DNA of 64,000 nt from an uncultured Chloroflexia bacterium (GTDB taxonomy: Bacteria > Chloroflexota > Anaerolineae > CG2-30-64-16). A model generated the notes under the pieces. The model searched no databases. It had not been told where the DNA came from and was given only the letters and a program-made list of their open reading frames with translations. Of the stretch, positions 1 through 64,000 are shown in pieces; position 1 is the stretch's first letter, and every line of letters starts with the position of its first letter. The stretch spans positions 594,559-658,558 of the forward strand of contig CAWEMM010000007.1 of the NCBI GenBank assembly GCA_963810095.1, read 5' to 3'. The translations under genes were made by a program, and so were the position numbers.

Positions 1-1131
1 ATGCCGTTGAAGTTGGCCATCTCGTTGAACGCGCCGTGCAGCGTGCCCTCGGCCGATGCGCCGTTGTCCCCGATGATCACGTAGATCAACGTGTCGTCCA
101 TGATCCCGAGGCCTTCGATCGCAGAGACGACCCGGCCGACGTGGTAATCGGTGTGCTCCATGAACCCCGCGTAGACTTCCATTTCACGCTCGAGGATGGG
201 CTTCCATTCCGCGGGCATCTCGTCCCACGCCGGAATCTCCGCGTGGCGGGCGGTCAGCTCACAATCCTGTGGCACGACGCCGAGCGCCTTCTGGCGGGCG
301 AGCGTTTCCTCGCGCAGCTTGTCCCAGCCCTGGCTGAACTGGCCCTTGTACTTGTCGGCCCACTCCTTGGGGACGTGATGCGGCGCGTGGGTCGCTCCGG
401 GCGCAAAGTAGACGAAGAACGGCTTGTCGGGCATCAACGCCTTCTGGGTGTGGATCCAGGAGATCGCGTGGTCGGCCAGGTCCTCGGTCAGGTGGTATCC
501 TTCTTCGGGCGTCGCAGGCGGCTCAACCGCCGTGGTGCCCTCGAACAGCGCGGGGTCCCACTGGTTGTTCTCGCCGCCAATGAAGCCGTAGAAATACTCG
601 AAGCCGCCGCCGCCCGACGGCCAGTGCTCGAACGGACCCATCGGGTTGTTCTCCCACACGGGCACCTCGTGGCACTTACCGAACATGGCGGTCGAGTAGC
701 CGTTCAGCTTGAGCGTCATCGCGACAGGGGCCTTGGTGTTGGTGCGGATGGAGTTCTGGCCGGGCGCGGCGGTGGCCGTCTCGGTGATGTTGCCCATGCC
801 CACCGAGTGGTGGTTGCGACCGGTCATCAGGGCCTGGCGGGTGGGCGCGCAGAGTGCGCAGGTGTGGAAGCGGTTGTAGCGCAGGCCGGCCGCGGCCAGC
901 CTCTCGAAGGTCGGCGTCTGGCACGGGCCGCCGAACGCGCTCGGATGCACCAAAGCCGACGTCGTCGAGCAAGACGATCAGGACGTTGGGCGCGCCCGCG
1001 GGCGGGCGCAGCGGCTCGATGGGCGGATACTTCGTATCCGGGTCTTTGGCGTCGTAGGTCGTCAGGCCGAATTTGGGCACTTCCGGAATCGGAAGGTGCG
1101 CGCGCAGGTGTTGATCAGGTTGGTTTGCCAT
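1..1131 (-). CDS. Arylsulfatase (Cys-type), runs off the window edge; frameshift ~940
   Basis: PNVLIVLLDDVGFG, then in the alternate frame FGGPCQTPTFERLAAAGLRYNRFHTCALCAPTRQALMTGRNHH (CxPxR sulfatase motif); no signal peptide. Confidence 0.9.
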
Positions 1132-1250
1132 ACATTTCCTCCTGGTGTCATGCCCCGGCGCTCCGCTCTCGCCAATTGTGCGCACCGGGGCCTTCGCAAC
1201 GCCATCTCAAGCGCTGCCCGTTGGGGTCGGGCAGTCTATCGCTGTCAAGG

Positions 1251-1291
1251 TACGCCCTTTAGGGCGTGCAGGGAATGCCCAAAAGGGACCA
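1251..1291. promoter_or_regulatory. Two tandem 18-bp imperfect palindromes (candidate operator of the LuxR/MalT regulator)
   Basis: tacgccc-ttta-gggcgtg (1251-1268) and aatgccc-aaaa-gggacca (1274-1291); similar boxes at 2475 and 9954. Confidence 0.4.
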
Positions 1292-1361
1292 CTGTGGATG
1301 TAATGTTGTCAACTGCGCGTTCTGCCCCCCCGGAAATGAACCAGTATCCAGGCGAGAATCG

Positions 1362-1390
1362 GCTGGGGCCGGTCGGAGACCGGCCAACGC
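1362..1390. repeat. REP-like hairpin related to the core of the 2511-2617 element
   Basis: gctggggccggtcggagaccggcc matches both arms of the 2539-2593 hairpin. Confidence 0.6.
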
Positions 1391-1654
1391 ATCTTGGATA
1401 GATTGTAGGCCCCTGGCCCGTTCCGAGCCGATTCAGGAGTCATGCTGGCGCGACAGGGGGCGAGTTCGCGTCCGTCACACAGACTGGCTGGCGTGGGGGC
1501 ATGGGCAGCGCCGCAGACAGAAGCATTGAGCGCGTCTGGACTCCTGTTAGCGGCGCTCTCGCAAAGGGCCAACGCCGCGACCCGCAACGACGACGCGGGG
1601 CCTTGGATACTGGGACTCTAGCCGACATCTCGGCGGTGCACGCTAAACTGATGC

Positions 1655-1753
1655 GAAATGGGACACTGATGCAACTGATTGAACTGATCTGCACGGTCTT
1701 TTGGGTAAAGCGCGTGATAATCAGTCCGATCCGTTCAATCAGTGTCCCATTTC
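1655..1753. repeat. Long inverted repeat with internal ~9-bp periodicity (MITE-like)
   Basis: gaaatgggacactgat ... atcagtgtcccatttc perfect 16-bp arms; internal actgatNNN units. Confidence 0.75.
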
Positions 1754-1809
1754 ATCCCGCTTTGTCCGGCAGCGCGGGGTGAAGGTCTGGTCGCAAAGTG
1801 GAAAGGACT

Positions 1810-1843
1810 CGCTGTAGGGCGCGCTTTGGCGCGCCCTACAGCG
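1810..1843. repeat. GTAG-type REP-like hairpin / possible terminator
   Basis: cgctgtagggcgcgc-tttg-gcgcgccctacagcg, perfect 15-bp stem downstream of the DUF1269 gene. Confidence 0.7.
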
Positions 1844-1863
1844 CAACCCGTATTGCGATCAGC

Positions 1864-2382
1864 TTAGGCGGCGGGCGCATCCGCCGCGGGTTCGTCGGCC
1901 GGCAGCGACTCGGCGGCCGCGGCCGCTTCCTCGACTGCCTCGTCCGACACTTCGTACGCCTCTGCCGTGCCGCCGAGCTCCGCAAGCTTGGCCTTGACGG
2001 CCTCGACCTCAGCCGCATCGACCATCAGGCCCACTGCCGCCTTGCCGGCGTCCAATTCGGTGTTCAGCTTGGCCTGCTCGTCCTTCGAGATGTTCAGCCC
2101 CTTCTTGAACAGCGAACCCAGGACCGCGCCCCCGATCAGCCCACCCAGCAGGGTGACGCCGCCCGAAAAAACGCCCAGGATCACGCCGAGGACCGCGCCG
2201 CCCTTGGTCTTGCGCGAGCCCATCTTGTGCGTCTTGATCTTGCCCTTCTCGTCCTTGACCAGGATGCCGATGGCGCCCAGCTTGACGTCAGCGCTGGCCT
2301 TGTCCCACGCCTTGATCTGGTCGGCGGCGGCGTCCGCAGCGGCTTCGTCGGCGAAGAGAGCGAGTACGAGTTGCTTTCCCAT
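1864..2382 (-). CDS. DUF1269-like membrane-associated protein
   Basis: 172 aa; LVLALF..EAAA..A, ILVKDEKGKIK, glycine-rich hydrophobic hairpin GGAVLGVILG..GGLIGGAVLG; RBS aggag. Confidence 0.75.
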   Translation of the reverse strand: MGKQLVLALFADEAAADAAADQIKAWDKASADVKLGAIGILVKDEKGKIKTHKMGSRKTKGGAVLGVILGVFSGGVTLLGGLIGGAVLGSLFKKGLNISKDEQAKLNTELDAGKAAVGLMVDAAEVEAVKAKLAELGGTAEAYEVSDEAVEEAAAAAESLPADEPAADAPAA

Positions 2383-2474
2383 TGTGCATTCTCCTTGAGT
2401 GGTTGTTGCAGCCGCCAGGTCCTGATGACCTGTCCGGCCTACACTACACCATACGGCCCGGTAGAGTGGACCAC

Positions 2475-2492
2475 AACGCCCAAAATGGTGTA
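2475..2492. promoter_or_regulatory. Candidate 18-bp operator upstream of the DUF1269 gene
   Basis: aacgccc-aaaa-tggtgta, similar to the boxes at 1251, 1274 and 9954. Confidence 0.4.
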
Positions 2493-2510
2493 CTTAAGGC
2501 GTAGTTCTTG

Positions 2511-2617
2511 CTAAACGAGTCGCAGCGTGAAAATGTCCGCTGGGGCCGGTCTCTGACCGTGCCCCCCTGGCTCGGTCGGAGACCGGCCCCAGCAATTTCG
2601 CCTGGCGCTTGGTTTAG
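2511..2617. mobile_element. MITE-like element with imperfect terminal inverted repeats and an internal REP-like hairpin
   Basis: Ends ctaaacgagtcgcag ... ctggcgcttggtttag; internal stem gctggggccggtctctgaccg/cggtcggagaccggccccagc; shorter copy at 63809-63855. Confidence 0.65.
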
Positions 2618-2959
2618 TCCCGCAGCAGTTTCTGCTTCGCCAGGCTGAACTCCTCGTCCGTCAGCACCCCGGCGCCGTGCAGTTTGCCCAGCTGCTCCAA
2701 CTGTGCGACCAAGTCCGGCCTCTGGTTCGGCGCGGCCGCTACCGGGACAGCCGTGTACCGCGCCACACCTGGCCCCAACCCACGGTTGAATCGAGCGGCC
2801 GGCAGGCGAACCGGCCCCGCCGTGGGCTGGACGCCCGGCTGGAGGGCCGCCGCCTGGTAGCGCCGCCGCATTGCCGAGGAGGTCACCCCAATCACGCTGC
2901 CCACCACCACTGCGCCGAGCCAGCGCGCCTACAAGCCCGTCATGATCGAACATCAGCAT
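2614..2959 (-). CDS. SHOCT domain protein (5' frameshift ~2920)
   Basis: C-terminal DLVAQLEQLGKLHGAGVLTDEEFSLAKQKLL is a SHOCT signature; paralog of 24613-25002. Confidence 0.75.
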
Positions 2960-2976
2960 CGCCCCCCTGGTCTCGG

Positions 2977-4846
2977 CTAAGCCACCCGGGTGATGGCCGG
3001 CAGCACATAGGTCCCGTCCAAAATCTGCTGCTTGGGCTGGTAGAGGCGCATGATCGGCCGGAACGGACCGCTCTGCGGTGCAGGCAGCCAGTTCGACTCC
3101 TTGTCCGCGCCCGGCGAGTCCTTCTGGATGTACAGCGTCACCGAGCCGTCCGGCCCGTATTTCAACCCAGGCGTCCGGTCGCCGATGGAGTAGCGGTTGA
3201 TGGGGTTGGCGACCAGGTAGAACTCGGGCACGTCGTACATGGTCAGTGACCAGAACGCGTCGACAGGCGGGGCTCGGGCAGCGTCAGTTCGTACCGGTGA
3301 TCGCTGTGGAGCGGCTCGTTGTCCGCGTCCACATAGACAATGCTATAGTCGGCCTCATAGCCGTGATTGCCCCACAGGCCCGCCCGGGCCACCACGGCGC
3401 GCGTGACATAGGCGATAGTCCGGTCGGCGATAATCCACTCGGGCGCGTCCAGCGCGCCGATTTCGAAGAAGTCCAGCGTTGTAGTCGAACAGGTGCTTCG
3501 ACTCCTGCCAGCCGTTGACCGGCTTGGCCGCGGTGTTGATCAGTTCCTCGATCTTGTTCTGTGCGGCCTGCTGGCCCGCGACCAGCACCTGCGCCAGTGC
3601 CGGGCTGGCATTCACGTAGAGCGATTCCGCTGCGGTCAGCCCCAGCTTCTCGCAGATCGCCTGGAACGGCGCGTCGGCCGCAGGCGGCGGGAACGCCTGG
3701 AGTGCCACCCGGAACGCCTCCCACCACTTGAGCGTCGTCCCGCACGCGCGCGTCCGGCTCGGGCACGCCGGCGACTGCCGTGGGTTCGCCGCCCGCCAGC
3801 GGGGCCAGGGTGAACTGGTCCTGCAGCGCGTGGGCGGTGGGCAGGTCGGCCTCGCCGTTCACCGCGATACGGCCGACGATGGCAAACATGCCGGTCGGCG
3901 CGCAGACGAGATGCATGCCCTCGGGAATGGGGGCCGCGTAGTCGCGGGCCGCCAGCACATAGTCTGCCTCGGCAGTGCCCGTCGCGCGGCGCCCGATGTA
4001 CGCAAAGTTGTTCGTCCAGGCATCCACGAACTGCAGGACGTAGTAGCGGTCTGCTGTGTCCGGCGTGTGGAGCACCAGCGGACCTTCCCGCACGTCGCAG
4101 ATGGCGATCATGTAGAGCGTGTCGTTATTGGGCGAGACGAAATGAGCGTCGGGGCCCAGCAATTGGCGAGCATACCCCACCGTGTTGTAGGGCAGGGCCT
4201 GAGGCCCGACCAGGTTCGGCCCCCCTGGGAACTTGGCCATCTCGGTCAGGTTGTAGACGAGCGGGTAGCCGTAGATGTAGGCCTCGGCGGCCAGCTTGAC
4301 GTGCTCGGCCACGTCTGCACTGGCTGCCGAGGCAACCGCCGGCGCGGCGGCAGACGCCTGTTCGGCGGGCTCGGCTGCCGTCGCTTCGGCCTGTTCGACC
4401 ACCGCGTCGCCCATCTCATGTGTTTCTATGCGCGCGCCCAATGACGACAGGAATCCCGTGATCCCTACGACCTCATCGGGGTTCACCATCAGGCCCACCG
4501 CGGCCTTGCCGCCGTCGAGTTCGGCGTCGAGGTGGGCCATGTCGGCCTTCGAGAGGCCCAGGCCCTTGTGGAACAGCGAGCCGAAGACCCCGCCGATCAG
4601 CAGCCCTCCAAGGACCGTCAAGCCGCCCGATAGGAGGCTGGCCAGGCCGAACAGCAGCGCGCCGGTGCCTGTCCGCCGCGTGCCGAGCTTCTGCGTCTTG
4701 ATCTTGCCCTTGTCGTCTTTCACCAGGATGCCGATCGCTCCCAGCTTGATGTCCGGGCTGATGCGGTCCCAGTCCTTCACCTGCTTCACCGCGTCATCCG
4801 CGGCGGCTTCGCTGGCGAAGAATGCCAATATCAGTTGCTTACCCAT
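2977..4846 (-). CDS. DUF1269-DUF1254-DUF1214 fusion protein (frameshifts ~3730, ~3480, ~3280)
   Basis: N-terminus is paralogous to 1864-2382; AYIYGYPLV, SPNNDTLY, RYYVLQFVDAWTNNFAYIG (DUF1254); NPINRYSIGDRT..NWLPAP..MRLYQP (DUF1214). Confidence 0.85.
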
Positions 4847-4889
4847 GCGATTTCCTCCAAGTCAGTTCTGACTGCTACAACTGCCGCGC

Positions 4890-5648
4890 TTATTCGTACT
4901 TCGGTTCCCAGCCGGGTGCCATCTTCTCTTTGAGCGTTTCCCGGCGGGTGACCGTTCCCACGACATGTTCGGGCAGCCGGGGCAGCGGCTCTTCCCAGGC
5001 GAACCACAGGGCCGCGGTTCGGAACGAGAACCCGACGACGAACGAAATCAGCGTCGCCGGCCAGATCGACAGGCCCAGGTACTTGGACATGATCAGGAAG
5101 ACGACTGAGGTCAGCACGGCCGTCCCCACGAACCACTCGCCGCGGATGAACTGCTTGGCCGAGTGCCCTGCAGTGATGTCAATCAGGAAACGGCCGGCGG
5201 TGGGGCCGACGACGCCGATCGCGATGGCCGCAATGTCGGGCAGGCCGGCAGTCAGCGCGGCGCTCACGCCGATCGCCGCGTACCAGGGCAGTGAGAACGC
5301 GGTCATGAACTGGTAGAAGGTCTCGCGGAACTTCTGGCCGCCCTTGTAGGAGATCAGCATGCCGACGACGCCGGCCAGCAGGCACAGGATTAGGTACCAG
5401 GGGTTCGACAGTGCGCCCGGCACCTTGTTCAGCAGGACGTCGCGCGAGACGCCGCCGCCGATGCCGCCGAAGATCGCGAGGAGCAAGATGCCGACGATCG
5501 ACCACTGGCGGCCACGGTAGTAGTCGGGGCGCTGGGCCAGCAGCGCGCCGTTGAGTGCATTGGTGCTGGCCGCGATCAAATCGATGATCACGAAACTTCC
5601 GACTGTGATGAATGAAGCGAGGTAGGCCAACCATTGCTGGAATTCCAT
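4890..5648 (-). CDS. TRIC cation channel / UPF0126 family membrane protein
   Basis: GGIGGGVSRDVLL motif, 7 TM, internal duplication. Confidence 0.85.
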   Translation of the reverse strand: MEFQQWLAYLASFITVGSFVIIDLIAASTNALNGALLAQRPDYYRGRQWSIVGILLLAIFGGIGGGVSRDVLLNKVPGALSNPWYLILCLLAGVVGMLISYKGGQKFRETFYQFMTAFSLPWYAAIGVSAALTAGLPDIAAIAIGVVGPTAGRFLIDITAGHSAKQFIRGEWFVGTAVLTSVVFLIMSKYLGLSIWPATLISFVVGFSFRTAALWFAWEEPLPRLPEHVVGTVTRRETLKEKMAPGWEPKYE

Positions 5649-5754
5649 ATCACCGTGCCTCCGAGATAAACGAGAATCGTCTCGCCGGGTGGGCAGACAC
5701 AGGCCGGGCATACCACGCTCGAGGTCAGCCCGGCACTAGTCGTCGCCGTTGATG

Positions 5755-7380
5755 TTACTTCTGTGCGCCTTCCGCGATCACGGCGGCCGTGTCCTTCTCG
5801 TGATATTCCATCAGCAGCTTGCGCTCGTCGTCCTGCTTGGGGAACACGAAGAACACCAGCGCCGCGCCCACGACCACCGCGATGATGCCCGCGATGTACG
5901 CGGTTTGATCGCCGGCCAGGAACGACGCCTGGGCAGCCGACGTGATCTGGGTGGCATACTGCGGGTACTGCGCGGCGACGGCCTGCGCGCCCGCGTACGA
6001 CATCTCGAGGCTGTTAGCGACGTTGCTCGGGATGCTCGGGTCAGCCGCCGCCTGGGTTGCCATCGCAGCGGCATAGCCCGAGGCCAGCAGTGCGCCGAAG
6101 AGCGAGTTGAAGAGCGCGCCGCCCAGGTCGCGTTGCAGGTCGGCGGTGCCCGACGCCATGCCCGCCCGGGTCACGGGGACCGAGCCGGTCAGCGCGCGTG
6201 AGGCGGGCGTGCCCGCCAAACCGATGCCGATGCCCACGAAAGAGTAGGCCAGGCCAACAGGCAGGTAGGAGCTGCCCTCTTTCCACAGCAGCAGCATTGT
6301 CAGGAAGCCAAGGAGAACGAACACGTAGCCAATGAGGAACACCTGGCGCGAGCCGCGGGCCTCGACCAGCTTAGCCGAGCGCGGTGCGGCGAGGATCATG
6401 AGGAAGCCCGCCGGCAGCACCGCGGCGCCCGCAGCCACGGTCGAGTAGCCCAGCACGTCCTGCATGTACTGCTGGCCGATGAACATGGCGCCCATCAGCG
6501 AGCCGAAGACGATGATGCCCGCGAGCGCCGCCACCCAGAACGTCGGGCGAGCGGCAATCTTCAGATCGTACAGCGGATTGCCGGCGCGTCGCTGCCGGAC
6601 GACGAACAGCGCAGTCGCGACCGCAGCCGCGACGAGCAGCCCCACTGCGAGCTTCTGGTACGCGGGCACTGGCAGGAAGTTGAGCGACAGCACAAATGCG
6701 CCGATCAGTACGACCGATAGGATGCCGCCTAGATGGTCAACCGGCTCCTTGGTCTCATTCACATGCGCCGGGATGAAACGCAGCGCCATGATGAGCGCCA
6801 CAACCGCCAGCGGCACCACCACGACAAAGACCGAACTCCATGGGAATACGGTCAGCAGCAGCCCCGACAGCAGTGGCCCCGTCACCGAAATGGCGCCGCC
6901 GATGGCCGCCCACAACGCAATCGAGCGCGTGCGGCCCGGTCCGGGCCCCCACAGGGCCGCGATGAGCGCCAGGGTTGTGGGGTAAGCCATACCTGCCGCA
7001 AAGCCGCCGAAGAGCCGGCCGAAGATCAGCACGTTGATCGTAGGCGCAAAGCCCGAGATGAGCGCGGCCGGGATTGCCAATGTGACGCCCAGCAGCGCCA
7101 TCAGCTTGCGCCCGTAGCGGTCGCCCACCGCGCCCAGCCACAGCACCGAGCACGCCAGGCCTAGCGAGTAGGCCACGGCGACCAGATTCAGTTGCGTTTG
7201 TGAGGCGTCGAAATAGACGCCGATCGACGGCAGAGCGACGTTGGCCATCGCCAGCGGTAGGTTGGCGACCGCTGCGACAATAATCAACGTGCCCAGCACC
7301 AACCCTGCCTTGGCCGGAGCAGTCGCGCCTGACGGCACTTGCGGCCCTGCGGGCATTGCGGAAGCGACACTTACGGACAT
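5755..7380 (-). CDS. MFS transporter (DHA2-like, 14 TM)
   Basis: GAVGDRYGRK motif A; ANVALPSI; 541 aa, hydrophobic. Confidence 0.9.
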   Translation of the reverse strand: MSVSVASAMPAGPQVPSGATAPAKAGLVLGTLIIVAAVANLPLAMANVALPSIGVYFDASQTQLNLVAVAYSLGLACSVLWLGAVGDRYGRKLMALLGVTLAIPAALISGFAPTINVLIFGRLFGGFAAGMAYPTTLALIAALWGPGPGRTRSIALWAAIGGAISVTGPLLSGLLLTVFPWSSVFVVVVPLAVVALIMALRFIPAHVNETKEPVDHLGGILSVVLIGAFVLSLNFLPVPAYQKLAVGLLVAAAVATALFVVRQRRAGNPLYDLKIAARPTFWVAALAGIIVFGSLMGAMFIGQQYMQDVLGYSTVAAGAAVLPAGFLMILAAPRSAKLVEARGSRQVFLIGYVFVLLGFLTMLLLWKEGSSYLPVGLAYSFVGIGIGLAGTPASRALTGSVPVTRAGMASGTADLQRDLGGALFNSLFGALLASGYAAAMATQAAADPSIPSNVANSLEMSYAGAQAVAAQYPQYATQITSAAQASFLAGDQTAYIAGIIAVVVGAALVFFVFPKQDDERKLLMEYHEKDTAAVIAEGAQK

Positions 7381-7685
7381 GGTTCCGCTCCTTCAGACAA
7401 TTTCTTCCGACTGCCGGCGAGCCTCCGGCGATCCTGCATTCCGGTCGGACCTCTCGACGCGCCCGAACTTGATGACAAACCGTAGACTCCGCGGCCTGCC
7501 CGCCCTCGTCATTGGAGAGAGTTGCATCGGCCACATTCGCCCGCACGACTCCGCCGCCGGCCCTCCGGTGCACCGTGCGTGCCCCGCGTGGGACCGGCTG
7601 CATCCCGTGCCAGGAGGCGCAATGCGCGGCCTCCTGGCCGGAATCCATCTGGCCGGCAAAACTCACGGTTTCGCCGGCCAGAACA

Positions 7686-9302
7686 CTACGCCGCAGGCGG
7701 GATATCGCCCGGCAGCTCGACGTCTGGCAGGTCGGCTGCCGGCAGTTCAGCTGCGGGCAGATCGACAGCGGGCGCAGCGGCCGTATCCGCGACGACAGAC
7801 TTCGCTTCGGCCTCGGCCAGGCTGGCCTCGGCATTCCGGTACCAGCGTACCAACTGGAACTTCGCAACGTCCGTGCCGCCCAGGCCAAAGGCCAACGCGA
7901 CCGCAAGCGCAACGCCGGCCAGGATCAGGCCGAATGTGAGGTTGACGACGTCGTTGGCGATGCCCATCTGGTCCAATGCCATGGCCACCGCAAAGACGAC
8001 GATCGCGAGCCGGGCCAGCAGCGCCAGCACCTGCCTCTGCTTGAGGCGGGTGGCCAGGATCAGCTTGCTGGTGAAGTTGGCCAGGTAGATGCCGATGACG
8101 ATGATGATGAACGCCAGGGCCAGCCGGGCCAGGAAGGCGATGAACGCGGTCAGGATGGCCACCATGGCGGCCCAACCGAGGAGGTCGACGACGGCCAGCG
8201 TGGCAAACAGCATGACCACAAAGAGAATCAGGTAGCCGGCGATGCGCGACGGGCCCACTGCAGGGGTATCGGAGATCTCGCCCAGGCTGAGCCGGGCGAC
8301 CAGGTTGTCAAACCCGGCATTGGTCAGCAGGCGTGTCACCAGGTCTGCGATCACCCGGGCGACCATGTAGGCGACGAACAGAATCACGATGGCCATGAAG
8401 ATCTTGGGGATGGCCAGCAAGACCTGCGTCAGCATGTCCGCCATTGGCTGGGCGAGGTAGGTCAGGCCCAAGGCGTTCAGGGCGGCGATGGCAACCGGGA
8501 TGAAGACGATGATGTACACGACCAGGCCCAGCAGCCCGGACAGATTCCCCTTGCCCAGGTACTTGCCGAGGCCGACGCGGTCGCTGATGGCGTCGAGGCC
8601 GAGCGCGTGCAGCGCCGACGTGATCAGCCGCTGCAGGATGCGGGCGACGAACAGGCCGATGACGATGATGACGACCGCCATTGCCAGCCGGGGCAGGAAG
8701 GCCAGGATGCTCGTAATCATGGCCTGGATCGGGGCGAGGATGCCCATCAAGCCAAGCACGCCCAGGATCGCCGGCAGGAACAGCAGCCAGACCAGCCAGT
8801 AGACCGCTTCGCCGATCGCGGTGGAGATGGGCGCCTCGTTCATGCCCGCAGGTTCGGTCACCTTCTTGTCCGCACCGGCGGTATGGAGCACACGGGTGAC
8901 GAGGGCGCGCAGGATGCGGGCAACGATCCAGGCGACGACTGCCAGGACGACCGCGTAGGCGAACCGTGGCAGGTACGCAAAGACCGATACGAGCATGGTG
9001 CCAAACAGCGCGGTAATCGCCGTGAGCCCGAGCGCGTTTAGCGCGGCCAGCACGGTAAGGAAGACGATCAACCAGTAAACGACCTGGGTGATCACCTTCT
9101 CCACGCTCATAGGTTTGTCGCCTGCGCCCTCCATGCCGCGTGCGAGGCGGTCGTCAAGCTTGAGCCACCTGAGCAGCCGCCGCGTGACGCCGGCGAGCAG
9201 GCGCGCGATCAGCCAGCCGATCAGCAGGATCAGCAGCGCGGCGACGACGCGCGGGATCCAGATCTGCGCTTGCTGCAGCAGCCACTGGCCAAAGTTCTCC
9301 AT
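7686..9302 (-). CDS. Conserved TM-helix repeat protein (MscS N-terminal/CmpX-like)
   Basis: Repeated LPR..A..I..IG..(V/I)AR units; C-terminal ALAFGLGG motif; acidic xLPxx tail. Confidence 0.8.
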   Translation of the reverse strand: MENFGQWLLQQAQIWIPRVVAALLILLIGWLIARLLAGVTRRLLRWLKLDDRLARGMEGAGDKPMSVEKVITQVVYWLIVFLTVLAALNALGLTAITALFGTMLVSVFAYLPRFAYAVVLAVVAWIVARILRALVTRVLHTAGADKKVTEPAGMNEAPISTAIGEAVYWLVWLLFLPAILGVLGLMGILAPIQAMITSILAFLPRLAMAVVIIVIGLFVARILQRLITSALHALGLDAISDRVGLGKYLGKGNLSGLLGLVVYIIVFIPVAIAALNALGLTYLAQPMADMLTQVLLAIPKIFMAIVILFVAYMVARVIADLVTRLLTNAGFDNLVARLSLGEISDTPAVGPSRIAGYLILFVVMLFATLAVVDLLGWAAMVAILTAFIAFLARLALAFIIIVIGIYLANFTSKLILATRLKQRQVLALLARLAIVVFAVAMALDQMGIANDVVNLTFGLILAGVALAVALAFGLGGTDVAKFQLVRWYRNAEASLAEAEAKSVVADTAAAPAVDLPAAELPAADLPDVELPGDIPPAA

Positions 9303-9356
9303 GTCGGTTCTCCTTCCCGGATGTGTGGGTGGGTGATTACCGGACGGGCCGGTGGA

Positions 9357-9581
9357 TTAGCCGGCCCGGGTCCTCCAGAAAACGTGCAGCACTGCACCGG
9401 CTCCGCGGCAAGCGCTCACCTCGCTCGGCCAGCAAACCGTAATCGATGAACGTGTCGCGTGCGCGCCGAGGGTTGCCGGCCAGGCGGCAATGGAGGCCGT
9501 CTTGCCGAAACCGGCGCCCGCACGCATCGTGGCGAGGGGTTTGCCGGGCGCCGCCGCGAGACCACTGCGCGGTCGGATCAT
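9357..9581 (-). pseudogene. Remnant of the 5' end of a MalT-like LuxR regulator
   Basis: IRPR...ATMRAGAGFGKTASIAAW resembles IERPRL...ISAPAGYGKTALVSHW of 27320-30052, then degenerates. Confidence 0.55.
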
Positions 9582-9597
9582 TGCGGGGGGCTGCCGC

Positions 9598-9858
9598 CTA
9601 CGGGGCTGCGTCCGCCATCCGCTTCACGTCGAGCAGTGGGTATCCCATGTCGTAGAGCTCGGTGAGGACGCTGATGAGGCATGCCTGGTCGATGACCATG
9701 CCGGTCAGGGTCGTGGTGGGGGGATCGCCCCGCACTTCACTCAGGCAACCGGTCATCCCGCAAAAGGGATCGAGGCGAGGCGCGGCGAAGCGCCCCAGAA
9801 CCCGAATCCGGTAGGTGCCAGGTGCATCGAACAGGTTGCTCTTGGCGTCGGCCTTCAT
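9598..9858 (-). CDS. Small conserved protein (ACT/ferredoxin-like fold inferred), paralog of 26797-27036
   Basis: YRIRVLG...TTLTGMVIDQACLISVLTELYDMGYPLLDV. Confidence 0.75.
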   Translation of the reverse strand: MKADAKSNLFDAPGTYRIRVLGRFAAPRLDPFCGMTGCLSEVRGDPPTTTLTGMVIDQACLISVLTELYDMGYPLLDVKRMADAAP

Positions 9859-9953
9859 GCTCCGGCTCCTTAAACGCGGCGCGGGGCAGCCAGGATCGGC
9901 CGCTTACCCGCGCCAAACCCGCCCTTATCATCGCGCTCTCTGCAACGGAGCTA

Positions 9954-9971
9954 AAGGCCCATTTTGGTGTA
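9954..9971. promoter_or_regulatory. Candidate 18-bp operator
   Basis: aaggccc-attt-tggtgta upstream of the 9858 gene. Confidence 0.4.
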
Positions 9972-9990
9972 ATTGGATGTAGTGTGGAGG

Positions 9991-10290
9991 TTAGCGGTGT
10001 CTGCGCGGGGAGTTTGCTCGTCCTCCCCCGGCCCAGAGCAGTACGCCCAGGAGGAAGCCGAAGACGTACCCGTTCCCGCTGTTGTGCACGTCGAAGACGT
10101 GCACACTGTCATTGAACAGGGAGCGGACGACCGTGACCGGCGCGCTGAAGCCGTGCCACAGACCGTGCCAGAACCCGGCGATTCTGCCGTTTTCGTCCGG
10201 CGTGTTCACGAGGGGGTTGGGTCCCGCGCTCCAGTTCCCCATCCTTGCGATCATTCCGGCCAGCGGCCCTTCTGATGTGATCTTTTCCAT
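9991..10290 (-). CDS. Small hypothetical membrane protein
   Basis: AGFWHGLWHG and HNSGNGYVFGFLLG motifs; upstream aggag. Confidence 0.65.
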   Translation of the reverse strand: MEKITSEGPLAGMIARMGNWSAGPNPLVNTPDENGRIAGFWHGLWHGFSAPVTVVRSLFNDSVHVFDVHNSGNGYVFGFLLGVLLWAGGGRANSPRRHR

Positions 10291-10383
10291 ACCTGCATCT
10301 CCTGTGCTATGAACTGCCCCAGCGCATTTGCGGGCAGGGGCCTCCGTTCTCATTCCACTGCGTCCCGAAAGGCTGCAACCGGC

Positions 10384-11091
10384 CTAGAACAGCACTACTA
10401 CCAGGTTCATGGCCGCGTGCAGCAGCATGGGCGGATAGACGCTCTCGGTCTTGGCGCGTGCATAGCCGTACATTACGCCCCAGACCACCGCGCTCAGCGC
10501 CTGCAGCGCGACGAATTCAAGAGGTACTCCGGCCACCAGGTTTTTGACGTGCAGCAGGCCGAACGCAACGCCGCTCAGCCACACCGCGAGATGCATGCTG
10601 GGGCCCTCGGCGTACCACCGCCTGAACGCCAGCAGCAGCGCCGTGAAGACAAGGCCGCGCCAGAAGGATTCCTCGACCAGCGGCACGATCACGATCTCGG
10701 TCAACAGCCACTGGTTGCCGCTGAAAGGCGTGCCGCCGCCGGTCAGCAGCAGGTACGCTGCGATAATCCCGCAGTTCGCCAGGAGCATCAGCAGGATCAT
10801 CCGCCAATAGCGCCGGGTTTGGCCGGTCTGAAAGCCGAACAGCCGCGGCCGCCACAGGATGAACGGCACGATGAAGATGATCAGGTGGGCCCGCGAAGCG
10901 ACGCCCCACAAGGTGGCGAGCAGCGCGGACTCGCCGACATGGGGAAAGCGCGCGTCGGCAAAGCGAAAGTAGGCATTGTCGGCCAGGATGAAGGCGGCGC
11001 AGAAAATCAGCAGGCCGAGGAGCACAAGCATCCCCGGCAGCGGCAGGCGGGATTGAGGCTCGCGGGTGGTGGGGGAAAGGGTGTGCGTCAC
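10384..11091 (-). CDS. CPBP (CAAX/Abi) intramembrane metalloprotease
   Basis: PLVEESFWRG, FGLLH, HAAMN motifs. Confidence 0.9.
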   Translation of the reverse strand: MTHTLSPTTREPQSRLPLPGMLVLLGLLIFCAAFILADNAYFRFADARFPHVGESALLATLWGVASRAHLIIFIVPFILWRPRLFGFQTGQTRRYWRMILLMLLANCGIIAAYLLLTGGGTPFSGNQWLLTEIVIVPLVEESFWRGLVFTALLLAFRRWYAEGPSMHLAVWLSGVAFGLLHVKNLVAGVPLEFVALQALSAVVWGVMYGYARAKTESVYPPMLLHAAMNLVVVLF

Positions 11092-11295
11092 AGGACGTCC
11101 TTTCGTTCCGAAAGCAGGTGAACGCAGGCGGCGGCGCATCGGTACGTGATATGACACGTAATACGCCCACCACTCCTTGCGGTTGCACGGGCCGCCCCGG
11201 GCCTCGCCTCCAAGCACGCGGGCCTAAACCCACAATCCGACCCCGAAGTCGGAGTGTGCCGGCAGCGACCATACCCCGTTCGTTCGTCACGAACG

Positions 11296-13039
11296 CTACT
11301 TCTCCGTCCGCACCCACTCCAGATCGGCCAGGAACAGCGTGCCGCTCGGCGTCTGGTCGAAGACCAGCGCGACTTCGCAAATATCCGCCAGGTCCAGGCT
11401 TGCGAATGCAGAAAGGGGGATGCGGATTGTCGTCAGCGGCACCCGCCCCGTGAAGAGGCCGCCGAATGTTGCGTCGGCCAGCAGTTCGCCCGCCGGGTAA
11501 CGCAGGGCCGGCTCGTCGGGCCCCACAGCCACACGTGCGGTCTTCCCTGCGCCGTCCGTCATCTGCACGGCGAAACTCTGGCTCTGCCCCCTCGCATTGC
11601 GCTCTGACAGCGGATCTACCGCTGCCCGCAGGCTGACGGCCACAGCCTGGTGCAGGTCACCCTTGCCCGGCGGGATCGCGAAGCGCCACGCCGCGACTCG
11701 TTGCACGGCGCCGGCGCTGTCCCAACTTACCACGGCCAGCGCGGGTTGGCCGGGCACGACAACAGTCGCCCGCCGGCACGGCTCGGTCCCGGGCCGGGTC
11801 AACGGCGTGTAGCTGCCCGCGTCGCAGAAGAACGCGCTGACTCCTTGTGTCTGCACGGCTCCGCCAAGACGGTTCGTCGTGAGTTCGCCGTCCACGGCCG
11901 GTGCGAAGAGCGCCGTGCGTCCTGCTGCCGGATACAGCGTCGCCACTCGGGCCTCAAGCCCTCCTACCTGCGTCAGTGCGGGCAGCGCCGGGCTCATACC
12001 GAGCCATCGCAACCCCTGCTCGCCGGCCGTGGACCCATCGAAGATCGTGTCGAAGAACGCGTCTGCGTACTGAGTCAGAAACGTCTGCTGGGTCTGGGGA
12101 TCGAGCAGCGAGGTGCAGTCTGGCCGGCCGGGCGTGCCGAACGGGTCGGCGCCGAGCGTCGTGTTGAACCCGTTATGGTTGGCGCGCTCGATGAACGCGG
12201 ATGTCACCCACGCTTGTGGCCGGCCTCGCCAGGCGCGCGCCTTCATAGAAATGCTGCCCGTCCTGCTCGGTGACGTCGCCGTCACACATCGGGAGGATGA
12301 TGCCCAGGGGAACCGGCGTGCCCGGCGCCGGGTCGGTGAAGCCCGGCGACGGCGCGACCATGAGGATGCCCGCAGGGGGGGCGTAGCTCCCTGCCCCGGT
12401 GGCGACCATCCCCGTGCCCGTGGCCAGCAACAGCGCCTGGTCGCCGCCGCGCGAGTGACCAACGAACGCAAGCCGCTGCGTATCGACCTTGCCCTCGAGG
12501 TCGACGCCAAAGCCATTCGCGCCGCCCGCCGATGCGGCCGCCAGCGCGGCCAGCTGCTTGTCGACGATCTGCGTGAGGCGCTCGCCGGCAACCGGCTCGC
12601 CGAAGCCAAACGTATTCTCCGCGTTGATATTGATCGAAAGGGCGACGTAGCCGTTGGCGGCCAGGTGCTCGGCCAGGTAGGTAAAACCGCGGTAGTTGGG
12701 CTGCTCCAGCGCCGGGTCACACGGCCAGCGGTCGACGTGGTCGATCTCCGGGCAGCCGGGGTGCGTGCCGTGCAGGATGACGATGACCGGGAACGGTCCC
12801 TCACCCTCGTTCGGGACTGCGATGACCCCGTTCAGCCGCACCGGCATGTTGTGAAACCGGCTGTCTTCGGGAAAGTTGGCTTGCACGACGGTCGCTTCGC
12901 CCAGGTCGTACTCGACGGCCGCCGGGCGCGCGTCCGGGGTGGCCGCGGGGGATGGCAACGCTGCCGGCGCCGCGGCGGGTGGCAGCGGCACGCACCCGGC
13001 CAGGAGCAAGGCCAGCGTCGCAAGGATCAGCACGCGCAT
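11296..13039 (-). CDS. Lipoprotein alpha/beta hydrolase (frameshift ~12200)
   Basis: Lipobox LLAGC; GHSRGG nucleophile elbow; CDGDV; ANHNGFN. Confidence 0.8.
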
Positions 13040-13113
13040 TTTACTTCTCCAACAACAGCGCGATCAGGCCGAGGACGCCGCCCGCGGCCATTGTCGTCAG
13101 CCCCCGAAGTCGC

Positions 13114-13764
13114 TCATTCCGATTCTACGTCCGGCAGAACCGGCTGCGTCTGCCAGTTGTAGCGCTGCGCCAGCGTGCGAACCACAATGAACAGGGCGAT
13201 CACGATCCAGGCCGCCACGGTCGCTGCGACGTGCAGATAGACCTCCAGTACGACGAACAGGATGCACGAGATGAACCCGGCCGACAGGTAGAACCGGCCC
13301 GGCTTGAGCACGGCGGGGGTATTGCCCACCGTGATGTCACGCAGGATGCCGCCGCCGAAGCCGTTAATCATGCCGATCAGCACCACGCCCGGCAGCGTCA
13401 TGCCGGCCACGAGCGAGAGCTGCATGCCGACCGTGGCAAAGGCAGGCACGCCGATCCCGTCGATCAGGCTAATCAGGTTGTCCACCAGGCGCATGCCCAC
13501 GATCTGCCTCCGAAATAACCCGGCCACAAATGCGGCGAGCAGGATCAGAGGCAGATACCAGACGTTGGTTACGACGGGCGGCATCGTGTTCAGGAACAGC
13601 CCATCGCGCAGGGTGCTGCCGCCCGTCGCGGCAAGGAGCGCGATCACGCAAACGCCCGCAAAGTCATAGCGTTTGTGCATGCCAACAATCGCGCCGCTCA
13701 ACGCCCAGAGGAAGGTGGCGAAGTAGTCGAAGAGCGGCGGAAGCTGGAAGTATTCCGTTCCCAT
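13114..13764 (-). CDS. TRIC / UPF0126 family membrane protein
   Basis: ALSGA, ATGGSTLRD, GFGGGILRD duplicated motif. Confidence 0.9.
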   Translation of the reverse strand: MGTEYFQLPPLFDYFATFLWALSGAIVGMHKRYDFAGVCVIALLAATGGSTLRDGLFLNTMPPVVTNVWYLPLILLAAFVAGLFRRQIVGMRLVDNLISLIDGIGVPAFATVGMQLSLVAGMTLPGVVLIGMINGFGGGILRDITVGNTPAVLKPGRFYLSAGFISCILFVVLEVYLHVAATVAAWIVIALFIVVRTLAQRYNWQTQPVLPDVESE

Positions 13765-13767
13765 CGC

Positions 13768-15420
13768 CTAGAACCGGACCGGATATCCAGGGCCAAGTGG
13801 GAGGCCCAGCACGAACCACAGCAGCAGCAGGATCAGCCAGACAATCAGCATGACGACGGCATACGGCAGCATGAGCGCAACGAGGCTGCCCACGCCGAAC
13901 TTCTTGTCATACCGCTGCCCGAACGCGACGATGACGGGGAAGTACACCATCAGCGGCGTCAGGGTGTTCATGGGCGAGTCGGCCACCCGGTAGGCCGAGA
14001 AGAGTGTCTGCGCAGGCACACCTAGGCGCACGAAGAGCGGGACAAAGATGGGTGCGAAGATGGCCCACTTGGCGAGCGAGCCCGGCATGATCAGGTCGAG
14101 CACGACGATCACCAGCACGAACCCGATGAGCAGCGGGATCGCGCCAATGCCGGCCGCGCTCAGCCCGTCGGCCAGGGCGACCGCGATGACGTTGGGGATC
14201 TGGCTGTAATTGAAGTAGGCGATGAACTGACTGATCATCAGCAGCGTCAGGATCAGCCCGCCCAGCCCGGCGAAGGTCTTGACGATGGCCGCGATCACGT
14301 CGTTGGCGTGCTTGAACTTGCCGACGGCTGCGCCGTACGCAATGCCGGGGACGAGGAAGCACAGCATGATGATGAACAGCAGCGAGGCCATGAACGGCGT
14401 CTGCCCGATGATCAAGCCTGTCTGCGGATCGCGCAGCGGCGCGCCCTGGGGGAAGGTGCACAGCGCCACGACGGCCAGGACGCCCAGCAGCGCAAAGCCC
14501 GCGTTGCGCAGACCGCGACCGTCCAGCTTCGGGTCGACATCTTCCGCGGCGGTGGCGCTCGCGTCGCCCGCATCCGCCGGGTCGTACTTGCCCAGTCGCG
14601 GCTCGACAACCCGCACGGTGATGATTCCCGCCACAAGCGTCATCAAGAGGGTCGAAACGACCTGGAAGAAGAAGTCCGCCGTGATCGAGATCGAGGGCTG
14701 TCCGATCAGGGCGAGCGACTCGTTCGTGATCTCGAACAACATCGCGTCGGTGGGCGTGACGATCAGGTTCGCCATAAAGATCGCGGCCACGCCGGCAAAC
14801 CCTGCGGCCAGGCCCGCAATGGGATGGCGTCCGACCGCGAGGAACGCGACGCCGGCCAGCGGAATAAGGATCAGGTACCCGGCGTCCGACGCCACGCTTG
14901 CCAGCGCGCCGACGAACACGATTAGGAACGCGAGCAGCGCGGCCGGCGCCACCTTGACGAGCTTGCGGATGAGCGCAGCCATCAGCCCGCCCTGTTCGGC
15001 CACGCCCGCGCCCAGCAGGGCGATCAGCGTGATCGCCAGCGCGCCGAAGCCTTGGAACGTCGGCACGAACGACGTGAACATGAACCGGATGCCTTCGACG
15101 CTCAGGATCGGCTTGATGGGGATCGTCGTCGTCTGGATCTCGTACTGCGTTACGTCGGCGACGGCCGGCAGCCCCACGCTCGGCTGGCTCAAGTCCTCGT
15201 AGAAGTTCGGCTGCGCGGCAATCGGCACGGGCACCGCGATCTCTTCCGTGACGCTCACGCCGAGCCAACCGAGCACGGACGATACAACAATGATGAAGAG
15301 AATGAGGTACGCGAACATCAGCACGGGATGGGGCACCTTGTTGCCCACCCGTTCGACGCCGTCCAGCAGCTTATCCATGAATCCTCGCTGGGCGGGTTGC
15401 GCCGGGGCTCCTGCGGTCAT
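13768..15420 (-). CDS. abgT: AbgT family transporter
   Basis: VERVGNKVPHP, GRHPIAGLAAGFAGV, SAYRVADS.N..TP motifs. Confidence 0.9.
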   Translation of the reverse strand: MTAGAPAQPAQRGFMDKLLDGVERVGNKVPHPVLMFAYLILFIIVVSSVLGWLGVSVTEEIAVPVPIAAQPNFYEDLSQPSVGLPAVADVTQYEIQTTTIPIKPILSVEGIRFMFTSFVPTFQGFGALAITLIALLGAGVAEQGGLMAALIRKLVKVAPAALLAFLIVFVGALASVASDAGYLILIPLAGVAFLAVGRHPIAGLAAGFAGVAAIFMANLIVTPTDAMLFEITNESLALIGQPSISITADFFFQVVSTLLMTLVAGIITVRVVEPRLGKYDPADAGDASATAAEDVDPKLDGRGLRNAGFALLGVLAVVALCTFPQGAPLRDPQTGLIIGQTPFMASLLFIIMLCFLVPGIAYGAAVGKFKHANDVIAAIVKTFAGLGGLILTLLMISQFIAYFNYSQIPNVIAVALADGLSAAGIGAIPLLIGFVLVIVVLDLIMPGSLAKWAIFAPIFVPLFVRLGVPAQTLFSAYRVADSPMNTLTPLMVYFPVIVAFGQRYDKKFGVGSLVALMLPYAVVMLIVWLILLLLWFVLGLPLGPGYPVRF

Positions 15421-15508
15421 GGTCTCCTCCACACGAATCCTGAGAAAAATGACGGCGCTTGCCCGCTCGCCGGCAGCAGCAGAGCGGGCTCATCAATCGC
15501 TTGCGGCG

Positions 15509-16783
<1,275 letters not shown>

Positions 16784-16794
16784 TCCCCCCCTTC

Positions 16795-16870
16795 AACACA
16801 AAGGCACAAAGACACGAAGCTGCTGTGTTTTCGCCTTCTCTAGATCTTCGTGCCTTTGTGTCTTTGTGTT
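16795..16870. repeat. Inverted repeat built of 8-bp cacaaag units (MITE-like)
   Basis: aacacaaaggcacaaagacacgaag ... cttcgtgcctttgtgtctttgtgtt (23/25 complementary). Confidence 0.8.
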
Positions 16871-18249
16871 TAAAGCTCTGCAAGTTCGTCCAGGTACACG
16901 ATCGCCGTCTGGATGCCCCGCTCGAACATATCGATCCGATAGTGCTCGTTGGGCGAGTGCAGCCCGTCGGTGTCCAGCCCGTAGCCCATCATCACCACCG
17001 GCACCTTCAACAGGTCGGCCAGCTCGGCCACGATGGGGATGCTGCCGCCCCCGCGGGTGAACACGGGTGCGTGGCCCCAGCCGCGCTCGTACGCCCGGGA
17101 CGCGGCTTGCATCTCGGGCAGGTCGAAGGGGATCAGAGCGGGCTTGCCGGTAGTCAGCAGCCGCACCTCCACCTTGACCGTCGGAGGCGTCGCGTCCTCA
17201 ATGGCCTTCTTGATTAGCTCGTAAATCTTGTGGGCGTCCTGGTTGCCCACCAGCCGCGAGCTGATTTTGCAGCCCGCTCGCACAGGGATGATGGTCTTGG
17301 GTCCTGGGCCAGAGTAGCCGCTCCACAAGCCGTTGATGTCTAGCGTCGGCCGCGCGGAGACGCGCTCCCGGAGCGTGTAATCCGCGTCGCCCCAGGCTGC
17401 GGGCACGCCGGTCGCAGCCATGAACTGCTCGTCGGTCAGCGGGACCTTTGCCAGCATCTCCCGTTCGGCCTCGGTCAGCGCCACGACGTCGTCGTAGAAG
17501 CCCGGGACGGCGATGGTGCCGTCGTCGTTGTACAGCGACTTGAGGATTTCGACCAGCGCCAGTGCCGGATTGTGCGTCGCGCCGCCCCAGAACCCGCTGT
17601 GCAAATCCTCCCGCGGCCCTTGAACTTCGACCTCGAGATAGGTCATGCCGCGCAGGCTGTGCGTAATTGCGGGCGCCTCGATCGTGGCCATCGATGAATC
17701 GCTAATCACGCACACGTCCGCTTGGATCAGGTCTGCGTGTTCCTTGACCCAGGGCACGAGGTTGGGCGAAGATATTTCTTCTTCGCCTTCCAGCAGGATC
17801 TTCACGTTGACCGGCGCGGCCCCCCCGGTCTTCAGGTACGATTCGAGCGCCTTGACCTGGATGAAGAGCTGGCCCTTGTCGTCGGTCGCGCCCCGGGCGT
17901 AGATCTTGCCGTCCTTGACGATCGGGTCAAACGGGTCGTGATCCCACCCGTCCTCCATCACCGCGGGCACGACATCGTAATGACCGTAGATGAGCGCGGT
18001 GCGCGCCTGCGGCCCCGCGCCGAGCCACTCGGCGTACACGACCGGGTGGCCGGCCGTCTCCATCACGCACGCGTTGTCGAGCCCCAGGCCCGCGAGGTGC
18101 GCGGCCAACCACTCGGCGTTGCGACGTGTGTCCGCGGCAAACGCCGGGTCCGCGCCGACGCTGGGGATGCGGATCATCTCGAAGAGTTCGTCCAGAAACC
18201 GTGCCCCGTTTTCACGCGCATACGCTTGCGCCCGCTCGACATCTCCCAT
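16870..18249 (-). CDS. M20 family dipeptidase
   Basis: YGHYDV, ARGATDDKG, EGEEEISS, DLHSG, GGSIP, HSPNE. Confidence 0.95.
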   Translation of the reverse strand: MGDVERAQAYARENGARFLDELFEMIRIPSVGADPAFAADTRRNAEWLAAHLAGLGLDNACVMETAGHPVVYAEWLGAGPQARTALIYGHYDVVPAVMEDGWDHDPFDPIVKDGKIYARGATDDKGQLFIQVKALESYLKTGGAAPVNVKILLEGEEEISSPNLVPWVKEHADLIQADVCVISDSSMATIEAPAITHSLRGMTYLEVEVQGPREDLHSGFWGGATHNPALALVEILKSLYNDDGTIAVPGFYDDVVALTEAEREMLAKVPLTDEQFMAATGVPAAWGDADYTLRERVSARPTLDINGLWSGYSGPGPKTIIPVRAGCKISSRLVGNQDAHKIYELIKKAIEDATPPTVKVEVRLLTTGKPALIPFDLPEMQAASRAYERGWGHAPVFTRGGGSIPIVAELADLLKVPVVMMGYGLDTDGLHSPNEHYRIDMFERGIQTAIVYLDELAEL

Positions 18250-18262
18250 TGGTGTTACCTCC

Positions 18263-19928
18263 CTATGCAACCGCAGGCGCCGCTTGGTGTTCCCGGCGCC
18301 CTTCTTCGTCTACGATTTCTTTGGCACTCAGCTCGGTGAGCCGGTAACGCGGCAGCCGCATGGCCGGGAAGATCGCCACCAGGCAGATCAGGGCCAGCAG
18401 CAGGAACGACGCCTTAAGCGCGTTGATCCGTGCGACCTGGTTAATGCGCACCAACTCTTCGGCCTCGGCGGGCGCGACGGGCGTGGCAGCCAGCCTGTCT
18501 TTGAGTTGCACGTCGCTGATAAAGTCCACCCGGCTAACGTTGTCCAGGTTGAACTGCGGCGGCAAGTTCGCCCGGCCCAGGCCGGCGCCCAGCGCGGTGG
18601 TCAGCAGAGTCACCGCCACGACGCCGGCAAACGCCGCGCCCAGCGCCGAGGAGACGTTGTTAGCCACGCCGCGCAGCGCACCGACGTCGCCCGCGTATTC
18701 TTTCGGCGACGCGGACACCAGCACGTTGAAGAGAAGCGTCAGCATCGTACCCTCGCCGATGCCTGCGAGGATCAGCCCGAGGATGACAAAGGGCGTCCCC
18801 CAGCCGCCGCCGATGGCCAGCCCGACGAGTGCGAACCCGACTGCGTTGAGAATGAAACAGCTGGCGCCCAACACCCGCGGGTTGATCCGGTCGTACAGCC
18901 GCACGGAGAGGATCGCGGCCGCCGCGACCGCCAGCGCATAGGGCACGATGGCTACAGAGGTAAAGAGCGGCGTCTGGCCCTGCACAATCTGAATGTAGAG
19001 CGGGATGAGGAAGCTGATCGCCGCCCCAAGTGCGCCCGCCACGAGGAAGGCCAGCACCGCGTTGCGCTCTTCGGACGAATTGAGCACCTCGCGCGCCAAC
19101 AGCGGCGTCTTGCCCTGATCCTCACGGCGCTTGAGCCACACGAAGAACGCCTGGCCCAAGACGACGCCGGCGATCATGAAGATCGGCACGGGCGATAGGC
19201 CGAAGACGTTGAACGGCGCGTCTGGCGTGGCCAATATCAGGCCCCAGTGGTTGATGTTGTTGAACGCGAAGAGGATCAGCGTGATCGAGAGCGCCGACAG
19301 GAGGACGCCGACGAAGTCGATCTTGATGTTCCGCTGGCGCGGCACCGGCGTGAGGCGGAAGCTCAATGCCAGCACCAGGAGCGACTGGAGGAAGATGATG
19401 CCGAACGAGATGCGCCAGTTCAGCGCCGTGGCGATCCAGCCGGCGACGATAAACGCCAGCCCGCTGGCGATGGCCGGAATGCTGGCCAGGATGCCCAGGG
19501 CTTGCGACTGCTGCTTGCCGCTGTAATTGGCCGCGATCAGCACGACCAGCGTCGGCACGAGCAGCGCGGCGGCCAGCCCCGCGATCGAGCTGCGCGGCGT
19601 TCATCATGGCCGCGTCGCGGCTGATCGCCATCAATGCCATTGCCAGACCGTGGGCCAACGCGCTGACCTGGAACACGAGGCGCTCGCCGAACAGCTTTCC
19701 CAGCTTGGCCCCCAGCATGACGAATGCCGCGACCGCCAACGAGTACAGGACCAGCGCCGTCGATACGGCAGTCGCGGGCGCATTCAGGTCCTGCAGGATG
19801 GGACCGAGCGAGACCGGCAGCGCGTTCACGTTGATGCCCATCTGCAACTGCGCAATGACGATGATGATCAGGGGCAGCCACGAGGCAGCCGCTTCTGCTT
19901 TTCCGACGGAGATCGACCTATCTGCCAT
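18263..19928 (-). CDS. MFS transporter (frameshift ~19590)
   Basis: GAKLGKLFGERLVF motif A variant; two hydrophobic ORFs join into one 14-TM MFS. Confidence 0.85.
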
Positions 19929-19957
19929 AATTACTGCTCCTTGTGCAGCGCCCGGCA

Positions 19958-20644
19958 TCAACCGATCAGGGCGGAGATGCCCTTGTACAGGAAGAACAGC
20001 CCGAATACCAGGTAGACTGCAATGAAGACCGGCCGGCTGTTGCGCTCCAGCCATGTACGGACTGCGAAAATGGCACGATTCGCCCGCTCGGGCGATAGCA
20101 CGGAAGCGATCACGGCGACCAATCCAAATACCTGGGCGCCCAGCACATAGGACAGGAAGAGCCCGGCGCTGGTGGGCGGGCCAAAATGGGCCTTTTCCAG
20201 AACGCCGATGGCTCCGAGCGTGAAGACCCACTGTTTGCCGGAGAGCAGAACCACCGCGACGCCCATGCCGAACGCCATAAGCGCGGAAAGGTTGCCGAGG
20301 GAGGCCATCCATTTGGGCGGCGGCTCGTCGGGATCGGCCTCTTTGGTCCATTTCTTAAATGCGTTGATCAGCATCAGGACGCCGATCACGATCAGCAGTG
20401 TGGAGACGATGAGGTTGCCACCGGCTTCGGTCGTCGCCGCGGGGTCACCGGCGAAGATCCAGCCGAACGCGATTCCTTGCGCGAGCCGCACGAGGATAGC
20501 GCCGGCGACGAAGGCCGCGCCCTTCGCCAGCCCGCCCCGGTTGCTTAGCAGGAGGAGCACGATCATGATAGGGACGGGGACGACGGCCGCGCCGATAATC
20601 AAAGGGAGGAGTTCGATGAAAACAGAACCGGTGCTTGGCTGCAT
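19958..20644 (-). CDS. GAP/Sap (DUF2910) family LysE-like membrane protein
   Basis: LPLIIGAAVVP, DEPPPKWM, WLERNSR..G.FFLYKG pattern. Confidence 0.8.
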   Translation of the reverse strand: MQPSTGSVFIELLPLIIGAAVVPVPIMIVLLLLSNRGGLAKGAAFVAGAILVRLAQGIAFGWIFAGDPAATTEAGGNLIVSTLLIVIGVLMLINAFKKWTKEADPDEPPPKWMASLGNLSALMAFGMGVAVVLLSGKQWVFTLGAIGVLEKAHFGPPTSAGLFLSYVLGAQVFGLVAVIASVLSPERANRAIFAVRTWLERNSRPVFIAVYLVFGLFFLYKGISALIG

Positions 20645-20754
20645 GGGCGACGTCCCTTCGTGCAGTGGCGATGTCGCAATGCCGGGTGCGAACTGAGAGT
20701 GAACACCTGCAATTCACACCGTGAGGCAAGATTTGGTCTGCCGGGCCACGTTGG

Positions 20755-20783
20755 TGCGGGCCGGGCGCTAAGCCCGGCCCGCA
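20755..20783. repeat. Intergenic hairpin
   Basis: tgcgggccgggc-gctaa-gcccggcccgca, 12-bp stem. Confidence 0.55.
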
Positions 20784-20797
20784 TTAGAGCGGCGGCG

Positions 20798-22714
20798 CTA
20801 TTGCGCGCGGTTTGCCATCACAGCCAGCGCATCAGCCGCAGAGCGAATCTGGAGCTGAGCGCCGCTGATTTGGAAGGTGGCTGCCGAATTGAGCGCAGCC
20901 AGGAACTGCTGCTCCTGCTGCATCACGCCTTCCGGCGAGTCGCAGAACAGGTTGGTGCTACCCGGCCGGTCGATCGTCAGCACATTGCCGCCGGCCTGGT
21001 AGTTGGCGAAGAAGTTGTTGCAACCCGCCTTGCCCTGTACCCGGCCCGTCGCGTCGAAGTCCATCGTGATCGTGCTCCCCTCGACGAGGCCGACCACCGC
21101 GCCGCCGTTGTTGAAGTTCGTCACGGTCCAGCGGGTGCCCGCCAACGGATTGACGACCGTGGGCGGCTGGGGTGGGGCAATGGGCTGCGTCGCGACTGGC
21201 GGCGGCTGGGGCGGCGCGATGGGCTGCGTCACGTTGATGGTCACCTGGCGGAACTGGGTGGACCCGTCGTTCATCTGCACGCGCATCTCGTAGGTCGTCG
21301 TCGCGGCGGGGCACACCCGCTCGCTGCCCTGGCCCGTGCGGGGGAACGCGCTGAAGTTGGAGCCCTGCGGGTAGATCCACACCCCCTGCACGTTGCGGAC
21401 ATCCCAGTTAAGGGTGGCGCACTCGCCCGCGTTGATCTGCGTGCGGTCGGCCCAGAAATTGATCTGTGCCTGGGGCGGAATGGGCGTCGCGACGATGGGC
21501 GCCGCCGTCGGGGGGACGCGTGTTGGTGCAGGTGTCGGCGGCACGCGGGTTGCGGTCGGCACCGGGGTCGGCGGCGACGCGACGACCGGCACGTTCTCGG
21601 CATTGGTCGCGGTCACAAAGTCGGCCGAGACCCAGCCGGAGCCGCCTGGCAGTGCCGGGGCTTCGACCTGCCACCAGCGTCCGTCCTGGCTGCGGCCGAT
21701 CAGCGTGCCAGAGTCGCCCTGGCGGGCCGCGCCGATGATCGGGAAGTTGGTGCCCGGGCCCGAACGGATGTTGAGCACGCTGGCGCCGGTGACGGTCCCC
21801 GTGGGCGTCTGCGGCGCGGGCTGGGGCAAATCGACGATCTGCTCCTTCACCGCGATCACCGCGATTGCGTCGCCCGCGGTACGCAGCCAAAGCTCGTCGC
21901 CCTCGATGCGGTACGTCGCGGCAGTTTGGAGGGCGGCCAGGTACTGCGCCTCCTGGTCCATCACGCCCTGGGGCGACTCGCAGAACATCTGGGTCGAGCC
22001 GGCCGCATCGATGGTGATTGTGTTGTCCTGGGCCTTGTAGCCCGCGAAGTAATTGTTGCACCCGGCGTTGCCGTTCAGCTGGTCCTTCTCGAAGTTGAGC
22101 GTGATCTCAGTCCCGTCGAGGACGCCAACAACCGCTTCGCGGCCGTTGTTGTAGTTCACGACGGCCCAGGCCGTGCCTTCCAGCTTCTGGACGTCGGCGA
22201 TGAATGTCAGCACGATGTCGCTGCCGGCGAAGAGCACGAGCTGCCGGGCGCTCATGGCGAAGCGGGTCACGCTCGCCAACGCCTTCTGATACTCGGCGGC
22301 CTGGGTCATCACGGGCTCGGCGCAGGCCATCATCGTACCGGCCATGGGTTGCATGAAGGTGAGAGCGTCGCCAAGCTGGTTGTACGTGGTCGTGTAGCGG
22401 TTACAGCCGTCCGAGCCACTGGCCGAGCCATCCATTCCGAACTGCAGGGTGATGGCGGCTTCGTCAATCGGCAGGCTGCCGTTCAGCGAGCTCATGATCC
22501 ATGCGGTGCCCGCGAGGACTGGTGCGGCAGGCGCGATGATCTCCGGGCCGGGCTGTGCGATGGCCTGGGTCGGCGCGGGGGCGACGGCGGTTGGCTCCGT
22601 CGCGGCCGCGGGGGCGACCGTCGGCGCTTCAAGCGGCGGCAGCGGACCGGGCGCGCAGGCCGCGGCCAGCAAGGTGACCAACAGCAAGAGTGACAGTAGG
22701 GAGAACTTGCTCAT
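20798..22714 (-). CDS. Lipoprotein with three META (HslJ) domains and an SH3b domain
   Basis: Lipobox LAAAC; three L.GT.W...GCN...T.M/L.C...QE units; LNIRSGPGTNF...GWVSADFV (SH3b); Pro/Thr linkers. Confidence 0.9.
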   Translation of the reverse strand: MSKFSLLSLLLLVTLLAAACAPGPLPPLEAPTVAPAAATEPTAVAPAPTQAIAQPGPEIIAPAAPVLAGTAWIMSSLNGSLPIDEAAITLQFGMDGSASGSDGCNRYTTTYNQLGDALTFMQPMAGTMMACAEPVMTQAAEYQKALASVTRFAMSARQLVLFAGSDIVLTFIADVQKLEGTAWAVVNYNNGREAVVGVLDGTEITLNFEKDQLNGNAGCNNYFAGYKAQDNTITIDAAGSTQMFCESPQGVMDQEAQYLAALQTAATYRIEGDELWLRTAGDAIAVIAVKEQIVDLPQPAPQTPTGTVTGASVLNIRSGPGTNFPIIGAARQGDSGTLIGRSQDGRWWQVEAPALPGGSGWVSADFVTATNAENVPVVASPPTPVPTATRVPPTPAPTRVPPTAAPIVATPIPPQAQINFWADRTQINAGECATLNWDVRNVQGVWIYPQGSNFSAFPRTGQGSERVCPAATTTYEMRVQMNDGSTQFRQVTINVTQPIAPPQPPPVATQPIAPPQPPTVVNPLAGTRWTVTNFNNGGAVVGLVEGSTITMDFDATGRVQGKAGCNNFFANYQAGGNVLTIDRPGSTNLFCDSPEGVMQQEQQFLAALNSAATFQISGAQLQIRSAADALAVMANRAQ

Positions 22715-22801
22715 GTTAGATGTCCTTTCGGATAGGTGTGTTCGTGCGGGCCTTGTCGCTCAGGCTGCCCGCACGCGGGCTCGGACACGCCTGCGCGCGT
22801 C

Positions 22802-24535
22802 CTACGGTTGGCCCGGGCTGGTCGTCTCTCCCAGCCACTGCGATGCGACCTGGACGGCCGCGTTCACTGCGGCTCCGATCTGCGGTTGTGCGACAAACAC
22901 GTTCTCGGGGCCGAGGACCGCCAGCATTCCGGTCCTGCTCAACTGTTCGTACATCTGAGGCGCGACACCGACAAGCATCAGCCGGCCGTCCCGCGCTCTC
23001 AACGCGTCGGCATAGCGCTTGAGCACGTTCATGAACGTGCTGCCCAGCTCGGGCTCGCCGCGTACGATGATCGCAATTGCGGCACGCGTCGACTGGTCCA
23101 CCTTCGGCAGCATTTCCTCTACACTGCTGGCCGCGGCGAAGAACAGGCTGCCGTAGATGTAGAGAAGCGTGAAGCGGTTGCTGGAAGCCTCTTTCGGCGG
23201 CGCCTGCTCGATTGGCCACCCGCCCGGCCCGTTCGGCCCGTTCGGCTGCAGCGCCCACTCGGTGACGACGACCTTGTTCGATGCGCGGATGACGTGCAAG
23301 ACGATGCTGAGCGCAACGCCCAACAGCACGGCGAACTGCAGCGAGACGAAGAGCGTGGCGACGAACGTAATGACCATCACCACCGCCGTCACCCGGCCGG
23401 TCTTCCACGCAGTGACCGCCTGCTCGATCCGCAACCCCTGGAAACCGGCGACGATCAGCAGCGCCGCCAGCGCGGGCATGGGCACCCGCTCGACCAACGG
23501 CGCGAACAGCAGGACGACGAGTGCGACAAACACGCCGGCGAAGATGTTCGTCCAGCGCGACTTGGCGCCCGCACCCATGATGAGTGCCGTGCCCGAGATG
23601 GATCCGCCGGCCGGAGGTCCGCCGACAAAGCTGGTCGCCAGGTTGGCCGCACCCTGGCCGAAGAAGTCACGCGAGACGTTGGGAAACTTGCCGTTGGGGT
23701 TCGGCGTGCCCTGGCTGACGCCCGCACCCTGGATCAGGCCGATGATCGCGAGTGAGAACGCGGGCAGCAGCATGGGCAGGATGAACGACGGGTTGGGCAG
23801 CGCAAGACGCGGGAGCGATCTCGGAATGCTGGTGATATCGCCAACCGTTTGCACTTGCGCGAAGTAGGCGGCCGTCGGCAGCTGGGGGAGCGTCAGGATG
23901 GCAAGCAGCAGCGTGGCCGCGCCGATCCCGATGATGAAGGCGAAGCGCTTCAGGCGCGTTGCCAGCAGCGCGACGATCAGCCCCAGGGTCAGCAGGCCGA
24001 CGACGGTGGTGGGGACGACGACCTCCGTGGGGTTGAGCAATAGGTGCAGTGCGCGGACGACGCTGTTCCGGTACGGGCTGCTAAAGCCGGTGAGATCGGC
24101 GAGCTGGCCGAGGATGATGAGCACGGCGACGCCGTTGAGAAAGCCCGTCATTACCGCGTTCGAGACGAAGCGCAGCACGAAGCCGAGCCGGAAGATGCCT
24201 GCCAGCAGCTGGATAAGGCCGACGAGAAGCACCATCACGACCAGCGCTTCCATGCGCTGGGCGGGAGGCACGGCGACCAGGCCGGCGCCCGCGGCCACGG
24301 ACAGCGCGCTCGTCGTCGACACGTTCATGTACACCGAGCTGGTGAAAATCGCGCCGACCGGCACCGCGACCATCAGCGTGTAAATCCCGAACACCGGGTT
24401 GATCGTGGCCAACAGCGCATGCCCCATCGCCTGGGGCACGTTCACGACGGCAAACGTGAGCCCGGCGATGAGGTCGGAGACGATATTCGCGCGCTCCGGC
24501 TTGAGGTGCTGGGTAGCAGTAGTCAACTGTTGCAT
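22802..24535 (-). CDS. SulP family anion transporter with STAS domain
   Basis: DLIAGLT...PQAM, GFLNG, GQGAAN, YGSLFFAAA. Confidence 0.92.
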   Translation of the reverse strand: MQQLTTATQHLKPERANIVSDLIAGLTFAVVNVPQAMGHALLATINPVFGIYTLMVAVPVGAIFTSSVYMNVSTTSALSVAAGAGLVAVPPAQRMEALVVMVLLVGLIQLLAGIFRLGFVLRFVSNAVMTGFLNGVAVLIILGQLADLTGFSSPYRNSVVRALHLLLNPTEVVVPTTVVGLLTLGLIVALLATRLKRFAFIIGIGAATLLLAILTLPQLPTAAYFAQVQTVGDITSIPRSLPRLALPNPSFILPMLLPAFSLAIIGLIQGAGVSQGTPNPNGKFPNVSRDFFGQGAANLATSFVGGPPAGGSISGTALIMGAGAKSRWTNIFAGVFVALVVLLFAPLVERVPMPALAALLIVAGFQGLRIEQAVTAWKTGRVTAVVMVITFVATLFVSLQFAVLLGVALSIVLHVIRASNKVVVTEWALQPNGPNGPGGWPIEQAPPKEASSNRFTLLYIYGSLFFAAASSVEEMLPKVDQSTRAAIAIIVRGEPELGSTFMNVLKRYADALRARDGRLMLVGVAPQMYEQLSRTGMLAVLGPENVFVAQPQIGAAVNAAVQVASQWLGETTSPGQP

Positions 24536-24563
24536 GCCATCACCCGTGGGAATAGGTGCGCGA

Positions 24564-24600
24564 CTGACGCTCGCGGTGGCGCCGCCACCGCGAGCGTCAG
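24564..24600. repeat. Perfect 17-bp intergenic hairpin
   Basis: ctgacgctcgcggtggc-gcc-gccaccgcgagcgtcag. Confidence 0.6.
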
Positions 24601-24612
24601 CCTGGGTTGCGC

Positions 24613-25002
24613 TTAATTGATCAGCTTGGCCTTCATGGCAGCGAATTCCTCATCCGTCAGGACGCCTGCTGCCTTAAGCTCACCCAGCTTCTGCAATTGG
24701 GCGATCACATCGTCGGTCGCTGCCGGGGCAGGAGCAGCCGCCGGCGCCTCGGCCGCAACTTCGGCGGGAGCCTGCGCGGCCATTTGTGCGGCTACGGCAG
24801 CCGCAGCTGCAGCGTCGATCTGGGCCTGCTGCTCGGCGGCGGCCTGTTGGGCGGCGGCTTCCTGCGCCGCTTGTTGCTGCGCGGCAGCCTGCTGCTGTGC
24901 CGCGGCCTTTTGCTGCTGTGAGCCTGCCACAGCGCCCGAAACGACGGTTGCGGTGCCCGCGATGACCGCGGTGCGTCCGATTGTGCGTGCAAGTCTTGGC
25001 AT
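24613..25002 (-). CDS. SHOCT domain protein
   Basis: MPRLART.GRTAVIAGTAT N-terminus, Q/A-rich linker, DVIAQLQKLGELKAAGVLTDEEFAAMKAKLI. Confidence 0.9.
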   Translation of the reverse strand: MPRLARTIGRTAVIAGTATVVSGAVAGSQQQKAAAQQQAAAQQQAAQEAAAQQAAAEQQAQIDAAAAAAVAAQMAAQAPAEVAAEAPAAAPAPAATDDVIAQLQKLGELKAAGVLTDEEFAAMKAKLIN

Positions 25003-25028
25003 GTCAGTCCTCCATCAGGTATTGGTGT

Positions 25029-25067
25029 GTAGGGGCGCGGCATTCTCGAAGAGAATGCCGCGCCCCT
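25029..25067. repeat. GTAG-type REP-like palindrome
   Basis: gt-aggggcgcggcattctc-gaa-gagaatgccgcgcccct. Confidence 0.7.
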
Positions 25068-25073
25068 CCTTGT

Positions 25074-26567
25074 CTAGTGATTAGCGCCCCCGCTGGCGTC
25101 TTCAAGCTTCCGCATGACGGCTTCGAGGTTGAACGAGGCCGGCTTCTGGCGCGGCGGGTACTTTACGAAGTCCTCGATCTGCTGGGCCACCAGCCCCTGC
25201 ATGCCGTACAGCAGGTAGGCGTGCGAAATGACCCAGTCCCAATATGTGTTCGAACTCTCGTCCGCCCGCTCGAACGGGTCACGGCGCAAGTTGAACATCT
25301 TGGGTGCGCGCAGCGCCACGAACGGTTCGAACCAGCACGCCAGCGCGGTCGCGCGCTGTTCCATCAGGACCAGCTTCCAGTCGCCGTGGCGGATGGCCAT
25401 GATGTCGCCGTCGTCGCTCATGTAGAAGAAGAAGCGGCGCGGGCTCTCCTTGGCCTCGCCCGTCAAGTAGGGCAGCATGTCGTACCCGTCGATGTGGACC
25501 TTGTAGGTCTTGTCGCCGGCCTGGTGCCCTTCGAGCAGCTTGGCCACGATGTCACCCTCGCCCGCGGCGGCCAGCAGCGTCGGGAGCCAGTCCTGGTGCG
25601 TAACGATGCCGTTCAGCACGGTCCCGTCCGCGATCTTGGCTGGCCAGCGCACAAAGGTTGGCACCCGGAACGCGCCCTCCCAGTTCGTGTTCTTCTCAGA
25701 ACGGAACGGGGTGATGCCTGCGTCGGGCCAGCTGTTGTAGTGCACGCCGTTGTCGGTCGAGTACATCACGATCGTGTTCTCGGCAATGCCCAACTCGTCC
25801 AGCTTCTCCAGCATCCGGCCAACGTTCTCGTCGTGCGCCACCATCACGTCGGCATAGTCGCCCTGCCCGTTGCTCTTGCCCTTGTGCTTCGCGGCCGGGT
25901 GGGTGCGGAAGTGCATGGCGGTGGTGTTCCACCAGAGGAAGAACGGTTTGTCCGACCGGTGTGCTTCGTCGATGAACCGTAAGGCCTCGTCGGTCACCTC
26001 GTCGTCGATCGTCTCCATCCGCTTCTTGGTGAGCGGGCCGGTGTCCTCGATCCGCTGCCCGCCGTTCCCGTCCGCCCAGCTGTGGATGACCCCCCGAGGT
26101 CCGAAGCGCGCCTTGAAGGCCGGGTCCGTCGGATAGTCCGGGTCCTCCGGCTCCTCCTCGGCGTTCAGGTGGTACAGGTTGCCGAAGAACTCGTCGAAGC
26201 CGTGCATCGTGGGCAGAAACTTGTCCTGGTCGCCCAGGTGGTTCTTGCCGAACTGACCCGTCACGTAGCCGAGCGGTTTGAGCAGCTCGGCAATGGTCGG
26301 GTCTTCCGCCTGCAGGCCCAGGTCGGACCCGGGCATGCCGACCTTCGTCAAGCCGGTCCGGATGGGGTTCTGGCCGGTGAGAAAGGCCGCCCGACCGGCA
26401 GTGCAGCTCTGCTGGCCGTAATAGTCGGTGAAGGCGACGCCCTCATTCGCAATACGGTCGATGTTGGGGGTCCGGTAGCCCATCTGGCCCCGGCTGTTGT
26501 AGCTGATGTTCCACCAGCCGATGTCGTCGCCCCACAGGATGAGGATGTTAGGCCGCTCTGATGCCAT
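25074..26567 (-). CDS. Arylsulfatase (Cys-type, CTAGR motif)
   Basis: PNILILWGDDIG, QQSCTAGRAAFLTG, GKNHLG, STDNG; no signal peptide. Confidence 0.95.
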   Translation of the reverse strand: MASERPNILILWGDDIGWWNISYNSRGQMGYRTPNIDRIANEGVAFTDYYGQQSCTAGRAAFLTGQNPIRTGLTKVGMPGSDLGLQAEDPTIAELLKPLGYVTGQFGKNHLGDQDKFLPTMHGFDEFFGNLYHLNAEEEPEDPDYPTDPAFKARFGPRGVIHSWADGNGGQRIEDTGPLTKKRMETIDDEVTDEALRFIDEAHRSDKPFFLWWNTTAMHFRTHPAAKHKGKSNGQGDYADVMVAHDENVGRMLEKLDELGIAENTIVMYSTDNGVHYNSWPDAGITPFRSEKNTNWEGAFRVPTFVRWPAKIADGTVLNGIVTHQDWLPTLLAAAGEGDIVAKLLEGHQAGDKTYKVHIDGYDMLPYLTGEAKESPRRFFFYMSDDGDIMAIRHGDWKLVLMEQRATALACWFEPFVALRAPKMFNLRRDPFERADESSNTYWDWVISHAYLLYGMQGLVAQQIEDFVKYPPRQKPASFNLEAVMRKLEDASGGANH

Positions 26568-26796
26568 ACTTAGCTCCCTTTCTCCGTGATCAGTACTCGA
26601 GATGGATTGGCGCCGAAACGTGGATGGGGACGCTGTGCGCGCCGCTCAGCAGCGCGACCGGGATACCCGCGACCGCGGCGGCGCCACACGCTTTAGGCGC
26701 CGAAAGAGCGGGAATTCGAGGGTGAATGACCGTCATATATCGCTCCGCCTGGCTCGTCTCGAAGCCCACGCGTTCCTGCCATTCGGCGCGGGGCCG

Positions 26797-27036
26797 TCAT
26801 GCCAGGGCGGGCAGCGACTCGACGAGTATCAGTCGCATGCCCAGCATGAAGAGCGTGTCGAGCACTCCCTGCAGCGCGGACTGATCGACGATCTGGCCTT
26901 CCAGCCGGGTGATGACCACGTCCCCGGACTGCCGCTGCTCGGATGCTTCAAAGCCGCCGAGGCATTGTAACCACATGGGATCGAGCACGCCTTCTACCAC
27001 GATGCGATAGTGGGTCGCCTGTGATGCTTGCCTCAT
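26797..27036 (-). CDS. Small conserved protein divergent from the MalT-like regulator
   Basis: YRIVVEGVLDPMW...TRLEGQIVDQSALQGVLDTLFMLGMRLILV. Confidence 0.8.
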   Translation of the reverse strand: MRQASQATHYRIVVEGVLDPMWLQCLGGFEASEQRQSGDVVITRLEGQIVDQSALQGVLDTLFMLGMRLILVESLPALA

Positions 27037-27319
27037 GCTGCCTTCATCCAAGCAAACAGTATCGTATTCCTTGTCAGCCGGCCCACCGCACGGGGCCATA
27101 AGTTACATTGTATGGCGATCGTGCAGCGATTGATAGACCCTAAAAAGGGGCTAATAGGGAGCAAGGAATGAGCCCCGGCCCGCCACACCGTCCATGTGAG
27201 ACAGGCCCATCCTCAGCGTTGTTCTTCGTGCGCCTTGCCCTGCCGCCCGAGAAGCGTGATATAATGGCGTTCTGTTGCGAGTCCAGCCTCCGCGCACTCA
27301 CTGGAGCAGCCCGATCGCC

Positions 27320-30052
27320 ATGGCAAAACTGACCGAAGGGCAGCCAGCGGTGCCCGTGTTGGCCACCAAGCTGCGACGCCCGTCCACTCCCTTGCTTCTG
27401 ATCGAGCGGCCGCGCCTGCTCGACCAGCTCAGCGCCCACGGTAACCGCCGGCTGATCCTGATCTCGGCGCCCGCGGGCTACGGCAAGACCGCGCTGGTGA
27501 GCCACTGGCTGGGTACGGTGGGCACCCCATACGCCTGGCTATCCCTCGACGAGCAGGATAACGAACTCGCCACCTTTGTCCTCTACCTGGCTGCGGCGGT
27601 TCGCGGCCCTTGTCCCGGCGCCCTGGACGAGGTCGAGCAGTTGCTGCGAGCACCCGCACTTCTGCCGCCGGTCCGGCTGGCCGACGCCATTCTGCAGGGC
27701 CTCGCCGGGCTGCCCGGAAGCCTAATCCTGGCACTCGACGACTATCACGTGATCCGCTCGGCAGAGGTCCACGCACTGATGGCGCGCCTGATCGAGCACC
27801 TGCCGCTACACATCCATCTGCTTCTGATTACCCGGGCCGACCCCCCGCTGCCGCTCGACCGGCTGCGCGGGCGCCAGGAACTGGGCGAGACCCGGGCGGC
27901 CGACCTCCGTTTCACTGCTGACGAGGCCCGGCTTCTGCTGCAACAAATGCTCGAGCCGGGCATCGGCGACGAAACCCTCACGATTCTCGAGGAGAGCACC
28001 GAGGGATGGGCCGTGGGGCTGCATCTTGCCGGGTTGTCGCTGCGCAACTGGCAGCAGCGCAGCGACGGCGATCCTGTCGTGTTTGCCCGCAAGATCGCGG
28101 AGCACGGCCACCAATCCGTCACGGAGTATTTGCTGTCCGAGGTGCTGGGCGGCCTGCCGCAGGCTCAGGCAGACCGGCTGTTGCAGATATCGCTCTTTGA
28201 CCGGTTCTGTGCGTCGCTGGTCGACGCGACGCAGACCGCCGGCGGCTCACAGCTCTCAGGCGACACGTTCCTGCGCGAGATCCGCCGTGCGAATCTCTTC
28301 GTCGTGTCGCTCGACGACGAGGGGACGTGGTTCCGCTATCATCACTTCTTCCGCGCGCTCCTCCGCGCTCGGCTCGGCCAGCGTTTCTCGGCGGCAGAAA
28401 TCAGCGCGACGCACGTGCGTGCAGCCGCCTGGTTTCGGGGCCAGGGGTTCGTTGACGAAGCCGTCGGCCATCTGCTCAAGGCCGGCGAGCCGGTCGCCGC
28501 CGCCAGGGTTGTGGAGGAACAGGTGCATCCGGCGCTCGATCGCGAGGACTGGCGCCAGATCGAGCACTGGATGGTGCTTATCCCAGCAGACGTGGCGGCG
28601 ACCCGCCCCCGCCTGCTGCTGGCCGAGGGCTGGCTGCACTTGATTCGCTGGCAATTCGGCGCGCTTGAGGCGCGTGTTGAGGCTGCCGAGAGCATTCTGC
28701 GTGAGGCGCCTGCCGCGAAGAGCGGCGAGGCCATGATGCGGGGCGAGATTAATGTGCTGCGATCGGCCCTCGCCCAGAACAAGGGCGACTGCCGCTTGAC
28801 GGTGCAGTTGAGCGAGGCTGGCATGGCGGCACTGCAGCCCCAGACCGGCTACGCGATCGGGCAGGGGTATTTCAACTACATCTGGGGCTTGCAAACATCC
28901 GGCGAGCACGAGCGGGCCGTCGCGTTCGCTCGCCGCCAGCTTGATTCGTCTGGCTGGCAGGCGCACGGGCTGAACTTGCGGGTGCTCCTGGGCTTGGCGA
29001 ACATTTGCTACGAGACGGCCGACCTGCCGGGCGTACAAGACCTCCTGCCCGCGTGGCAGAAGGTCGTGGCGCCGCGAGGGGTCCGCCTCAGCGTGGCCTG
29101 GCTGCTGTTTGCCGAGGCGTGGCTCCATTATCAGAGGAATGAGCTTGCCGCGGCCGATGAAGCCTTCCACCGCCTGGCGGGCGCTGCCTGGTCTGCCCAC
29201 GGCCGGGCGGTCCTCGACGGACATACCGGGCTGGTGCTGACGGCGCTGGCGCGGGGGCGTGCAGGCGAAGCGGCAGACCACGTACGCGACCTGAACGAAC
29301 GGCTGTTGGAACGCCGGATGTTGTCGCTCGCGAGCGTCGCCCAGTCGCTCGAGCAACGCATCGCACTGGCGGGTGGATCGCCCGGGCGGCTTGACTGGCA
29401 CCCAGACCCGGGCTCCGGCGCTGTTCCGCCTGACCTGTGGGAACAGCCGGTGTTGACCCACGTGCGCACCCTGGTCGCTGCGGGAAGTCCCGACTCGCTC
29501 GCAACCGCGTCGGAACTGCTGGCGTACGCCCGAGCGAGGGCAGCCGATCGCAACTCCAGGCGCAGGCTCATCGAGATCGGCGGGCTGCAGGCGCTCGTGT
29601 TTGCGGGGCAAGGGTGCGAGGCTGAAGCGCTTGCCGCGCTCCAGCAGGCGGTCGAGTGGGCTGCCCCGGGCGGCACGTTGAGGCTGTTGGCCGACTGCGG
29701 ACCCGGCTTGATCCCGCTGCTGTGCAAGCTGCAAGCCGCGGGCGTCGCTCCCGATTATATCGAGAAGTTGCTCGGGGCTTGTCAGCCGCCGCTCGGCGGC
29801 GAGCCGGCTATCCTGCCCCCGACCCCGCCGACCCCCGCCCCGGTGCAGCCGGCACCGGCCGACACGCTGACGAACCGCCAGATCGATATCCTCATACTCC
29901 TGGCCGACCGGCTCTCGGACAAGGAGATCGCCGAGCGGCTCGTACTGTCGCCCGTGACCGTCAAGAAGCACACCCAGCGCATCTACGAAAAGCTGGGGGT
30001 GCACAGCCGCCGGGCAGCGGTGGCCGAGGCCCGGCGCCTGGGCCTGATCTAG
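27320..30052 (+). CDS. MalT-like (LAL) LuxR-family ATP-dependent transcriptional regulator
   Basis: LATKL..P, SAPAGYGKT Walker A, LDDYH Walker B, TEGW, WFRYHH, C-terminal LuxR HTH LTNRQ..TVKKH..IYEKLGV. Confidence 0.95.
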   Translation: MAKLTEGQPAVPVLATKLRRPSTPLLLIERPRLLDQLSAHGNRRLILISAPAGYGKTALVSHWLGTVGTPYAWLSLDEQDNELATFVLYLAAAVRGPCPGALDEVEQLLRAPALLPPVRLADAILQGLAGLPGSLILALDDYHVIRSAEVHALMARLIEHLPLHIHLLLITRADPPLPLDRLRGRQELGETRAADLRFTADEARLLLQQMLEPGIGDETLTILEESTEGWAVGLHLAGLSLRNWQQRSDGDPVVFARKIAEHGHQSVTEYLLSEVLGGLPQAQADRLLQISLFDRFCASLVDATQTAGGSQLSGDTFLREIRRANLFVVSLDDEGTWFRYHHFFRALLRARLGQRFSAAEISATHVRAAAWFRGQGFVDEAVGHLLKAGEPVAAARVVEEQVHPALDREDWRQIEHWMVLIPADVAATRPRLLLAEGWLHLIRWQFGALEARVEAAESILREAPAAKSGEAMMRGEINVLRSALAQNKGDCRLTVQLSEAGMAALQPQTGYAIGQGYFNYIWGLQTSGEHERAVAFARRQLDSSGWQAHGLNLRVLLGLANICYETADLPGVQDLLPAWQKVVAPRGVRLSVAWLLFAEAWLHYQRNELAAADEAFHRLAGAAWSAHGRAVLDGHTGLVLTALARGRAGEAADHVRDLNERLLERRMLSLASVAQSLEQRIALAGGSPGRLDWHPDPGSGAVPPDLWEQPVLTHVRTLVAAGSPDSLATASELLAYARARAADRNSRRRLIEIGGLQALVFAGQGCEAEALAALQQAVEWAAPGGTLRLLADCGPGLIPLLCKLQAAGVAPDYIEKLLGACQPPLGGEPAILPPTPPTPAPVQPAPADTLTNRQIDILILLADRLSDKEIAERLVLSPVTVKKHTQRIYEKLGVHSRRAAVAEARRLGLI

Positions 30053-30143
30053 GGGACGGCTTCAGCCGCGCCGGACGCAACGGCCGTGGGATCCGAAGCG
30101 CCTGGCGGCGCCTCGACCTGCCCTGTGACCTCTTTGGCGGATC

Positions 30144-31532
30144 TTACTGCCTGGACCCGTGACACGCCTTGAACTTCTTGCCGTTCCCGCACGGGCACGG
30201 ATCGTTGCGCCCGCGCTTCGCGTCCTCCGCGGCAACGAGGGCCATGACCCCGTCCGCATACTTCCCCTGCTGCACCAGGCGTGCCATGGCGCTCATGGTA
30301 GGCCGGGTGTGGCTGAAGAAGCCGTACAAGCCCTCACACAGGTAGTTGTGGCCGGGCTCGCCGTCACGCGAGCTCACGAACCGGTCCTTCGGGCATCCGC
30401 CGTGGCATAGGCCGCGTACATCGCACGCCTGGCACTGCGCCGTCAGCAGATCGCGCTTGTTGTCGCCAAAGCGGCGCTGCGCGGTCGAACTGACTAGCTC
30501 GATCATGTGCGTCTCGTTGATGTTGCCGAGAAGAAAGTCGGGCTCGACGAAGTGATCGCAGGCGTAGAGGTCGCCGTTGTGCTCCAACGCGGGACCGTAG
30601 CCGCACGTCGGCGCATGGATGCACAGCAGGTGCTCGCCGAAATAGGCGTGAAGCGTCACGTCGAAGAGCTGCACGTACACCTTGCCAACGTCGTGCCGGA
30701 TCCACTCCTCGTAGATGTCGATGAGGAACCGGCCATACTGCGCACCACCCACCGACCTCTCGGTGACCAGCGACCCCGTTTGCGTGTAGAGCAGACGCTG
30801 TCCACCCGGTCTCTCGCTCCAGCCGAGGTTGGCGACGGGCAACGTTTCCTCCGTGGCACGCTCGACGATGGGGATGAACTGCACCCACTCCGCACCGAGC
30901 TCATCGCGGAAGAAACGATAGACCTTGCGCCCGTGATGCTGGTTCGCCGCGTTCACGGTGCACAGGATGTTACAGTCGACCCCGTGCTGGCGCAGGAGTT
31001 CCCACCCGCGCATGACCTGCTTGAACGTGCCCTGCCCGCCCTTGTTCAGGCGGTAGGTGTCGTGGATCTCCTGCGGGCCGTCGACGCTCAACCCGATCAG
31101 AAAGTTGTGCTCCTTGAAGAACTCGCACCAGGCGTCGTCCAGCAGCACGCCGTTGGTCTGAAAGGTGAACTCGAGCTGTTGGCCGGGCCGGCGATGCTGC
31201 AACGCCAACTCGACCGATTTCTTGAAGAAGTCGAGCCCCATCAGCGTCGGCTCGCCGCCTTGCCAGGCAACCGTCACGGTCGGGGTGCGGTGGGCCTCGA
31301 GCAGCTGCCGGATATAGTTCTCCAGCGTCCGCTCGGTCATACGGCTCTTTTCATTGGGATAAAGCGCTTCCTTCGACAGGAAGAAGCAGTAGGTGCAGTC
31401 GAGGTTGCAGGTCGAGCCGCTGGGCTTGACGAGCAGGTGAAAGCGCGGCGGCGCTTTGGCGAGGGTCGCGGGGTTCAGATCAGCCAGGGTGGGCGAAGTC
31501 ATGTCATCCATCCTCGGAGCGGCAGTGGGCAC
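30144..31532 (-). CDS. Anaerobic sulfatase maturase (radical SAM/SPASM) with SEC-C motif
   Basis: CNLDCTYC, WQGGEPTL, YACDHFV, CQAC..CHGGCPK, GRNDPCPCGNGKKFKACH. Confidence 0.95.
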   Translation of the reverse strand: MPTAAPRMDDMTSPTLADLNPATLAKAPPRFHLLVKPSGSTCNLDCTYCFFLSKEALYPNEKSRMTERTLENYIRQLLEAHRTPTVTVAWQGGEPTLMGLDFFKKSVELALQHRRPGQQLEFTFQTNGVLLDDAWCEFFKEHNFLIGLSVDGPQEIHDTYRLNKGGQGTFKQVMRGWELLRQHGVDCNILCTVNAANQHHGRKVYRFFRDELGAEWVQFIPIVERATEETLPVANLGWSERPGGQRLLYTQTGSLVTERSVGGAQYGRFLIDIYEEWIRHDVGKVYVQLFDVTLHAYFGEHLLCIHAPTCGYGPALEHNGDLYACDHFVEPDFLLGNINETHMIELVSSTAQRRFGDNKRDLLTAQCQACDVRGLCHGGCPKDRFVSSRDGEPGHNYLCEGLYGFFSHTRPTMSAMARLVQQGKYADGVMALVAAEDAKRGRNDPCPCGNGKKFKACHGSRQ

Positions 31533-31667
31533 GTTAGCGCCCGGCGCCCCGTCGTGGCAGAAGCAGGAGCGTCCTCGCTATTGTAACACACCCCCGGGCG
31601 GGGAAGCCCGGCGGCGCAGTTCAAGGAGATTTACAGTGAGTTGGCTTGGGTCGGCGTCGTTTGGTCG

Positions 31668-32012
31668 TCACCATTGCCGCCAGGCGACGACCAGGGCTCG
31701 GTTGACTGCTGCCAGGATGAGCAGGGCGACGCCCGCGGCCGGTTGGCCGGCCGCCACGAGCGCCAATGCTGCGAGACCGAACAGGCCAGAGGAGGCGGCG
31801 ACTCCGACCGTGAGGCCGGCCCGGTGAGCCGCCTTGGGAGCGAGGTACCGGCCCCACACGACGATCACGGCCAGCGGCACGCCGATCGCCAGCAGCCACC
31901 GCACCCACGGATTGGCCGTGGCATGAAAGCCCCAATAGGCGAAGGCCGCAAGCGTGGCGACCTCCAGCAGGAACGACAGCGCGACGTTGATCTGTTTCAC
32001 ATCCCACTCCAC
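31668..32012 (-). CDS. YrdB (DUF2568) family membrane protein
   Basis: N.AL.FLLE...WG, WG..LAPKA, AAVNR pattern. Confidence 0.75.
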   Translation of the reverse strand: MEWDVKQINVALSFLLEVATLAAFAYWGFHATANPWVRWLLAIGVPLAVIVVWGRYLAPKAAHRAGLTVGVAASSGLFGLAALALVAAGQPAAGVALLILAAVNRALVVAWRQW

Positions 32013-32154
32013 GTCCCGGCACTAATGACGAACTCTCGCACGCACACCTGAGGATTCCTTCGGCTGTGTCAGTATTGCATTCGCCAGTATAGCCGAAAGA
32101 ACGTGAGCGGACGAGAAGTGGCTCCGTGCCCGATCCCTCTGCCTTGCGTACGAC

Positions 32155-33593
32155 TCAGGCCGCGTCGAGCGCGTCATACGGATAGGCCCGGCGCCACACT
32201 GGCGCGCTTACGCTGATACCGTAGCTTTTCTCGGTGCGCTGCACAAGCGCGCGGGCCCTTTCGTTCGCACAGCGGGTCAACTCGTCACAATCCACCCCAA
32301 GCAGTTCGCCACGCTCGACCCGCACCGCCCCGTTCACGATCGACAGGTCGACCCGGTCGACATCGCACAATACGAGCCCGGCGACCGGGTCGTGCACGCC
32401 GCCCGCGAATGCGAGCCGGCGAGTATCCACGCCGATAATGTCGGCCGCCTTCCCGGGGGCGAGAACGCCGATGTCGTCGCGGCGGAGGACAGCGCGCGCC
32501 GCCGAGGATCGCAATCTCCAGGGCTTGCGTGGGCGAGAGGGCGTCGGCCCCGAAGAATGCCCGCTGCATCAGGAGGGCGTTGCGCGCTTCACGCAGGAGG
32601 TGCGAAGAGTTGTTCGCCGCGCTGCCGTCCACGCCAAGACCGATCGTGAAGCCGCCTTGCCTGAGCATCGGGGCCACCCGGCACACATGCGCTGCCGTGT
32701 ACATGTTCGAGTTCGGGCAGTTGCAGATCCCCGTCCCGGTCCGCCGGACGATCTCCGTCTCGCGCTCGTCCAGCATGGTGGCGTGCGCATACCACACGTC
32801 GGGCCCCACCCAACCGAACTTCTCCGCGACCTCCACCGAACGCATGCCATACCGTTCGCGCACCCAGCGCTCCTCGTCCGGCGCTTCGGCCATGTGAGTG
32901 TGGTTGCCGATCCCGTATTGACGTGCCAACGCAATGCTTTCGCGCCACAGCCGTTCGCTCACTGCAAAGAGCGAAGAGGGTGCGTTCTCGATTCGCACCA
33001 TGCCGCCCGGACCAAACTCGTGATAGGTCTTGATCAGGCGCTCGGTATCGGCCAGGATGTCGTCGATCCGCTCGGTGGTGTGATCCAGCGGGGTCGCGCC
33101 GTCCTTCTGGCCCAGGTCATGGCTGCCGCGCGCCAGATGGAAGCGGATCCCCATCTCTTGCGCCGCTCGAATCTCCGTGTCGTGCTGCATGTCGTTGACC
33201 TTGATGTAGTTGTGGTCGACGGCCGTCGTGCAACCCGAGAGCAGCAGCTCGGCGATGTTGAGTCTTCGCAGCGTAGTAAAGGTCCTCGTCCCGCACCTCG
33301 CTCATCAGGAAGCTCATGTCCCGAATCCACGTGAAGAGCGAGACGTCCTGCAGGCTCGGCACGTTCTTCAGCAGGGCCTGGAAGAAGTGGTGGTGCAGGT
33401 TGACCAGGCCGGGGAGAACGACATAGCCAGACAAGGTCAGGCGCCGGTCGACCGGTTCGCCCTCGTACCGCCGGTCGCCGAGCGCCGCGATGCGTTGTTG
33501 TCCTCCACCAGCAGCCAGGCATTCTTCAGAACCCGGCGCTGCTCGTCGAATGTGGCCAAGGTGTCGAATGCCTTCCAAAAGCAGGGTCGTCAT
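32155..33593 (-). CDS. Amidohydrolase, 8-oxoguanine deaminase/AtzB-like (several frameshifts)
   Basis: PGLVNLHHHFFQ, HTHMAE, WYAH, CPNSN, GVDGSAANN, GKAADI. Confidence 0.85.
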
Positions 33594-33641
33594 GTCGCTC
33601 TCCCTTTCTGTGTGGATGGCTTGAGACGTCGCGATTCCCTA

Positions 33642-33670
33642 TTGACAAGGGCCTAGCTGTCTGCTATAGT
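33642..33670 (+). promoter_or_regulatory. sigma70-type promoter of the GntR/ABC operon
   Basis: TTGACA (33642-47), 17-bp spacer, TATAGT (33665-70). Confidence 0.8.
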
Positions 33671-33679
33671 TACCACAAA

Positions 33680-33726
33680 ATAGGTCTGACGTCAAGCCTC
33701 TGACCTATCTGGTTCGCCGGTCTGAC
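33680..33726. promoter_or_regulatory. Candidate GntR operator
   Basis: Inverted repeat ataggtctga...tctgacctat and three (g)tctgac units just downstream of the -10. Confidence 0.5.
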
Positions 33727-33730
33727 GAGA

Positions 33731-34477
33731 ATGGCACCGCCTTGGATACGCAACGAGCTTTCTCCGATTCGAGACCAGGTGGACCGTATCTTCCGCGATC
33801 GCATCTTCAGCGGCGAGTACGAGCTGGGCGAGCGGCTGCCGCCCGAAGCCGTGCTGGCCAAAGAGCTGGGGGTGAGCCGCGCGACCATCCGCACCTCCCT
33901 GGGCAGGCTCGAAGCAGAAGGCGTCATTACCCGCCGTCACGGCGATGGGACGTACCTGAACAGCCATGCTGTGGAGGTCGACGCCCAGCCCACTCAGATC
34001 ATGGCCTTCCGCACCATGATCGAGAAGAGCGGGCGCCGGGCCACCGTTGCGCGCCTCACCATCCAGTCCCGCCTGCCAACCGGCGACGAGTGCGAGAAGC
34101 TCCAGACGCCGCCCGACGAGCGGGTGGTCGAGTTGATCTGCCTCTTTCTTGCCGACGACCAGCCCGCCATCTACTCGGTGAACCGGTATGCCGCGCGGGT
34201 CCTCCTCGCCGCAGACCTGGACCTGGACGTCCGCATCCCGATGCACGACTTCATCCGGCACTACTCCGGTCACCAGGTCGCCTATTCCGTCTCCGACTTC
34301 TGCGCCGTCGTTCCCCCGCCCGAGGCCGTCCAGCACCTCAGGATCGACGCTTCGCGTCCCCATCCTCATGTCGACGATCTTTTCTACGGGTTGAAGGACG
34401 TCCCGCTGGCGTTGGGCAACAACTACTTCCATCCGGAGCAGTACAGCCTGCGACTGGCGCAGTCCTGGATGGGCTGA
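33731..34477 (+). CDS. GntR family (HutC/UTRA) regulator
   Basis: GERLPPE..LAKELGVSRATIR..L..L..EG.I.RRHGDGTY. Confidence 0.92.
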   Translation: MAPPWIRNELSPIRDQVDRIFRDRIFSGEYELGERLPPEAVLAKELGVSRATIRTSLGRLEAEGVITRRHGDGTYLNSHAVEVDAQPTQIMAFRTMIEKSGRRATVARLTIQSRLPTGDECEKLQTPPDERVVELICLFLADDQPAIYSVNRYAARVLLAADLDLDVRIPMHDFIRHYSGHQVAYSVSDFCAVVPPPEAVQHLRIDASRPHPHVDDLFYGLKDVPLALGNNYFHPEQYSLRLAQSWMG

Positions 34478-34626
34478 CAGGGGGCGAGAACCCGGGTCGT
34501 TCGCCTCCACTTGAACACGCGGCGCCCACGCTGGGGGAAGGAGGCACTCTGCCCACAAACCGGCTCCATTAAACGCATTTCTGACACCCTACACCGTAGA
34601 TCCTACATCGTAGGAAGGAGAACGCT

Positions 34627-35810
34627 ATGAAATCCCGAATTGTCCCAGTTGTCGGAGTACTGCTCGCCGCGATCCTGTTGCTCTCTGCCTGCGCTCAGCC
34701 CCAACCCGCAGCTGCACCCCAGGTGATCAAGGAGACTGTCGTCGTCGAGAAGGCGGTCAAGGAGACGGTGGTCGTCGAGAAGCAGGTCGAGAAGGCGGTC
34801 AAGGAGACCGTCGTCGTCGAGAAGCCGGTCGAGAAAACGGTGGTCGTGACCGCGCAGGCCAGTCGACCTGAACGCAGCGCTCAAGGGCAAGAAGCTGGCC
34901 GGCATCTTCCCCGGCCCCATCAACGACTCCGGCTGGAACCTGCAGGCCTACCTGGCCGCCATGAACATGCGGGACAAGTATGGCATGGACGTCGCCTTCA
35001 CCGATAACGTCGTCTTCCAGAACGCTGAGCAAGTGGCGCGCACCTATGCGGAGGAAGGGTACGACATCATCTGGGGGCACAGCTTCGATTACGACGACCC
35101 GCTCCGGGCGGTCGCCAAAGACTATCCGAACGTCAAGTTCATCATCGACAACGGCAGTCATGAAGGTCGATCCCAACGTCTACACGTACACCGACGAGAC
35201 CGGCCCCGGTGGTTACTTCATCGGCCGCATGGCCTGCTTGATGTCCAAGACCAAGAAGATCGCCTTCGTGGCAGCCGTTTCTTGGCCGCTCATGGACCAC
35301 CATTACAAGATGATCGCCCAGGGCTGCAAGGACGGCGGCGGCGACCCGAAGAACGCGCTGTACAGCATCATCGGCAGTTGGGACGATCCAGCCAAGGCTA
35401 AGGAACTGGCAGTCGCCGCAATTCAGGGCGGCGCGGACGTTCTCATCTCGAGCGCGAACACGGGCGACGCAGCGGTCATCGAGGCCGTCCGTGATGCCTA
35501 TAACGCGGGCAACAAGGACATGCGCTACCTCTCCTGGAGCGCCGACAAGCACGAGCTTGGCCCCGAGTTTATCAGCAGCGGCTACATCCAGGACACGCTG
35601 AAGGCGCTCGAGTGGATGGTCACGGCCGTGGTCAACCAGGACAAGCCCGGTGGACACTACACGGCCGGCCTCCGCGAGGGCACAGCCTACTTCTCCCCCT
35701 TCTACGGCCTCGCGGCGCCCGAAGTCGAGAAGGATCACGTCGACGCCGTGCGCAAGTTCAAGGAAGATCCAGCTTCTATGCCGCAGATCGAGGTACGCAC
35801 GGACCTCTAG
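34627..35810 (+). CDS. BMP family ABC substrate-binding lipoprotein (frameshifts ~34860, ~35165)
   Basis: Lipobox LLSAC; PGPINDSGWN; GYDIIWGHSF; GSWDDPAKAKE..GADV. Confidence 0.88.
34723..34853 (+). repeat. Coding tandem repeat (KETVVVEK) in the lipoprotein linker
   Basis: aaggagacNgtSgtcgtcgagaag x3 plus partial units. Confidence 0.85.
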
Positions 35811-35934
35811 CCACCCAGCCGGCGCCGGCAGTGGTCCGCCGGCGCCGGCTCAGAACCCTGTGACGTTTCGCGAGGCCGGCCCTACGCCGGCCGGCCTCGA
35901 CGTTGCACCTGCGGCCCTCGTCGGAGGCACTCGC

Positions 35935-37494
35935 ATGGCGGAGATTTTGCGGCTGGAAGGGATCACCAAGACCTTCCCGGGCGTGCTCGCAAACGATTGC
36001 ATCGACCTGGAGATCGAGCGCGGGGAAGTCCATGCCCTGCTGGGCGAAAACGGCTCTGGCAAGACGACCCTGATGAACTGCGTCTACGGCGTCTACCGTC
36101 CCACCAGTGGCCGCATCTTCTGGCAAGGTCAGGAGGTCCGCATCCGCCAGGCGCGCGACGCCATCGCGCTGGGTATCGGCATGGTGCACCAGCACTTCAT
36201 GCTGATCCCTCCGCTGACGGTGGCCGAAAACGTCATTCTCGGCCTGCCACAGCCACGCGAGCCCTTCCTCGACTTCGCGCGGGGCCGAGCGGAAAGTGCG
36301 CGAGAGCAGCGAGAAGTTCCACCTGGACGTCGATCCTAAGGCGCCGGTTTGGGAGCTGCCCGTGGGCGCGCAGCAGCGGGTCGAGATCCTGAAGGCCCTC
36401 TACCGCAATGCCGAGCTGCTGATCCTGGACGAGCCGACGGCTGTGCTGACCCCCGACGAAGCCAACGAGCTCTTCCGAACCATCAAGGCGCTGAGCGAGC
36501 ACGGCCTCTCAGTGATCCTGATCACCCACAAGCTCGAAGAGGTCACTTCGCGTTTGCGACCGGGTGACTGTGCTGCGCGACGGCCGCAAGATCCGCACCG
36601 TGCCCGTCGGCCAGACGAGCCGCGCCGAGCTGGCGCGCATGATGGTGGGCCGCGAGGTGCTGTTGACCGTCGACAAGCCGCCGGCGGCCCCTGGCGACGT
36701 GATGCTTTCGGTGGAGAACCTCTCGGCCGTAGACAGCCGCGGGCTGGCGGCCTTGAAGAACGTCTCGCTCGACGTGCGCGAGCACGAGATCCTCGGGCAT
36801 CGCAGGCGTCGACGGGAACGGTCAGACCGAGCTGGTCGACGTGCATCATGGGCATGCGGCGCGGCAACGTCCGGCCGGGTGTGCGTGGGCGGGCGAGGAC
36901 ATCACCCACTGCACGCCGCGCGCAGATTCTGCAGCGGAAGGTGGCTTGCGTTCCGCCCGACCGGCAGCACATGGGCCTGTTTCTCGATTTCACGGTCGCC
37001 GAAAACCTGATCAGCCGCTCGCTTTGGGAAGCGCTCTTCGCCCGCTGGGGCTTCCTGCGCGGCACGATCGATCGCCGGCGCCGCCGAACGGCTCATCGAG
37101 AACTACTCCATCCGCACGCCGAGCCGTGACTTGCAGGTCAAACTGCTCTCGGGCGGCAACCAGCAGAAAGTCCTCCTGGCACGCGAGATGTTCAGCGAGC
37201 CGAAGCTGCTGATCGCCGCCCAGCCGACCCGCGGGCTGGACATCGGCGCGATCGAGTACGTCCATCGCCGGATCATCGAGGCGCGCGCCCATGCGGCGGT
37301 CCTGCTGATCTCCACGGAGCTGTCCGAGGTGCTCAGCCTGTCGGACCGGATCGCCGTCATGTACGGTGGCGAGATCATGGGCATCGTGCCGGCCAAGGGC
37401 GCCGATGTCAGCCAAATCGGCGAAATGATGGCCGGCGTGCTCCGCTTGGCGACGCAGCCGGCCGGGCCGCGGCGGAGTGGGCAGGACGCGATGA
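35935..37494 (+). CDS. Nucleoside/sugar ABC transporter ATPase, two NBDs (multiple frameshifts; end approximate)
   Basis: LLGENGSGKTT, GIGMVHQHF, LDEPT, LSGGNQQK, QPTRGLD. Confidence 0.88.
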
Positions 37495-38753
37495 ACACGC
37501 AAGCACCAAATCCAGTCAGCCTGGACCCGCTTCCTCGAGCGATCCTTCAACGTCCTGGTCCCGATCCTGGCGATCCTCGGCGCACTGCTGATCAGCGGGC
37601 TGCTCATTGCGGCCTACGGCGCCAGCGCGCTTGAGGCGTACACCGCCCTTTTCAGCGGCGCGTTCGGCTCGCCCGCGGCGTGGGCAACTACACTGGCCCG
37701 CACGATCCCGCTGGTCTTCACGGGCCTGGCGGTCGCGTACGCCTATCGCGGCGGCTTCTTCAATATCGGCGCGGAAGGCCAGCTTTTTGCGGGGGGCTCG
37801 CTGGCGCTTGGGTCGCGCTGACGTTCGCCGATTGGCCCGGCTGGCTGCTGATCCCGGCCAGTCTACTGGGCTCGGCGGTGGCGGGCGCGCTGCTCGCCGC
37901 AATCCCCGGCATTCTCAAGGCGACCCGCAACACTAACGAAGTCCTCACTACGATGCTGCTGAACTACATTGTCATCCAGTTCTTCGAGCTGAGCCTCAGC
38001 ACCGAGAAGATCACCGCCGGCGTCGCCCGCAAACTGGGGCCTGATCAACATCATTCGGTATCAAGGACCCGACCCAGGGGCTGCCCAAGTCGGCCAGCCA
38101 TGCCACCGCGGCTACCCTGCCATCCGTGGCCGACGTGCTCGCCAGCGCCCCGCTGCGCAGTGCGTTCGCCGGCCAGGGGTGGTACGACAACCTGCTCGCC
38201 GTCCCCGCGTTCGGGCGCATCACCCTGGGCATCGTGCTGGCGCTGCTCGCCGCGTTCGCTGGTCTACGTGCTGCTCTTCCGGACGACGACCGGTTTCCGG
38301 GTGCGAGCGGTGGGCATCAACCCCGAGACGGCCCGGCGCACCGGCGTGAACGTGCGAGCGACGATCATCCAGACCGCCATGATCAGCGGGGCTTTGGCAG
38401 GGCTCGCGGGCGGCGTCGACATGCTCGGCTCGGCGCACCGGGTGATCTCCGGGTTCCTGTCGGGCGCCGGCTGGACGGGCATCCCCGTGGCCCTCATCGG
38501 CCAACTCCACCCCGGCGGCGTCCTGCTGTCGTCGCTATTCTTCGGCGCCCTGAAGGCCGGCGCGAACAAGATGCAGATCATCTCCCAGGTGCCGGCCGCG
38601 GTCGTCGGCATCATCCAGGCGCTGGCGATCCTGTTCGCCATCGCCGGCACCGTCGTCGACATTCCCTCGCGGATCAGAAAGGCCCGGGTGCTTGGCGAGT
38701 CTCAGGGTCACGCCGACCTATCGGACATGGCCCAGGAGGCGCCCCATGCTTGA
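37491..38753 (+). CDS. ABC transporter permease (frameshifted)
   Basis: FNIGAEGQ, NEVLTTMLLNY, ISGALAGLAG, VALIGQLHP. Confidence 0.85.
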
Positions 38754-39705
38754 GTCGATCCTCGGGATCCTGCTGTCTCCAGACTTTTACCAGGCCGCCG
38801 TGCGCCTGACTGCGCCGATCCTGCTGGCTGCGATGGGTGCGCTCCTTGCCGAGCGAGCCGGTATCGTCACATTCAGCATGGAGGGCATGTTGCTGATGGG
38901 GGCGGTCGGCGGCGTGATCGGCAGCGGGCTAACGCACAGCACGTGGGGCGGCCTCCTGGGCGCCGTTATGGGCGGCGTGTTGATCGCCATGATCTATGCG
39001 TTCATGGCGGTTACGGTTGGCGCGAATCAGATCGTGACGTGTGTGGCGCTCAACCTGGGGGCGGTTGGGCTCGCCGACACGCTGTACGTGATGGCGTTCG
39101 GCGCCGGCCAAGGCGGGTTCGTGCGGGAGATCGTCCGCGTTCCGCGTCTTCCCGACTGGGAGATCCCCGTGCTCAGCAAAATCCCGGTTGTCGGGCCGAT
39201 CTTCTTCGATCACATACCGCTCGTATACCTCGCATACATCATGGTCCCGCTGGTCGGCTATGTGCTCTATCGCATGACCTGGGGCCTCAATGCCCGCTCG
39301 GTGGGGGAAGTTCCGCAGGCTGCGAACGCGGTGGGCATCAGCGTCCGCAAGGTGCGCTACCTGACGCTGCTCCTGGCCGGCATCGCCACCGGGCTCTCGG
39401 GCGCCTTCCTCTCCATCGGCCTGCTCAGTTCCTTCACCACCAACATGACCGGGGGCAGGGGTTACATCGCGTACACGGCGATCGTCTTCGGGCGGTGGGA
39501 GCCGCTGGGAATCGCCCTCGGGGCTCTGCTCTTTGGTGCGACCGACGCGTTCCAGATGCGCATGCAGGCCATCGGGGTCAATATCCCGTCGCAGATCATG
39601 GTGGCGCTGCCCTACATCGTCACCTTCATCGCCCTGGTCCTTTTCGTCCGCCGCGCTGCCCAGCCGGGCGCGTATGGCCGGCCCTGGTCGCGTGAGTCCA
39701 AATAG
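38746..39705 (+). CDS. ABC transporter permease
   Basis: ERAG..EG.LL.GA, GRGYIA..A.VFGRW.P, LPYIVT. Confidence 0.92.
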   Translation: MLESILGILLSPDFYQAAVRLTAPILLAAMGALLAERAGIVTFSMEGMLLMGAVGGVIGSGLTHSTWGGLLGAVMGGVLIAMIYAFMAVTVGANQIVTCVALNLGAVGLADTLYVMAFGAGQGGFVREIVRVPRLPDWEIPVLSKIPVVGPIFFDHIPLVYLAYIMVPLVGYVLYRMTWGLNARSVGEVPQAANAVGISVRKVRYLTLLLAGIATGLSGAFLSIGLLSSFTTNMTGGRGYIAYTAIVFGRWEPLGIALGALLFGATDAFQMRMQAIGVNIPSQIMVALPYIVTFIALVLFVRRAAQPGAYGRPWSRESK

Positions 39706-39733
39706 CACGCAAACACGCAAAAGGAGATGACCT

Positions 39734-40750
39734 GTGCCCAGACACAAGATGCTCTTCCTCACGGAGCGCTCGCTGCGCCACCAGGAACTCGCTCTCAAGG
39801 CCGCGCCGCCAGAACTAGACGTCACGATGATCCGGGATGCCTCGCGCGAGCAGGTTCTCGAGCTCATCCCCCAGACTGAGTTCCTCGTCTCGGAGCGGAG
39901 CGGGATTATCGACGAAGAGCTCATCGCCGCGGGCCGCCGGCTGCGGCTGATTCAACGGCTCGGTTCGCTGACGTACGACATCGACCTCGATGCGGCCCGG
40001 GCAGCCGGTATTCCTGTTTGCTACTGGCCCATTCGCACGTGCGTCATGCTTGCCGAGCACATGCTCATGCAACTGCTCATGGTGGCGAAGCGGGCGCGCG
40101 AGGCGATGTGCGTCCTGGCGCAAGTCGATGCTTGGGGTCAGGAGCCGGGGAAAGTCGACGAGGATTACTTTGCCTATAACTGGACAGACCGGCAGGACGT
40201 TCGGGGTTTGTACCGGGCGACCGTGAGCATCCTGGGCTTTGGGGAAGTCGGCGCCGAGCTTGCCCGGCGGCTGCGCGGGTTCGAGTGCCGGGTGCTCTAT
40301 CACAAGCGGCGCCGGCTTCCTGCGGCGACGGAGGCCGAGCTTGGCGTCGAATATGCCGAGCTCGGCCGTCTGCAGGCTGAGAGCGACTACCTCTGCTTGC
40401 TCATGCCCTACCATCCTGCCACCTGGGAAACCGTCGACGAGGGGTTCATTGCGGGGATGAAGCCCGGGGCAAGTGTGGTCACGTGCTCGGGCGGGCTCGA
40501 CGAGGGCGCGGTGGCGCAAGCCGTGCGGAACGGCCGGCTTTACGGGGCCGCAGCGGACACCTTTGCCTGGGAACCGATCCGGGCAGACAATCCGCTGCTC
40601 GCGCTGGCCGCCGATCCCGCCGCAAATGTGGTGTTGACTCCGCACATTGGCAGCGCCACGATTGCCGACTGGGATAACCATCGCGCGGAGGATTATGCGA
40701 ACGCGCTGGCCGTGTTGGCCGGCCGTGCGCCGCGTTATCGAGTCGCCTGA
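39734..40750 (+). CDS. D-isomer 2-hydroxyacid dehydrogenase family protein
   Basis: LGFGEVG Rossmann motif, DTF.WEP, VVLTPHIG. Confidence 0.85.
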   Translation: MPRHKMLFLTERSLRHQELALKAAPPELDVTMIRDASREQVLELIPQTEFLVSERSGIIDEELIAAGRRLRLIQRLGSLTYDIDLDAARAAGIPVCYWPIRTCVMLAEHMLMQLLMVAKRAREAMCVLAQVDAWGQEPGKVDEDYFAYNWTDRQDVRGLYRATVSILGFGEVGAELARRLRGFECRVLYHKRRRLPAATEAELGVEYAELGRLQAESDYLCLLMPYHPATWETVDEGFIAGMKPGASVVTCSGGLDEGAVAQAVRNGRLYGAAADTFAWEPIRADNPLLALAADPAANVVLTPHIGSATIADWDNHRAEDYANALAVLAGRAPRYRVA

Positions 40751-40824
40751 TGCACGAGAATGCGGTTGGCGTAGCACGGAACTGACCACAGTGGGCTGTC
40801 TTCGAGTGAGGAATTAAGCGTGGC

Positions 40825-40874
40825 ACGCTTGAGCCCTGGTTGCGTGACCCCGCAACCAGGGCTCAAGCGTTTTT
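40825..40874 (+). terminator. Rho-independent terminator
   Basis: 20-bp stem acgcttgagccctggttgcg/cgcaaccagggctcaagcgt followed by a T run, between convergent genes. Confidence 0.75.
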
Positions 40875-40904
40875 ACGGCTGCCGGCGGCTATCCCCAACC
40901 CGCC

Positions 40905-42384
40905 TTAGCCGATTTGCTCGATCTCGCCTGGCCGCCAGGTCTGGTCGAACCACGGCTCGAGAGGGCTGTAAAGCCGCAGGTAGGTCCACCAGCCCTTTCC
41001 CGGAATGGTCTGGATCCAGTTGCCTTCTTTGCCTACGGGCGGCTCCGGGCCGAAATACACATCCACCGATGTGTCTGGATTAACCAGGAGATCCTTCTTC
41101 TGACTGCTGACGCTCGGAAAACGCTGGTCGGTCTGGAGCAGCGCGCGCGTCTGGCTGTCGTACACGACCAGCGACCAGAAATTCTTCACCGGAACATTCG
41201 GCGGCAGTCGCAGCCGGTAGGTCTTACCACCATCGAGATAGTGGCCCGCGGCGTCGTGCTCCGTGAACGCGTACTGAGAGCCGGCGCCCACCATCTTTAT
41301 CGAGATGGCCGGGCTGATGCCCCAGGCGAGGAAGAAGAAACGCGTGCGTGAGTCTAGGTCCAGCACCCCGCTCGGCATGAAGCTGCAATCGTTGCCTGTC
41401 CAACTCATCTTCCACTGGCTGTCGGGGTAGTACAGGACACCCGGGTCGCGCGGGCTGAAGGCGAGGGTGCGGCCCGTGGCGGCCCCGACGGCCGCGGCAT
41501 CGGCGAGGATGCGCCGCATCCGCTCGTCCGGGGCGAACGGCTTGTCCTTGCGAATACCGATGGCGGCGAATACCCCGACGGTTTCCGCGTCGATCATATC
41601 GAGCGGCTCTTCTTGGACAACGGTTGCCACATGCTCAAAGAGCGAGACGTCGGTCGCGGGGACGGTGCTGAACGCGACGCCAGAGATATCCACGAACGTC
41701 ATCGGGGGCGGGTCCGCCGCCCGATCGAGCGGATAGACCCGATAGTGTTGCTTGGTGTTCTCGACCGCCGGTCGCGGGTCACCATCCGGGATAAAGCCAC
41801 GAATGAAGAGCGCGCTTCCGTAGGTGCGGGAGGTCAGGACGAAGTAGCCGTCGGGCACGGGGCCCTGGTAGCCCGGGGGAAGGAGCAGGTACTTTCCGCC
41901 CGCGCCCCGGTCGAGGCCGACTGTGCCCAGGTCCGCGACGTAGCGACCCCAGAAGTCGTTGATCATACCGAGCACGCGCTGGCGGTATCTCGATGACCAG
42001 TGGGCCTTCTTTGGTGTCGAGCCAGGCGATCGTGTAGACCGTCTCCGTGTTCGCCGCCCCGAAGAGCAGAGAGCGCGAGTCTACCAGCGATTCGCTGATC
42101 ACCGCCGTCTGGTTGTCGGGGCCAAAGCTCCGCAGGCCGGTGCGCGTCGCGTGGAATACGGCCAGCGGCATGGCGGTGAGAAAGGTCTGCACGGCGCGCT
42201 GAAAGTCGAGGTTGTCGTAGACTTTCTGCACGGTGGTCTCGTCGGGCAAGCCGTCGAAGAAGCGCAGCTTGCCGAGACGGGTCTCGACGGCGTCCGGCAT
42301 GGCGACGCCGGGCGGGATGTCGGTCGTCATCTTGTAGTGGGTGGGAGCCGTGGCCACAGGTTCGCGTTCGATTGTGAGTTCCAT
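40905..42384 (-). CDS. DUF1254/DUF1214 protein (frameshift ~41985)
   Basis: YDNLDFQRA, ANTETVY, GGKYLLLPPGY, GSQY, FWSLVVYD, LRLYSP. Confidence 0.88.
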
Positions 42385-42837
42385 GGGATACCTCCTTTTT
42401 CCCTTGGAGAACTGGCGACGAACGGTTGGCCGCCCGTGCGTCGAGACGGCGTCAGGGAAGGTGACCGATGGCGCCGGAACGACGCAGGCGGCGAAATGGC
42501 GGGAAAACGGCGGGCGTGTAGCGGCAAGGTCTGGCAATAGCACCGGCTCTTTGCCAGCAGGCTACTTTCCACGAAAGTATACAACCTAACTTCGGTTCTC
42601 GCGCGCACGAGTTTTGTGGATTCTTTCACGCTTGCGCCGCACGATCCCCGCAGTTGCGGCCGCGCCGCGGCGTTACGTCCGGTGCGGCGAGGATCACCCG
42701 GTTGACGGCGTCCGGTGCTTTCAAAGGCACAACGTGCCCAGCCCTCGGGACGCTTTGTCCGGTCAGACGACGTCAAGTGTAGCGGAAGTTATAGTGTCCA
42801 TCGTACGTTTGAGCTACTTTGCCTGGGGAGCATGAGA

Positions 42838-43481
42838 ATGGCAAGGCTACGTTTCAGGATCTCGATGTCACTCGACGGCTATGTTGCCGGCCCTCACCAG
42901 AGCCTCGAGCATCCGCTCGGGATCGGCGGCGAGCGACTGCATGAGTGGGTGGTTTCTCTCGCAGAATGGCGCGCGTCCACGGGCTGGAGGGCGGGGAAGT
43001 GAACGAAAGCTCGGCTGTCATACGGGAGGAGAACGCCAACATCGGCGCCACGATTATGGGACGCAACATGTTCGGCGGGTATCCCGGCCCGTGGGACCTC
43101 AGCAACCCGTGGAACGGCTGGTGGGAAGACAATCCTCCGTTCCACCACCCGGTCTTCGTGCTCACGCACTATGCCCGCGCGCCCCTCGTGCTGGAGGGAG
43201 GGACGACCTTCACGTTTGTCACAGAAGGCATCGAGGCAGCACTTGAGCAGGCACGCCGGGCCGCGGGCGAGATGGATGTGTCGCTCGCAGGCGGTGCGAA
43301 TATTGCCCGGCAGTATTTCGCGGCGGGGCTCGTCGACGAGATGGAGATCAACCTCGCGCCAACGCTTCTCGGCAGCGGCGAGAGGCTGTTTGAGGGCAGT
43401 GGGGATGACCTGCACGGCCTTGCACTCGTGCGGACGGTTGCGACGCCGAGGGTGGTCCATCTCAAGTTTGCCAGGACCTGA
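42838..43481 (+). CDS. Dihydrofolate reductase / RibD C-terminal family protein (frameshift ~42970)
   Basis: SMSLDGYVAGP, IMGRNMF, PVFVLTH, GGA..GLVDE..P.LLG.G. Confidence 0.88.
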
Positions 43482-43676
43482 CAGGCTGACCCAGATGCCC
43501 GAGATCTACCGGGGGCACCGGTTTTGACCTGGGGAGACCCGCAGAGCCGGCGCGCTGCGGGTCTCTTCGTGCTGTATGTAACCCAACCAGAACGCTTAAC
43601 CGCCGGCATCCTCGTCCAGTTGTTCGCGCGGGCAGCTGAGCCGTTGCCCTTTCCCAGAAGCCAGGGCGCCCAACTC

Positions 43677-44351
43677 CTACGCTCGGAGCTGCTCGGCGAG
43701 AAACGCCAGCGTCCGCTCCCATGCCAACTGGGCCGCCTGCGGATTGTACGCTTCCGGGCGGTCCGTCTCAAAGAACCAGTGGGTGGTGCCCTCGTAGATA
43801 AAGAAGCTTGCCGGCCGGCCCACTGCCTTCAACGCGGCCTGCAATTCCTCCATCCCCTCTCGCGGCTCGTAAGGGTCGTTCTCGGCGAAATGGCCGAGGA
43901 AGGCGGCCGTTGCCGGGGTGAGGTCGGGCGCGTATGCGCCGTAGAAGAGGACGACCGCGCCCACATTCGCCGGTCGCATCGCCGCCAGCACCGAGGCCCA
44001 CGCGGCGCCGAACGAGAAGCCGATCACGCCGATGCGTTGGCTGCGTGACCGGCGCACCAGGAAGTCGACCGCCTCGCCGGCTGCCGCCTGGATATGCTCC
44101 GACCACTCGGCCTCGACGGTCTGGACCAGCTCCTGCGCCTCCTCGACGGTCTTTGCGATGCGGCCCTTGAAGAGATCGGGCGCAAACGCGGTATACCCGG
44201 CCTGCGCCAGCCGGTCGCACACCGCCTTGAACGTGTCGTTCAGCCCCCACCACGCGTGCAGCACCAGTACGCCCGGCCCGCCAGCGGCCGGCGCCGAAAG
44301 GTATCCTTCGTACGCCTGCTTTTCGCCATATCGCGTCATTTCACCAGACAT
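43677..44351 (-). CDS. Dienelactone hydrolase family protein
   Basis: HAWWGLN, APDLF, GFSFGA, FYG, HWF. Confidence 0.92.
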   Translation of the reverse strand: MSGEMTRYGEKQAYEGYLSAPAAGGPGVLVLHAWWGLNDTFKAVCDRLAQAGYTAFAPDLFKGRIAKTVEEAQELVQTVEAEWSEHIQAAAGEAVDFLVRRSRSQRIGVIGFSFGAAWASVLAAMRPANVGAVVLFYGAYAPDLTPATAAFLGHFAENDPYEPREGMEELQAALKAVGRPASFFIYEGTTHWFFETDRPEAYNPQAAQLAWERTLAFLAEQLRA

Positions 44352-44360
44352 GTTCGCCTC

Positions 44361-44893
44361 TCATTCGGATCGGAACTCGCGAAATTCGCCGGTTTCCTCC
44401 ATGTACGCCCAGCCGTCCATGCCGGGTGGCCGGATGCCCAACTGCGTGATGATCGCTGAGACTTGTTCCCGGTGCTCGGTCGCGTGGTTGATTGCCTGCA
44501 TGAGCAGACTGCCGAGTGGATACTCGACGGAAAGCCCTTGCTCCGGGTCGGTTTCTCGCACAAGGCTATCGGCCCTCGCGCCCATGGCCAGCCGAGCCAG
44601 CTCATCGCCCGATTCGCGCGCGTCCGAGCGCAACACCTGGAACCCGGGGAATGCGTCGCCCGACAGCCAAGCGGGCGGCATCTTTCTCGTGACCCGGCTG
44701 GCAGTAGTCCACCTGCGCCCCGACGAGATGCGCCAGGGTCGCGCGGATTGAGCCGTGCGCGCCCACAGCGGTTGCCCTCAACTGCTCGTCGGTCAAGTTC
44801 GCGGCAGAAATCAAGCAGCCTGAGGTTGGCCCACGTATTATGGCGGAACATGGTCGTCAAAACGCTCGAATCACCCTGTCCGTTTACCGACAT
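44361..44893 (-). CDS. DinB family protein (frameshifted)
   Basis: FRHNTWAN..L, GSIRATLAH, QAINHATEHREQ. Confidence 0.82.
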
Positions 44894-45212
44894 CCCCTAT
44901 CTCCCTCTCCAAGCCCAACCTACTTCATTGACTACAAGAGCGCCAGCCATGTTATCACGGCCGGTCGGATGCGCAAGCAATCATGGTCACCGTTTCACGT
45001 TTGAGATTAAGCCTTCACCGCACGCTGCCGGACAACGAGGGACCAAATAGCACACTGATCGAACGGACCGGACTGACGATCACGATCTTTATCAAAGGAG
45101 AGTGGGGACCTGGATCGCTGTACCCTGTGCTCGCCTGGTCGCAGGAAACAGACCCGCGTTATCTGCGCCACCCCCGCCTGCACCCCGCTCCATCCAAGCG
45201 ACCAATCGCCCA

Positions 45213-45301
45213 GCTGGCATCGACCGGCCGGCGCGGGCAAGGGTGATGGCCGCAGCCAGTCCATTTGGGCCCGCGCCGACGATCACCGCGTCGTAGCTCA
45301 C
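45213..45301 (-). pseudogene. 5' fragment of a phytoene-dehydrogenase-like FAD oxidoreductase
   Basis: VSYDAVIVGAGPNGLAAAITLARAG overlaps the upstream stop codon, then similarity ends. Confidence 0.7.
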
Positions 45302-46080
45302 TTCCGCAACACCTGCCTGGCCAACTGTCCGGGCAGATGCAGCATCGTGCGGATGGCGGCGTTGTGCCAGATGTTCCGTGCCTGCCCCCACTGCATCTTC
45401 GGGTCCACCAGCTCCCTGCGCTGAGTAACCACCGGCTCGTGAACGTTAAAGTGGCCGGCGAGGTTGGCCAGGGTGCCATGCCAGAAAGCGTCCTCGTTCG
45501 GATGCCCGAGCCCCAGCCGGAACATTAGCTCGAAGATCGGGTCGCTAGTCCGGATTAACGCCTGCACCTGCGCCATCACGCCCTCGTCTTCATCCGCCGC
45601 GCTGAATGTGATCATGCCGGCGAACATGTGGCCTTGAGGCGTCATGAACGAGAATGACTCGTCGTCCGCGTAGATGACCATGATCCCGGTGGAGATCAAC
45701 GGGCCGCCGCCCGGTGCAGACCTGCCGCCCGGCCCAGCCAAATTCAGCACCGCCACCTGCCCCGGTGCGATCCCTGATGCTTCGCCGTAGAAATTATTGC
45801 CTGCCGGCCAAAACTTCGAAAAGTTGTCCTTCCAGGCCCGGATCACCTGCTCCGGCGAGATGTCCGCGCCGTCCAGACGCACGCGATATGTCTTCTGCCA
45901 CATCTGGCCGAAGCCCAACAGCGGCCCGGCCAGGTGGCGTCCTTCGACGTTCAGGTTCAGGGCCCCGATTGGCATGGTGGGCGCCTTGAGCGCGTCCACG
46001 GAGGGCGCCCAGTTCGCCGTGTCACGGCGGGAAGTCTGGCTCGTCGGCTGGTCAGCCCCTTGGGCGGTTGGCTCGATCAT
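45298..46080 (-). CDS. Conserved hypothetical protein coupled to the STAS genes
   Basis: 260 aa intact ORF; GFGQMWQKTY, FMTPQGHMFAG; starts 3 bp after the STAS stop. Confidence 0.8.
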   Translation of the reverse strand: MIEPTAQGADQPTSQTSRRDTANWAPSVDALKAPTMPIGALNLNVEGRHLAGPLLGFGQMWQKTYRVRLDGADISPEQVIRAWKDNFSKFWPAGNNFYGEASGIAPGQVAVLNLAGPGGRSAPGGGPLISTGIMVIYADDESFSFMTPQGHMFAGMITFSAADEDEGVMAQVQALIRTSDPIFELMFRLGLGHPNEDAFWHGTLANLAGHFNVHEPVVTQRRELVDPKMQWGQARNIWHNAAIRTMLHLPGQLARQVLRK

Positions 46081-46083
46081 AGG

Positions 46084-46485
46084 TTACTCCTTGTGCTGGT
46101 GGCGACCGCCATCGGCCGGCGCCACGCTGCGGTTCTCCGCCTCGGCAAGCGCGCCGGTCTCGTCTCCACAAATACGAATCGCCTTGTCGAGCTGGGTCAG
46201 TTCGAAGATCTGCTTGTAGTGCTCGCTCAATCCGAAGGCGACCAGCCCTTGCTTCTGGCGCTGGGTGCGAATCAACAGCGTCACAAGGAGACCGATGCCT
46301 GAGCTGTTCATGTACTCCAGACCGCTGAAGTTCAGGATGATCGCGTGAGCGCCGGCCGCGGTGGCCCGCGTGTAGGCGTCCATCAGGACGCTTTCGGCCG
46401 GACCGGTGACCTCTCCCCGGATATCCAGGATGCTGATTCCAGGGTTGATCGTTCGAATCGTAATCTCGAGTTTTGCGGGAGCCAT
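46084..46485 (-). CDS. STAS anti-sigma factor antagonist
   Basis: ILNFSGLEYMNSSGIGLL, IFELTQL. Confidence 0.92.
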   Translation of the reverse strand: MAPAKLEITIRTINPGISILDIRGEVTGPAESVLMDAYTRATAAGAHAIILNFSGLEYMNSSGIGLLVTLLIRTQRQKQGLVAFGLSEHYKQIFELTQLDKAIRICGDETGALAEAENRSVAPADGGRHQHKE

Positions 46486-46516
46486 GGTGTCTCCTGTGCT
46501 GGCGTCCGCCAGCGAG

Positions 46517-46867
46517 CTATCTGCTACCAGCGAGCGCGGTCGCCTCATCTTGGAAGACCGTCATGAAGTCGGCCAGCCGGGTAATTTGGAAGATCTCCTG
46601 GTAGTGCGGGCTGAGCCCGTAGACCAGCAGCCGGCGTTTGGCCTTGCGCGCACGGGCCAACAGGCCGACGATCAGCGCAATGCCGGTGCTGTTGATGTAG
46701 TTGACCTCGCCAAAGTTCAACACGATGGTCGAGGGGTTGCGGCTTTCCGCCTCGGTATAGGCGGTGCTCAAGGCTGCCTCCGCCGCCGCGTTGATATCTC
46801 CACGCAAATCAATCATGGCCGCGTCCGGTTGGAACCGGGTCGTGGCCTCAAATCGTATGGCTGGCAT
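46517..46867 (-). CDS. STAS anti-sigma factor antagonist
   Basis: VLNFGEVNYINSTGIALI, IFQITRL. Confidence 0.92.
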   Translation of the reverse strand: MPAIRFEATTRFQPDAAMIDLRGDINAAAEAALSTAYTEAESRNPSTIVLNFGEVNYINSTGIALIVGLLARARKAKRRLLVYGLSPHYQEIFQITRLADFMTVFQDEATALAGSR

Positions 46868-48500
46868 CGCGATCTCCTTTCGCTCCCAGGTTGACTATCA
46901 GGTCGACGGAGTGATGGATGCCGTCGTCGGTCACGCGTACATCGTCCACCATGCTGCGGATGAGGAAGAGGCCCCAGCCGCGCGGCGATTGCAGGCCCGC
47001 CAGCTTCGCGTCCAGATCGGGCGTGTCGATCTCGGGAATGGCCTTACCACCCCCATGGTCGGTGATGCTGGTGATCAACTCGTCGCCGGCGGTCTGCACG
47101 CGGATGGCGACCGGCAGGTTGGGATCGTAGTGATTGCCGTGCTCCATGGCGTTCATCGTCGCCTCGGCCACCGCGGTTTTGAGCCGCTCCAGTCGGTCGG
47201 CGGGCAGGTCCAGCCCCATCACTGCCGCTGCGACCTGTTCCATCGCCTCGCGCTCATTGTCGGGCGCGCTGGGGACGGCGAAGTCGGCCAGGACGACTGT
47301 AGGGCCTCTTGTCGACAGCCTCGGGCGTTTCGAATCATCCAGCGAATCGCCGAGTGGCCCGAGCACCGGTCCGGTCCGCTCCAACGTCACGAAGGTGACG
47401 TCGTCTTCCTGCTCCCAGCCTGGCCCCACAAAGTCGGCCAGGGCGCTGCGCAGGTGCTCGATCACTTCCGCGCCGTTGCCCAGTCCACAAGCCATGCCCC
47501 GCAGGCGTGGGAAGCCGAACATCTCGCCCTGCGGATCGTGTGCCTCAACCAGGCCGTCCGAGTAGATCAGGATGCTCTCACCGATCCCCAACAGCGCCTC
47601 GTGCTCGTCATAAATCATCCCGGGCATCAGGCCCAGCGGCATGCCCGTGGCACGCAACTCGACGACGGCATCCCGGGTGCACCTGGCGGGCAGATTGTGC
47701 CCGGCGTTGGCGAAGACGAAGCACCCGGTATGCGGGTTGAGCACCCCATACAGGCAGGTCACGAACATGCCGGGCGGGATGTCGGGGCAGAGCAGTTCGT
47801 TGACGTGCGCCAACACCTTGCCGGGCGACGCGGGATCCTGTTCGGCCGCCACACGTAAGATGCCGCGCGCCGTCGCCATGACCAACGCTGCCGGCATGCC
47901 CTTGCCGGTCACGTCGGCCTCCACGATGCCCAGGTTGCCGTCGGGCAGGTTGATGAAGTCATAGAAATCGCCGCTGACGGCCTGGGCCGGCTGCCAGTAC
48001 GCGGCCAGGTTCCAGCCTGGCAACTGTGGCAGTTCCTGCGGCAGCAAGGTCTGCTGGACAACGCGAGCGACCCGCAGCTCCTGTTCCAGCCGCTCACGGG
48101 CCTGCGTCTCGATGTGCTGCTGGCGGACGAGTTGCGCCACGCGCACGGCCGGCGCGGCCTGGGCCGCCAGGTCGCCTAGCAGCCGGCGGTCGTCGGCCGA
48201 GTAGTCCTGTTCGCTGCGCCGCGGGCCCAGGTTCAGCAGACCGATCAATTCGCCCTGGCCGGCCAGCGGCGCGACAGTTTAACCCCCGCTTCGCGCAGTG
48301 AACGCAGCGCCGGCGAATCCAGCTTCAGTCGCTCCAGGTCTACCACTCCGCCCGCGCTTAGCAGATACGCGCTCAGCGGGTCATTCGGCGCGAAGTCCAG
48401 CGGCAGGATCTGGGCCGCGACGGGAGCCGGCCACTGCCTGGGTCTGCATAGGCACGGTCACGATTGAATCCCCGCTGGGTCTGCGAAATGGGTTATGCAT
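46848..48500 (-). CDS. Partial GAF + SpoIIE/RsbU PP2C phosphatase + RsbW-like kinase fusion (frameshifts ~48420, ~48275)
   Basis: NDPLSAYLL..DSPAL..PL..QGELIGLLNLGPR (GAF C-half); EQEL.VAR..Q.LLP, SGDFYD, DVTGKG, NAGH, YSDGL, EDDVT; EATMNAMEHGN, DHGGG, RGWGLFLI. Confidence 0.88.
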
Positions 48501-48528
48501 ATCTGCTCCGTTTCATCTTGACGCAGTC

Positions 48529-48573
48529 AGTGTACCCGGCCACCGTCCTGAGATCGTTACGGCAAGCGTCACG
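48529..48573 (-). promoter_or_regulatory. Motif-class promoter 1 (-10 TACACT)
   Basis: + strand agtgta(48529-34), 20 bp, cgttacg(48555), cgtcacg(48567). Confidence 0.7.
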
Positions 48574-48619
48574 AACAGCCAATCTGCCTGAGCCAGAGTC
48601 GATTTCTACCGATTGACCA

Positions 48620-50154
48620 TCAGTAGCGTGTATCTTTCTTGAGCCACACACTCACGCTCTCCGGCGCCACCGTCTCCTGCACCACGCGCGCCAGCTCCGC
48701 CGTCAGGCGTTCCAGGTCGGTCTCGTCGCGGGCGGTGAGAGCGAACCGGGCCAGCACCTGCTGGGCATCGTACTTCTTGCGGAAGAAGCGCCGGTCGATG
48801 AAATCCTGGATGCGGCGGCGCAGCGGCGTGAACAAGACTACGATGGCCAGTGTCGAGACGGCTACCGCCAGCGGCGACTGCTCGACTCCGGTCAATGCGG
48901 CGACCAGCCGCTGCAGCAGCACCACCCCGCCCAAGTAGACCAGGGCCAAGAGCGCGGTCAGCGCGCCATACACCAGCGTCTTGCGGATGATGAGGTCGAT
49001 GTCGTACAACCGATAGCGCAGGATAGCAATAGCAATGGCCATGGGGAAGGTCAGGATCGAGACGACAAACAGCAGATCCAGCCAGCCGCTTGCTGAGCCC
49101 CATTGGCCAGCAGTCGAGAGAAAGTAGTTCAGGGCGTAACTGACGGCGAACACAGCCGCGGCATAGAGCAGCCACTTGATCTGTTGGCGTTCGCCGACCG
49201 AGGCGCGACGATAACGCAAGAACAGAGATGCGAGGCTGGCGAACACCAACGTTATCAGCCCGATGCCCCAGACAATCAGGATCGGACCCAGCCACACTCG
49301 ATCCGGAATGAAACCAATCGGATTCGGAAGCCTCCAGTTGGCATTGAGGGGGCCCATTGTGTCCAGGAAGGAGCCAAAACCGATGAAGAACAACCACATG
49401 CCCAAGGCAAGCCAGTTCACCCAGTGCCAGCGGGTAGAAGGCGGGCGACCGCCAGGAAAATGGAGCGGGATCAGGAAGATGGGAAAGATAACCGGTATCC
49501 ACGACCAGCCATCGAACCAGAGAAGCAGCCAGAGGCCGGTCGTGAGCGCACTCGGGGTAGCGGGCAGTCGTCCCAGGATTGTCACGACAGGATTGACGGT
49601 CGCCGAGCGCGATGACATCATAGCCAGCCGACCCGGTTGGAGGGCTGGCGCACGATGATCAGGGCGGCCAACGAAGAGAACACCACGGGAATCATTAGTC
49701 CCCACCCCAGTGCTTCGACCCAGTCGAAGAGCGAGATGGGGGATTGCTGTTTGGCAACCAAAACGCCAATTGAGCCAGGGCGCCCAGCGTGCAGAGCCGG
49801 TAGGCCTTGGAAAAGGCGTGCCAGACGGGTATGGTTCTGCCATTCCCAAACCGACCATCATCGCCGAAACAATCAGCGCACCGCATCGTTTTTTCGCAAG
49901 AAGATCACCAGCCCAATGGCACCCCAGGCGAGCGTGTTTGGCCACTGCAACAAGTAGTTGAACATCGCGTAGAGGTTGACGCTCACGCCCATTGCTTCCA
50001 AACCCTGAACCGTGCCTGCTGGCGGAACAATGCCTTGCATCTGGCGAAATGCTGCTATCTGGCTAACGACCCAAAGACCGGTAAGTGCCGTGGCAAACAC
50101 GACCCACGCTACCTGGGCGTAGGTGAGGCGGCGGCCCGATAGTCCCTCGCTCAT
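48620..50154 (-). CDS. Multipass membrane sensor-like protein 1 ending in a GAF N-terminal fragment (frameshifted)
   Basis: [68 protein letters not shown] then stop. Confidence 0.85.
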
Positions 50155-50182
50155 ACTTTCCGTTGCTCCCTGTGTGCCTTTC

Positions 50183-50238
50183 ACCATACCAACAGCCCGT
50201 ACCCTAATCGTTACGGACACCCGGGGGGATGCCGTCAC
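50183..50238 (-). promoter_or_regulatory. Motif-class promoter 2 (-10 TATGGT)
   Basis: accata(50183-88), 20 bp, cgttacg(50209), cgtcac(50233). Confidence 0.7.
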
Positions 50239-51703
50239 TATCGCGTCTCCACTACTCGCTCCTCTCCCACTCGGCCGGCGCCGCGGCCAAGCGCGCGCCA
50301 CTCGTGCGCCATCGGCGTGACGCCCAGGTCCGCCACGAGGCGGCGGGCGGCCAGTCCCAGGATCGCCGTGAACGTTGGATACGCGATCTGCAGCTCGGCG
50401 AGTTGCTCGACCCACATGTCGGCCGCGATAGCAGCGGCAGCCACGTGCACGACCTCGAGCGCCTGCTCGCCGACCACGTGCGCGGCCACCAGCCGGTGCG
50501 TCTCCCGGTCGGCGATCAGCTTGCAGAAGCCCTCGGTGCGGCCGTCGATTACTGCTCGGTCCAAGTCTGCGTAGGGCACGACCGCGACGGCGATGTCGCG
50601 CTCTTTGCGCGCCTGCTCCTCCGCCGGCCCGACGCTGGCGTACTCTGGGTGCGTGAACCCGCCGTGCGGCACGATCTGGTGCTCCTTGCGCCCGTTACCG
50701 CCCAGCAGTGCGTTCTCGGCCGCGATGCGCGCCTCGTAGCCGGCGCTCTGCACCAGCATCATGCGCCCATCGATGTCGCCGGCCGCATAGATGTGCGGCA
50801 CCGAGGTGCGACAGGTGGCTGTCGGTGATGACGTAGCGGCCATCCGTCTCGACGCCGGCCGCAGCGAGGTTCAGCCCGTCCAGGTTGCCCAACCAGCCGG
50901 TAGACATAATCACCGCTTCGACAAGTAACGTCTGAATATGCGTCGCCCAACTGGTAGGCCAGCGCCAGCTCATTCCCCTGTCGCTCGAGGCGCGTCACGC
51001 CGCCGATGCCGGTGATGATGTCGACGCCCACGGCGCCCATACGCCTCGGTCATGCGTTTCCGAAACGAGCCGGTCCTCGATGGTCAGGATGCGCGGGGCC
51101 ACGTCCAGTACGGTCACCCGGCTGCCGAACGCGCTGAAGATCGTGGCCAGTTGGCAGCCAGTGGCTGCGCCACCCACGATCGCGACCGAACGCGGCAACG
51201 CCTGCAGGCGCCAGATGTCACTGTGGGTCAGCGCCAACTCCGCGCCGGGGAAATCGAGCCGGCGCGCCGCGGCCGCCCGCGGCCAGGACGAACTTCTCGC
51301 CTACGAACTGCCGGCCATCGGGCACAGCAACGGTGTGCGGGTCCAGAAACCGCGCCACGCCCACCCCGACATGGACCTCGACGCCCGAGGCCTCCAGGTG
51401 CGCCAGATGTTGCTTCTTCTCGTGCATCTCGTAGATGATGGCCTGGGTGCGCGCCAGCAAGCGCCGAAAGTCGAGCTCCGGTCGTGCGAGGGTCAATGCC
51501 ATAGGCCTCATATTGGCCGGCGTTATCCATCAGGCGTGCAGCCCGACGCCAGCGACCCGCGTCGGCACGCAGCCGTCATTGGTGCACGTGCCGCCCAGGC
51601 TGTCGTCGCGCTCGATGAGCGCCACTGACGCGCCCAGCTCGCGGCCGCGCAGCGCAGCGGTCACGCCAGCCGGTCCCCCACCGATCACGATCAGGTCGTA
51701 CAT
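50238..51703 (-). CDS. Flavoprotein disulfide reductase (lipoamide DH/MerA/SthA class I; multiple frameshifts)
   Basis: YDLIVIGGGPAG, GGTCTNDGCVP, IVGGAATG, IYAAGD, FTHPE.ASVG, AYPT. Confidence 0.88.
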
Positions 51704-51708
51704 GTGGG

Positions 51709-53065
51709 TTACACTGCCTCCAGTGCGCTGGCCGTCTCGACCCGCCCGACTTCGCCGTCCACCGCGACGTGGTAGGTCCGTAAGCGCGCTTGGCAGGGCC
51801 AAGCAGCACCTCGCCGGTGGTCACGTCAAAGCAAGACGCATGCCAGGGACAGACGATGATCGTTTCGTCGAGCTTGCCCTGGCTCAGCGGCCCGCCGGTG
51901 TGGGTGCACTCATCCTGCGTCGCGTAGAACTGCCCTGCGACGTTATAGACCGCCACGTTCATGCCGTCCACTGTCACCCGCGTAACCTGTCCCGGCTGCA
52001 GGTCGGCAACCCGAAAATGATTGGATCCGCCGGCAGCCGGTTGACCGGACGGTTCCGAACATACCATGCAAGCGAGATATCCGGCTCATCGCGTTTGTAG
52101 ACCGGGATCCGTACGGTCACGCGGCCATCGCGCACAGTCACCGGGTACTTGGGCAGGACTGCGGTCCGGTCCAGCAGCAGCTGCCCGGTGGCGAGGGCGT
52201 ACTGATACCCGTGCCACGGGCAGGTCAGCGTGCCATTGGTCAGATCACCCGCGCACACCGGTCCGCCGCGGTGCAGGCAGCTGTTCTGCAGCGCGACCCA
52301 TTCCCCGTCCTGATGGAAGACGCCGACAGATAAGCCCTCGGCATCGATGATCTTGCGCTGCCCTTCGGGGATCTCGTCGACCGTCCCGACCAGCACCTCG
52401 CGATACTCGATCGTGCGCGCGATGCCAAGCGCCTTCTCATAGGTCTCCACAGCCAGATCGCGCACCGGCTCCTCGTCCATCTCCTCGCGCGCCTGAAAGG
52501 TTTCCGGCTCGCGGCCCTCGCCATACGGCCTCGCCAGTTGCTCGAGCAGGACCATGAGCAGGGCCTGCCACGCGGTCCGGGCCCGTGCCTCCAGGTCAGG
52601 GTCTATTTCCCGCAGCTCCGCCGCCAGGGCTTCCGTCACCCGCTGTCCCACGAACCCCACCATGCCAAGCACGTAGCGCTCGGGAATATAGACCGTGGGA
52701 TCGGCGCCCAGCGAGGTGTGCGCTCGGCCGACGTAGTCCACAAAGCGCGCGTAGTCCTCGTCGAAGACGCCGGCCGCAGTGCGGCGCCAGAAGCCGGCCT
52801 GGTGCTGCATGCGCAGCGCCAGGTAGGCCTGGTCAAGCGTTCCGTCCGGTTTCAGGAAGTGTTTGCGCGTGGCCGGGAAACTCAGCACCTGGGCGTAGAA
52901 CTCGCCGACGATCGCGGGGATGTGCTTCTCGATCACGAAGCGCGTCTCCCGGATAGCTTCCGCATGCTCAGCGCTGAACCCGACAAAGTCGGACATGAAA
53001 GCAAAATAGCGGCCCGCGTCGGGCGCGCCGCGCTTGAATCGTTCTTGCGTTGACAACTCACTCAT
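51709..53065 (-). CDS. Protoglobin-domain protein fused to two Rieske [2Fe-2S] domains (frameshifts ~52065, ~51785)
   Basis: FMSDFVGF, IVGEFY, YVGRAH, IPERY (protoglobin/sensor-globin pattern); CLH..CPWHG and CTH..CPWHA Rieske ligand sets. Confidence 0.8.
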
Positions 53066-53132
53066 TATTCCAGAACCCTCATCCATCGGCTCGCGCAGTA
53101 CAAAGCGTTACTTCACACTCTATTCGTTTGTC

Positions 53133-53178
53133 ATCCTACCAGTCCACCGTCCGCCAATCGTTACGGATGCGAGTGACG
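53133..53178 (-). promoter_or_regulatory. Motif-class promoter 3 (-10 TAGGAT)
   Basis: atccta(53133-38), 20 bp, cgttacg(53159). Confidence 0.7.
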
Positions 53179-53179
53179 T

Positions 53180-54303
53180 CTATATCGCAGCCACGCGCTC
53201 ACTGTCTCCCGCTGCTGCGTCTACCTGCCACGACGCGCTGCACTCCAAGTCGTCGCAGGCCGTCAGCGACCGCTGAACCAGAGACACGAAGAAGCCGGTC
53301 CAGCGCTCGTCAAAGCTGCCACGAAAACACTCAGTCGCGACGTAGACACACATCGCCACGCACAACCTGTAGTCATAGAGCAGTTGCTCCCAGGTGTATC
53401 CACAGCACGCCACATCTCTCCAGGCAGGCGAGGTAGTGTTCGAGAATGGGCATCCCCCATTCCCTGTGCGCCTCGATCTCCCAGTCCAGCACGAGGGCAT
53501 GGGCCAGGTCATAGACGCCCAGCCACGTGGTCATTGCCCAGTCAAAGGGTTGGCGGTCAATCACGTAGATGGGGCGATCGCCCAGGCGCGGCACGAGTAT
53601 GTTCTTTGCGCCGGGATCGCCATGAATGAGCGTGAATCCGTTCGGGTTCATCGTCCGTTCCACCATAGCCCGCGAATGGTTCGCGAACAGCTCGCGCAGG
53701 GAGTCCGGCCAGTGTGGCTTCAGCTCGGATGAGAATCGCCCTAGGAGGTGATCCACCCCCGCTTCGGCCACTGTGACGAAGTCCCGGATTTGACTGGCGC
53801 TGTGCATGGGCGCCCCTGCTTCCATGAGCCGCTGTCCGCCCCACCAACGGGCATGTAGAACGGCGAAGCCCTCTGCGAGCGCGAACCCATAGTCAAGCGT
53901 CGGCGCTTTTTCGGACGCGGTGACATGTGTCTCCGACACGTCGTCCAGGAGGAGGTGGTATCGCCCGAGCACGTCCGAGTACTGCGCGTCGTAGCAATGC
54001 AGCAGCGGGGCGCCTTCCACATCCACGTAATCCCGCCGGTAGTACGTGACTTCCGAGTCGTCGAACGACTCGTCACCAGGGTGGGTATTGACCATCTTCA
54101 AGAACAGGCATCGCGGCAGCGACCCTTGCGCCCCATCCGTGTAATTCACGAGCCAGCCTGGCGTTGGTGGACCAGTTCCCCTGCCCTGACTCCAGCTCGA
54201 AGGACGCGACCGCACCGTGCGTCAATGCGCCGCGGGCCGCGAGGACCGAGGTCAACCACCCGGTTGTCACCTGCTCAATGTTGGTGATCACGTTATCTGC
54301 CAT
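53180..54303 (-). CDS. APH/EcKinase-like phosphotransferase (frameshifts ~54165, ~53405)
   Basis: LFLK, E..YY, LLLDD, HARWW, TLIHGD...N, YDLA. Confidence 0.82.
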
Positions 54304-55438
54304 GCGGGCTTTTCGTTTCTCGCAGCCACACACTCACGCCCTCCGGTTGCAGCGTCGCCTGCACGACGCCCGTCAACTCCGCCGTCAGCGCGTCCAGGTC
54401 GGTTTCATCGCGTGCCGTTAGGGCAAACTGAGCCAGAACCTGTTGCGCGTCGTATTCTTCCGGTAGAAGCGACGGTCGATGAAATCCTGGGTGCGCCGGC
54501 GCAGCGGCGTGAACAAGACACGATGGCCAGCGTCGAGACGGCCACCGCCAACGGAGACTGCTCGACGCCTGTGAGCGCCCCGACCAGCCGCTGGAGCGAG
54601 CACGACGCCCCCGAAGTAGACCAGCGCCAGCAGCACCGTGAGAATCGAATAGACCAAGGTGCGGCGGATGATGACGTCGATGTCCCACAGGCGATAACGC
54701 ATGATCGAGATCACGATGGATCCTGGGAATACGATGAGGAAGGCGGTCCACAGAAAGAAACCCAGTTGCTCGCTAGCTGTACTCGCGCTAAAGAAATTCG
54801 TTCCCGCAAACAAGACGAGAGCGATCCCTAATGGCGGTAAGATCACGGCAAGCCCGAAGACGACCCACTTGATCTGCTGGCGCTGGATCGCATCAGAGAC
54901 ACGGAGGTAACGGTAGATTTGGGCAAGCGCTGCTGTGATCATCAACAGCCCCATCATGGGGAAGGCCTTCTGCATGTACGCGTCCGGGAAGAAAATCCGC
55001 CAAAGCTGAATTCCAGACACAACAAGGGCAGCCACGCGCGTCCAGCGCGGCACGAAGCGCCCGTCCGGAAAGATATAGAACAGGCAGATCAGAAGCGTGC
55101 TCGAGAGTGCGGCAAACACGAGATCAAGGCGCACGGCGAATGGCTCGCTCCCAAAGACCAACTCGAACTTGTCGGTTGAGAGGGATACGATGAGCACAAG
55201 CGAAAAGATAAAGGCGACCAGGTCGTCGGAACGCCGCCAGAAGATAAGAATGCCGAGGACCAGGTAGACCGCCTGAAGCACGATCTCAAGCCAGACTTTT
55301 GGGTCTTGCGACGCGCTTCCCACGGTCTGGGGCAAGGCAAGCAAGTCGAGGATCACAAATACGACGGCGATGACCGTCCACAACGCGCGCATCAGTACCA
55401 GTTGCCGGCCGGTCAGGCGGCTGCTGTTCGCGTGTCAT
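54293..55438 (-). CDS. Multipass membrane sensor-like protein 2 ending in a GAF N-terminal fragment (frameshifted)
   Basis: [59 protein letters not shown]. Confidence 0.82.
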
Positions 55439-56763
55439 GACTTCTGCTCCCGACCGCGCAGCCACACGCTCACGCCTTCCGGCTGCAGCGTCTCGTCCAC
55501 CACCCGCACAAGTTCGCTGGTAAGAGCGTCCAGGTCGGTCTCATCGCGGGCCGTTGACGGCGAACCGGGCCAGCACCTGCTGGGCGTCGTACTTCCTCCG
55601 GTAGAACCGCCGGTCAACAAGCTTCTGGATGCGGCGGCGCAGCGGCGTGAACAAGACGCACGATGGCCAGCGTCGAGACCGCCACCGCCAGCGGCGACTG
55701 CTCGACGCCGGTGAGCGCGGCGACCAGCCGTTGAAGCAGCACGACGCCCCCGAAGTACACCAAAGCCAGGAGCGAAGTCACAACGCTATAGACCAGCGTC
55801 TTGCGGATGATGACATCGATGTCGAAGAGCTTTGAGCGGAGGATTGCCACGCCGATGGACAGGAAAACAACCTGAAACGCCATGGCCGACACGATCAGAA
55901 AGGCAGAACGCCGAAGTAAGTCTCGATCGCTCTGCGTGCCCAGAGTGGCGTCACCGGTGATGCCGATGTAGGCAAAGGTTGTCAAGAGGAATGCTGGTAT
56001 GGCGCCGAGACCGAACAGCACCCACCGCGTTTGCTGGCGCTCTGCCGGGCTGGACACGCGCCGGTAGCGATAGATTTGCGGCCGCCACGCCGCCGAACAT
56101 CACGCTCAAGCCAACCAGTCCATGTCCAGAAGGATCCCAGCGGGTTGCTGCTGCTGCCTCAAGTCCAGCGTCGACTGCAGGAAGTAGCCGATGCCGAAGT
56201 AGGCGACGACGATCCAGTACAGCCGGGGCACCATACGTCCGTTTGGAAAAAGGCCGAAGAACAACGGCAAAGAGACAGTGGAGAGCAGGTCGAGGATCTT
56301 TGCGGGGACCTGAAACGCGGGATATGCCGCTGCCAGTACGCTCACCCCTTCTCCAAGCGTGACCCATGTGATGAAGAAGAATGAGATCAGCAGGGCGATT
56401 GGTTCGCTGCGCCTGCGTGCGAAGATCAGGAACCCGAGCGTGAGGGGAACCAGGGCAAAAACGCCGCGAAGACTGACCCGCAGGAGCGCATACGCGTCCA
56501 AGGAGAGGCCGCGGGCGGCAAGTTGTGCGACCCCGGTGGGCGTGGCAAAGTCGAACTGGGCGCATTGCTCGGCCGTCGCCGTGCATACCTGCCGCAACTG
56601 GCCGTAGTACATAACTGATCCGGCCACGTACATCGAGCAGCGCGGGCACGACGACATCAACCCAGGCGACTTGCGCGAGGTGCATCCAGCGCAACGTCCG
56701 CAAATGGGATTTTGGCGACTCGGTCCCCTGCGATTGGATCGCTTGCGACCCACGGTCTCTCAT
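55435..56763 (-). CDS. Multipass membrane sensor-like protein 3 ending in a GAF N-terminal fragment (frameshifted)
   Basis: VC....QC loop, [51 protein letters not shown]. Confidence 0.82.
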
Positions 56764-56848
56764 CTGATGCTCCCGTCTGCTGCGTTGCAGTGTATTACAT
56801 GTGCACACGCCTGAGTCTGTAGCGCAAGTTGTTTGTGGGCGTCTGCCC

Positions 56849-57330
56849 TTACCGGGTGCCTGCGATCAGCCAGCCCAGTACCGCCCCGTAGATGAGGTGG
56901 GCAAGTGCTAAGTGCACGGTTGGGAATCTCCCGCAGCGCCGCGCCTGCGCCGGTCAAAGCCAGCCCTTGTGCCACAAGCAGCAGCGCGAGCCCATAGGCC
57001 AACCCGATCAAAAGCGCCCCCAACGCGGCCGGTCCAGCGGCCCCGGACGACCAGCCGGTAGAAAATCCCGAACAGAAGCCCATAGACGGCCGAGACCGCC
57101 AGGTGGATCAGCGTGCCCATCACCGGCGAGCCTTGCCCGGCTGGATCAAAACGGGCCAGGATAGAAAGCGGCCCTGCACCCCCGACCAGGCCGGCCACCA
57201 CTAAATAAGCGGCCATCGCACTGCCGGCAGCTGCGCCAGCCAGCAGCCCATCGACTGCCGCATCGCTCGTCGTGTGGCGGCCTTCTGCAACGGTCGCACC
57301 GGTCTGAGCCATCCTTGTGCTCCTTGGCAT
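56849..57330 (-). CDS. Small 4-TM membrane protein with two H-x(3-6)-YG motifs (frameshifted)
   Basis: GLLAGAAAG.AM, LIHLAVSAVYG, LAHLIYGAVLG. Confidence 0.7.
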
Positions 57331-57366
57331 GACGCCCTCCTCGATCTTCTGCACCTGTTGCTCATC

Positions 57367-57411
57367 ATAATAATCCGCCCCCGTAGCCTAATCGTTACGG
57401 TGACCGTCACG
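57367..57411 (-). promoter_or_regulatory. Motif-class promoter 4 (-10 TATTAT), in the divergent region next to the SARP regulator
   Basis: ataata(57367-72), 20 bp, cgttacg(57393), cgtcacg(57405). Confidence 0.72.
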
Positions 57412-57481
57412 GGGCGGCAATTCGTTGCGTTTCCTTGTATCCGGCGGTACAATTTCGTCGGTCAGGCAGGGAGGGAAGCAC

Positions 57482-60432
57482 ATGGCCCTACTCACGATCC
57501 GGCTCTTGGGCGTTCCCCGTATCGTACGCGACGGTGCGCCGGTCGTCGTTGACACGCGTAAGGCGATCGCCCTTTGGCCTACCTCGCACTTACCGGCCGC
57601 GTCCACGCCCGCGAGGCGTTGGCTGCGCTACTCTGGCCCGAATACGACGACGAGCACGCGCGGGCGGCTCTGCGCCGGACGCTGTCCACGCTCCGTGCAG
57701 CGCTAAGCGAGCCCTATCTGGCTGTCGAACGCGAATCGATAGGCCTGATCTCCGGGGCAGGCGTCTGGGTAGATGTGGCGGCGTTCAACGAGCGGCTGGC
57801 CGCCTGCCGGACCCATGGCCATCCCGCGGCCGATGTCTGCCCCTTATGCCTATCGCCCCTGGCAGAAGCGGCGGAGCTCTACGAAGATGACTTCATGGCC
57901 GGCTTCACCTTGCGCGATAGTGTCAACTTCGACGATTGGCAGCTCGTCTCAGGTCGAGAGCCTGCGCAGTGCCTTGGCTGAGGTATTGGAGAAGCTCGCG
58001 TGCGGCTATGGCGCCCAGGGTGACTTTGCCGCCGCGTTGGCATCGGCCCGGCGGTGGTTAGCAATGGACCCCTTGCGCGAGGAGGCGCACCGCCAGGTGA
58101 TGCGACTTTACGCGTGGTCCGGCCAGCGCAACGCCGCCATCCACCAGTACCGTGAGTGCGTCGGCATCCTGGAGCAGGAGCTGGGCGTGACGCCGCTGGC
58201 GGAGACCACCGAGCTGTACGAGGCGATCAAGGGCAACACGCTGCCTGAACAGGTAGACCTAAGAAGTCGCCCCAAGCCCGTAGGCTCTCCAGCGTCATCT
58301 GCCGTGGATCTGCCAGGACTCGCAGAAGGGTCCGCCCGTTCGCTCCCTCTGGTCGGCCGGGCCGCCGACCTGGCGGGCCTGATCCATTCATACGAACAGC
58401 ACGGGGCCGGCGGCTACTTCGTGGCGATAGAGGGTGAGGCCGGCATCGGCAAGACGCGGCTCGCCGAGGAGTTCCTGGCCCATGCGCGCGCCGAGGGCGC
58501 GACGACGATCACCGTGCGCTGCTTCGAGGGGGAAGCGGCGGTGGCGTACGGGCCGATCGCCGATGGATTACGCGCGGCCTTACGTGAACGTCGTGTGCGG
58601 AACGAACAGCAGCCATCCCGGCCCATTGGCTGAGCGAAGCCGCTCGCCTGCTGCCCGAGTTGCTCGCCTCCCATCCCGAACTCCCGTCGCCCCTGCCAGT
58701 CGACGCCCTGGGCGGACAAAGCCGCTTCTTCGAGGCGTTGCGCCAGGTGCTGATGAGCTTCTGTCGCGGACCGGTGCCCAACGTGCTCTTCTTCGATGAC
58801 ATCCACTGGGCGGACTCGGCCTCGCTCGACCTGCTGGCCTACCTGGTGCGGCGGCTACACGGTCAGCCGCTCTTTCTGCTCGCGACCTGGCAGGGCGAGG
58901 ATCCGACTCATCGCCAGCGATTGGCCCACCTGGTCGTCGACGCCCAGCGCGGTCATACCGGCATGGCCATGCGCCTGGCTCGGCTCAAGCCGGCCGATGT
59001 GCTCGATCTACTCCGCGCGGCCGGAGACGCGGTCACATCGCTGCCCGTCAGAGATCGGCAGCCGGCTGTATCACGAGACGGAGGGACTGCCGTTGTTCCT
59101 GGTCGCCTACCTCGAAGCACTGGCGCAGGGCAATAGAGCAGGCGAGGGCGGGGCGGAGTGGCCGGTGCCACCTGGGGTAATTGACCTCTTGCGGGCTCGG
59201 CTGGATACAGTGGGGGACGCCGCACGGCAGGCCCTGCAGGCAGCGTCTGTGATAGGTCGTTCCTTCGACCTGGAGGCGCTGCACAGCGATCAGCGGTCGT
59301 AGCGACGAGGAGATCGTGTTGGCACTGGAAGCCCTGACCAGCCACGGGATCTTGCGGGAGATTGCGGAAGGCACGGGCGCGGCTCCATCGTATAACTTCA
59401 CCCACGAGAAGCTGCAAGGCCTGGTCTACGATGAGACGGGCCTGGCCCGGCGCCGGCTGCTGCACGGCCGCGCGGCTAGGTTCTTATCGGAGCGAGCCCG
59501 ACTCCGCCGAGATCTGGCAGCCCACGCGGCGCAGATCGGCCGTCACTTCCGGCTGGCTGGACAGGATGCCGACGCAGCATCCCATTTCGCCCTGGCTGGC
59601 GACCACGCCCGCAGCCTCTATGCCAACGCCGAGGCGTTGGCGCAGTTCCAGGCCGCGTTAGCCTTGGGCCATCCCGAGACTTGCCGCTTGCACGAGGCTA
59701 TCGGCGACATGCACACGCTTCTGGCAGCCTACACCGCGTCGCTGGCCAGTTACGAGGTGGCGGCGGCGTTGTGCGAGCCAGGCAGTCCAGCGCTGGCCGA
59801 GATCGAGCACAAGCTCGGGAACGTGCATGCCCGCCGCGGGGAATGGCTTTCTGCTGAGGCGCACTTCTCGGCCGCGTCGGACATACTCGGCCGCCCGGAG
59901 TTCCCCGCGGCGGTAGGTCGGATCTTGGCCGACTGGAGCCTCGGCGTCCATGCGCAGGGGCAGCCGGAGCGGGCACTCAGTCTGGCCCGGCGATGCGCTA
60001 TTCTTGACGGAGTCGGCGTCTGACCAGCCCGGTATGGCCCAGGCACACAACATCCTCGGCATCCTGGCGCGCAGCCGTGGGGACGCCGCCGGCGCTGCAG
60101 CGCACCTCGAACAGAGCCTGGCCATCGCTGAGGCACTGCCTGACCCTAGCAGTCGCGTCGCAGCGCTCAACAACCTGGCCCTCGCCCGCGCGGACAGCGG
60201 CGACCTGGTGGGGGCCACGGCCCTGGCCGAGCAAGCGTTGGCGCTGGGAGTTGCCGTGGGCGACCGGCATCGGGAGGCCGCACTGCGCAATAATCTGGCG
60301 GACCTGCTGCATGCAGCCGGCCGCCGCGAAGAGGCGATGGCTCAGCTCAAGCAGAGTGTGGTGATTTTCGCTGAGATCGGGCTGGCGGCCGGCGACACTC
60401 AGCCGGAGATCTGGAAACTGACAGAGTGGTAG
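57482..60432 (+). CDS. SARP/AfsR-like regulator: wHTH-BTAD-AAA ATPase-TPR (multiple frameshifts)
   Basis: IRLLG.P, R..LAALLWP, AALRRTL, MDPLREEAHR.VM, LGVTPL.ET, GEAGIGKTRL, DDIHWAD, TEGLPLF, TPR-like repeats, PEIWKLTEW end. Confidence 0.9.
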
Positions 60433-60465
60433 GGAGGTGGCGGTTTGGATCACCTACTCTTCCAC

Positions 60466-62135
60466 TCAGCTGGACTGCGCCAGATACTGGTGAACGAACT
60501 GGACGGCCATACCCCCCTCACCCACCGCGGCAGCCACTCGTTTGACCGAACCACGGCGTACGTCGCCGGCAGCGAATACGCCGGGTATGCTGGTCTCCAG
60601 CAAGAGCGGGGGCCGTTGCAGCGATGGCAGCCGATTTATGGGCCTGACGTCGATCAGATCCTGTCCCGTGAGAAGGAAGCCGCGCGGGTCGCGCAGGATG
60701 CCGGTGGGCAACCAGGCCGTGCGAGGCTGCGCGCCTATCAGGACGAACAAGGCCGCTGTTGGGATGGTCTGAGTTGTCTCTGCAGAGCCGTCCTGGATAA
60801 CCAGGCTCTCGAGCCGGTAGGTGCCGTGCCCGTCGATGATCTTGGTGTGCAGACGTACGTCAATGTTGGCCGTGGCTGCAATCTCCTTTACCAGATAGTC
60901 CGACATACTGGCGGCCAGCGAGCCACCCCTTGCCAGGATCGTGACCTGTCGCGCGTACTTCGCCAGATGGACGGCCGCCTGCCCCGCGGAGTTGCCAGCG
61001 CCGGCAACGAAGACGTGCTGTCCTTCCATTGCCTGGGCCTCGGTGATCCCACCGCCATAGAAGACCCCCGCACCCACCAGCCCTTCGAGGCTGGGAATCC
61101 CGAGGCGCTGGTAGCTGGCGCCCATCGCCAAGATGATCGTCCGGCTGACGATTTCCGTCCCATTCGCGAACACGAGGACACGGTCGCGGCCTTCCGCTCG
61201 CAGATCGATGGCCTCGCGCAGCACCGACGTTTCCGCCCCAAACGACCATGCCTGGTCGAGCGCCCGGTTGGTGAGATCTGCTCCGCTGATGCCGAGCGGG
61301 AACCCCAAGTAGTTTCGAATGAGCGAGCTGGTGCCCGCTTGCCCACCGATTGAGTCCCGATCGACTACGATGGTGCGCAAGCCCTCTGACGCGCCGTAGA
61401 CTGCCGCCGAGAGGCCAGCAGGCCCGGCGCCGACAATAGCCAGGTCGAAGCGGCCTTTATCGTCGCTATGACGCACGCCCAGCGCCAGCGCCACCTCCTC
61501 ATTCGGGGCGCGGTCAGGACCAGCCCATCAAACCGGATCAGCACGGGAAATGGGCCAGCGGGCCGGCCGAACCGCTGCAGCAGCGCGAGGCCGTCCTCGG
61601 AATCGGTCTCATAGGACTTGAACGGCAGACCACCGCGGGCCAGCAGATCGCGAATCTCGGCGGCACGTGCGCTCCAACGCTCGGCCACGATGGTGACAAT
61701 CTCACGCGTTGCCTGTTGTCGACGCTGCCAGTCATGAAGCACCCCGGTAATGAGCGCATGAAACGCTTCGTCGGGAGCATGATTGGGCTTGACGACGTAG
61801 CGGTCAAATTGCCCAACCGCAACGGCTTTGAGGAGCGGCTTTGACTCGGAACGATTGCCCCAAGGGACGAGCACGACACGTGTCGCATGGGGATAGAGTT
61901 CATGTGCGCGCGCGAAGTACTCGATGCACGGCATCGAGCTCAACTCGAGCGCCGCCAGCAGGATGACGACTTGCGCACCCGCCGCCCGCAACTGCCCCAA
62001 CCGTTCCAGCGACGCCTGTGCTGTTTCATCGCAGAAAACTTCGTAATCGTCCGCGTAGCGCTTGAGCAGCTCGCGCTGGAGTATCTCCCTATCCCGAACC
62101 TGATCCTCGACCGCCATCAAAACCGGTTTAGCCAT
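60466..62135 (-). CDS. Receiver-domain / thioredoxin-reductase-like FAD oxidoreductase fusion (frameshift ~61510)
   Basis: [11 protein letters not shown] receiver; [52 protein letters not shown]. Confidence 0.88.
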
Positions 62136-63155
62136 CGAGCCTCCCTGGAACTGATCCGCTTTGCTGCCGCTTGGCGAACTTGCTCTACCATACGGACAAT
62201 CGCCCCAACTGCAGCGTCGGGCTGGTCGAAATGAATGTTGTGGCCGCTCTTATCTGCAACCATTGCCTGGCTGTTGGACGACAACTGGAGCAGCTCGGCC
62301 TGCATCTTCTGCCAGTCCGGGTCGGCATCGAGGCCACACGACAGAACGATCAGTGGCACATCCCCGAAGGACTTCACGGCGCCCGCCTGATCAAGGCTCG
62401 CCGGCATACCGCTGCCTTCATCGGCCCAGGCTTGCACGGCGCGCGGTGTGGCACCGATAGCTGCATAAGCTTGCCCTGCCTCCGGCGTCATGCCTTGATC
62501 CGAGCTCGGCCCTGGGAGCAAACGCGCCAATCCGATCCGCGCCAACAAAACCGGCCAAGAAAGCGCTCTCGATTGGGAGACCGCCGGGGAGCCCTGCGGC
62601 CGCGGCCGGTTTCTTGGCTTGTCCGGGGCTCATGGAATCGATCAGCACGATTCCGGCGACGTCTGCGGGATAGTCGTGCGCGAACACACGGACCGTCAGG
62701 CCGCCCATCGAATGGCCGGCCAGCACATAGGGGCCGGGAACGCCGGCACGTTCCAACAACGTATGAAGTTCTTTAGCGAATTGCCCGGCATTCCGCGGCA
62801 GCGGACCCGCCTCGCTGTAGCCCATGCCGGCCCGATCGTAAGTGCAGACCTGCGTCGTTGCGGCTACGGCCGGCTGCACGCCGCTCCACCCCAGCGACCA
62901 ATCGCCCCAGCCGGCATCGATCACCACCGTCGGGCTGCCCGCGCCCGTGCAGTTGATGTGGAGACGGTAACCGCCCACGTCGACCATTTGGCCGGGTGGA
63001 GGGTACGCTCGCACGTCGGCAGCTTCGGTTACCGACTCGTAGACGGCCCCCGCCAGTATCAAGAGCAAGGCCAGAAGCAGAGCGCCGCCCAGCCAGAAGA
63101 GGCATCCCCGCCCGCGGCGTTTGGGAGCCTCAGAAGTCGCTGTGTGCATCGGCAT
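62117..63155 (-). CDS. Membrane-anchored alpha/beta hydrolase (frameshift ~62570)
   Basis: PPGQMVDVGG..LH, YDRAGMGYS, GHSMGG, SGHNIH. Confidence 0.9.
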
Positions 63156-63359
63156 ATCCTTTCCACTCCTGCGGATCCCCCTCTCCGAAACCCAGACCGC
63201 GGTGCGCTCCACTGAGTTTCGGAGAAGGCGCCATCGTTGGTCAGCTCGCGAACGCGGCGCCGGCTACGAATTTTCCGGAACCGCGCCCGGCCGCGCCAGG
63301 CTTGATCGAAGGCATTGGTTCGTTAATCGCCATGGTTTCTCCTCCTACGGGTCGATTCT

Positions 63360-63808
63360 CTACTTGCTCGGGTTGATAATGCCGAGGAACGTGGCCCCGG
63401 TGTCGAACAGCATGATGTACGCGGAGTTAGCGGCTGCCTCGATGGGTTCGACCGATGTCAGGCTCTGCCCGTTGACCGTCGCGGCCAAGGGCAGCGTTCC
63501 AAGACCTTCGATGACAGCCATGTAGGGTACACAGGCGCCGCTGATCATGCCCTGCTCACTGCAGAGGACGAAGTAGCCGCGCAGAAGGGCGCTGTACGCG
63601 CCATGGTTCTGGCTCGGCACGTCTCGGACGACGTGGTCGTGCAGGAAGGGCAACGTGCCCTGCGGGGTGCCGGTCTGTGGCGCCACTACGTAAAACATGT
63701 CCACTTTGTCGGTGGGTCCCGCACCCGGGAATTCCTGGGCCTGCTGCGGGAACGTCATTCTGAGCTGGACCCCGTTCGCCCAAGGGTCTCGACACCAGAA
63801 GCGAACCG
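63360..63808 (-). CDS. Hypothetical protein, 5' end unclear or truncated at the repeat element
   Basis: 132-aa ORF with coding-like composition (HDHVV motif, Cys pair); no clear RBS/start before the 63809 element. Confidence 0.5.
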
Positions 63809-63855
63809 CTAAACGAGTCGCAGCGTGAAGATGTCCGCTCTGGCGCTCGGTTTAG
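63809..63855. mobile_element. Short version of the 2511-2617 MITE-like element
   Basis: 63808-63839 matches 2510-2541 at 31/32; 63840-63855 matches 2602-2617 at 15/16; the internal hairpin is absent. Confidence 0.7.
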
Positions 63856-64000
63856 GAACGACTGCAGGCGCTGTTTGAGGACGTCCTGACGGCCTGCTTC
63901 GCCAAGAGCGTGTTACTGGAGGGGCGCGCGCGCGTCGCTGGCCGCGGTCCCGTGGTTCATCTGGATCAAGGCCGCGCCCCGCGGAGCGTCAGGCGGCGAC

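Follow-up and report, generated by a model that had tools for sequence, protein, structure and literature searches.

Covalent fusion and the docking of complete domains are the two usual ways in which bacterial sensors connect to their outputs. In the Bacillus RsbT/stressosome pathway, RsbU is bound in trans, at its N-terminal regulatory domain, by an input protein encoded apart from it, which controls STAS dephosphorylation; that N-domain is a complete fold, and its partner RsbT is a soluble kinase. In the fused 7TM-GAF-(PAS)-SpoIIE proteins, by contrast with the system described here, a single polypeptide carries one sensor per output, with one full Pfam GAF domain. Most of these fused proteins lack a C-terminal HATPase_c_2 domain and many have a PAS domain between GAF and PP2C; NCBI lists P0020 and P0047 as 'SpoIIE family protein phosphatase [Rubrobacter sp.]' and P0009 as 'PP2C family protein-serine/threonine phosphatase [Aggregatilineales]'. 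Here we describe a locus in a 64,000-nucleotide stretch of an uncultured Chloroflexia genome (the window) in which, judging from sequence, a GAF domain is split between membrane sensors and a PP2C phosphatase. We consider it probable, at roughly 60%, that this is a naturally split GAF input, in which helix-strand complementation docks interchangeable sensors on one partner-switching output.

All genes of the module lie on the minus strand of the window (Table 1). The output protein consists, in order, of a leader of ~35 residues, a half-GAF, a coiled-coil linker, a PP2C (SpoIIE) phosphatase and an RsbW-like HATPase_c_2 kinase, with Pfam scores for the latter two far above the gathering cut-offs (SpoIIE, PF07228, 2e-45, 155.5 bits vs 25; HATPase_c_2, PF13581, 1.5e-20, 73.9 bits vs 27.4). 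It carries the motifs NAMEHGN and DHGGG as well as GDFYD, DVTGKG, SDG and EDD, acidic motifs that we take to be metal ligands. A fold search with a model of the whole protein returned PP2C and SpoIIAB-type matches only, mainly over residues 153-386, with SpoIIAB chains matching residues 420-557 (Z 17-18). Two STAS genes follow downstream, and the components of a partner-switching set (PP2C phosphatase, serine kinase and STAS antagonists) are co-encoded, in a gene order that is the same at loci L002-L004. STAS gene 1 likely starts at an internal ATG giving MAPAKLEITIR, as in orthologues, the L002 copy beginning MAPVKLSITVR. A conserved DUF1990-like gene comes after the STAS pair.

The initial annotation had assigned the output gene its own start and a motif promoter. 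The start holds, with GGAG 5 nt upstream of the ATG at 48500 and an encoded MHNPFRRP that fits the conserved MRNPFR start of homologues; the promoter is not supported, scans of 48350-48750 having found no sigma-70-like site and no terminator. A half-GAF HMM matches this genome at C7:641409-643015, and the NDP motif lies within the first 200 residues in 106 of 120 PP2C homologues, mostly at residues 30-49.

Table 1. Features of the sensor and PP2C locus, in window positions.
Feature	Position	Strand	Remarks
STAS gene 1 (anti-sigma antagonist-like)	46084..46485	(-)	Pfam STAS 5.9e-14; NSSG motif
STAS gene 2	46517..46867	(-)	Pfam STAS 3.8e-15; NSTG motif; overlaps PP2C stop
Output protein, PP2C (SpoIIE)-HATPase_c_2	46848..48500	(-)	two 1-base frame shifts, near 48430 and 48275
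Half-GAF of output protein (LPLDFAPNDPL ... AVRVAQLVRQQ)	48129..48406 (approximate)	(-)	orthologue matches GAF profiles at ~43-135 only
Gap from sensor 1 stop to PP2C ATG, 119 nt	48501..48619	(-)	stops in 3/3 frames
Sensor 1, multipass membrane protein	48620..50154	(-)	sensorC HMM 3.1e-65; C-terminal ~300 codons intact
Sensor 1 C-terminal helix + strand (ETDLERLTAELARVVQETVAPESVSVWL)	48641..48724	(-)	corresponds to GAF profile start by alignment
Sensor 2	54293..55392	(-)	ends WLRETKSPHGR, stop; 3 frame breaks in last ~110 codons
Sensor 3	55435..56763	(-)	ends WLRGREQKS, stop; frame breaks near 55656 and 55554, and further upstream

In this assembly none of the four genes (PP2C and three sensors) is one open frame, and at least nine frame breaks are spread over them, including, beyond those placed in Table 1, breaks near 49625 and ~49870 in sensor 1; those of sensor 2 fall near 54611, 54520 and 54457. 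The initial annotation, which had taken the genes as intact, needs revision here: all four require frame changes, its continuous string NDPLSAYL..QGELIGLLNLG crosses a frameshift, and its single frame for sensor 1 spans 1535 nt, which is no multiple of 3. So many breaks, with adjoining genes also in pieces (for example, a pyridine nucleotide-disulphide oxidoreductase at 50238-51802), could be real mutations in a decayed, non-functional copy of a system that may work elsewhere. We find this improbable. Breaks in unrelated neighbours are expected of an error-prone consensus, the assembly comprising 16 contigs yet being only 88.5% complete, and between breaks the protein sequence keeps 83-94% identity to homologues. 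Moreover, in contigs of run X3 one base is inserted behind 48275 and one is missing at 48430, the exact positions of the two PP2C breaks, and run X4 contig sequence has an indel at 54597 (sensor 2) and indels at 55654-55659 (sensor 3). These contigs have little length or depth and come in part from relatives (88-100% alike), stretches that they leave uncovered carry no weight, and the best-matching runs share only 0.18 of the words, none being demonstrably the source sample. Given such 1-base indels in other samples at both PP2C breaks, indel errors of the assembly are the most likely cause of the frame breaks, ahead of decay of the genes.

The three multipass sensors have the architecture initially read from the window. 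They end 6, 9 and 7 residues past the ...VSVWL motif (with KKDTRY, RETKSPHGR and RGREQKS, respectively), contain no Pfam catalytic domain (no family at E ≤ 0.01 over six sensor pieces) and diverge at their N-termini, the membrane parts of intact orthologous sensors being 16-44% identical and their last 130 residues 59-85%. Among the six pieces, a single sub-threshold Pfam match, to DUF4818, was seen. HisKA_7TM (PF16927) matched neither the sensor pieces of the window (E ≤ 0.01) nor the intact orthologous sensors (E ≤ 1), the sensors alone gave no GAF match in Pfam, and NCBIfam returned no family for three sensors; the sensors are outside the coverage of both databases. Their C-terminal module opens with a juxtamembrane helix, RRRIQDxIDRRFYRKKYDAQ.., which leads into the initial helix and strand of a GAF domain. 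It defines a family of 12,827 clusters at E ≤ 0.001, or 8,066 clusters (50% identity level) at E ≤ 1e-10, for which naming sources say only 'hypothetical protein'.

The stop behind this module is conserved. The module ends within 30 residues of the protein end in 182 of 187 sensor modules from 79 loci, with no fused case, and the same distance applies to 147 of the best 150 library representatives; six of these 150 are double-sensor proteins with an internal module, a type also seen in P0001, P0003, P0006 and P0008, and the module is also found before a WD40 part. In intact orthologues, the sensor stops 0-30 residues past ...VS.WL and a separate PP2C-HATPase gene with the MRNPFR start comes after it. 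Given that indel errors do exist in this assembly, one fused sensor-GAF-PP2C gene might have been split artificially at 48500-48620, but we give this hardly any credence. Every frame of the intervening gap is closed by stops, the same stop and separate start are seen in three orthologues whose assemblies are frame-clean, the stop recurs at the same place in the sensors elsewhere (182/187), the sensor motif is absent from 120 of 120 PP2C homologues, those listed beginning MRNPFR, and sensors 2 and 3 precede other genes. The initial annotation had invoked both the three sensor stops and a promoter in the gap against an artefact; the promoter part of that argument is not supported. Read-through or a programmed frameshift from sensor 1 into PP2C was likewise rejected, given the stops in every frame of the gap and the presence of another gene between the two in L002.

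Natural fused relatives place both halves within one GAF profile. The fused proteins P0020, P0009, P0118 and P0241 match Pfam GAF positions 1-132 or 1-133 (spanning 372-503, 373-499, 388-527 and 35-166, respectively), the match beginning at a DLDAL helix homologous to the last helix of the split sensors, and at 4 of 4 fused loci the sensor-module and half-GAF HMMs match in one frame, 15 residues apart, a linker of ~15 residues joining the sensor C-module to the PP2C N-terminus. In the separate PP2C orthologues, matches are confined to positions 49-132/133 of GAF, 56-135/136 of GAF_2 and 43-127/129 of GAF_3, and none of these orthologues has an end-to-end GAF match (PF01590, PF13185, PF13492) on one polypeptide. 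The separate PP2C covers GAF from ~43 only and the fused forms from 1; therefore the halves tile, and on these relatives the sensor C-terminus and PP2C N-terminus together cover the whole GAF profile, which agrees with the tiling that had been proposed at the outset. Both HMMs are also bridged, with a full Pfam GAF (positions 3-133), in a 7TM-GAF-HisKA_2 fusion that is a paralogue from this genome. This kinase paralogue has the canonical second strand of GAF, for which neither the two halves nor the fused PP2C forms show a clear equivalent, so the completed fold would be atypical.

For PP2C alone, AF2 left residues 1-35 disordered and modelled residues 40-125 confidently (pLDDT ~90) as one hairpin plus helices with no GAF sheet, not as the complete GAF domain that would have argued against a split; because confidence for this part alone is high, the half-GAF might be a stable reduced domain on its own. 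For the GAF domain of the fused protein P0241, aligned with 49 other fused proteins, the AF2 model was unusable (mean pLDDT 50.8, pTM 0.34). The predicted complex of sensor and PP2C scored 0.60 against 0.00 for the best of three controls, with contacts agreeing between runs by at least 87% and partner pLDDT of at least 65. This passes a mark that 58 of 80 solved complexes, but just 2 of 110 mismatched pairs, also attained, and is rated weak; at scores of 0.60 or below the mark was reached by only 7 of the 80 solved complexes and by both passing mismatches. The score may also be mere memory of the GAF fold by the model.

A different account would place sensors and PP2C in one pathway with no joint GAF: the sensor C-module would be autonomous, serving dimerisation or membrane-proximal signalling, the PP2C N-terminus would be a self-sufficient GAF remnant, and coupling would use another surface or a small molecule. 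The confident model of the half-GAF alone, the weak complex score, the internal modules of double-sensor proteins, the module before a WD40 part and the spread of Rubrobacteraceae sensors over many contigs all fit this account. We nevertheless judge it unlikely: the break point lies inside one Pfam domain, the halves tile exactly onto fused relatives, the last 28 residues of the module correspond to the GAF profile start and have no other known fold, and co-occurrence of the two parts is near-perfect.

For this co-occurrence, which had been put forward as a check on the split GAF, we surveyed 201 genomes of the class: 16 hold sensors, 14 the half-GAF and 13 both, against three weak sensor-only genomes and one half-GAF-only genome. 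Against the pairing, G031 has a sensor and no half-GAF was found there with one query at E ≤ 1e-6, a result that does not establish absence. Sensor and half-GAF lie on one contig within ~3.2 kb in 10 of 11 split genomes, leaving out the genome of the window (G000), and three orthologous loci have 2-4 sensors upstream of a single half-GAF PP2C. Of 79 sensor loci, 20 are followed on their own strand by a half-GAF ORF; sensors lie directly upstream in 33 of 80 half-GAF loci, and, as a point against the split-GAF reading, 43 of these 80 have no sensor within 3 kb. All five Actinomycetota genomes whose half-GAF PP2C has no sensor within that distance hold 7-17 sensors elsewhere, and in Rubrobacteraceae genomes sensors are scattered across many contigs. 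Sensors far outnumber outputs, which likewise tells against that reading. Arrays of up to ~15 stand beside one PP2C in other genomes, compared with three sensors in the window. In 89 of 99 sensors, the C-module shows greater identity to a paralogue from its own locus (mean best, 80.7%) than to the orthologue assigned from the N-part (67.2%). By this measure, sensor C-modules evolve in concert within a locus, a pattern that gene conversion alone can produce.

From these observations we infer binding in trans, the direction of signalling, the downstream target and the interchangeable use of sensors. The half-GAF corresponds to the remaining two thirds of a GAF domain, set behind a disordered leader and joined by a long helix to the PP2C and RsbW-like kinase. 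The helix and strand of a sensor would enter this incomplete GAF in trans, tethering the phosphatase-kinase to the membrane sensor; the state of the sensor would then travel through the GAF and linker helix to PP2C, which with the fused kinase would determine the phosphorylation state of both STAS proteins. A single output would thereby serve several paralogous sensors, three here and up to ~15 elsewhere. More tentatively, and at somewhat less than even odds, the GAF helix-strand and the half-GAF would form a portable plug and socket, a natural complementation bus in Chloroflexota and Actinomycetota on which up to ~15 sensors time-share one hub and plugs are kept matched by concerted evolution; other outputs that begin with partial domains might work on this principle too. 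If the split-GAF reading is true, many alternative membrane halves compete for one cytoplasmic half, explaining how many inputs feed one partner switch, a very large unannotated membrane protein family acquires a function, and synthetic signalling gains a natural orthogonal plug-and-socket pair.

Among described systems, the fused 7TM-GAF-(PAS)-SpoIIE proteins share the half-GAF sequence, the PP2C and the sensor C-module, the last at 56-66% identity with 98% of the 133-residue query region covered. The HisKA_7TM-GAF kinase paralogue (G000:C12:433127-435274; L095 2125-4203) also carries the juxtamembrane motif and the module (sensorC HMM 7e-15), with a GAF behind them; its GAF is complete in cis, its output is a HisKA_2 kinase, and it reaches the HisKA_7TM profile (4.5e-11), unlike the split sensors. 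Rv1364c of Mycobacterium tuberculosis (PDB 3KE6), an RsbU-RsbW fusion, combines PP2C and an RsbW-like kinase in one chain as the output protein does (profile 7.1e-25 over 162-484; VIA Z 26.2, rmsd 12.6, 330 aligned); it has neither a membrane partner nor a split domain, and its sensor and STAS domains are presumably in cis. SiaA (PDB 6K4E; VIA Z 27.8, rmsd 2.6, 240 aligned) and RssB (3ES2/3EQ2; VIA Z 24.2, rmsd 3.0, 225 aligned), both of Pseudomonas aeruginosa, share the PP2C fold but have other input domains and no GAF split. The titles and abstract openings of the literature searched contain no description of a GAF domain split between two proteins, which is weak evidence of novelty. Compared with RsbT and RsbU, the regulatory domain here is itself divided between two proteins; a sensory domain shared in this way by membrane protein and effector would, if true, constitute a third wiring principle.

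All relevant genes lie on the minus strand of the window, which spans C7:594559-658558 of the source genome (G000; 6.1 Mb, 65% GC, 16 contigs); there, three multipass sensors and interspersed redox genes precede a PP2C-kinase and two STAS proteins bearing NSSG and NSTG motifs. None of the sensor pieces has a Pfam match above threshold. As the initial annotation held, sensors 1, 2 and 3 end 6, 9 and 7 residues past a VSVWL motif, and the PP2C-kinase begins at an ATG of its own (48500), 5 nt downstream of GGAG; the promoter claimed for the gap before this gene was not recovered, a scan giving 0 sigma-70-like sites.

Genes of the sensor-output locus in the window, in order of transcription
Feature	Position	Strand	Remarks
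Sensor 3	55435-56763	-	first in transcription order
Sensor 2	54293-55392	-	after sensor 3
280-aa ORF, begins ..DNVITNIEQVTTGWLTS	53373-54215	-	without Pfam match; after sensor 2
Protoglobin-Rieske fusion	51974-53086	-	370 aa; protoglobin domain 2.1e-20, Rieske [2Fe-2S] domain 1.4e-15; after 280-aa ORF
Pyridine nucleotide-disulphide oxidoreductase, in pieces	50238-51802	-	after protoglobin-Rieske fusion
Sensor 1	48620-50154	-	after oxidoreductase
PP2C-kinase	46848-48500	-	Pfam SpoIIE 2e-45, HATPase_c_2 1.5e-20; after sensor 1
STAS genes, two	46517-46867 and 46084-46485	-	Pfam STAS 3.8e-15 and 5.9e-14; after PP2C-kinase
DUF1990-like gene	45298-46080	-	after STAS pair

The 280-aa ORF has a counterpart in a related genome, G014 (locus L014), downstream of a sensor at 12453-13724, so that its place inside the array, after a sensor, is conserved between the two. 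The protoglobin-Rieske fusion sits within the sensor array and adjoins the FAD oxidoreductase, which follows a sensor in L013 too. Directly behind both STAS genes, here and in L003 (3696-4316) and L004 (2-832), lies a DUF1990-like gene that may act downstream in the switch; its Pfam match is weak (window, E 0.0083; L003, E 7.3e-5).

None of the four genes (PP2C-kinase, sensors 1-3) forms a single open frame in the window: the proposed sensor 1 ORF has a length not divisible by three, and the motif string first read at the PP2C N-terminus runs across a frameshift. Using three-frame translation and tblastn with intact homologues, we placed frame changes at about 48430 and 48275 in the PP2C N-terminus, about 49625 and 49870 in sensor 1, about 54611, 54520 and 54457 in sensor 2, and about 55656 and 55554, with more further upstream, in sensor 3. 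Neighbouring genes unrelated to the system show the same kind of breakage. One-base shifts fragment many genes across 44000-60000, among them the oxidoreductase, divided among at least four ORFs (its L013 copy gives at least 130 residues in one continuous reading), and a BTAD-AAA-TPR regulator at about 57574-60432, divided among several; the region looks like an indel-rich consensus assembly, and the genome is only 88.5% complete despite its few contigs. The best-matching public sequencing runs share only 0.18 of sampled words with the window. One run (X3) shows an extra base behind 48275 and lacks one at 48430, exactly both PP2C breaks, and another (X4) shows indels that coincide with or lie close to the breaks in sensors 2 and 3 (54597 and 55654-55659), each such indel resting on one low-depth contig, some belonging to relatives. 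Assembly error is thus the likely, if not proven, source of the frame breaks. What stands of the original observation are the sensor ends and the separate PP2C start; the intact frames and the promoter do not.

The same division is found in intact relatives. PP2C orthologues occur in 3 of 31 related genomes, at 70-79% identity and with open frames of 553-563 aa. At three loci (L002/L014, L003/L015 and L004/L013), the PP2C is preceded on the same strand by two to four sensors, each of which stops 3-13 residues past a WL, WV or WI end (e.g. VSVWL, ISTWV). Behind them comes a separate frame of 541-557 aa, which opens with some 40 low-complexity residues ahead of LDLDIAPNDPLLAYL. In G014 the last sensor is separated from the PP2C by a predicted membrane ORF of 108 aa (L002 3306-3632 = L014 6247-6573), which matches neither Pfam nor NCBIfam. 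A word-based search scored 8000 candidates, of which 5677 proteins reached E<=0.001. Lengths of the best 120 cluster around 510-565 aa and most begin with MRNPFR; 106 have the NDP motif within the first 200 residues (95 at residues 30-49), and none of the 120 contains the sensor motif. In Streptosporangiaceae-type MAGs (L158-L177, Actinomycetes), Ala/Gly/Thr/Pro-rich leaders of 100-130 residues precede the half-GAF, in place of the roughly 40-residue MRNPFR leader.

The two parts tile on one GAF domain. Intact separate PP2C matches GAF_3 only at 43-127 of 129, GAF_2 at 56-135 of 136 and GAF at 49-132 of 133. Searching longer proteins with the last 133 residues of a sensor returned 316, many of them 7TM-GAF-(PAS)-SpoIIE phosphatases, in which an 11-residue segment...DLDAL...VSLWL is followed by a 15-40-residue linker and then ...IAPNDP...GELIGLLNLG.... 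In such fused proteins the Pfam GAF match spans positions 1-132 or 1-133, starting at the DLDAL helix, which assigns about profile positions 1-30 to the sensors and 43 to the end to the PP2C, the tiling that the initial annotation had anticipated. At all four fused loci the sensor-module and half-GAF HMMs match in one frame, 15 residues apart, and a fused 7TM-GAF-HisKA_2 paralogue in G000 (contig C12:433127-435274) connects the two HMMs with a full, canonical GAF. In this paralogue (L095 2125-4203) HisKA_7TM and the juxtamembrane module shared with the sensors accompany a complete GAF and a HisKA_2 kinase; next to it are encoded a LuxR-type response regulator and a hybrid of receiver and histidine kinase. 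Among five library proteins (P0001, P0003, P0006, P0008, P0098), some are two complete sensors in tandem, each with the terminal helix-strand module, and others continue past the module into a further membrane segment and WD40 repeats, so the module is not always C-terminal.

A sensor-module scan of species genomes gave 79 loci, nearly all in Chloroflexota. These include 187 modules whose 3' end is closed; 182 of them stop no more than 30 residues past the module, and there is no fusion among the 187. In 20 of the 79 loci the 6-kb flank contains a separate half-GAF ORF, downstream and on the same strand. Scanning with a fused form (P0020) gave 80 loci: 4 fused, 33 with one or more sensors directly upstream of a half-GAF PP2C, and 43 with such a PP2C and no sensor within 3 kb. 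Five genomes of the last group, searched whole, all contain sensors (7-17 each), with an array 4-5 kb from the PP2C in two. Five other genomes have arrays of 4 to about 15 sensors; a single half-GAF PP2C lies immediately downstream in three of them and at another site in a fourth, while the search of the fifth yielded none. A soluble-tail profile matched 12,827 of 1.84 billion representatives at E<=0.001 (8,066 at E<=1e-10), with the tail within 30 residues of the C-terminus in 147 of the best 150. No NCBIfam model covers the sensors, and where sources name them they are 'hypothetical protein' (7 of 12 members listed).

The predicted co-occurrence of the two half-types was borne out. Among 201 evenly sampled genomes of the class, each with a completeness of 85% or more, sensors occur in 16, half-GAFs in 14 and both in 13, at thresholds of our own choosing (sensor E<=1e-25, half-GAF E<=1e-15) and with related genomes not independent. 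The three sensor-only genomes have the weakest matches (1e-26 to 1e-30), two of them lying in 836- and 1350-aa frames and the third partial (query 1-77) in a 400-aa frame; the single half-GAF-only genome is in 910 contigs. Both parts share a contig, within about 3.2 kb, in 10 of 11 split genomes other than G000. At the level of sequence, these comparisons show one GAF domain divided between two gene products, a division conserved in two phyla, whose parts co-occur and adjoin, with several sensors per output.

Paralogous sensors are 16-44% identical in their membrane parts versus 59-85% over the last 130 residues. For 99 sensors whose N-terminal part has its nearest relative in another locus (some loci share a genome), the C-module was nearer the same-locus paralogue (mean best 80.7%) than that orthologue (67.2%) in 89, a pattern that fits one shared partner per genome, although gene conversion alone could give rise to it as well. 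In the window, sensors 1 and 3 share an identical 27-residue stretch (about 48830-48950 and 55660-55750), from which sensor 2 (about 54520-54611) differs by one residue, suggesting recent gene conversion among the paralogues.

AlphaFold2 modelled the separate PP2C-kinase at mean pLDDT 86.3, with residues 1-35 disordered and 40-125 confident as two short helices, a hairpin (81-87, 90-96) and the first part of a long helix (108-158). The N-terminus alone shows no five- or six-stranded GAF sheet; the fused GAF domain model (pLDDT 50.8) was unusable. We predicted the complex from the sensor tail and PP2C residues 1-140, from one contig and with separate alignments. It scored 0.60 (runs 0.59, 0.64, 0.60) against 0.00 for the best of 3 controls, which is weak support. 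The mark is one that 58 of 80 solved complexes attain, as do 2 of 110 mismatched pairs; scores of 0.60 or under account for only 7 of the 80 and for both passing mismatches. Contact agreement between runs was at least 87%, partner pLDDT at least 65, and the PP2C fragment reached pLDDT 69-71 with the sensor tail versus 51-52 with unrelated partners. That the predictor already knows the GAF fold may explain this pass, which indicates compatibility of tail and fragment, not binding.

The initial interpretation is supported in part: sequence evidence gives good backing to the split GAF and to its link with a partner-switching output, whereas docking is our inference, accompanied by one weak prediction. 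We consider docking by complementation the most likely mechanism, at a probability of roughly 0.6. The terminal helix-strand of a sensor would complete the PP2C GAF in trans, sensor state would pass through the GAF and a 50-residue linker helix to the PP2C, and the phosphatase and its fused RsbW-like kinase would set phosphorylation of both STAS proteins. Regulatory-domain and linker changes switch PP2C phosphatases in RsbU/SpoIIE-type enzymes.

The literature titles and abstract openings surveyed describe no GAF domain split between two proteins. The output protein resembles fused 7TM-GAF-SpoIIE phosphatases and the RsbU-RsbW fusion Rv1364c (E 7.1e-25, Z 26.2), and RsbT acting on RsbU parallels the proposed input in trans, although there both partners are complete domains.

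Follow-up and report, generated by a model that had tools for sequence, protein, structure and literature searches.

Four promoters of shared architecture in a Chloroflexota gene cluster are consistent with a SARP-like regulon

Are several promoters of one gene cluster served by a single regulator encoded beside them? The question is raised by a 64-kb stretch of DNA from an uncultured Chloroflexia bacterium (the window, which was analysed at its full length), in which ATCGTTACGG occurs on the + strand at 48553, 50207, 53157 and 57391. The original prediction read these copies as the operators of a SARP-like regulon. All four are present on reading the sequence, against 0.08 expected, and 0/100 dinucleotide-preserving shuffles of the window gave four. 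On the minus (gene) strand each has the form CCGTAACGAT-N6-ACGG-N8-TAnnnT. The 7-mer CGTTACG is by itself not rare in the window (7 copies vs 4.98 expected; 21/100 shuffles reach 7), and its remaining three copies (15148, 25599 and 42671) are without the promoter architecture. A search of the window for CCGTAACGAT-N6-ACGG (20 nt) with ≤3 mismatches gave 8 matches, four with 0 mismatches, none with 1-2 and four with 3, the last being at chance level (4 vs 4.99 expected). Direct reading likewise bore out the predicted layout: 20 bp separate the minus-strand TAnnnT (TACACT, TATGGT, TAGGAT, TATTAT) from CGTTACG in 4/4 sites, 11 bp nearer the -10 there is a further CGT (as CCGT), again in 4/4, and CGTCAC is found in three (at +12 in sites 1 and 4, at +24 in site 2). 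Each site heads a transcription unit, as had been claimed, in the same orientation and 28-67 nt upstream of a minus-strand start codon. The repeated promoter observation is confirmed.

For comparison we used orthologous Chloroflexota loci (L001-L018; 292,409 bp) and unrelated loci (L019-L080; 1,044,096 bp), both sets being loci and not whole genomes. The promoters, here P1 to P4 with repeats R1, R2 and R3 ahead of the -10, and the genes they head are all on the minus strand. P1 (48529..48572; R1 GTGACG 48567-48572; R2 GTAACG 48555-48560; R3 AGGACGG 48543-48549; 8-bp gap; -10 TACACT 48529-48534) heads an operon encoding a GAF (C-terminal part)-PP2C(SpoIIE)-HATPase_c_2 protein (46851..48500; at least one frame change near 48270), two STAS-domain proteins assigned by Pfam (46520-46867 and 46087-46548; span 46087..46867) and, as its last intact gene, a START-like protein of 260 aa (45301..46080), which has no Pfam family and a predicted START/Bet v 1 (helix-grip) fold, not a DNA-binding one. 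P2 (50183..50238; R2 50209-50214; R3 GGTACGG 50197-50203; -10 TATGGT 50183-50188) has no R1 at -12 and carries GTGACG at -24 (50233-50238), overlapping the stop codon of the reductase gene; it heads membrane sensor paralogue A (48623..50154; a frame change between ATG 50154 and the long ORF ending at 48623). P3 (53133..53164; R2 53159-53164; R3 CGGACGG 53147-53153; -10 TAGGAT 53133-53138; without R1) heads the genes for a protoglobin-Rieske-Rieske protein (51736..53065; about 450 aa in relatives; 1-2-bp indels near 52071, 52042 and 51789) and a flavoprotein reductase of the pyridine nucleotide-disulfide oxidoreductase type (50241..51706; 3 frames), whose orthologue in L012 has complete Pyr_redox_2 and Pyr_redox_dim domains. 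P4 (57367..57410; R1 GTGACG 57405-57410; R2 57393-57398; R3 GCTACGG 57381-57387; -10 TATTAT 57367-57372), which is divergent from the regulator gene, heads a small DUF6789-like membrane protein gene (56760..57330; found by tblastn with the protein of L005, its L002 and L005 orthologues carrying Pfam DUF6789; probably one frame change near 57049), membrane sensor paralogues C (55441..56753; 3 frames) and B (54296..55461; 2 frames) and a phosphotransferase-like gene (53376..54215). The window ORF of the last has no Pfam match, and its orthologues match the ecdysteroid-kinase-like (EcKL) family weakly (E 3e-4 in L003, 7e-7 in L002). In other genomes the sensor, GAF and PP2C parts are fused, as are the reductase, STAS and START-like parts; these fusions join parts of different transcription units and so point to the cluster being one system. 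No biosynthetic core genes were found in the cluster by Pfam among the ORFs examined in the window and the cluster-bearing loci.

The original prediction had proposed checking orthologous loci for the motif. A regular expression for it found 7 sites in L001-L018 and none in the 1,044,096 bp of unrelated loci, and a weight matrix added one site (L004:2148), for a total of 8 sites in 6/18 orthologous loci. These sites front the same gene families as in the window: the GAF-PP2C operon in L004, L005 and L008, the membrane protein and sensors (divergent from the regulator) in L005, the protoglobin operon (divergent from the regulator) in L012, the reductase and the EcKL-like kinase in L003, and a P450 followed by a sensor in L002. 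Within the DNA examined (the window and the compared loci) the motif is confined to this cluster. With the full weight matrix every one of the 12 sites scores 36 bits or more, all other positions of the window and of L001-L018 stay below 14, and the background peaks at 19.8; when the matrix was rebuilt leaving one genome out at a time, the sites scored 19.1-46.5 bits, the best other position of the same locus 3.6-12.1 and the background maximum 18.2-20.4. A matrix made from only the 8 other-genome sites ranks the window's four promoters as the top four on both strands (40.1 bits for P1, 30.0 for P4, 21.9 for P2 and 19.1 for P3; best non-site position 12.1). Across the window and the 18 loci, a SARP-like tblastn match occurs in 6/7 motif carriers and 0/12 non-carriers (Fisher p = 2.6e-4, a value that ignores phylogeny and is confounded with whole-cluster presence and relatedness); the sole BTAD-like match in L002 is 31% identical, at the locus edge and on an nSTAND1-WD40 protein.

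Alignment of the 12 sites (4 in the window and 8 in other loci) defines the operator unit as a direct repeat of GTAACG. R2 is GTAACG in 12/12, R3 has ACG at +11 from R2 in 12/12, with 8 bp between its end and the -10, and R1, at -12 from R2, matches at least 4/6 positions in 9/12, while the repeat match at neighbouring offsets averages just 0.3-2.4 of 6. The 8-bp gap to TAnnnT is kept in 11/12, the exception being L004 with TACAAG. The proposed 11-bp-phased CGT pair stands in its R2-R3 phase, and its description is to be amended, since the unit is GTAACG and there are usually three repeats, spaced 12 + 11 bp. A sigma-70 consensus scan of 45000-58000 made 2 calls, none of them at P1-P4. Excerpts of two SARP papers (PMC10936776, PMC11301090) describe targets in which 8 bp separate the 3' repeat from the -10, repeats are 11 or 22 bp apart and the afs box overlaps the -35, and in part of a review (PMC10972967) three heptameric direct repeats overlapping the -35 are said to be often present in SARP binding sites. 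As far as the two excerpts go, the SARP-like geometry originally proposed agrees with them in its 11-bp phase, in the 8-bp distance between 3' repeat and -10, in the -35 overlap and in having no sigma-70-type -35. The R1-R2 spacing of 12 bp, against the canonical 11 or 22, counts against the SARP reading.

The gene divergent from P4 (57482..60432, + strand, ATG 57482) was assigned as a large SARP-type regulator (wHTH-BTAD-AAA_16/NOD-TPR) from Pfam pieces and tblastn with the regulators of L004, L005 and L012. The original prediction of a divergent BTAD-AAA-TPR protein agrees with the gene's full-length collinearity with wHTH-BTAD-AAA_16-TPR proteins of 961-1006 aa; its product would be ~980 aa. 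It is read in frames 2, 1, 2, 1, 2, 3 and 1, which makes 6 frame changes, and as written in the window it encodes no functional protein. Intact orthologues carry BTAD, AAA_16 and TPR (Pfam); Pfam Trans_reg_C on the N-terminus was below significance (E 0.02 in 1/3 orthologues, nothing in 2/3). By sequence, the first 300 aa of an intact orthologue matched AfsR (E 1e-9, residues 7-304 against 28-306) and EmbR (E 3e-8). A model of the orthologue N-terminus (pLDDT 88.7, pTM 0.83) shows a helical domain preceded by three strands, three helices and a beta hairpin, and in Foldseek its best PDB folds were EmbR and AfsR (8k60, 8hvr; TMt, the target-normalised TM-score, 0.72-0.74; E 2e-13 to 2e-11), with E from 2e-13 to 4e-9 across both; only TPR proteins followed (E >2e-3). 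The regulator gene may have its own promoter at 57425..57453 on the + strand (TTGCGT, 17-bp spacer, TACAAT; read from the sequence), which went uncalled in the consensus scan because its -35 matches just 3/6, and L003 keeps an equivalent arrangement (TTGCGT-17-TATAAT). Among the ORFs examined in or beside the cluster (55 in the window, 41/54 of L004, L005 and L012, and 40/59 further ones), none was found to encode a sigma factor, a receiver domain or another DNA-binding domain.

We consider it likely that the housekeeping polymerase uses the four sites as promoters that depend on an activator, the cluster's own SARP-type regulator. The comparative evidence supports this reading, and every part of it that could be tested on sequence held. 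Each promoter combines a TAnnnT -10 and no usable -35 with GTAACG direct repeats in the place of the -35. Regulator protomers (OmpR-type winged helix + BTAD + NOD ATPase + TPR) would sit side by side on R2 and R3, on one helix face, with a further protomer on R1 where R1 exists, and by gripping the polymerase core and sigma region 4 they would make up for the missing -35 contact, the arrangement seen in the solved structure of AfsR on the afsS promoter. We infer that the regulator binds and activates these promoters and that transcription starts about 7 nt after each -10. Such binding would jointly switch on the small membrane protein, two membrane sensors and the EcKL-like kinase; the protoglobin-Rieske-Rieske protein and its flavoprotein reductase; the third membrane sensor; and the GAF-PP2C-kinase, the two STAS proteins and the START-fold protein. 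The NOD-TPR part would gate the regulator's activity in response to a signal.

A different outcome, which we hold to be unlikely, is that the regulon, although real across the family, is dead in this genome, the regulator and most targets being pseudogenes and the operators undecayed relics. Most target genes in the window carry 1-3 frame changes. About 14 frame changes in 13.7 kb (regulator 6, reductase 2, protoglobin 1-2, PP2C 1, sensor B 1, sensor C 2), all 1-2-bp indels outside homopolymer runs, are what such decay would leave, as are a sensor 3' remnant at 53185-53221 and an amine-oxidase gene, at the operon end in relatives, that is cut to about 30 codons in the window. However, the broken genes are collinear over their full length with orthologues at 40-60% identity, interrupted only at frame changes and by no large deletions, and a protoglobin relative 94% identical is intact at 452 aa. 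Unrelated genes at 18266, 32288, 34980, 37680, 40908 and 44364 likewise show truncated domain matches that suggest indels of this kind, as would be expected of sequencing or assembly errors throughout the contig.

Another winged-helix protein whose gene lies elsewhere might instead bind the repeats, for instance an OmpR/PhoB-family response regulator of the GlnR/PhoP/AfsQ1 kind, with the SARP gene a bystander or acting elsewhere; this we judge improbable. Members of that family likewise bind 11-bp-phased direct repeats as tandem protomers, and GTnAC-type half sites 11 bp apart have been reported for actinobacterial GlnR and AfsQ1. Two loci also fit it: L008 has a site and no SARP-like gene within ~11.7 kb upstream or 7.4 kb downstream of it, and L003 has two high-scoring sites next to a regulator gene that an internal deletion has reduced to ~42 residues of the N-terminus and 100 of the C-terminus. 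Against it, we know of no fixed 8-bp offset from the -10 at OmpR/PhoB-family sites (GlnR, PhoP), and no receiver-domain or Trans_reg_C protein was found among the ORFs examined in the seven cluster-bearing sequences. The fixed 8-bp offset at 11/12 sites is a published hallmark of SARP sites in the excerpts cited above, in three genomes (the window, L005 and L012) the motif lies between the SARP gene and its divergent neighbour, and its restriction to this cluster in the DNA examined also tells against a regulator from elsewhere.

We regard as very unlikely that the conserved block is the -35 region for an alternative sigma factor, perhaps an unseen output of the PP2C/kinase/STAS partner-switching module, with no activator involved. 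RsbU/RsbW/RsbV-type modules control a sigma factor in other bacteria, the cluster has such a module (SpoIIE + HATPase_c_2 + two STAS), and a -35 element might be as invariant as the R2 block. The downstream hexamers, however, are of the housekeeping TAnnnT type, the 20 bp between R2 and the -10 exceed a normal -35/-10 spacer, the direct-phase repeats at +11 and -12 are unlike a sigma -35 element, and no sigma-factor gene was found among the ORFs examined in the window or the cluster-bearing loci. Chance, or remnants of a duplicated segment or small mobile repeat, can be dismissed: sensors A, B and C are paralogues, so that promoters could have been copied with the genes, but two sites head non-paralogous genes, the flanks are unrelated (repeat families D7, D9 and D18 span the motif alone), the motif is kept at orthologous promoters where the proteins are just 40-60% identical, and the shuffles, this cross-genome conservation and the leave-out matrix scores refute such an origin.

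SARP regulons have not previously been described in the phylum Chloroflexota, and the likely SARP-driven regulon is best placed by comparison with known systems. As in RsbU/RsbV/RsbW partner switching, genes for STAS proteins occur together with those for a PP2C phosphatase and a HATPase_c_2 serine kinase; here a single protein combines phosphatase and kinase after a partial GAF domain, STAS is fused to a START-fold domain and flavoprotein reductase in other genomes, and no sigma factor was found nearby among the ORFs examined. The OmpR/PhoB family (GlnR, PhoP) also places tandem winged-helix protomers on direct repeats one helical turn apart (PMC11301090, in excerpt) but depends on a receiver domain and a histidine kinase, and no such protein was found among the ORFs examined in the cluster. 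EmbR of Mycobacterium tuberculosis (PDB 2fez, 2ff4), the second-best sequence and fold match, shares the winged-helix + BTAD SARP domain and differs in having an FHA domain in place of NOD-TPR, with an operator architecture that is not comparable. Cluster-situated small SARPs (ActII-ORF4, DnrI) are likewise cluster-encoded activators for several promoters of their own cluster, often with three heptameric direct repeats over the -35 (part of PMC10972967), but are without NOD and TPR and control antibiotic biosynthetic genes. The closest likeness is to the large SARP AfsR at the afsS promoter of Streptomyces coelicolor (PDB 8hvr, 8jke, 8k60), which among solved structures gave the best match in both sequence and fold and which has the same order of winged helix, BTAD, NOD ATPase and TPR and a length of 993 aa against about 980-1006 here. 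In the excerpts of PMC10936776 and PMC11301090, that promoter also has 11-bp-phased direct repeats over the -35, the downstream repeat 8 bp from the -10, about 20 bp from the upstream repeat to the -10 and a poor or absent -35. The two differ in host (Actinomycetota against Chloroflexota here), with SARP-domain identity just about 26%, and in the operator, where the repeat here is GTAACG, usually with a third at 12 bp. Here at least four target promoters all lie within the regulator's own cluster, and the targets are signalling and redox genes, whereas that of AfsR is a regulator of antibiotic synthesis.

The original prediction placed four + strand copies of a motif at 48553, 50207, 53157 and 57391, and all four were recovered there as the 10-mer ATCGTTACGG (sites 1-4). 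In the window, which has a G+C content of 65%, this 10-mer occurred four times against 0.08 expected, and four or more copies were found in 0 of 100 shuffles; its inner 7-mer was unremarkable (7 copies, 4.98 expected, with 7 or more in 21 of 100 shuffles). On the minus strand, every copy had the form CCGTAACGAT-N6-ACGG-N8-TAnnnT. A search of the window for the 20-nt pattern CCGTAACGAT-N6-ACGG with up to 3 mismatches returned, besides the four exact copies, only four matches with 3 mismatches, a number at chance level; no match had 1-2 mismatches. The spacings proposed for the copies (20 bp to the TAnnnT hexamer, 11 bp to a second repeat, and +12 or +24 to a further one) were each correct on reading the sequence. 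Each site was also said to head a transcription unit, which agrees with its position 28-67 nt 5' of the start codon of a minus-strand gene; overlap with stop-to-stop ORFs says little about intergenic location in such G+C-rich DNA.

Three other explanations of the sites were considered and ruled out. Ordinary sigma-70 promoters would carry a -35 element, and in a consensus scan all four sites lacked a sigma-70 -35 hexamer. An RNA element was excluded by the position of the motif, upstream of the -10, and by the lack of any Rfam family reaching its gathering score in 44000-61000. A mobile or duplicated repeat does not apply, as the four sites have nothing in common beyond the motif.

The organization of the operator was determined from 12 sites in the window and in other loci. 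Its repeat unit is GTAACG, present as up to three direct repeats termed R1 (most upstream), R2 and R3 (nearest the -10). R2 was a perfect GTAACG at all 12 sites, R3 kept its ACG 11 bp downstream of R2 at all 12, and R1, 12 bp upstream of R2, had at least 4 of 6 matches to GTAACG at 9 of 12; other repeat offsets gave a mean of 0.3-2.4 matches of 6. Site 2 of the window is without R1 and has GTGACG at -24 instead. Exactly 8 bp separate the R3 heptamer, which ends in ACG(G/A/C), from the -10 hexamer, which is TAnnnT at 11 of 12 sites (TACAAG in L004); -10 hexamers were assigned by sequence alone.

Orthologous loci were collected by searching genome contigs with an alignment of the protoglobin-Rieske protein encoded 3' of site 3 and retaining 10-kb flanks. 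This yielded 18 true orthologous loci (L001-L018), all from Chloroflexota metagenome-assembled genomes (MAGs), and a background of 62 loci (L019-L080; 1.04 Mb) that share the Rieske domain alone. Conservation of the motif in orthologous loci, named as a check in the original prediction, was borne out: a regular expression for the architecture matched 7 sites in L001-L018 (292 kb) and 0 in the background. A 46-nt weight matrix added an eighth foreign site (L004:2148); all 12 sites scored at least 36 bits with this matrix, nothing else in the window or L001-L018 reached 14 bits, and the background maximum was 19.8 bits. When matrices were built by leaving out one genome at a time, the sites of the left-out genome scored 19.1-46.5 bits, against 3.6-12.1 bits for the highest-scoring other position of that locus, and a matrix built from the eight foreign sites ranked the four window sites top among all window positions. 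The two window sites without R1 (19.1 and 21.9 bits) scored close to the background maximum (20.3 bits) and alone would not be significant in a large genome. Foreign sites precede the GAF-PP2C operon (L004, L005 and L008), the membrane protein and sensors (L005), the protoglobin operon (L012), the reductase and the EcKL-like kinase (L003), and a cytochrome P450 gene followed by a sensor (L002). In the window, L005 and L012, one site lies within the intergenic region divergent from the regulator gene.

The protoglobin operon of L012 has a 5' leader of 118-133 nt with a long perfect inverted repeat (L012:9832-9950) that may act as an attenuator or as a hairpin for processing; the leader in the window is far shorter. 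At L004:2174-2189 and L008:11694-11706, just 6-9 nt separate the -10 hexamer from the GAF-PP2C start codon (ATG), with GGAGG in between, and, judged by this spacing, the transcripts would be leaderless or nearly so.

Genes in the window were mapped by using Pfam and tblastn with intact orthologues. The four predicted minus-strand promoters P1-P4 coincide with sites 1-4. P4 (57367-57410) heads genes for a DUF6789-like membrane protein, two nine-helix membrane sensors and an EcKL-like kinase; P3 (53133-53164) heads the protoglobin-Rieske-Rieske protein and a pyridine nucleotide-disulfide oxidoreductase-type flavoprotein; P2 (50183-50238) heads a third sensor; and P1 (48529-48572) heads a GAF-PP2C(SpoIIE)-HATPase_c_2 protein (the effector), two STAS proteins and a 260-aa protein that Pfam places in no family. 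The regulator gene (57482-60432, + strand), divergent from P4, is collinear with BTAD-AAA_16-TPR proteins of 961-1006 aa. The protoglobin-Rieske protein has hundreds of relatives of ~450 aa with a Protoglobin and two Rieske domains, whose named sources are Anaerolineae or Caldilineales MAGs. A PDB sequence search with the EcKL-like kinase gave no match, and Pfam identified no biosynthetic genes among the cluster ORFs analysed. A defence system was considered and rejected, as PADLOC matched the regulator only to a generic TPR model and had no match for 5 other proteins tried.

Gene remnants were also seen. The 3' end of a fourth sensor gene remains at 53185-53221, between the EcKL-like kinase gene and P3, and L003 likewise has only a C-terminal sensor fragment downstream of its kinase gene. 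About 30 codons are left (45218-45307, - strand) of a gene for an amine-oxidase-like flavoprotein that follows the START-like gene in L005, L008 and L012 and stands elsewhere in the cluster in L004.

Reading frames in the window are interrupted. Seven frames in succession are needed to read the regulator gene, and two or three for each of the PP2C, reductase, protoglobin and sensor genes, with ~14 frame-breaking indels of 1-2 bp in the 13.7-kb cluster (46851-60432), 6 of them in the regulator. Early gene decay and assembly error were weighed as causes. No homopolymer context was seen at the indels; truncated Pfam matches in unrelated genes at 18266, 32288, 34980, 37680, 40908 and 44364 suggest the same problem elsewhere in the window, and the protoglobin protein has an intact relative at 94% identity. 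Assembly error seems the more likely cause.

The domain organization of the regulator was read from both the window fragments and the intact orthologues in L004, L005 and L012, in which Pfam found a complete BTAD, AAA_16 and TPR repeats. The BTAD directly follows the winged helix (E 1e-18 in the window fragment; full profile at E 4e-21 to 6e-24 in the three orthologues), and a NOD/STAND P-loop ATPase (AAA_16) is followed by several TPR families, also in the window fragments; the family consensus holds a GxxGxGKT-type P-loop. By phmmer, the L005 protein matched AfsR (8jke, 8k60, 8hvr; E ~1e-9) in one stretch, residues 7-304 against 28-306, and EmbR (E 3e-8). Pfam Trans_reg_C by itself was not significant on the N-terminus (E 0.02). 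A model of L005 residues 1-300, computed from a 34-sequence alignment (pLDDT 88.7, pTM 0.83), has strands at 4-21, helices at 26-38, 44-51 and 57-74, a hairpin at 80-97 and then a helical domain; its only strong PDB matches with Foldseek were AfsR (E 2e-13 to 2e-11; target-normalized TM-score 0.72-0.74) and EmbR, and the Foldseek and phmmer alignments to both begin at residue 7. The predicted structure thus has an N-terminal OmpR-type winged-helix domain, and the window copy aligns across this region with a frame change at 57574. The family comprises 1872 proteins at E ≤ 0.001 among 7999 scored; many carry the JGI name 'DNA-binding SARP family transcriptional activator', and source labels include Anaerolineae, Roseiflexaceae, Rubrobacter and Actinomycetota.

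A tblastn search of the window and 80 loci with the SARP domain gave matches in the window, L002, L003, L004, L005 and L012 only, and the full-length query added a NOD-TPR match in L008. SARP-like matches were thus present in 6 of 7 motif-bearing sequences versus 0 of 12 motif-free orthologous loci (Fisher's exact test, p = 2.6e-4, a value that ignores relatedness and is confounded with presence of the cluster). The L002 match is a weak one, to an nSTAND1-WD40 protein situated at the edge of the locus, and the STAND proteins nearby in L008 are of cyclase type only. The L003 copy (L003:5252-5830, - strand) is internally deleted, with ~42 N-terminal and 100 C-terminal codons left, from either a deletion or a co-assembly artefact; its own putative TTGCGT-17-TATAAT promoter and two nearby operator sites are intact. 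The cluster-bearing DNA yielded no sigma factor, receiver domain or other DNA-binding domain (55 window ORFs, plus 41 of 54 and 40 of 59 ORFs in two further sets, the 19 left out of the 59-ORF set being antisense ORFs or genes already identified by tblastn). Another STAND-type regulator of 925 aa, with AAA_16, MalT-like TPR and a LuxR-type HTH, is intact at 27275-30049 (+ strand), 17 kb away from the cluster; other genomes do not keep it close to theirs.

The nine-helix membrane sensors number three in the window and at least six in L005, and longer relatives consist of the same membrane module fused to GAF + SpoIIE, PAS + GAF + SpoIIE, GAF + histidine kinase or GAF + STAND ATPase. The fused homologue P0265 (793 aa) was tiled without overlap by the L005 sensor (41-451) and by the L005 GAF-PP2C protein from its residue 59 (453-792). 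Because of this tiling, the conserved ~75-aa tail of the sensors (48623-48850, 54296-54520 and 55441-55660 in the window) is taken as the start of a GAF domain, the rest of which is at the effector N-terminus (48272-48500); the effector holds only GAF profile positions ~27-41 to 133. The L005 counterparts are at L005:3583-4857 and L005:15312-16910. It looks as if one GAF domain is split between the sensors and the single effector, and this arrangement suggests that many sensors may dock on one effector. A single long ORF at L005:6853-9987 (+ strand) encodes sensor-like sequence together with an inosine-uridine nucleoside hydrolase domain, a combination also seen in P0250, P0276 and P0281.

The conserved 260-aa protein (45301-46080, - strand) belongs to a family of 1304 representatives, and the 11 examined comprised 3 STAS fusions, 6 (partly truncated) reductase-STAS fusions and 2 cupredoxin fusions. 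These fusions and those of the sensors connect genes from different transcription units, which would fit their joint control. The protein was considered as a hidden DNA-binding regulator and rejected, with no PDB match by single sequence or profile and a START/Bet v 1 fold predicted (pLDDT 92.8). A START-fold gene beside a PP2C gene is reminiscent of plant PYR/PYL receptors, which were present among the fold matches; the resemblance may well be a coincidence.

The SARP-like regulon predicted originally is supported by sequence, structure prediction and comparative genomics. In such a regulon, the regulator would bind the repeats and switch on transcription through contacts with sigma region 4 and the RNA polymerase core. 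Beyond it, one could read the cluster as a self-contained, SARP/STAND-driven island for signal integration, although we regard this reading as a whole as rather unlikely. The interchangeable sensors, each with the opening helix and strand of a GAF domain at its end, would dock on the single soluble effector by domain completion; the effector (the rest of the GAF domain, PP2C phosphatase and serine kinase) would act through the two STAS proteins, whose targets would be the START-fold ligand-binding protein and the protoglobin-Rieske-Rieske/flavoprotein redox chain. If true, SARP-type activation, with the activator taking the place of the -35 contact, would be an old Terrabacteria way to switch on whole sensory modules and no actinobacterial antibiotic speciality.

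The literature presents SARPs as activators of antibiotic gene clusters in actinobacteria, and we know of almost no characterized transcription factors in Chloroflexota. Here, a large SARP from uncultured Chloroflexota is paired with a clearly defined candidate operator (GTAACG repeats in steps of 12 and 11 bp, set 8 bp from the -10) and a predicted regulon of four transcription units that is conserved across genomes and unrelated to antibiotics. This operator-regulator pair is ready for testing, and its sequence features argue for an AfsR-type, -35-replacing mechanism outside Actinomycetota. The co-regulated sensors, the haem-Rieske protein and the START-fold protein are places to look for the signal of the AfsR-like NOD-TPR sensor, and the matrix could be used for annotating the regulon in Chloroflexota metagenomes.

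Our literature search found nothing on a SARP regulon in Chloroflexota, on Chloroflexota protoglobin-Rieske proteins or on the operator repeat, which supports the view that, while regulons of this kind are known, the candidate regulon would be the first described in Chloroflexota or for such a gene set. An AfsR-like survey is described for actinomycetes in a preprint, excerpts of which make no mention of Chloroflexota or other phyla (10.64898/2026.09.02.748808). A review states, in the part consulted, that SARPs are exclusive to actinobacteria and control secondary metabolism (PMC10972967); this is a statement of distribution, not a molecular criterion, and does not describe the present case: the closest relatives of the cluster proteins and all 18 orthologous loci come from Chloroflexota MAGs, the regulator family includes proteins labelled Roseiflexaceae and Anaerolineae, and the cluster itself showed no biosynthetic genes. 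The same part of the review describes three heptamers at some SARP sites. According to excerpts of PMC10936776, SARP target promoters have direct repeats 11 or 22 bp apart with 8 bp between the 3' repeat and the -10, the afs box (-40 to -19) is built from a pair of 11-bp repeats that overlap a poor -35, and two SARP protomers bind side by side and hold sigma region 4; an excerpt of PMC11301090 repeats the 8-bp rule and gives an afsS -35/-10 distance of 20 bp. Measured against these published features, the window sites reproduce the 11-bp phase (R2-R3, as at all 12 sites), the 8-bp offset and the 20 bp that separate R2 from the -10, and the operator departs from canonical SARP sites in its R1-R2 step of 12 bp (the 9 of 12 sites with R1), one base over the canonical phase.

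Follow-up and report, generated by a model that had tools for sequence, protein, structure and literature searches.

Within the 64,000-nucleotide stretch of DNA analysed here (the window), the minus strand carries a gene (c0; 51709..53065) that comprises about 452 codons when read across three single-base indels, running from an ATG (53065..53063) to a TAA stop codon (51711..51709). Pfam assigns to its product a protoglobin-type globin domain and, after it, two Rieske [2Fe-2S] domains, both complete, and after a gap of 5 nt (51708-51704), the spacing that had been predicted, comes the ATG (51703..51701) of a flavoprotein gene on the same strand (c9; 50238..51703), itself interrupted by several frame changes. 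The order globin, Rieske, Rieske and then flavoprotein gene put forward in the original prediction is borne out, the protein's architecture by Pfam and by 692 matching database proteins, and the globin is indeed in frame with the first Rieske domain, both lying in a single 370-aa ORF (residues 31-188 and 231-314, respectively). Only Rieske domains follow the globin in the Pfam analysis, which detected neither a signalling output domain (MCP, kinase, GGDEF/EAL, cyclase or STAS) nor a FAD_binding_6 or NAD_binding_1 module in c0. The same prediction had coupled this protein to an NAD(P)H flavoreductase and proposed an electron chain running from NAD(P)H through FAD and [2Fe-2S] centres to haem.

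The 692 proteins match c0 at E <= 1e-3 (8000 candidates scored), and the 120 listed among them are all 420-479 aa long and share the same three-domain architecture; given both, the architecture match is far beyond chance. They constitute a real family of ~450-aa proteins, uncharacterised but widespread and found here only in Chloroflexota, to which all 19 genomic loci with the full architecture belong. We found no published description of a protoglobin-Rieske-Rieske design in the literature searched. Tyr B10 and His F8 of the globin are each kept in 120 of the 120 listed homologues and the eight Rieske ligands each in 119-120 of them, a degree of conservation that counts in favour of electron transfer to a haem. 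The nearest single-domain protoglobins are ~25-33% identical to the c0 globin. MEZ4766888.1 and MCB0241991.1 are examples of family members without frame breaks, and MEZ4766890.1 is an example of a cognate flavoprotein. One variant (P0130) combines Fer4_19, two CDGSH domains, Protoglobin and Rieske in a single chain, and in one related locus (L015) the same Fe-S module (Fer4_19 and CDGSH) abuts c0; extra Fe-S domains of this kind are in keeping with an electron wire. Counting against such a wire, no fused globin-Rieske-reductase was found among proteins of 649-2000 aa, a search that constitutes weak evidence, and the full-length model of c0 has a pTM of 0.50, too low for cofactor-to-cofactor distances. 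Alphaproteobacterial loci L020-L025 were considered as a source of free tandem-Rieske proteins and rejected, the matches spanning two adjacent ORFs in L020, L024 and L025.

A single frameshift had been anticipated ahead of the second Rieske domain. A frame change is present there, but one is too few, since a tblastn search with a 94%-identical full-length homologue divides c0 into three pieces in three frames; their identities to P0001, a homologue of 452 aa, are 93.7%, 93.1% and 86%. Two single-base changes fall in the linker between the Rieske domains (52049..52067, minus strand), placing five residues (GMFGT) in a third frame, and the third lies ahead of the last beta-strands (LRTYHVAVDGEVGRVE...; 51789..51798, minus strand). 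We regard the three indels as most likely sequence errors, because c9 and many genes between 32 and 64 kb are broken in the same manner. It is very improbable that they are real and that c0, c9 and their neighbours are pseudogenes in a locus decaying in this genome. Such decay would be consistent with the uneven distribution of codon-phase changes (10, 4, 4, 3, 11, 7, 11 and 9 per 8 kb), which leaves 8-32 kb clean and 32-64 kb not, and with the state of a CrtI/CrtO-like FAD oxidoreductase gene, complete in related loci and reduced here to its first ~30 residues (c4; 45218..45310, minus strand). However, the breaks in c0 are single-base, and those in the gene for a BTAD-AAA-TPR transcriptional regulator (c5; 57467..60429), which lies on the plus strand, opposite to the cluster genes, are one- or two-base shifts. 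The tblastn numbering continues over the breaks in both genes, with no larger deletions; the c0 pieces contain no in-frame stop, and those flanking the breaks share 93-94% identity with P0001. Six frame changes within the 2.95 kb of c5 represent a very high rate, which local sequencing or polishing error fits better.

The globin domain corresponds to residues 1-181 (52523..53065, minus strand), as delimited with Pfam, PDB alignments, an AF2 model and Foldseek. Residues 31-188 of the 370-aa ORF score 73.8 bits (cut-off 25; E 2.1e-20) with the Protoglobin model PF11563, and phmmer produces an ungapped alignment (E 2.5e-5) with the protoglobin chains of M. acetivorans (MaPgb; residue labels taken from PDB entry titles). 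In this register F56-Y57 of the window aligns with W60-Y61 of MaPgb (B9, B10), His116 (F8) of the VGRAH motif aligns with His120 of IGLRH, and Arg85, His88 and Gln89 are assigned to positions E7, E10 and E11. The AF2 model of the domain (pLDDT 89.1, pTM 0.85) adopts a 3-on-3 globin fold with pre-A helices and matches solved sensor globins, the best structural match being AfGcHK (TMt 0.86-0.89), with HemAT and GsGCS at TMt 0.81-0.84 and MaPgb at TMq 0.72-0.79. The N-terminal sensor-type globin foreseen in the prediction is therefore upheld by family assignment, by Tyr B10 and His F8 in register and by the modelled fold, and the domain is predicted to bind haem.

With MaPgb and the single-domain sensor globins, c0 shares PF11563, the helix order with pre-A helices in the model and the Tyr B10 and His F8 pair. 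Unlike MaPgb, which is single-domain and about 20% identical, it is fused to two Rieske domains, and its distal pocket would by alignment be polar (Arg E7, His E10, Gln E11), in contrast to the Val E7 and Phe E11 of MaPgb. Within the E-helix motif RMxHQ..FWRR, the H, Q, F, W, R and R are kept in all 120 listed homologues, and the R and M of RMxHQ are invariant in alignments of 19 to 26 rows. At ~450 aa and with two more domains, c0 is not a protoglobin in the strict sense, which is a single domain of ~195 aa. Like the globin-coupled sensors AfGcHK, HemAT, GsGCS and BpeGReg, it places an N-terminal globin before other domains, but those sensors carry MCP, kinase, cyclase or STAS outputs where c0 carries electron-carrier domains. 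To our knowledge, the characterised globins of the sensor family are all sensors, a precedent that counts against an electron relay, whereas the absence of a signalling output domain from c0 counts for it.

Rieske domain 1 (CLH...CPWH) maps to 52145..52396 and Rieske domain 2 (CTH...CPWH) to 51789..52013, both on the minus strand; each matches Pfam PF00355, the first at residues 231-314 (E 1.4e-15) and the second on the frame piece 51786-52067 (E 9.4e-20). Both carry the CxH ... CxxH ligand set, are similar to the low-potential ferredoxins that serve ring-hydroxylating dioxygenases and are predicted to bind a [2Fe-2S] cluster, and domain 1 has an additional near-invariant Cys in GGPVC, kept in 119 of the 120 listed homologues. 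The solved relatives nearest to domain 2 are the CarAc, NDO and BphA3 ferredoxins (E 7e-17 to 1e-14), and in Foldseek both domains match CarAc, BphA3 and NDO ferredoxins at TMt 0.8-0.89 and rmsd 1.0-3.3 A; among the structural matches, 2yvj is a dioxygenase ferredoxin bound to its own flavoprotein reductase. This ferredoxin character also favours an electron-carrying role. The likeness to dioxygenase Rieske ferredoxins (CarAc, BphA3/BphF, NDO, TDO) thus extends to the CxH...CxxH motif and to phmmer E-values down to 7e-17, while c0 differs in its tandem Rieske domains and its globin fusion.

Other identities for the Rieske domains were considered and discarded. High-potential Rieske proteins of the bc1/b6f type have a loop disulfide and the pattern CxHxGC ... 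CxCH, whereas the loops here read CLHRGGPVC...CPWHG and CTHTGGPLS...CPWHAS, and the QcrA and PetC models score far under their cut-offs. NirD, a name that appears in some source annotations, is rejected by the TIGR02378 score of 36.8-38.9 bits, the cut-off being 74.65. A three-component Rieske oxygenase is likewise set aside, as scanning neighbours in the window and the related loci turned up neither an oxygenase alpha subunit nor a Reductase_C-type ferredoxin reductase.

The downstream flavoprotein combines Pyr_redox_2 and Pyr_redox_dim with a redox-disulfide motif (GGTCTNDGC) and, judging by its sequence, is of the class-I pyridine-nucleotide disulfide-oxidoreductase type. All 26 aligned relatives keep both cysteines of its CxxxxC (C44 and C49), and c9 also has an NAD(P)-binding GxGxxG. 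In class-I disulfide reductases, HPT...E constitutes the C-terminal His-Glu catalytic dyad; c9 has Tyr at the position of the catalytic His, with YPTFTA in all 26 rows. It shares both Pfam domains, CxxxxC and GxGxxG with Lpd, MerA, RclA and GR, but differs from them in having YPT for HPT, in lacking the MerA C-terminal Cys pair, in a conserved EWE tail of its own and in scoring under every NCBIfam equivalog cut-off (Lpd, MerA, GR, RclA, SthA), the best values being 331.3 bits against 408.8 for Lpd (TIGR01350) and 324 against 454 for MerA. With Pyr_redox_dim and an intact CxxxxC, it is not an FNR-type or ferredoxin-reductase-type enzyme. Since c9 is of the disulfide-reductase type, it may act on a disulfide, a metal ion or a small oxidant instead of a Rieske centre, which counts against its feeding electrons to c0.

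Linkage between the two genes is close in some genomes and absent from most. In one related locus (L014) the match ranges of c0 and c9 overlap (c0 to 9320, c9 from 9313), in L002 c9 begins 126 nt past the end of the c0 match, and in L007 the two are 3.7 kb apart, with c9 upstream. One Caldilineales record has c0 and c9 proteins on the same contig, with accession numbers two apart, and five pairs of c0 and c9 matches share the same longest contig size, 4885 bp in one of them, which counts for linkage. The association in the window, L014, L002 and L007 supports an electron path through c9, and against it stands the fact that c9 occurs within 8 kb of c0 in only three of the 19 related loci. The predicted coupling to an NAD(P)H flavoreductase consequently stands in part: an NAD(P)H flavoprotein gene does lie 5 nt downstream, but it is of the disulfide-reductase type and is found near c0 in few loci.

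The remaining neighbours of c0 described here in the window are, except for c5, all on the minus strand. Directly upstream lies a frameshifted gene for an EcKL/APH-like small-molecule kinase (53228..54303), which L002 and L007 likewise have together with c0 and c9. Three genes encode multi-pass membrane proteins of one type (c1), which has no Pfam match; one, with a conserved C-terminal cytoplasmic tail, lies downstream of c9 (48620..49945), and the other two, both frameshifted, lie at 54296..55392 and 55459..56507. Further downstream are a fusion of GAF, PP2C (SpoIIE) phosphatase and HATPase_c_2 kinase domains, a partner-switching enzyme (c2; 46869..48430), two STAS anti-sigma-antagonist-like proteins (46520..46867, with a conserved N-S-[ST]-G serine, and 46135..46485) and a conserved soluble protein matching no family and, in a search of the PDB, no structure (c3; 45301..46062), next to the c4 remnant. 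By their sequence features, a STAS protein with a phosphorylatable Ser, a PP2C phosphatase and a HATPase_c_2 kinase, these neighbours would make up a partner-switching module, and they resemble SpoIIAA/RsbV, RsbU and RsbW in the STAS phospho-serine motif and the PP2C-HATPase_c_2 fusion. No sigma factor was found in the cluster, and PADLOC matched no defence system to c0, c9, c1, c2, c3 or the kinase.

Conservation of this neighbourhood makes a sensory role a live and serious rival, since the partner-switching cluster is commoner near c0 than c9 is, and the same holds for the multi-pass membrane proteins, the CrtI-like flavoprotein and the BTAD regulator. Here c0 would be a gas or redox sensor whose haem binds O2, NO or CO and which signals by contact to the STAS proteins and the GAF-PP2C-kinase, its Rieske clusters reporting redox state or keeping the sensor haem reduced; we consider this rather unlikely. 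The sensor family of the globin agrees with it, as do the clustering of c0 with c2 and two STAS genes in five of the 19 loci and in the window, the retained SpoIIAA-type serine and the presence of the BTAD-AAA-TPR regulator in six of the 19. The order c0-c9-...-c2-STAS-STAS-c3-c4 is moreover common to L014 and the window, which share only ~50% c0 identity and are separated by the midpoint root of the c0 tree; a gene order shared across the root also speaks for the depth of the flavoprotein linkage. There is also precedent in the accessible text on the Vibrio haem-globin stressosome, an O2-sensing system in which a haem globin is known to provide input for a STAS/kinase partner-switching cascade (PMC4976288), though the c0 globin is not fused to STAS and its cluster has no sigma factor. 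A covalent output domain is absent, however, and two ferredoxin-type domains with optional Fe-S modules are more wire-like than sensor-like. The cluster is also missing around c0 in five loci (L001, L009 and L011, with full 8 kb flanks; L015, with 8 kb upstream and only 1.4 kb downstream; and L013, with short flanks), and L010 has c2 alone, on the other strand.

The interpretation that we tentatively prefer, at somewhat less than even confidence, is that c0 is a self-contained redox haemoprotein in which a flavoprotein, two Rieske centres and a haem form a relay that serves O2/NO chemistry as part of a stress-response cluster. NAD(P)H would supply reducing equivalents through a separate flavoprotein, for which c9 is the candidate in the window, and electrons would then pass from Rieske 2 to Rieske 1 and on to the haem, which would be held ferrous and turn over O2 and/or NO in NO-dioxygenase-like or reductive O2/NOx chemistry. 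Flavohaemoglobin (Hmp), whose established function is that of an NO dioxygenase, resembles this concept in being a globin with its own NAD(P)H electron supply. It differs in joining an F-family globin to an FNR-like FAD/NAD module, whereas c0 has an S-family globin and no such module, its electrons would cross two [2Fe-2S] centres and the flavoprotein, an enzyme of unrelated type, is encoded separately. For the chain from NAD(P)H to haem proposed originally, the conserved ligands, the abutting or overlapping c0 and c9 genes (window, L014) and the Fe-S variant are favourable; the disulfide-reductase type of c9, its presence in three of 19 loci and the commoner signalling neighbourhood are not. 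That the commonest neighbours of c0 encode signalling and membrane proteins rather than detoxification functions likewise weighs against the relay. Because c0 lies in a conserved stress-signalling neighbourhood, its physiological role is probably in the response to O2, NO or redox stress.

A further possibility arises from the flavoprotein and cytochrome genes found beside some c0 homologues. The Rieske pair could serve as a ferredoxin for c4, or for the P450 of L002, with the globin switching delivery according to O2 or NO. The CrtI-like gene is present in six of the 19 loci, its start overlapping the end of c0 in L003 and the gene lying immediately before c0 in L012; L002 has c0, c9, the kinase and the P450 in a row, and both Rieske domains are ferredoxin-type. 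Nevertheless, we judge this haem-gated delivery decidedly improbable: the P450 occurs in one of 19 loci, c4 is a 30-residue remnant in the window, the neighbours scanned include no ring-hydroxylating oxygenase subunit, and we know of no CrtI-type enzyme that uses a Rieske ferredoxin.

The conserved union of a sensor-type globin with a pair of Rieske centres would extend the chimeric globins by a new design, and the electron relay that we favour may represent a new way of supplying electrons to a globin. In the accessible part of a 2020 review of known globin output domains, chimeric 3-on-3 globins comprise flavohaemoglobins, with a reductase module, and globin-coupled sensors, with signalling outputs; chimeric truncated globins are also mentioned, and the terms 'iron-sulfur' and 'ferredoxin' are never used (PMC7475203). 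It is conceivable, but distinctly unlikely, that c0 constitutes a third kind of chimeric globin, permanently wired to Fe-S electron-transfer domains, in which the redox state of haem and clusters is turned over in catalysis and also read by the STAS and PP2C-kinase cascade; the protein would then be enzyme and sensor combined, for O2/NO/redox stress in Chloroflexota. The biological role of protoglobins is still called unknown in the accessible text of one article (PMC3680402), and the c0 family would give protoglobin-like proteins a tractable biochemical handle.

A scan of 49800-53500 found two terminator-like hits, where 1.5 were expected, and nothing resembling a promoter; inspection by eye of the DNA upstream of c0, in the window and 10 loci, showed no shared motif. 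The GC content falls at 53000-53400 and at 49800-50200, and these dips, together with the scan, only suggest that c0 and c9 are flanked by intergenic DNA. The family is common in environmental-sample assemblies of Anaerolineae and Caldilineae, carriers that are abundant and mostly uncultured bacteria, and its function would therefore bear on how these organisms cope with O2, NO or shifts in redox conditions.

The gene for the protoglobin-Rieske-Rieske protein (c0) occupies a minus-strand ORF that runs from 53086, homologues beginning at the ATG at 53065 (MSELSTQERFKRGA...), and whose frame closes at 51974. Pfam assigns residues 31-188 of this ORF to Protoglobin (PF11563; 73.8 bits against a cut-off of 25, E 2.1e-20) and residues 231-314 to a first Rieske domain (PF00355, E 1.4e-15); the next frame piece, 51786-52067, holds another, complete Rieske domain (E 9.4e-20), and the last ~29 residues (LRTYHVAVDGEVGRVETASALEAV) lie in a third frame that ends at the stop TAA (51711..51709). 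These matches (PF11563 and two of PF00355) bear out the globin and two Rieske domains of the original prediction, as does the ATG (51703..51701) of the adjoining flavoprotein gene (c9, beginning MYDLIVIGGGPAGV...), which lies 5 nt past the c0 stop. The frame is also broken before the second Rieske domain, where one probable frameshift had been proposed, but a tblastn search of the region with the database protein P0001 (452 aa, 94% identical) yields three colinear pieces: 53068-52067 (P0001 residues 1-334, 93.7% identity), 52049-51789 (residues 340-426, 93.1% identity) and 51798-51712 (residues 424-452). The five residues between the first two pieces, GMFGT, fall in yet another frame, which brings the number of single-base indels in c0 to three rather than one.

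Frame changes extend to neighbouring genes. By tblastn, the c9 reductase gene has several breaks and a BTAD regulator gene (c5) has six in 2.95 kb, the c5 shifts being read as one or two bases; a GAF-PP2C-kinase gene (c2) has one, and two membrane-protein genes (c1) have one or two each. Over the breaks in c0 and c5 residue numbering is continuous and nothing larger is deleted. Each break in c0 involves a single base, and no in-frame stop was seen inside the c0 pieces. Codon-phase changes (GC at the third position) number 10, 4, 4, 3, 11, 7, 11 and 9 in successive 8-kb segments of the window, and frame-breaking single-base indels are concentrated in 32000-64000 and 0-8000 as compared with 8000-32000, where a number of long genes, judged by their Pfam coverage, are unbroken (e.g. 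AbgT, profile positions 1-501 of 502). Given this pattern, we read the frame changes as local sequencing or polishing error; that the indels are real and the window copy of the locus is decaying seems improbable, and family-level conclusions are independent of the choice. Other split genes in the window encode an ABC ATPase (35650-37126) and a DUF1254/DUF1214 protein (40908-42543).

Residues 22-117 of the window protein align without gaps to residues 26-121 of Methanosarcina acetivorans protoglobin (MaPgb; phmmer against PDB sequences, E 2.5e-5), and the register is identical with a profile built from globin-only fragments. With MaPgb positions labelled from PDB entry titles (W60 = B9, Y61 = B10, F93 = E11), F56-Y57 of c0 correspond to B9-B10 and His116 (in VGRAH) to His120 of MaPgb, upholding the FY at a B10-like position and the proximal His that had been predicted; in the E helix, Arg85, His88 and Gln89 fall at E7, E10 and E11. 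AlphaFold2 models residues 1-181 with confidence (pLDDT 89.1, pTM 0.85), and the model's best PDB matches by Foldseek are sensor-family globins only: MaPgb (TMq up to 0.79) and the globin-coupled sensors AfGcHK (TMt 0.86-0.89), GsGCS, HemAT and BpeGReg. Tyr B10 and His F8 are conserved in 120/120 of the best homologues (best 120 of 692), as are the E-helix motif residues H, Q, F, W, R and R. From the structure matches and the Tyr B10/His F8 conservation, the N-terminal domain is thus a sensor-type globin, and haem binding by it is very probable. On the distal side the domain looks unusually polar. A Tyr B10/Gln E11 pair is used by the NO-dioxygenating truncated haemoglobin N of Mycobacterium tuberculosis, a likeness we treat as a lead only.

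Both Rieske domains carry CxH...CxxH, with every ligand conserved in 119-120 of those 120 best homologues (of 692). Among solved structures they come closest to the low-potential ferredoxins that serve ring-hydroxylating dioxygenases (CarAc, NDO, BphA3, TDO; phmmer E 7e-17 to 4e-13), with Foldseek TMt of 0.8-0.89 and rmsd of 1.0-3.3 A against stand-alone ferredoxin chains. The loop disulfide motif that is a feature of bc1-type Rieske proteins is missing from both. Rieske 1 has an additional Cys (GGPVC; window 52260-52285, alignment position C272) in 119/120 of the best homologues (of 692), adjoining the first cluster-binding loop, where dioxygenase ferredoxins, like Rieske 2, have PLS. The full-length model (pLDDT 83.9, pTM 0.50) is confident inside domains, not between them.

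Full-length orthologues of c9 (L002, L014, L007) carry Pyr_redox_2 and Pyr_redox_dim (Pfam) and score under every NCBIfam equivalog cut-off (Lpd 331 versus 408.8 bits, MerA 324 versus 454). The GGTCTNDGC cysteines do not vary across 26 aligned relatives, in which a Tyr (YPTFTA) replaces the catalytic His of HPT and a C-terminal EWE tail is conserved; the C-terminal Cys pair of MerA is missing. Given its domains, invariant cysteines and sub-cut-off scores, c9 is classed at sequence level as a class-I disulfide-reductase-type flavoprotein with no specificity assigned. It belongs neither with FNR modules nor with Reductase_C-type ferredoxin reductases; the NAD(P)H flavoreductase of the original prediction stands as an adjoining flavoprotein gene. 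Further signs of c0-c9 linkage are the presence of MEZ4766888.1 (c0) and MEZ4766890.1 (c9) on one 543-kb contig and five c0/c9 match pairs with a longest contig of equal size, one of 4885 bp. Just past the BTAD regulator lies a second flavoprotein (~340 aa, 60469-61494, minus strand), with Pyr_redox_2 only and a thioredoxin-reductase-like size.

Our working interpretation, held tentatively, is that c0 may be an electron relay for O2/NO turnover: the flavoprotein would hand electrons to the two Rieske centres, these would pass them on to the globin haem, and the reduced haem would turn over O2 or NO.

A word-indexed search with 8000 scored candidates returned 692 proteins matching c0 at E <= 1e-3. 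The best 120 of these are 420-479 aa long, carry Protoglobin and Rieske Pfam labels in 120/120 cases and, where named, are called 'Rieske 2Fe-2S domain-containing protein' or 'nitrite reductase/ring-hydroxylating ferredoxin subunit(/hemoglobin-like flavoprotein)', the named ones coming from Anaerolineae, Caldilineales or Caldilinea MAGs. A relative is encoded in 576 of 599 matched stretches, from which 80 loci were kept (one genome per species); the globin part is present in 19 of them (L001-L019), all labelled Chloroflexota in their records, and the other 61 match the Rieske part alone, except that L058 matches from residue 138 onward. Searching 1.84 billion representatives exhaustively with the globin domain alone (HMMER) gave 342 matches at E <= 1e-3, 66 at <= 1e-10 and 25 at <= 1e-30. 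Among the close matches (>= 54% identity) scanned with Pfam, the longer ones proved to be Protoglobin plus Rieske, the Protoglobin-only ones being probably fragments, judged by length; a gap separates these from single-domain protoglobins (~25-33% identity), which are followed by classical globin-coupled sensors. The database protein P0130 (579 aa) combines, in order, Fer4_19, two CDGSH, Protoglobin and Rieske in a single chain, and in L015 the same Fer4_19 and CDGSH module (7166-7927) overlaps the start of the globin-Rieske gene (7911-9323); this variant strengthens the view of the globin as the end of an electron path.

Sequences of the family are already public under generic annotations. 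No description of a protoglobin- or globin-Rieske architecture was found in full-text literature, subscription journals being largely outside coverage, so an earlier census may mention it. In the accessible text of papers holding both 'globin-coupled' and 'Rieske' the co-occurrence is incidental, and a review from 2020 on the diversity of globins sets out the sensor output domains and uses neither 'iron-sulfur' nor 'ferredoxin' anywhere in its text (PMC7475203).

ORFs of the 19 globin-containing loci were clustered and the clusters mapped back by tblastn; neighbour counts are lower bounds, since the contigs of five of these loci measure 2.4-6.8 kb. The commonest neighbour, in at least 10/19 loci, is c1, a family of multi-pass membrane proteins (~430 aa, 8-10 hydrophobic segments, up to five tandem copies) with a conserved C-terminal tail (RYRL[YW]DI[DE]..I.R.TL.Y ... 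DRRFYR.KYDA ... SLWLK) and no Pfam or NCBIfam match; its members lie at 48620-49945, 54296-55392 and 55459-56507 (minus strand) in the window, and also occur in L004, L017 and L019. In at least six of the 19 loci apiece, not always the same ones, occur c2 (GAF-SpoIIE(PP2C)-HATPase_c_2, plus a fragment in L007), c4 (a CrtI/CrtO-like FAD oxidoreductase) and c5 (BTAD-AAA-TPR); in at least five apiece, two STAS genes (c7), c3 (a soluble protein of no known family) and c8 (a small membrane protein with a weak, sub-cut-off DUF6789 match); and at least three have c9, overlapping c0 in L014, 126 nt downstream in L002 and 3.7 kb upstream in L007. None of these clustered neighbours (c1-c5, c7-c9) lies near c0 in L001, L009, L011, L013 or L015, and L010 has c2 alone, on the other strand.

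The partner-switching cluster of the window (45301-48430, minus strand) comprises the GAF-PP2C-HATPase_c_2 fusion, two STAS proteins and a 250-aa c3, in an order shared by L004, L006 and L014 and, without c3, by L008; L003 has the same genes, with c3 doubled, as a block upstream of c0. Both STAS proteins have the phospho-serine motif with its SpoIIAA-type serine, SpoIIAA structures are matched at E 1e-6, and there is no sigma factor inside the cluster. The strongest rival to the electron relay, to which we assign a rather low probability, is that c0 is a gas or redox sensor feeding this module, a reading consistent with its globin family and synteny and with a precedent in the haem-globin stressosome (PMC4976288).

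The window has the whole neighbour set, in the minus-strand order c8, c1, c1, kinase, c0, c9, c1, c2, STAS, STAS, c3 and a 30-residue c4 remnant, with c5 past c8 on the opposite strand (57467-60429, plus strand). L014 keeps this gene order despite a c0 identity of only ~50%, and the two c0 proteins fall on opposite sides of the midpoint root in a 16-row tree that leaves out L012, L016, L018 and L019 (truncated or broken). The cluster stops abruptly at the remnant (45218-45310, minus strand), the first ~30 residues of c4; the gene is complete (469-490 aa) in L003, L006, L008, L012 and L014, its start overlapping the c0 end in L003 and the gene directly preceding c0 in L012. A third option, that c0 is a haem-gated ferredoxin for neighbouring oxidoreductases, we regard as unlikely.

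In each of the three loci of their clade, namely the window (53228-54303, minus strand), L002 (9421-10563) and L007 (5664-6728), c0 and c9 are joined by an EcKL/APH-like kinase (HGD..N motif); its window and L002 copies share 59% identity, and in L002 a cytochrome P450 adjoins it. Elsewhere in the window, a sulfatase gene (25077-26567, minus strand) and a gene for a radical-SAM/SPASM protein that ends in a SEC-C motif at its C-terminus (30147-31532, minus strand) lie 3.6 kb apart, with a MalT-like LuxR regulator between them (27275-30049), and may form a sulfatase-maturase pair.
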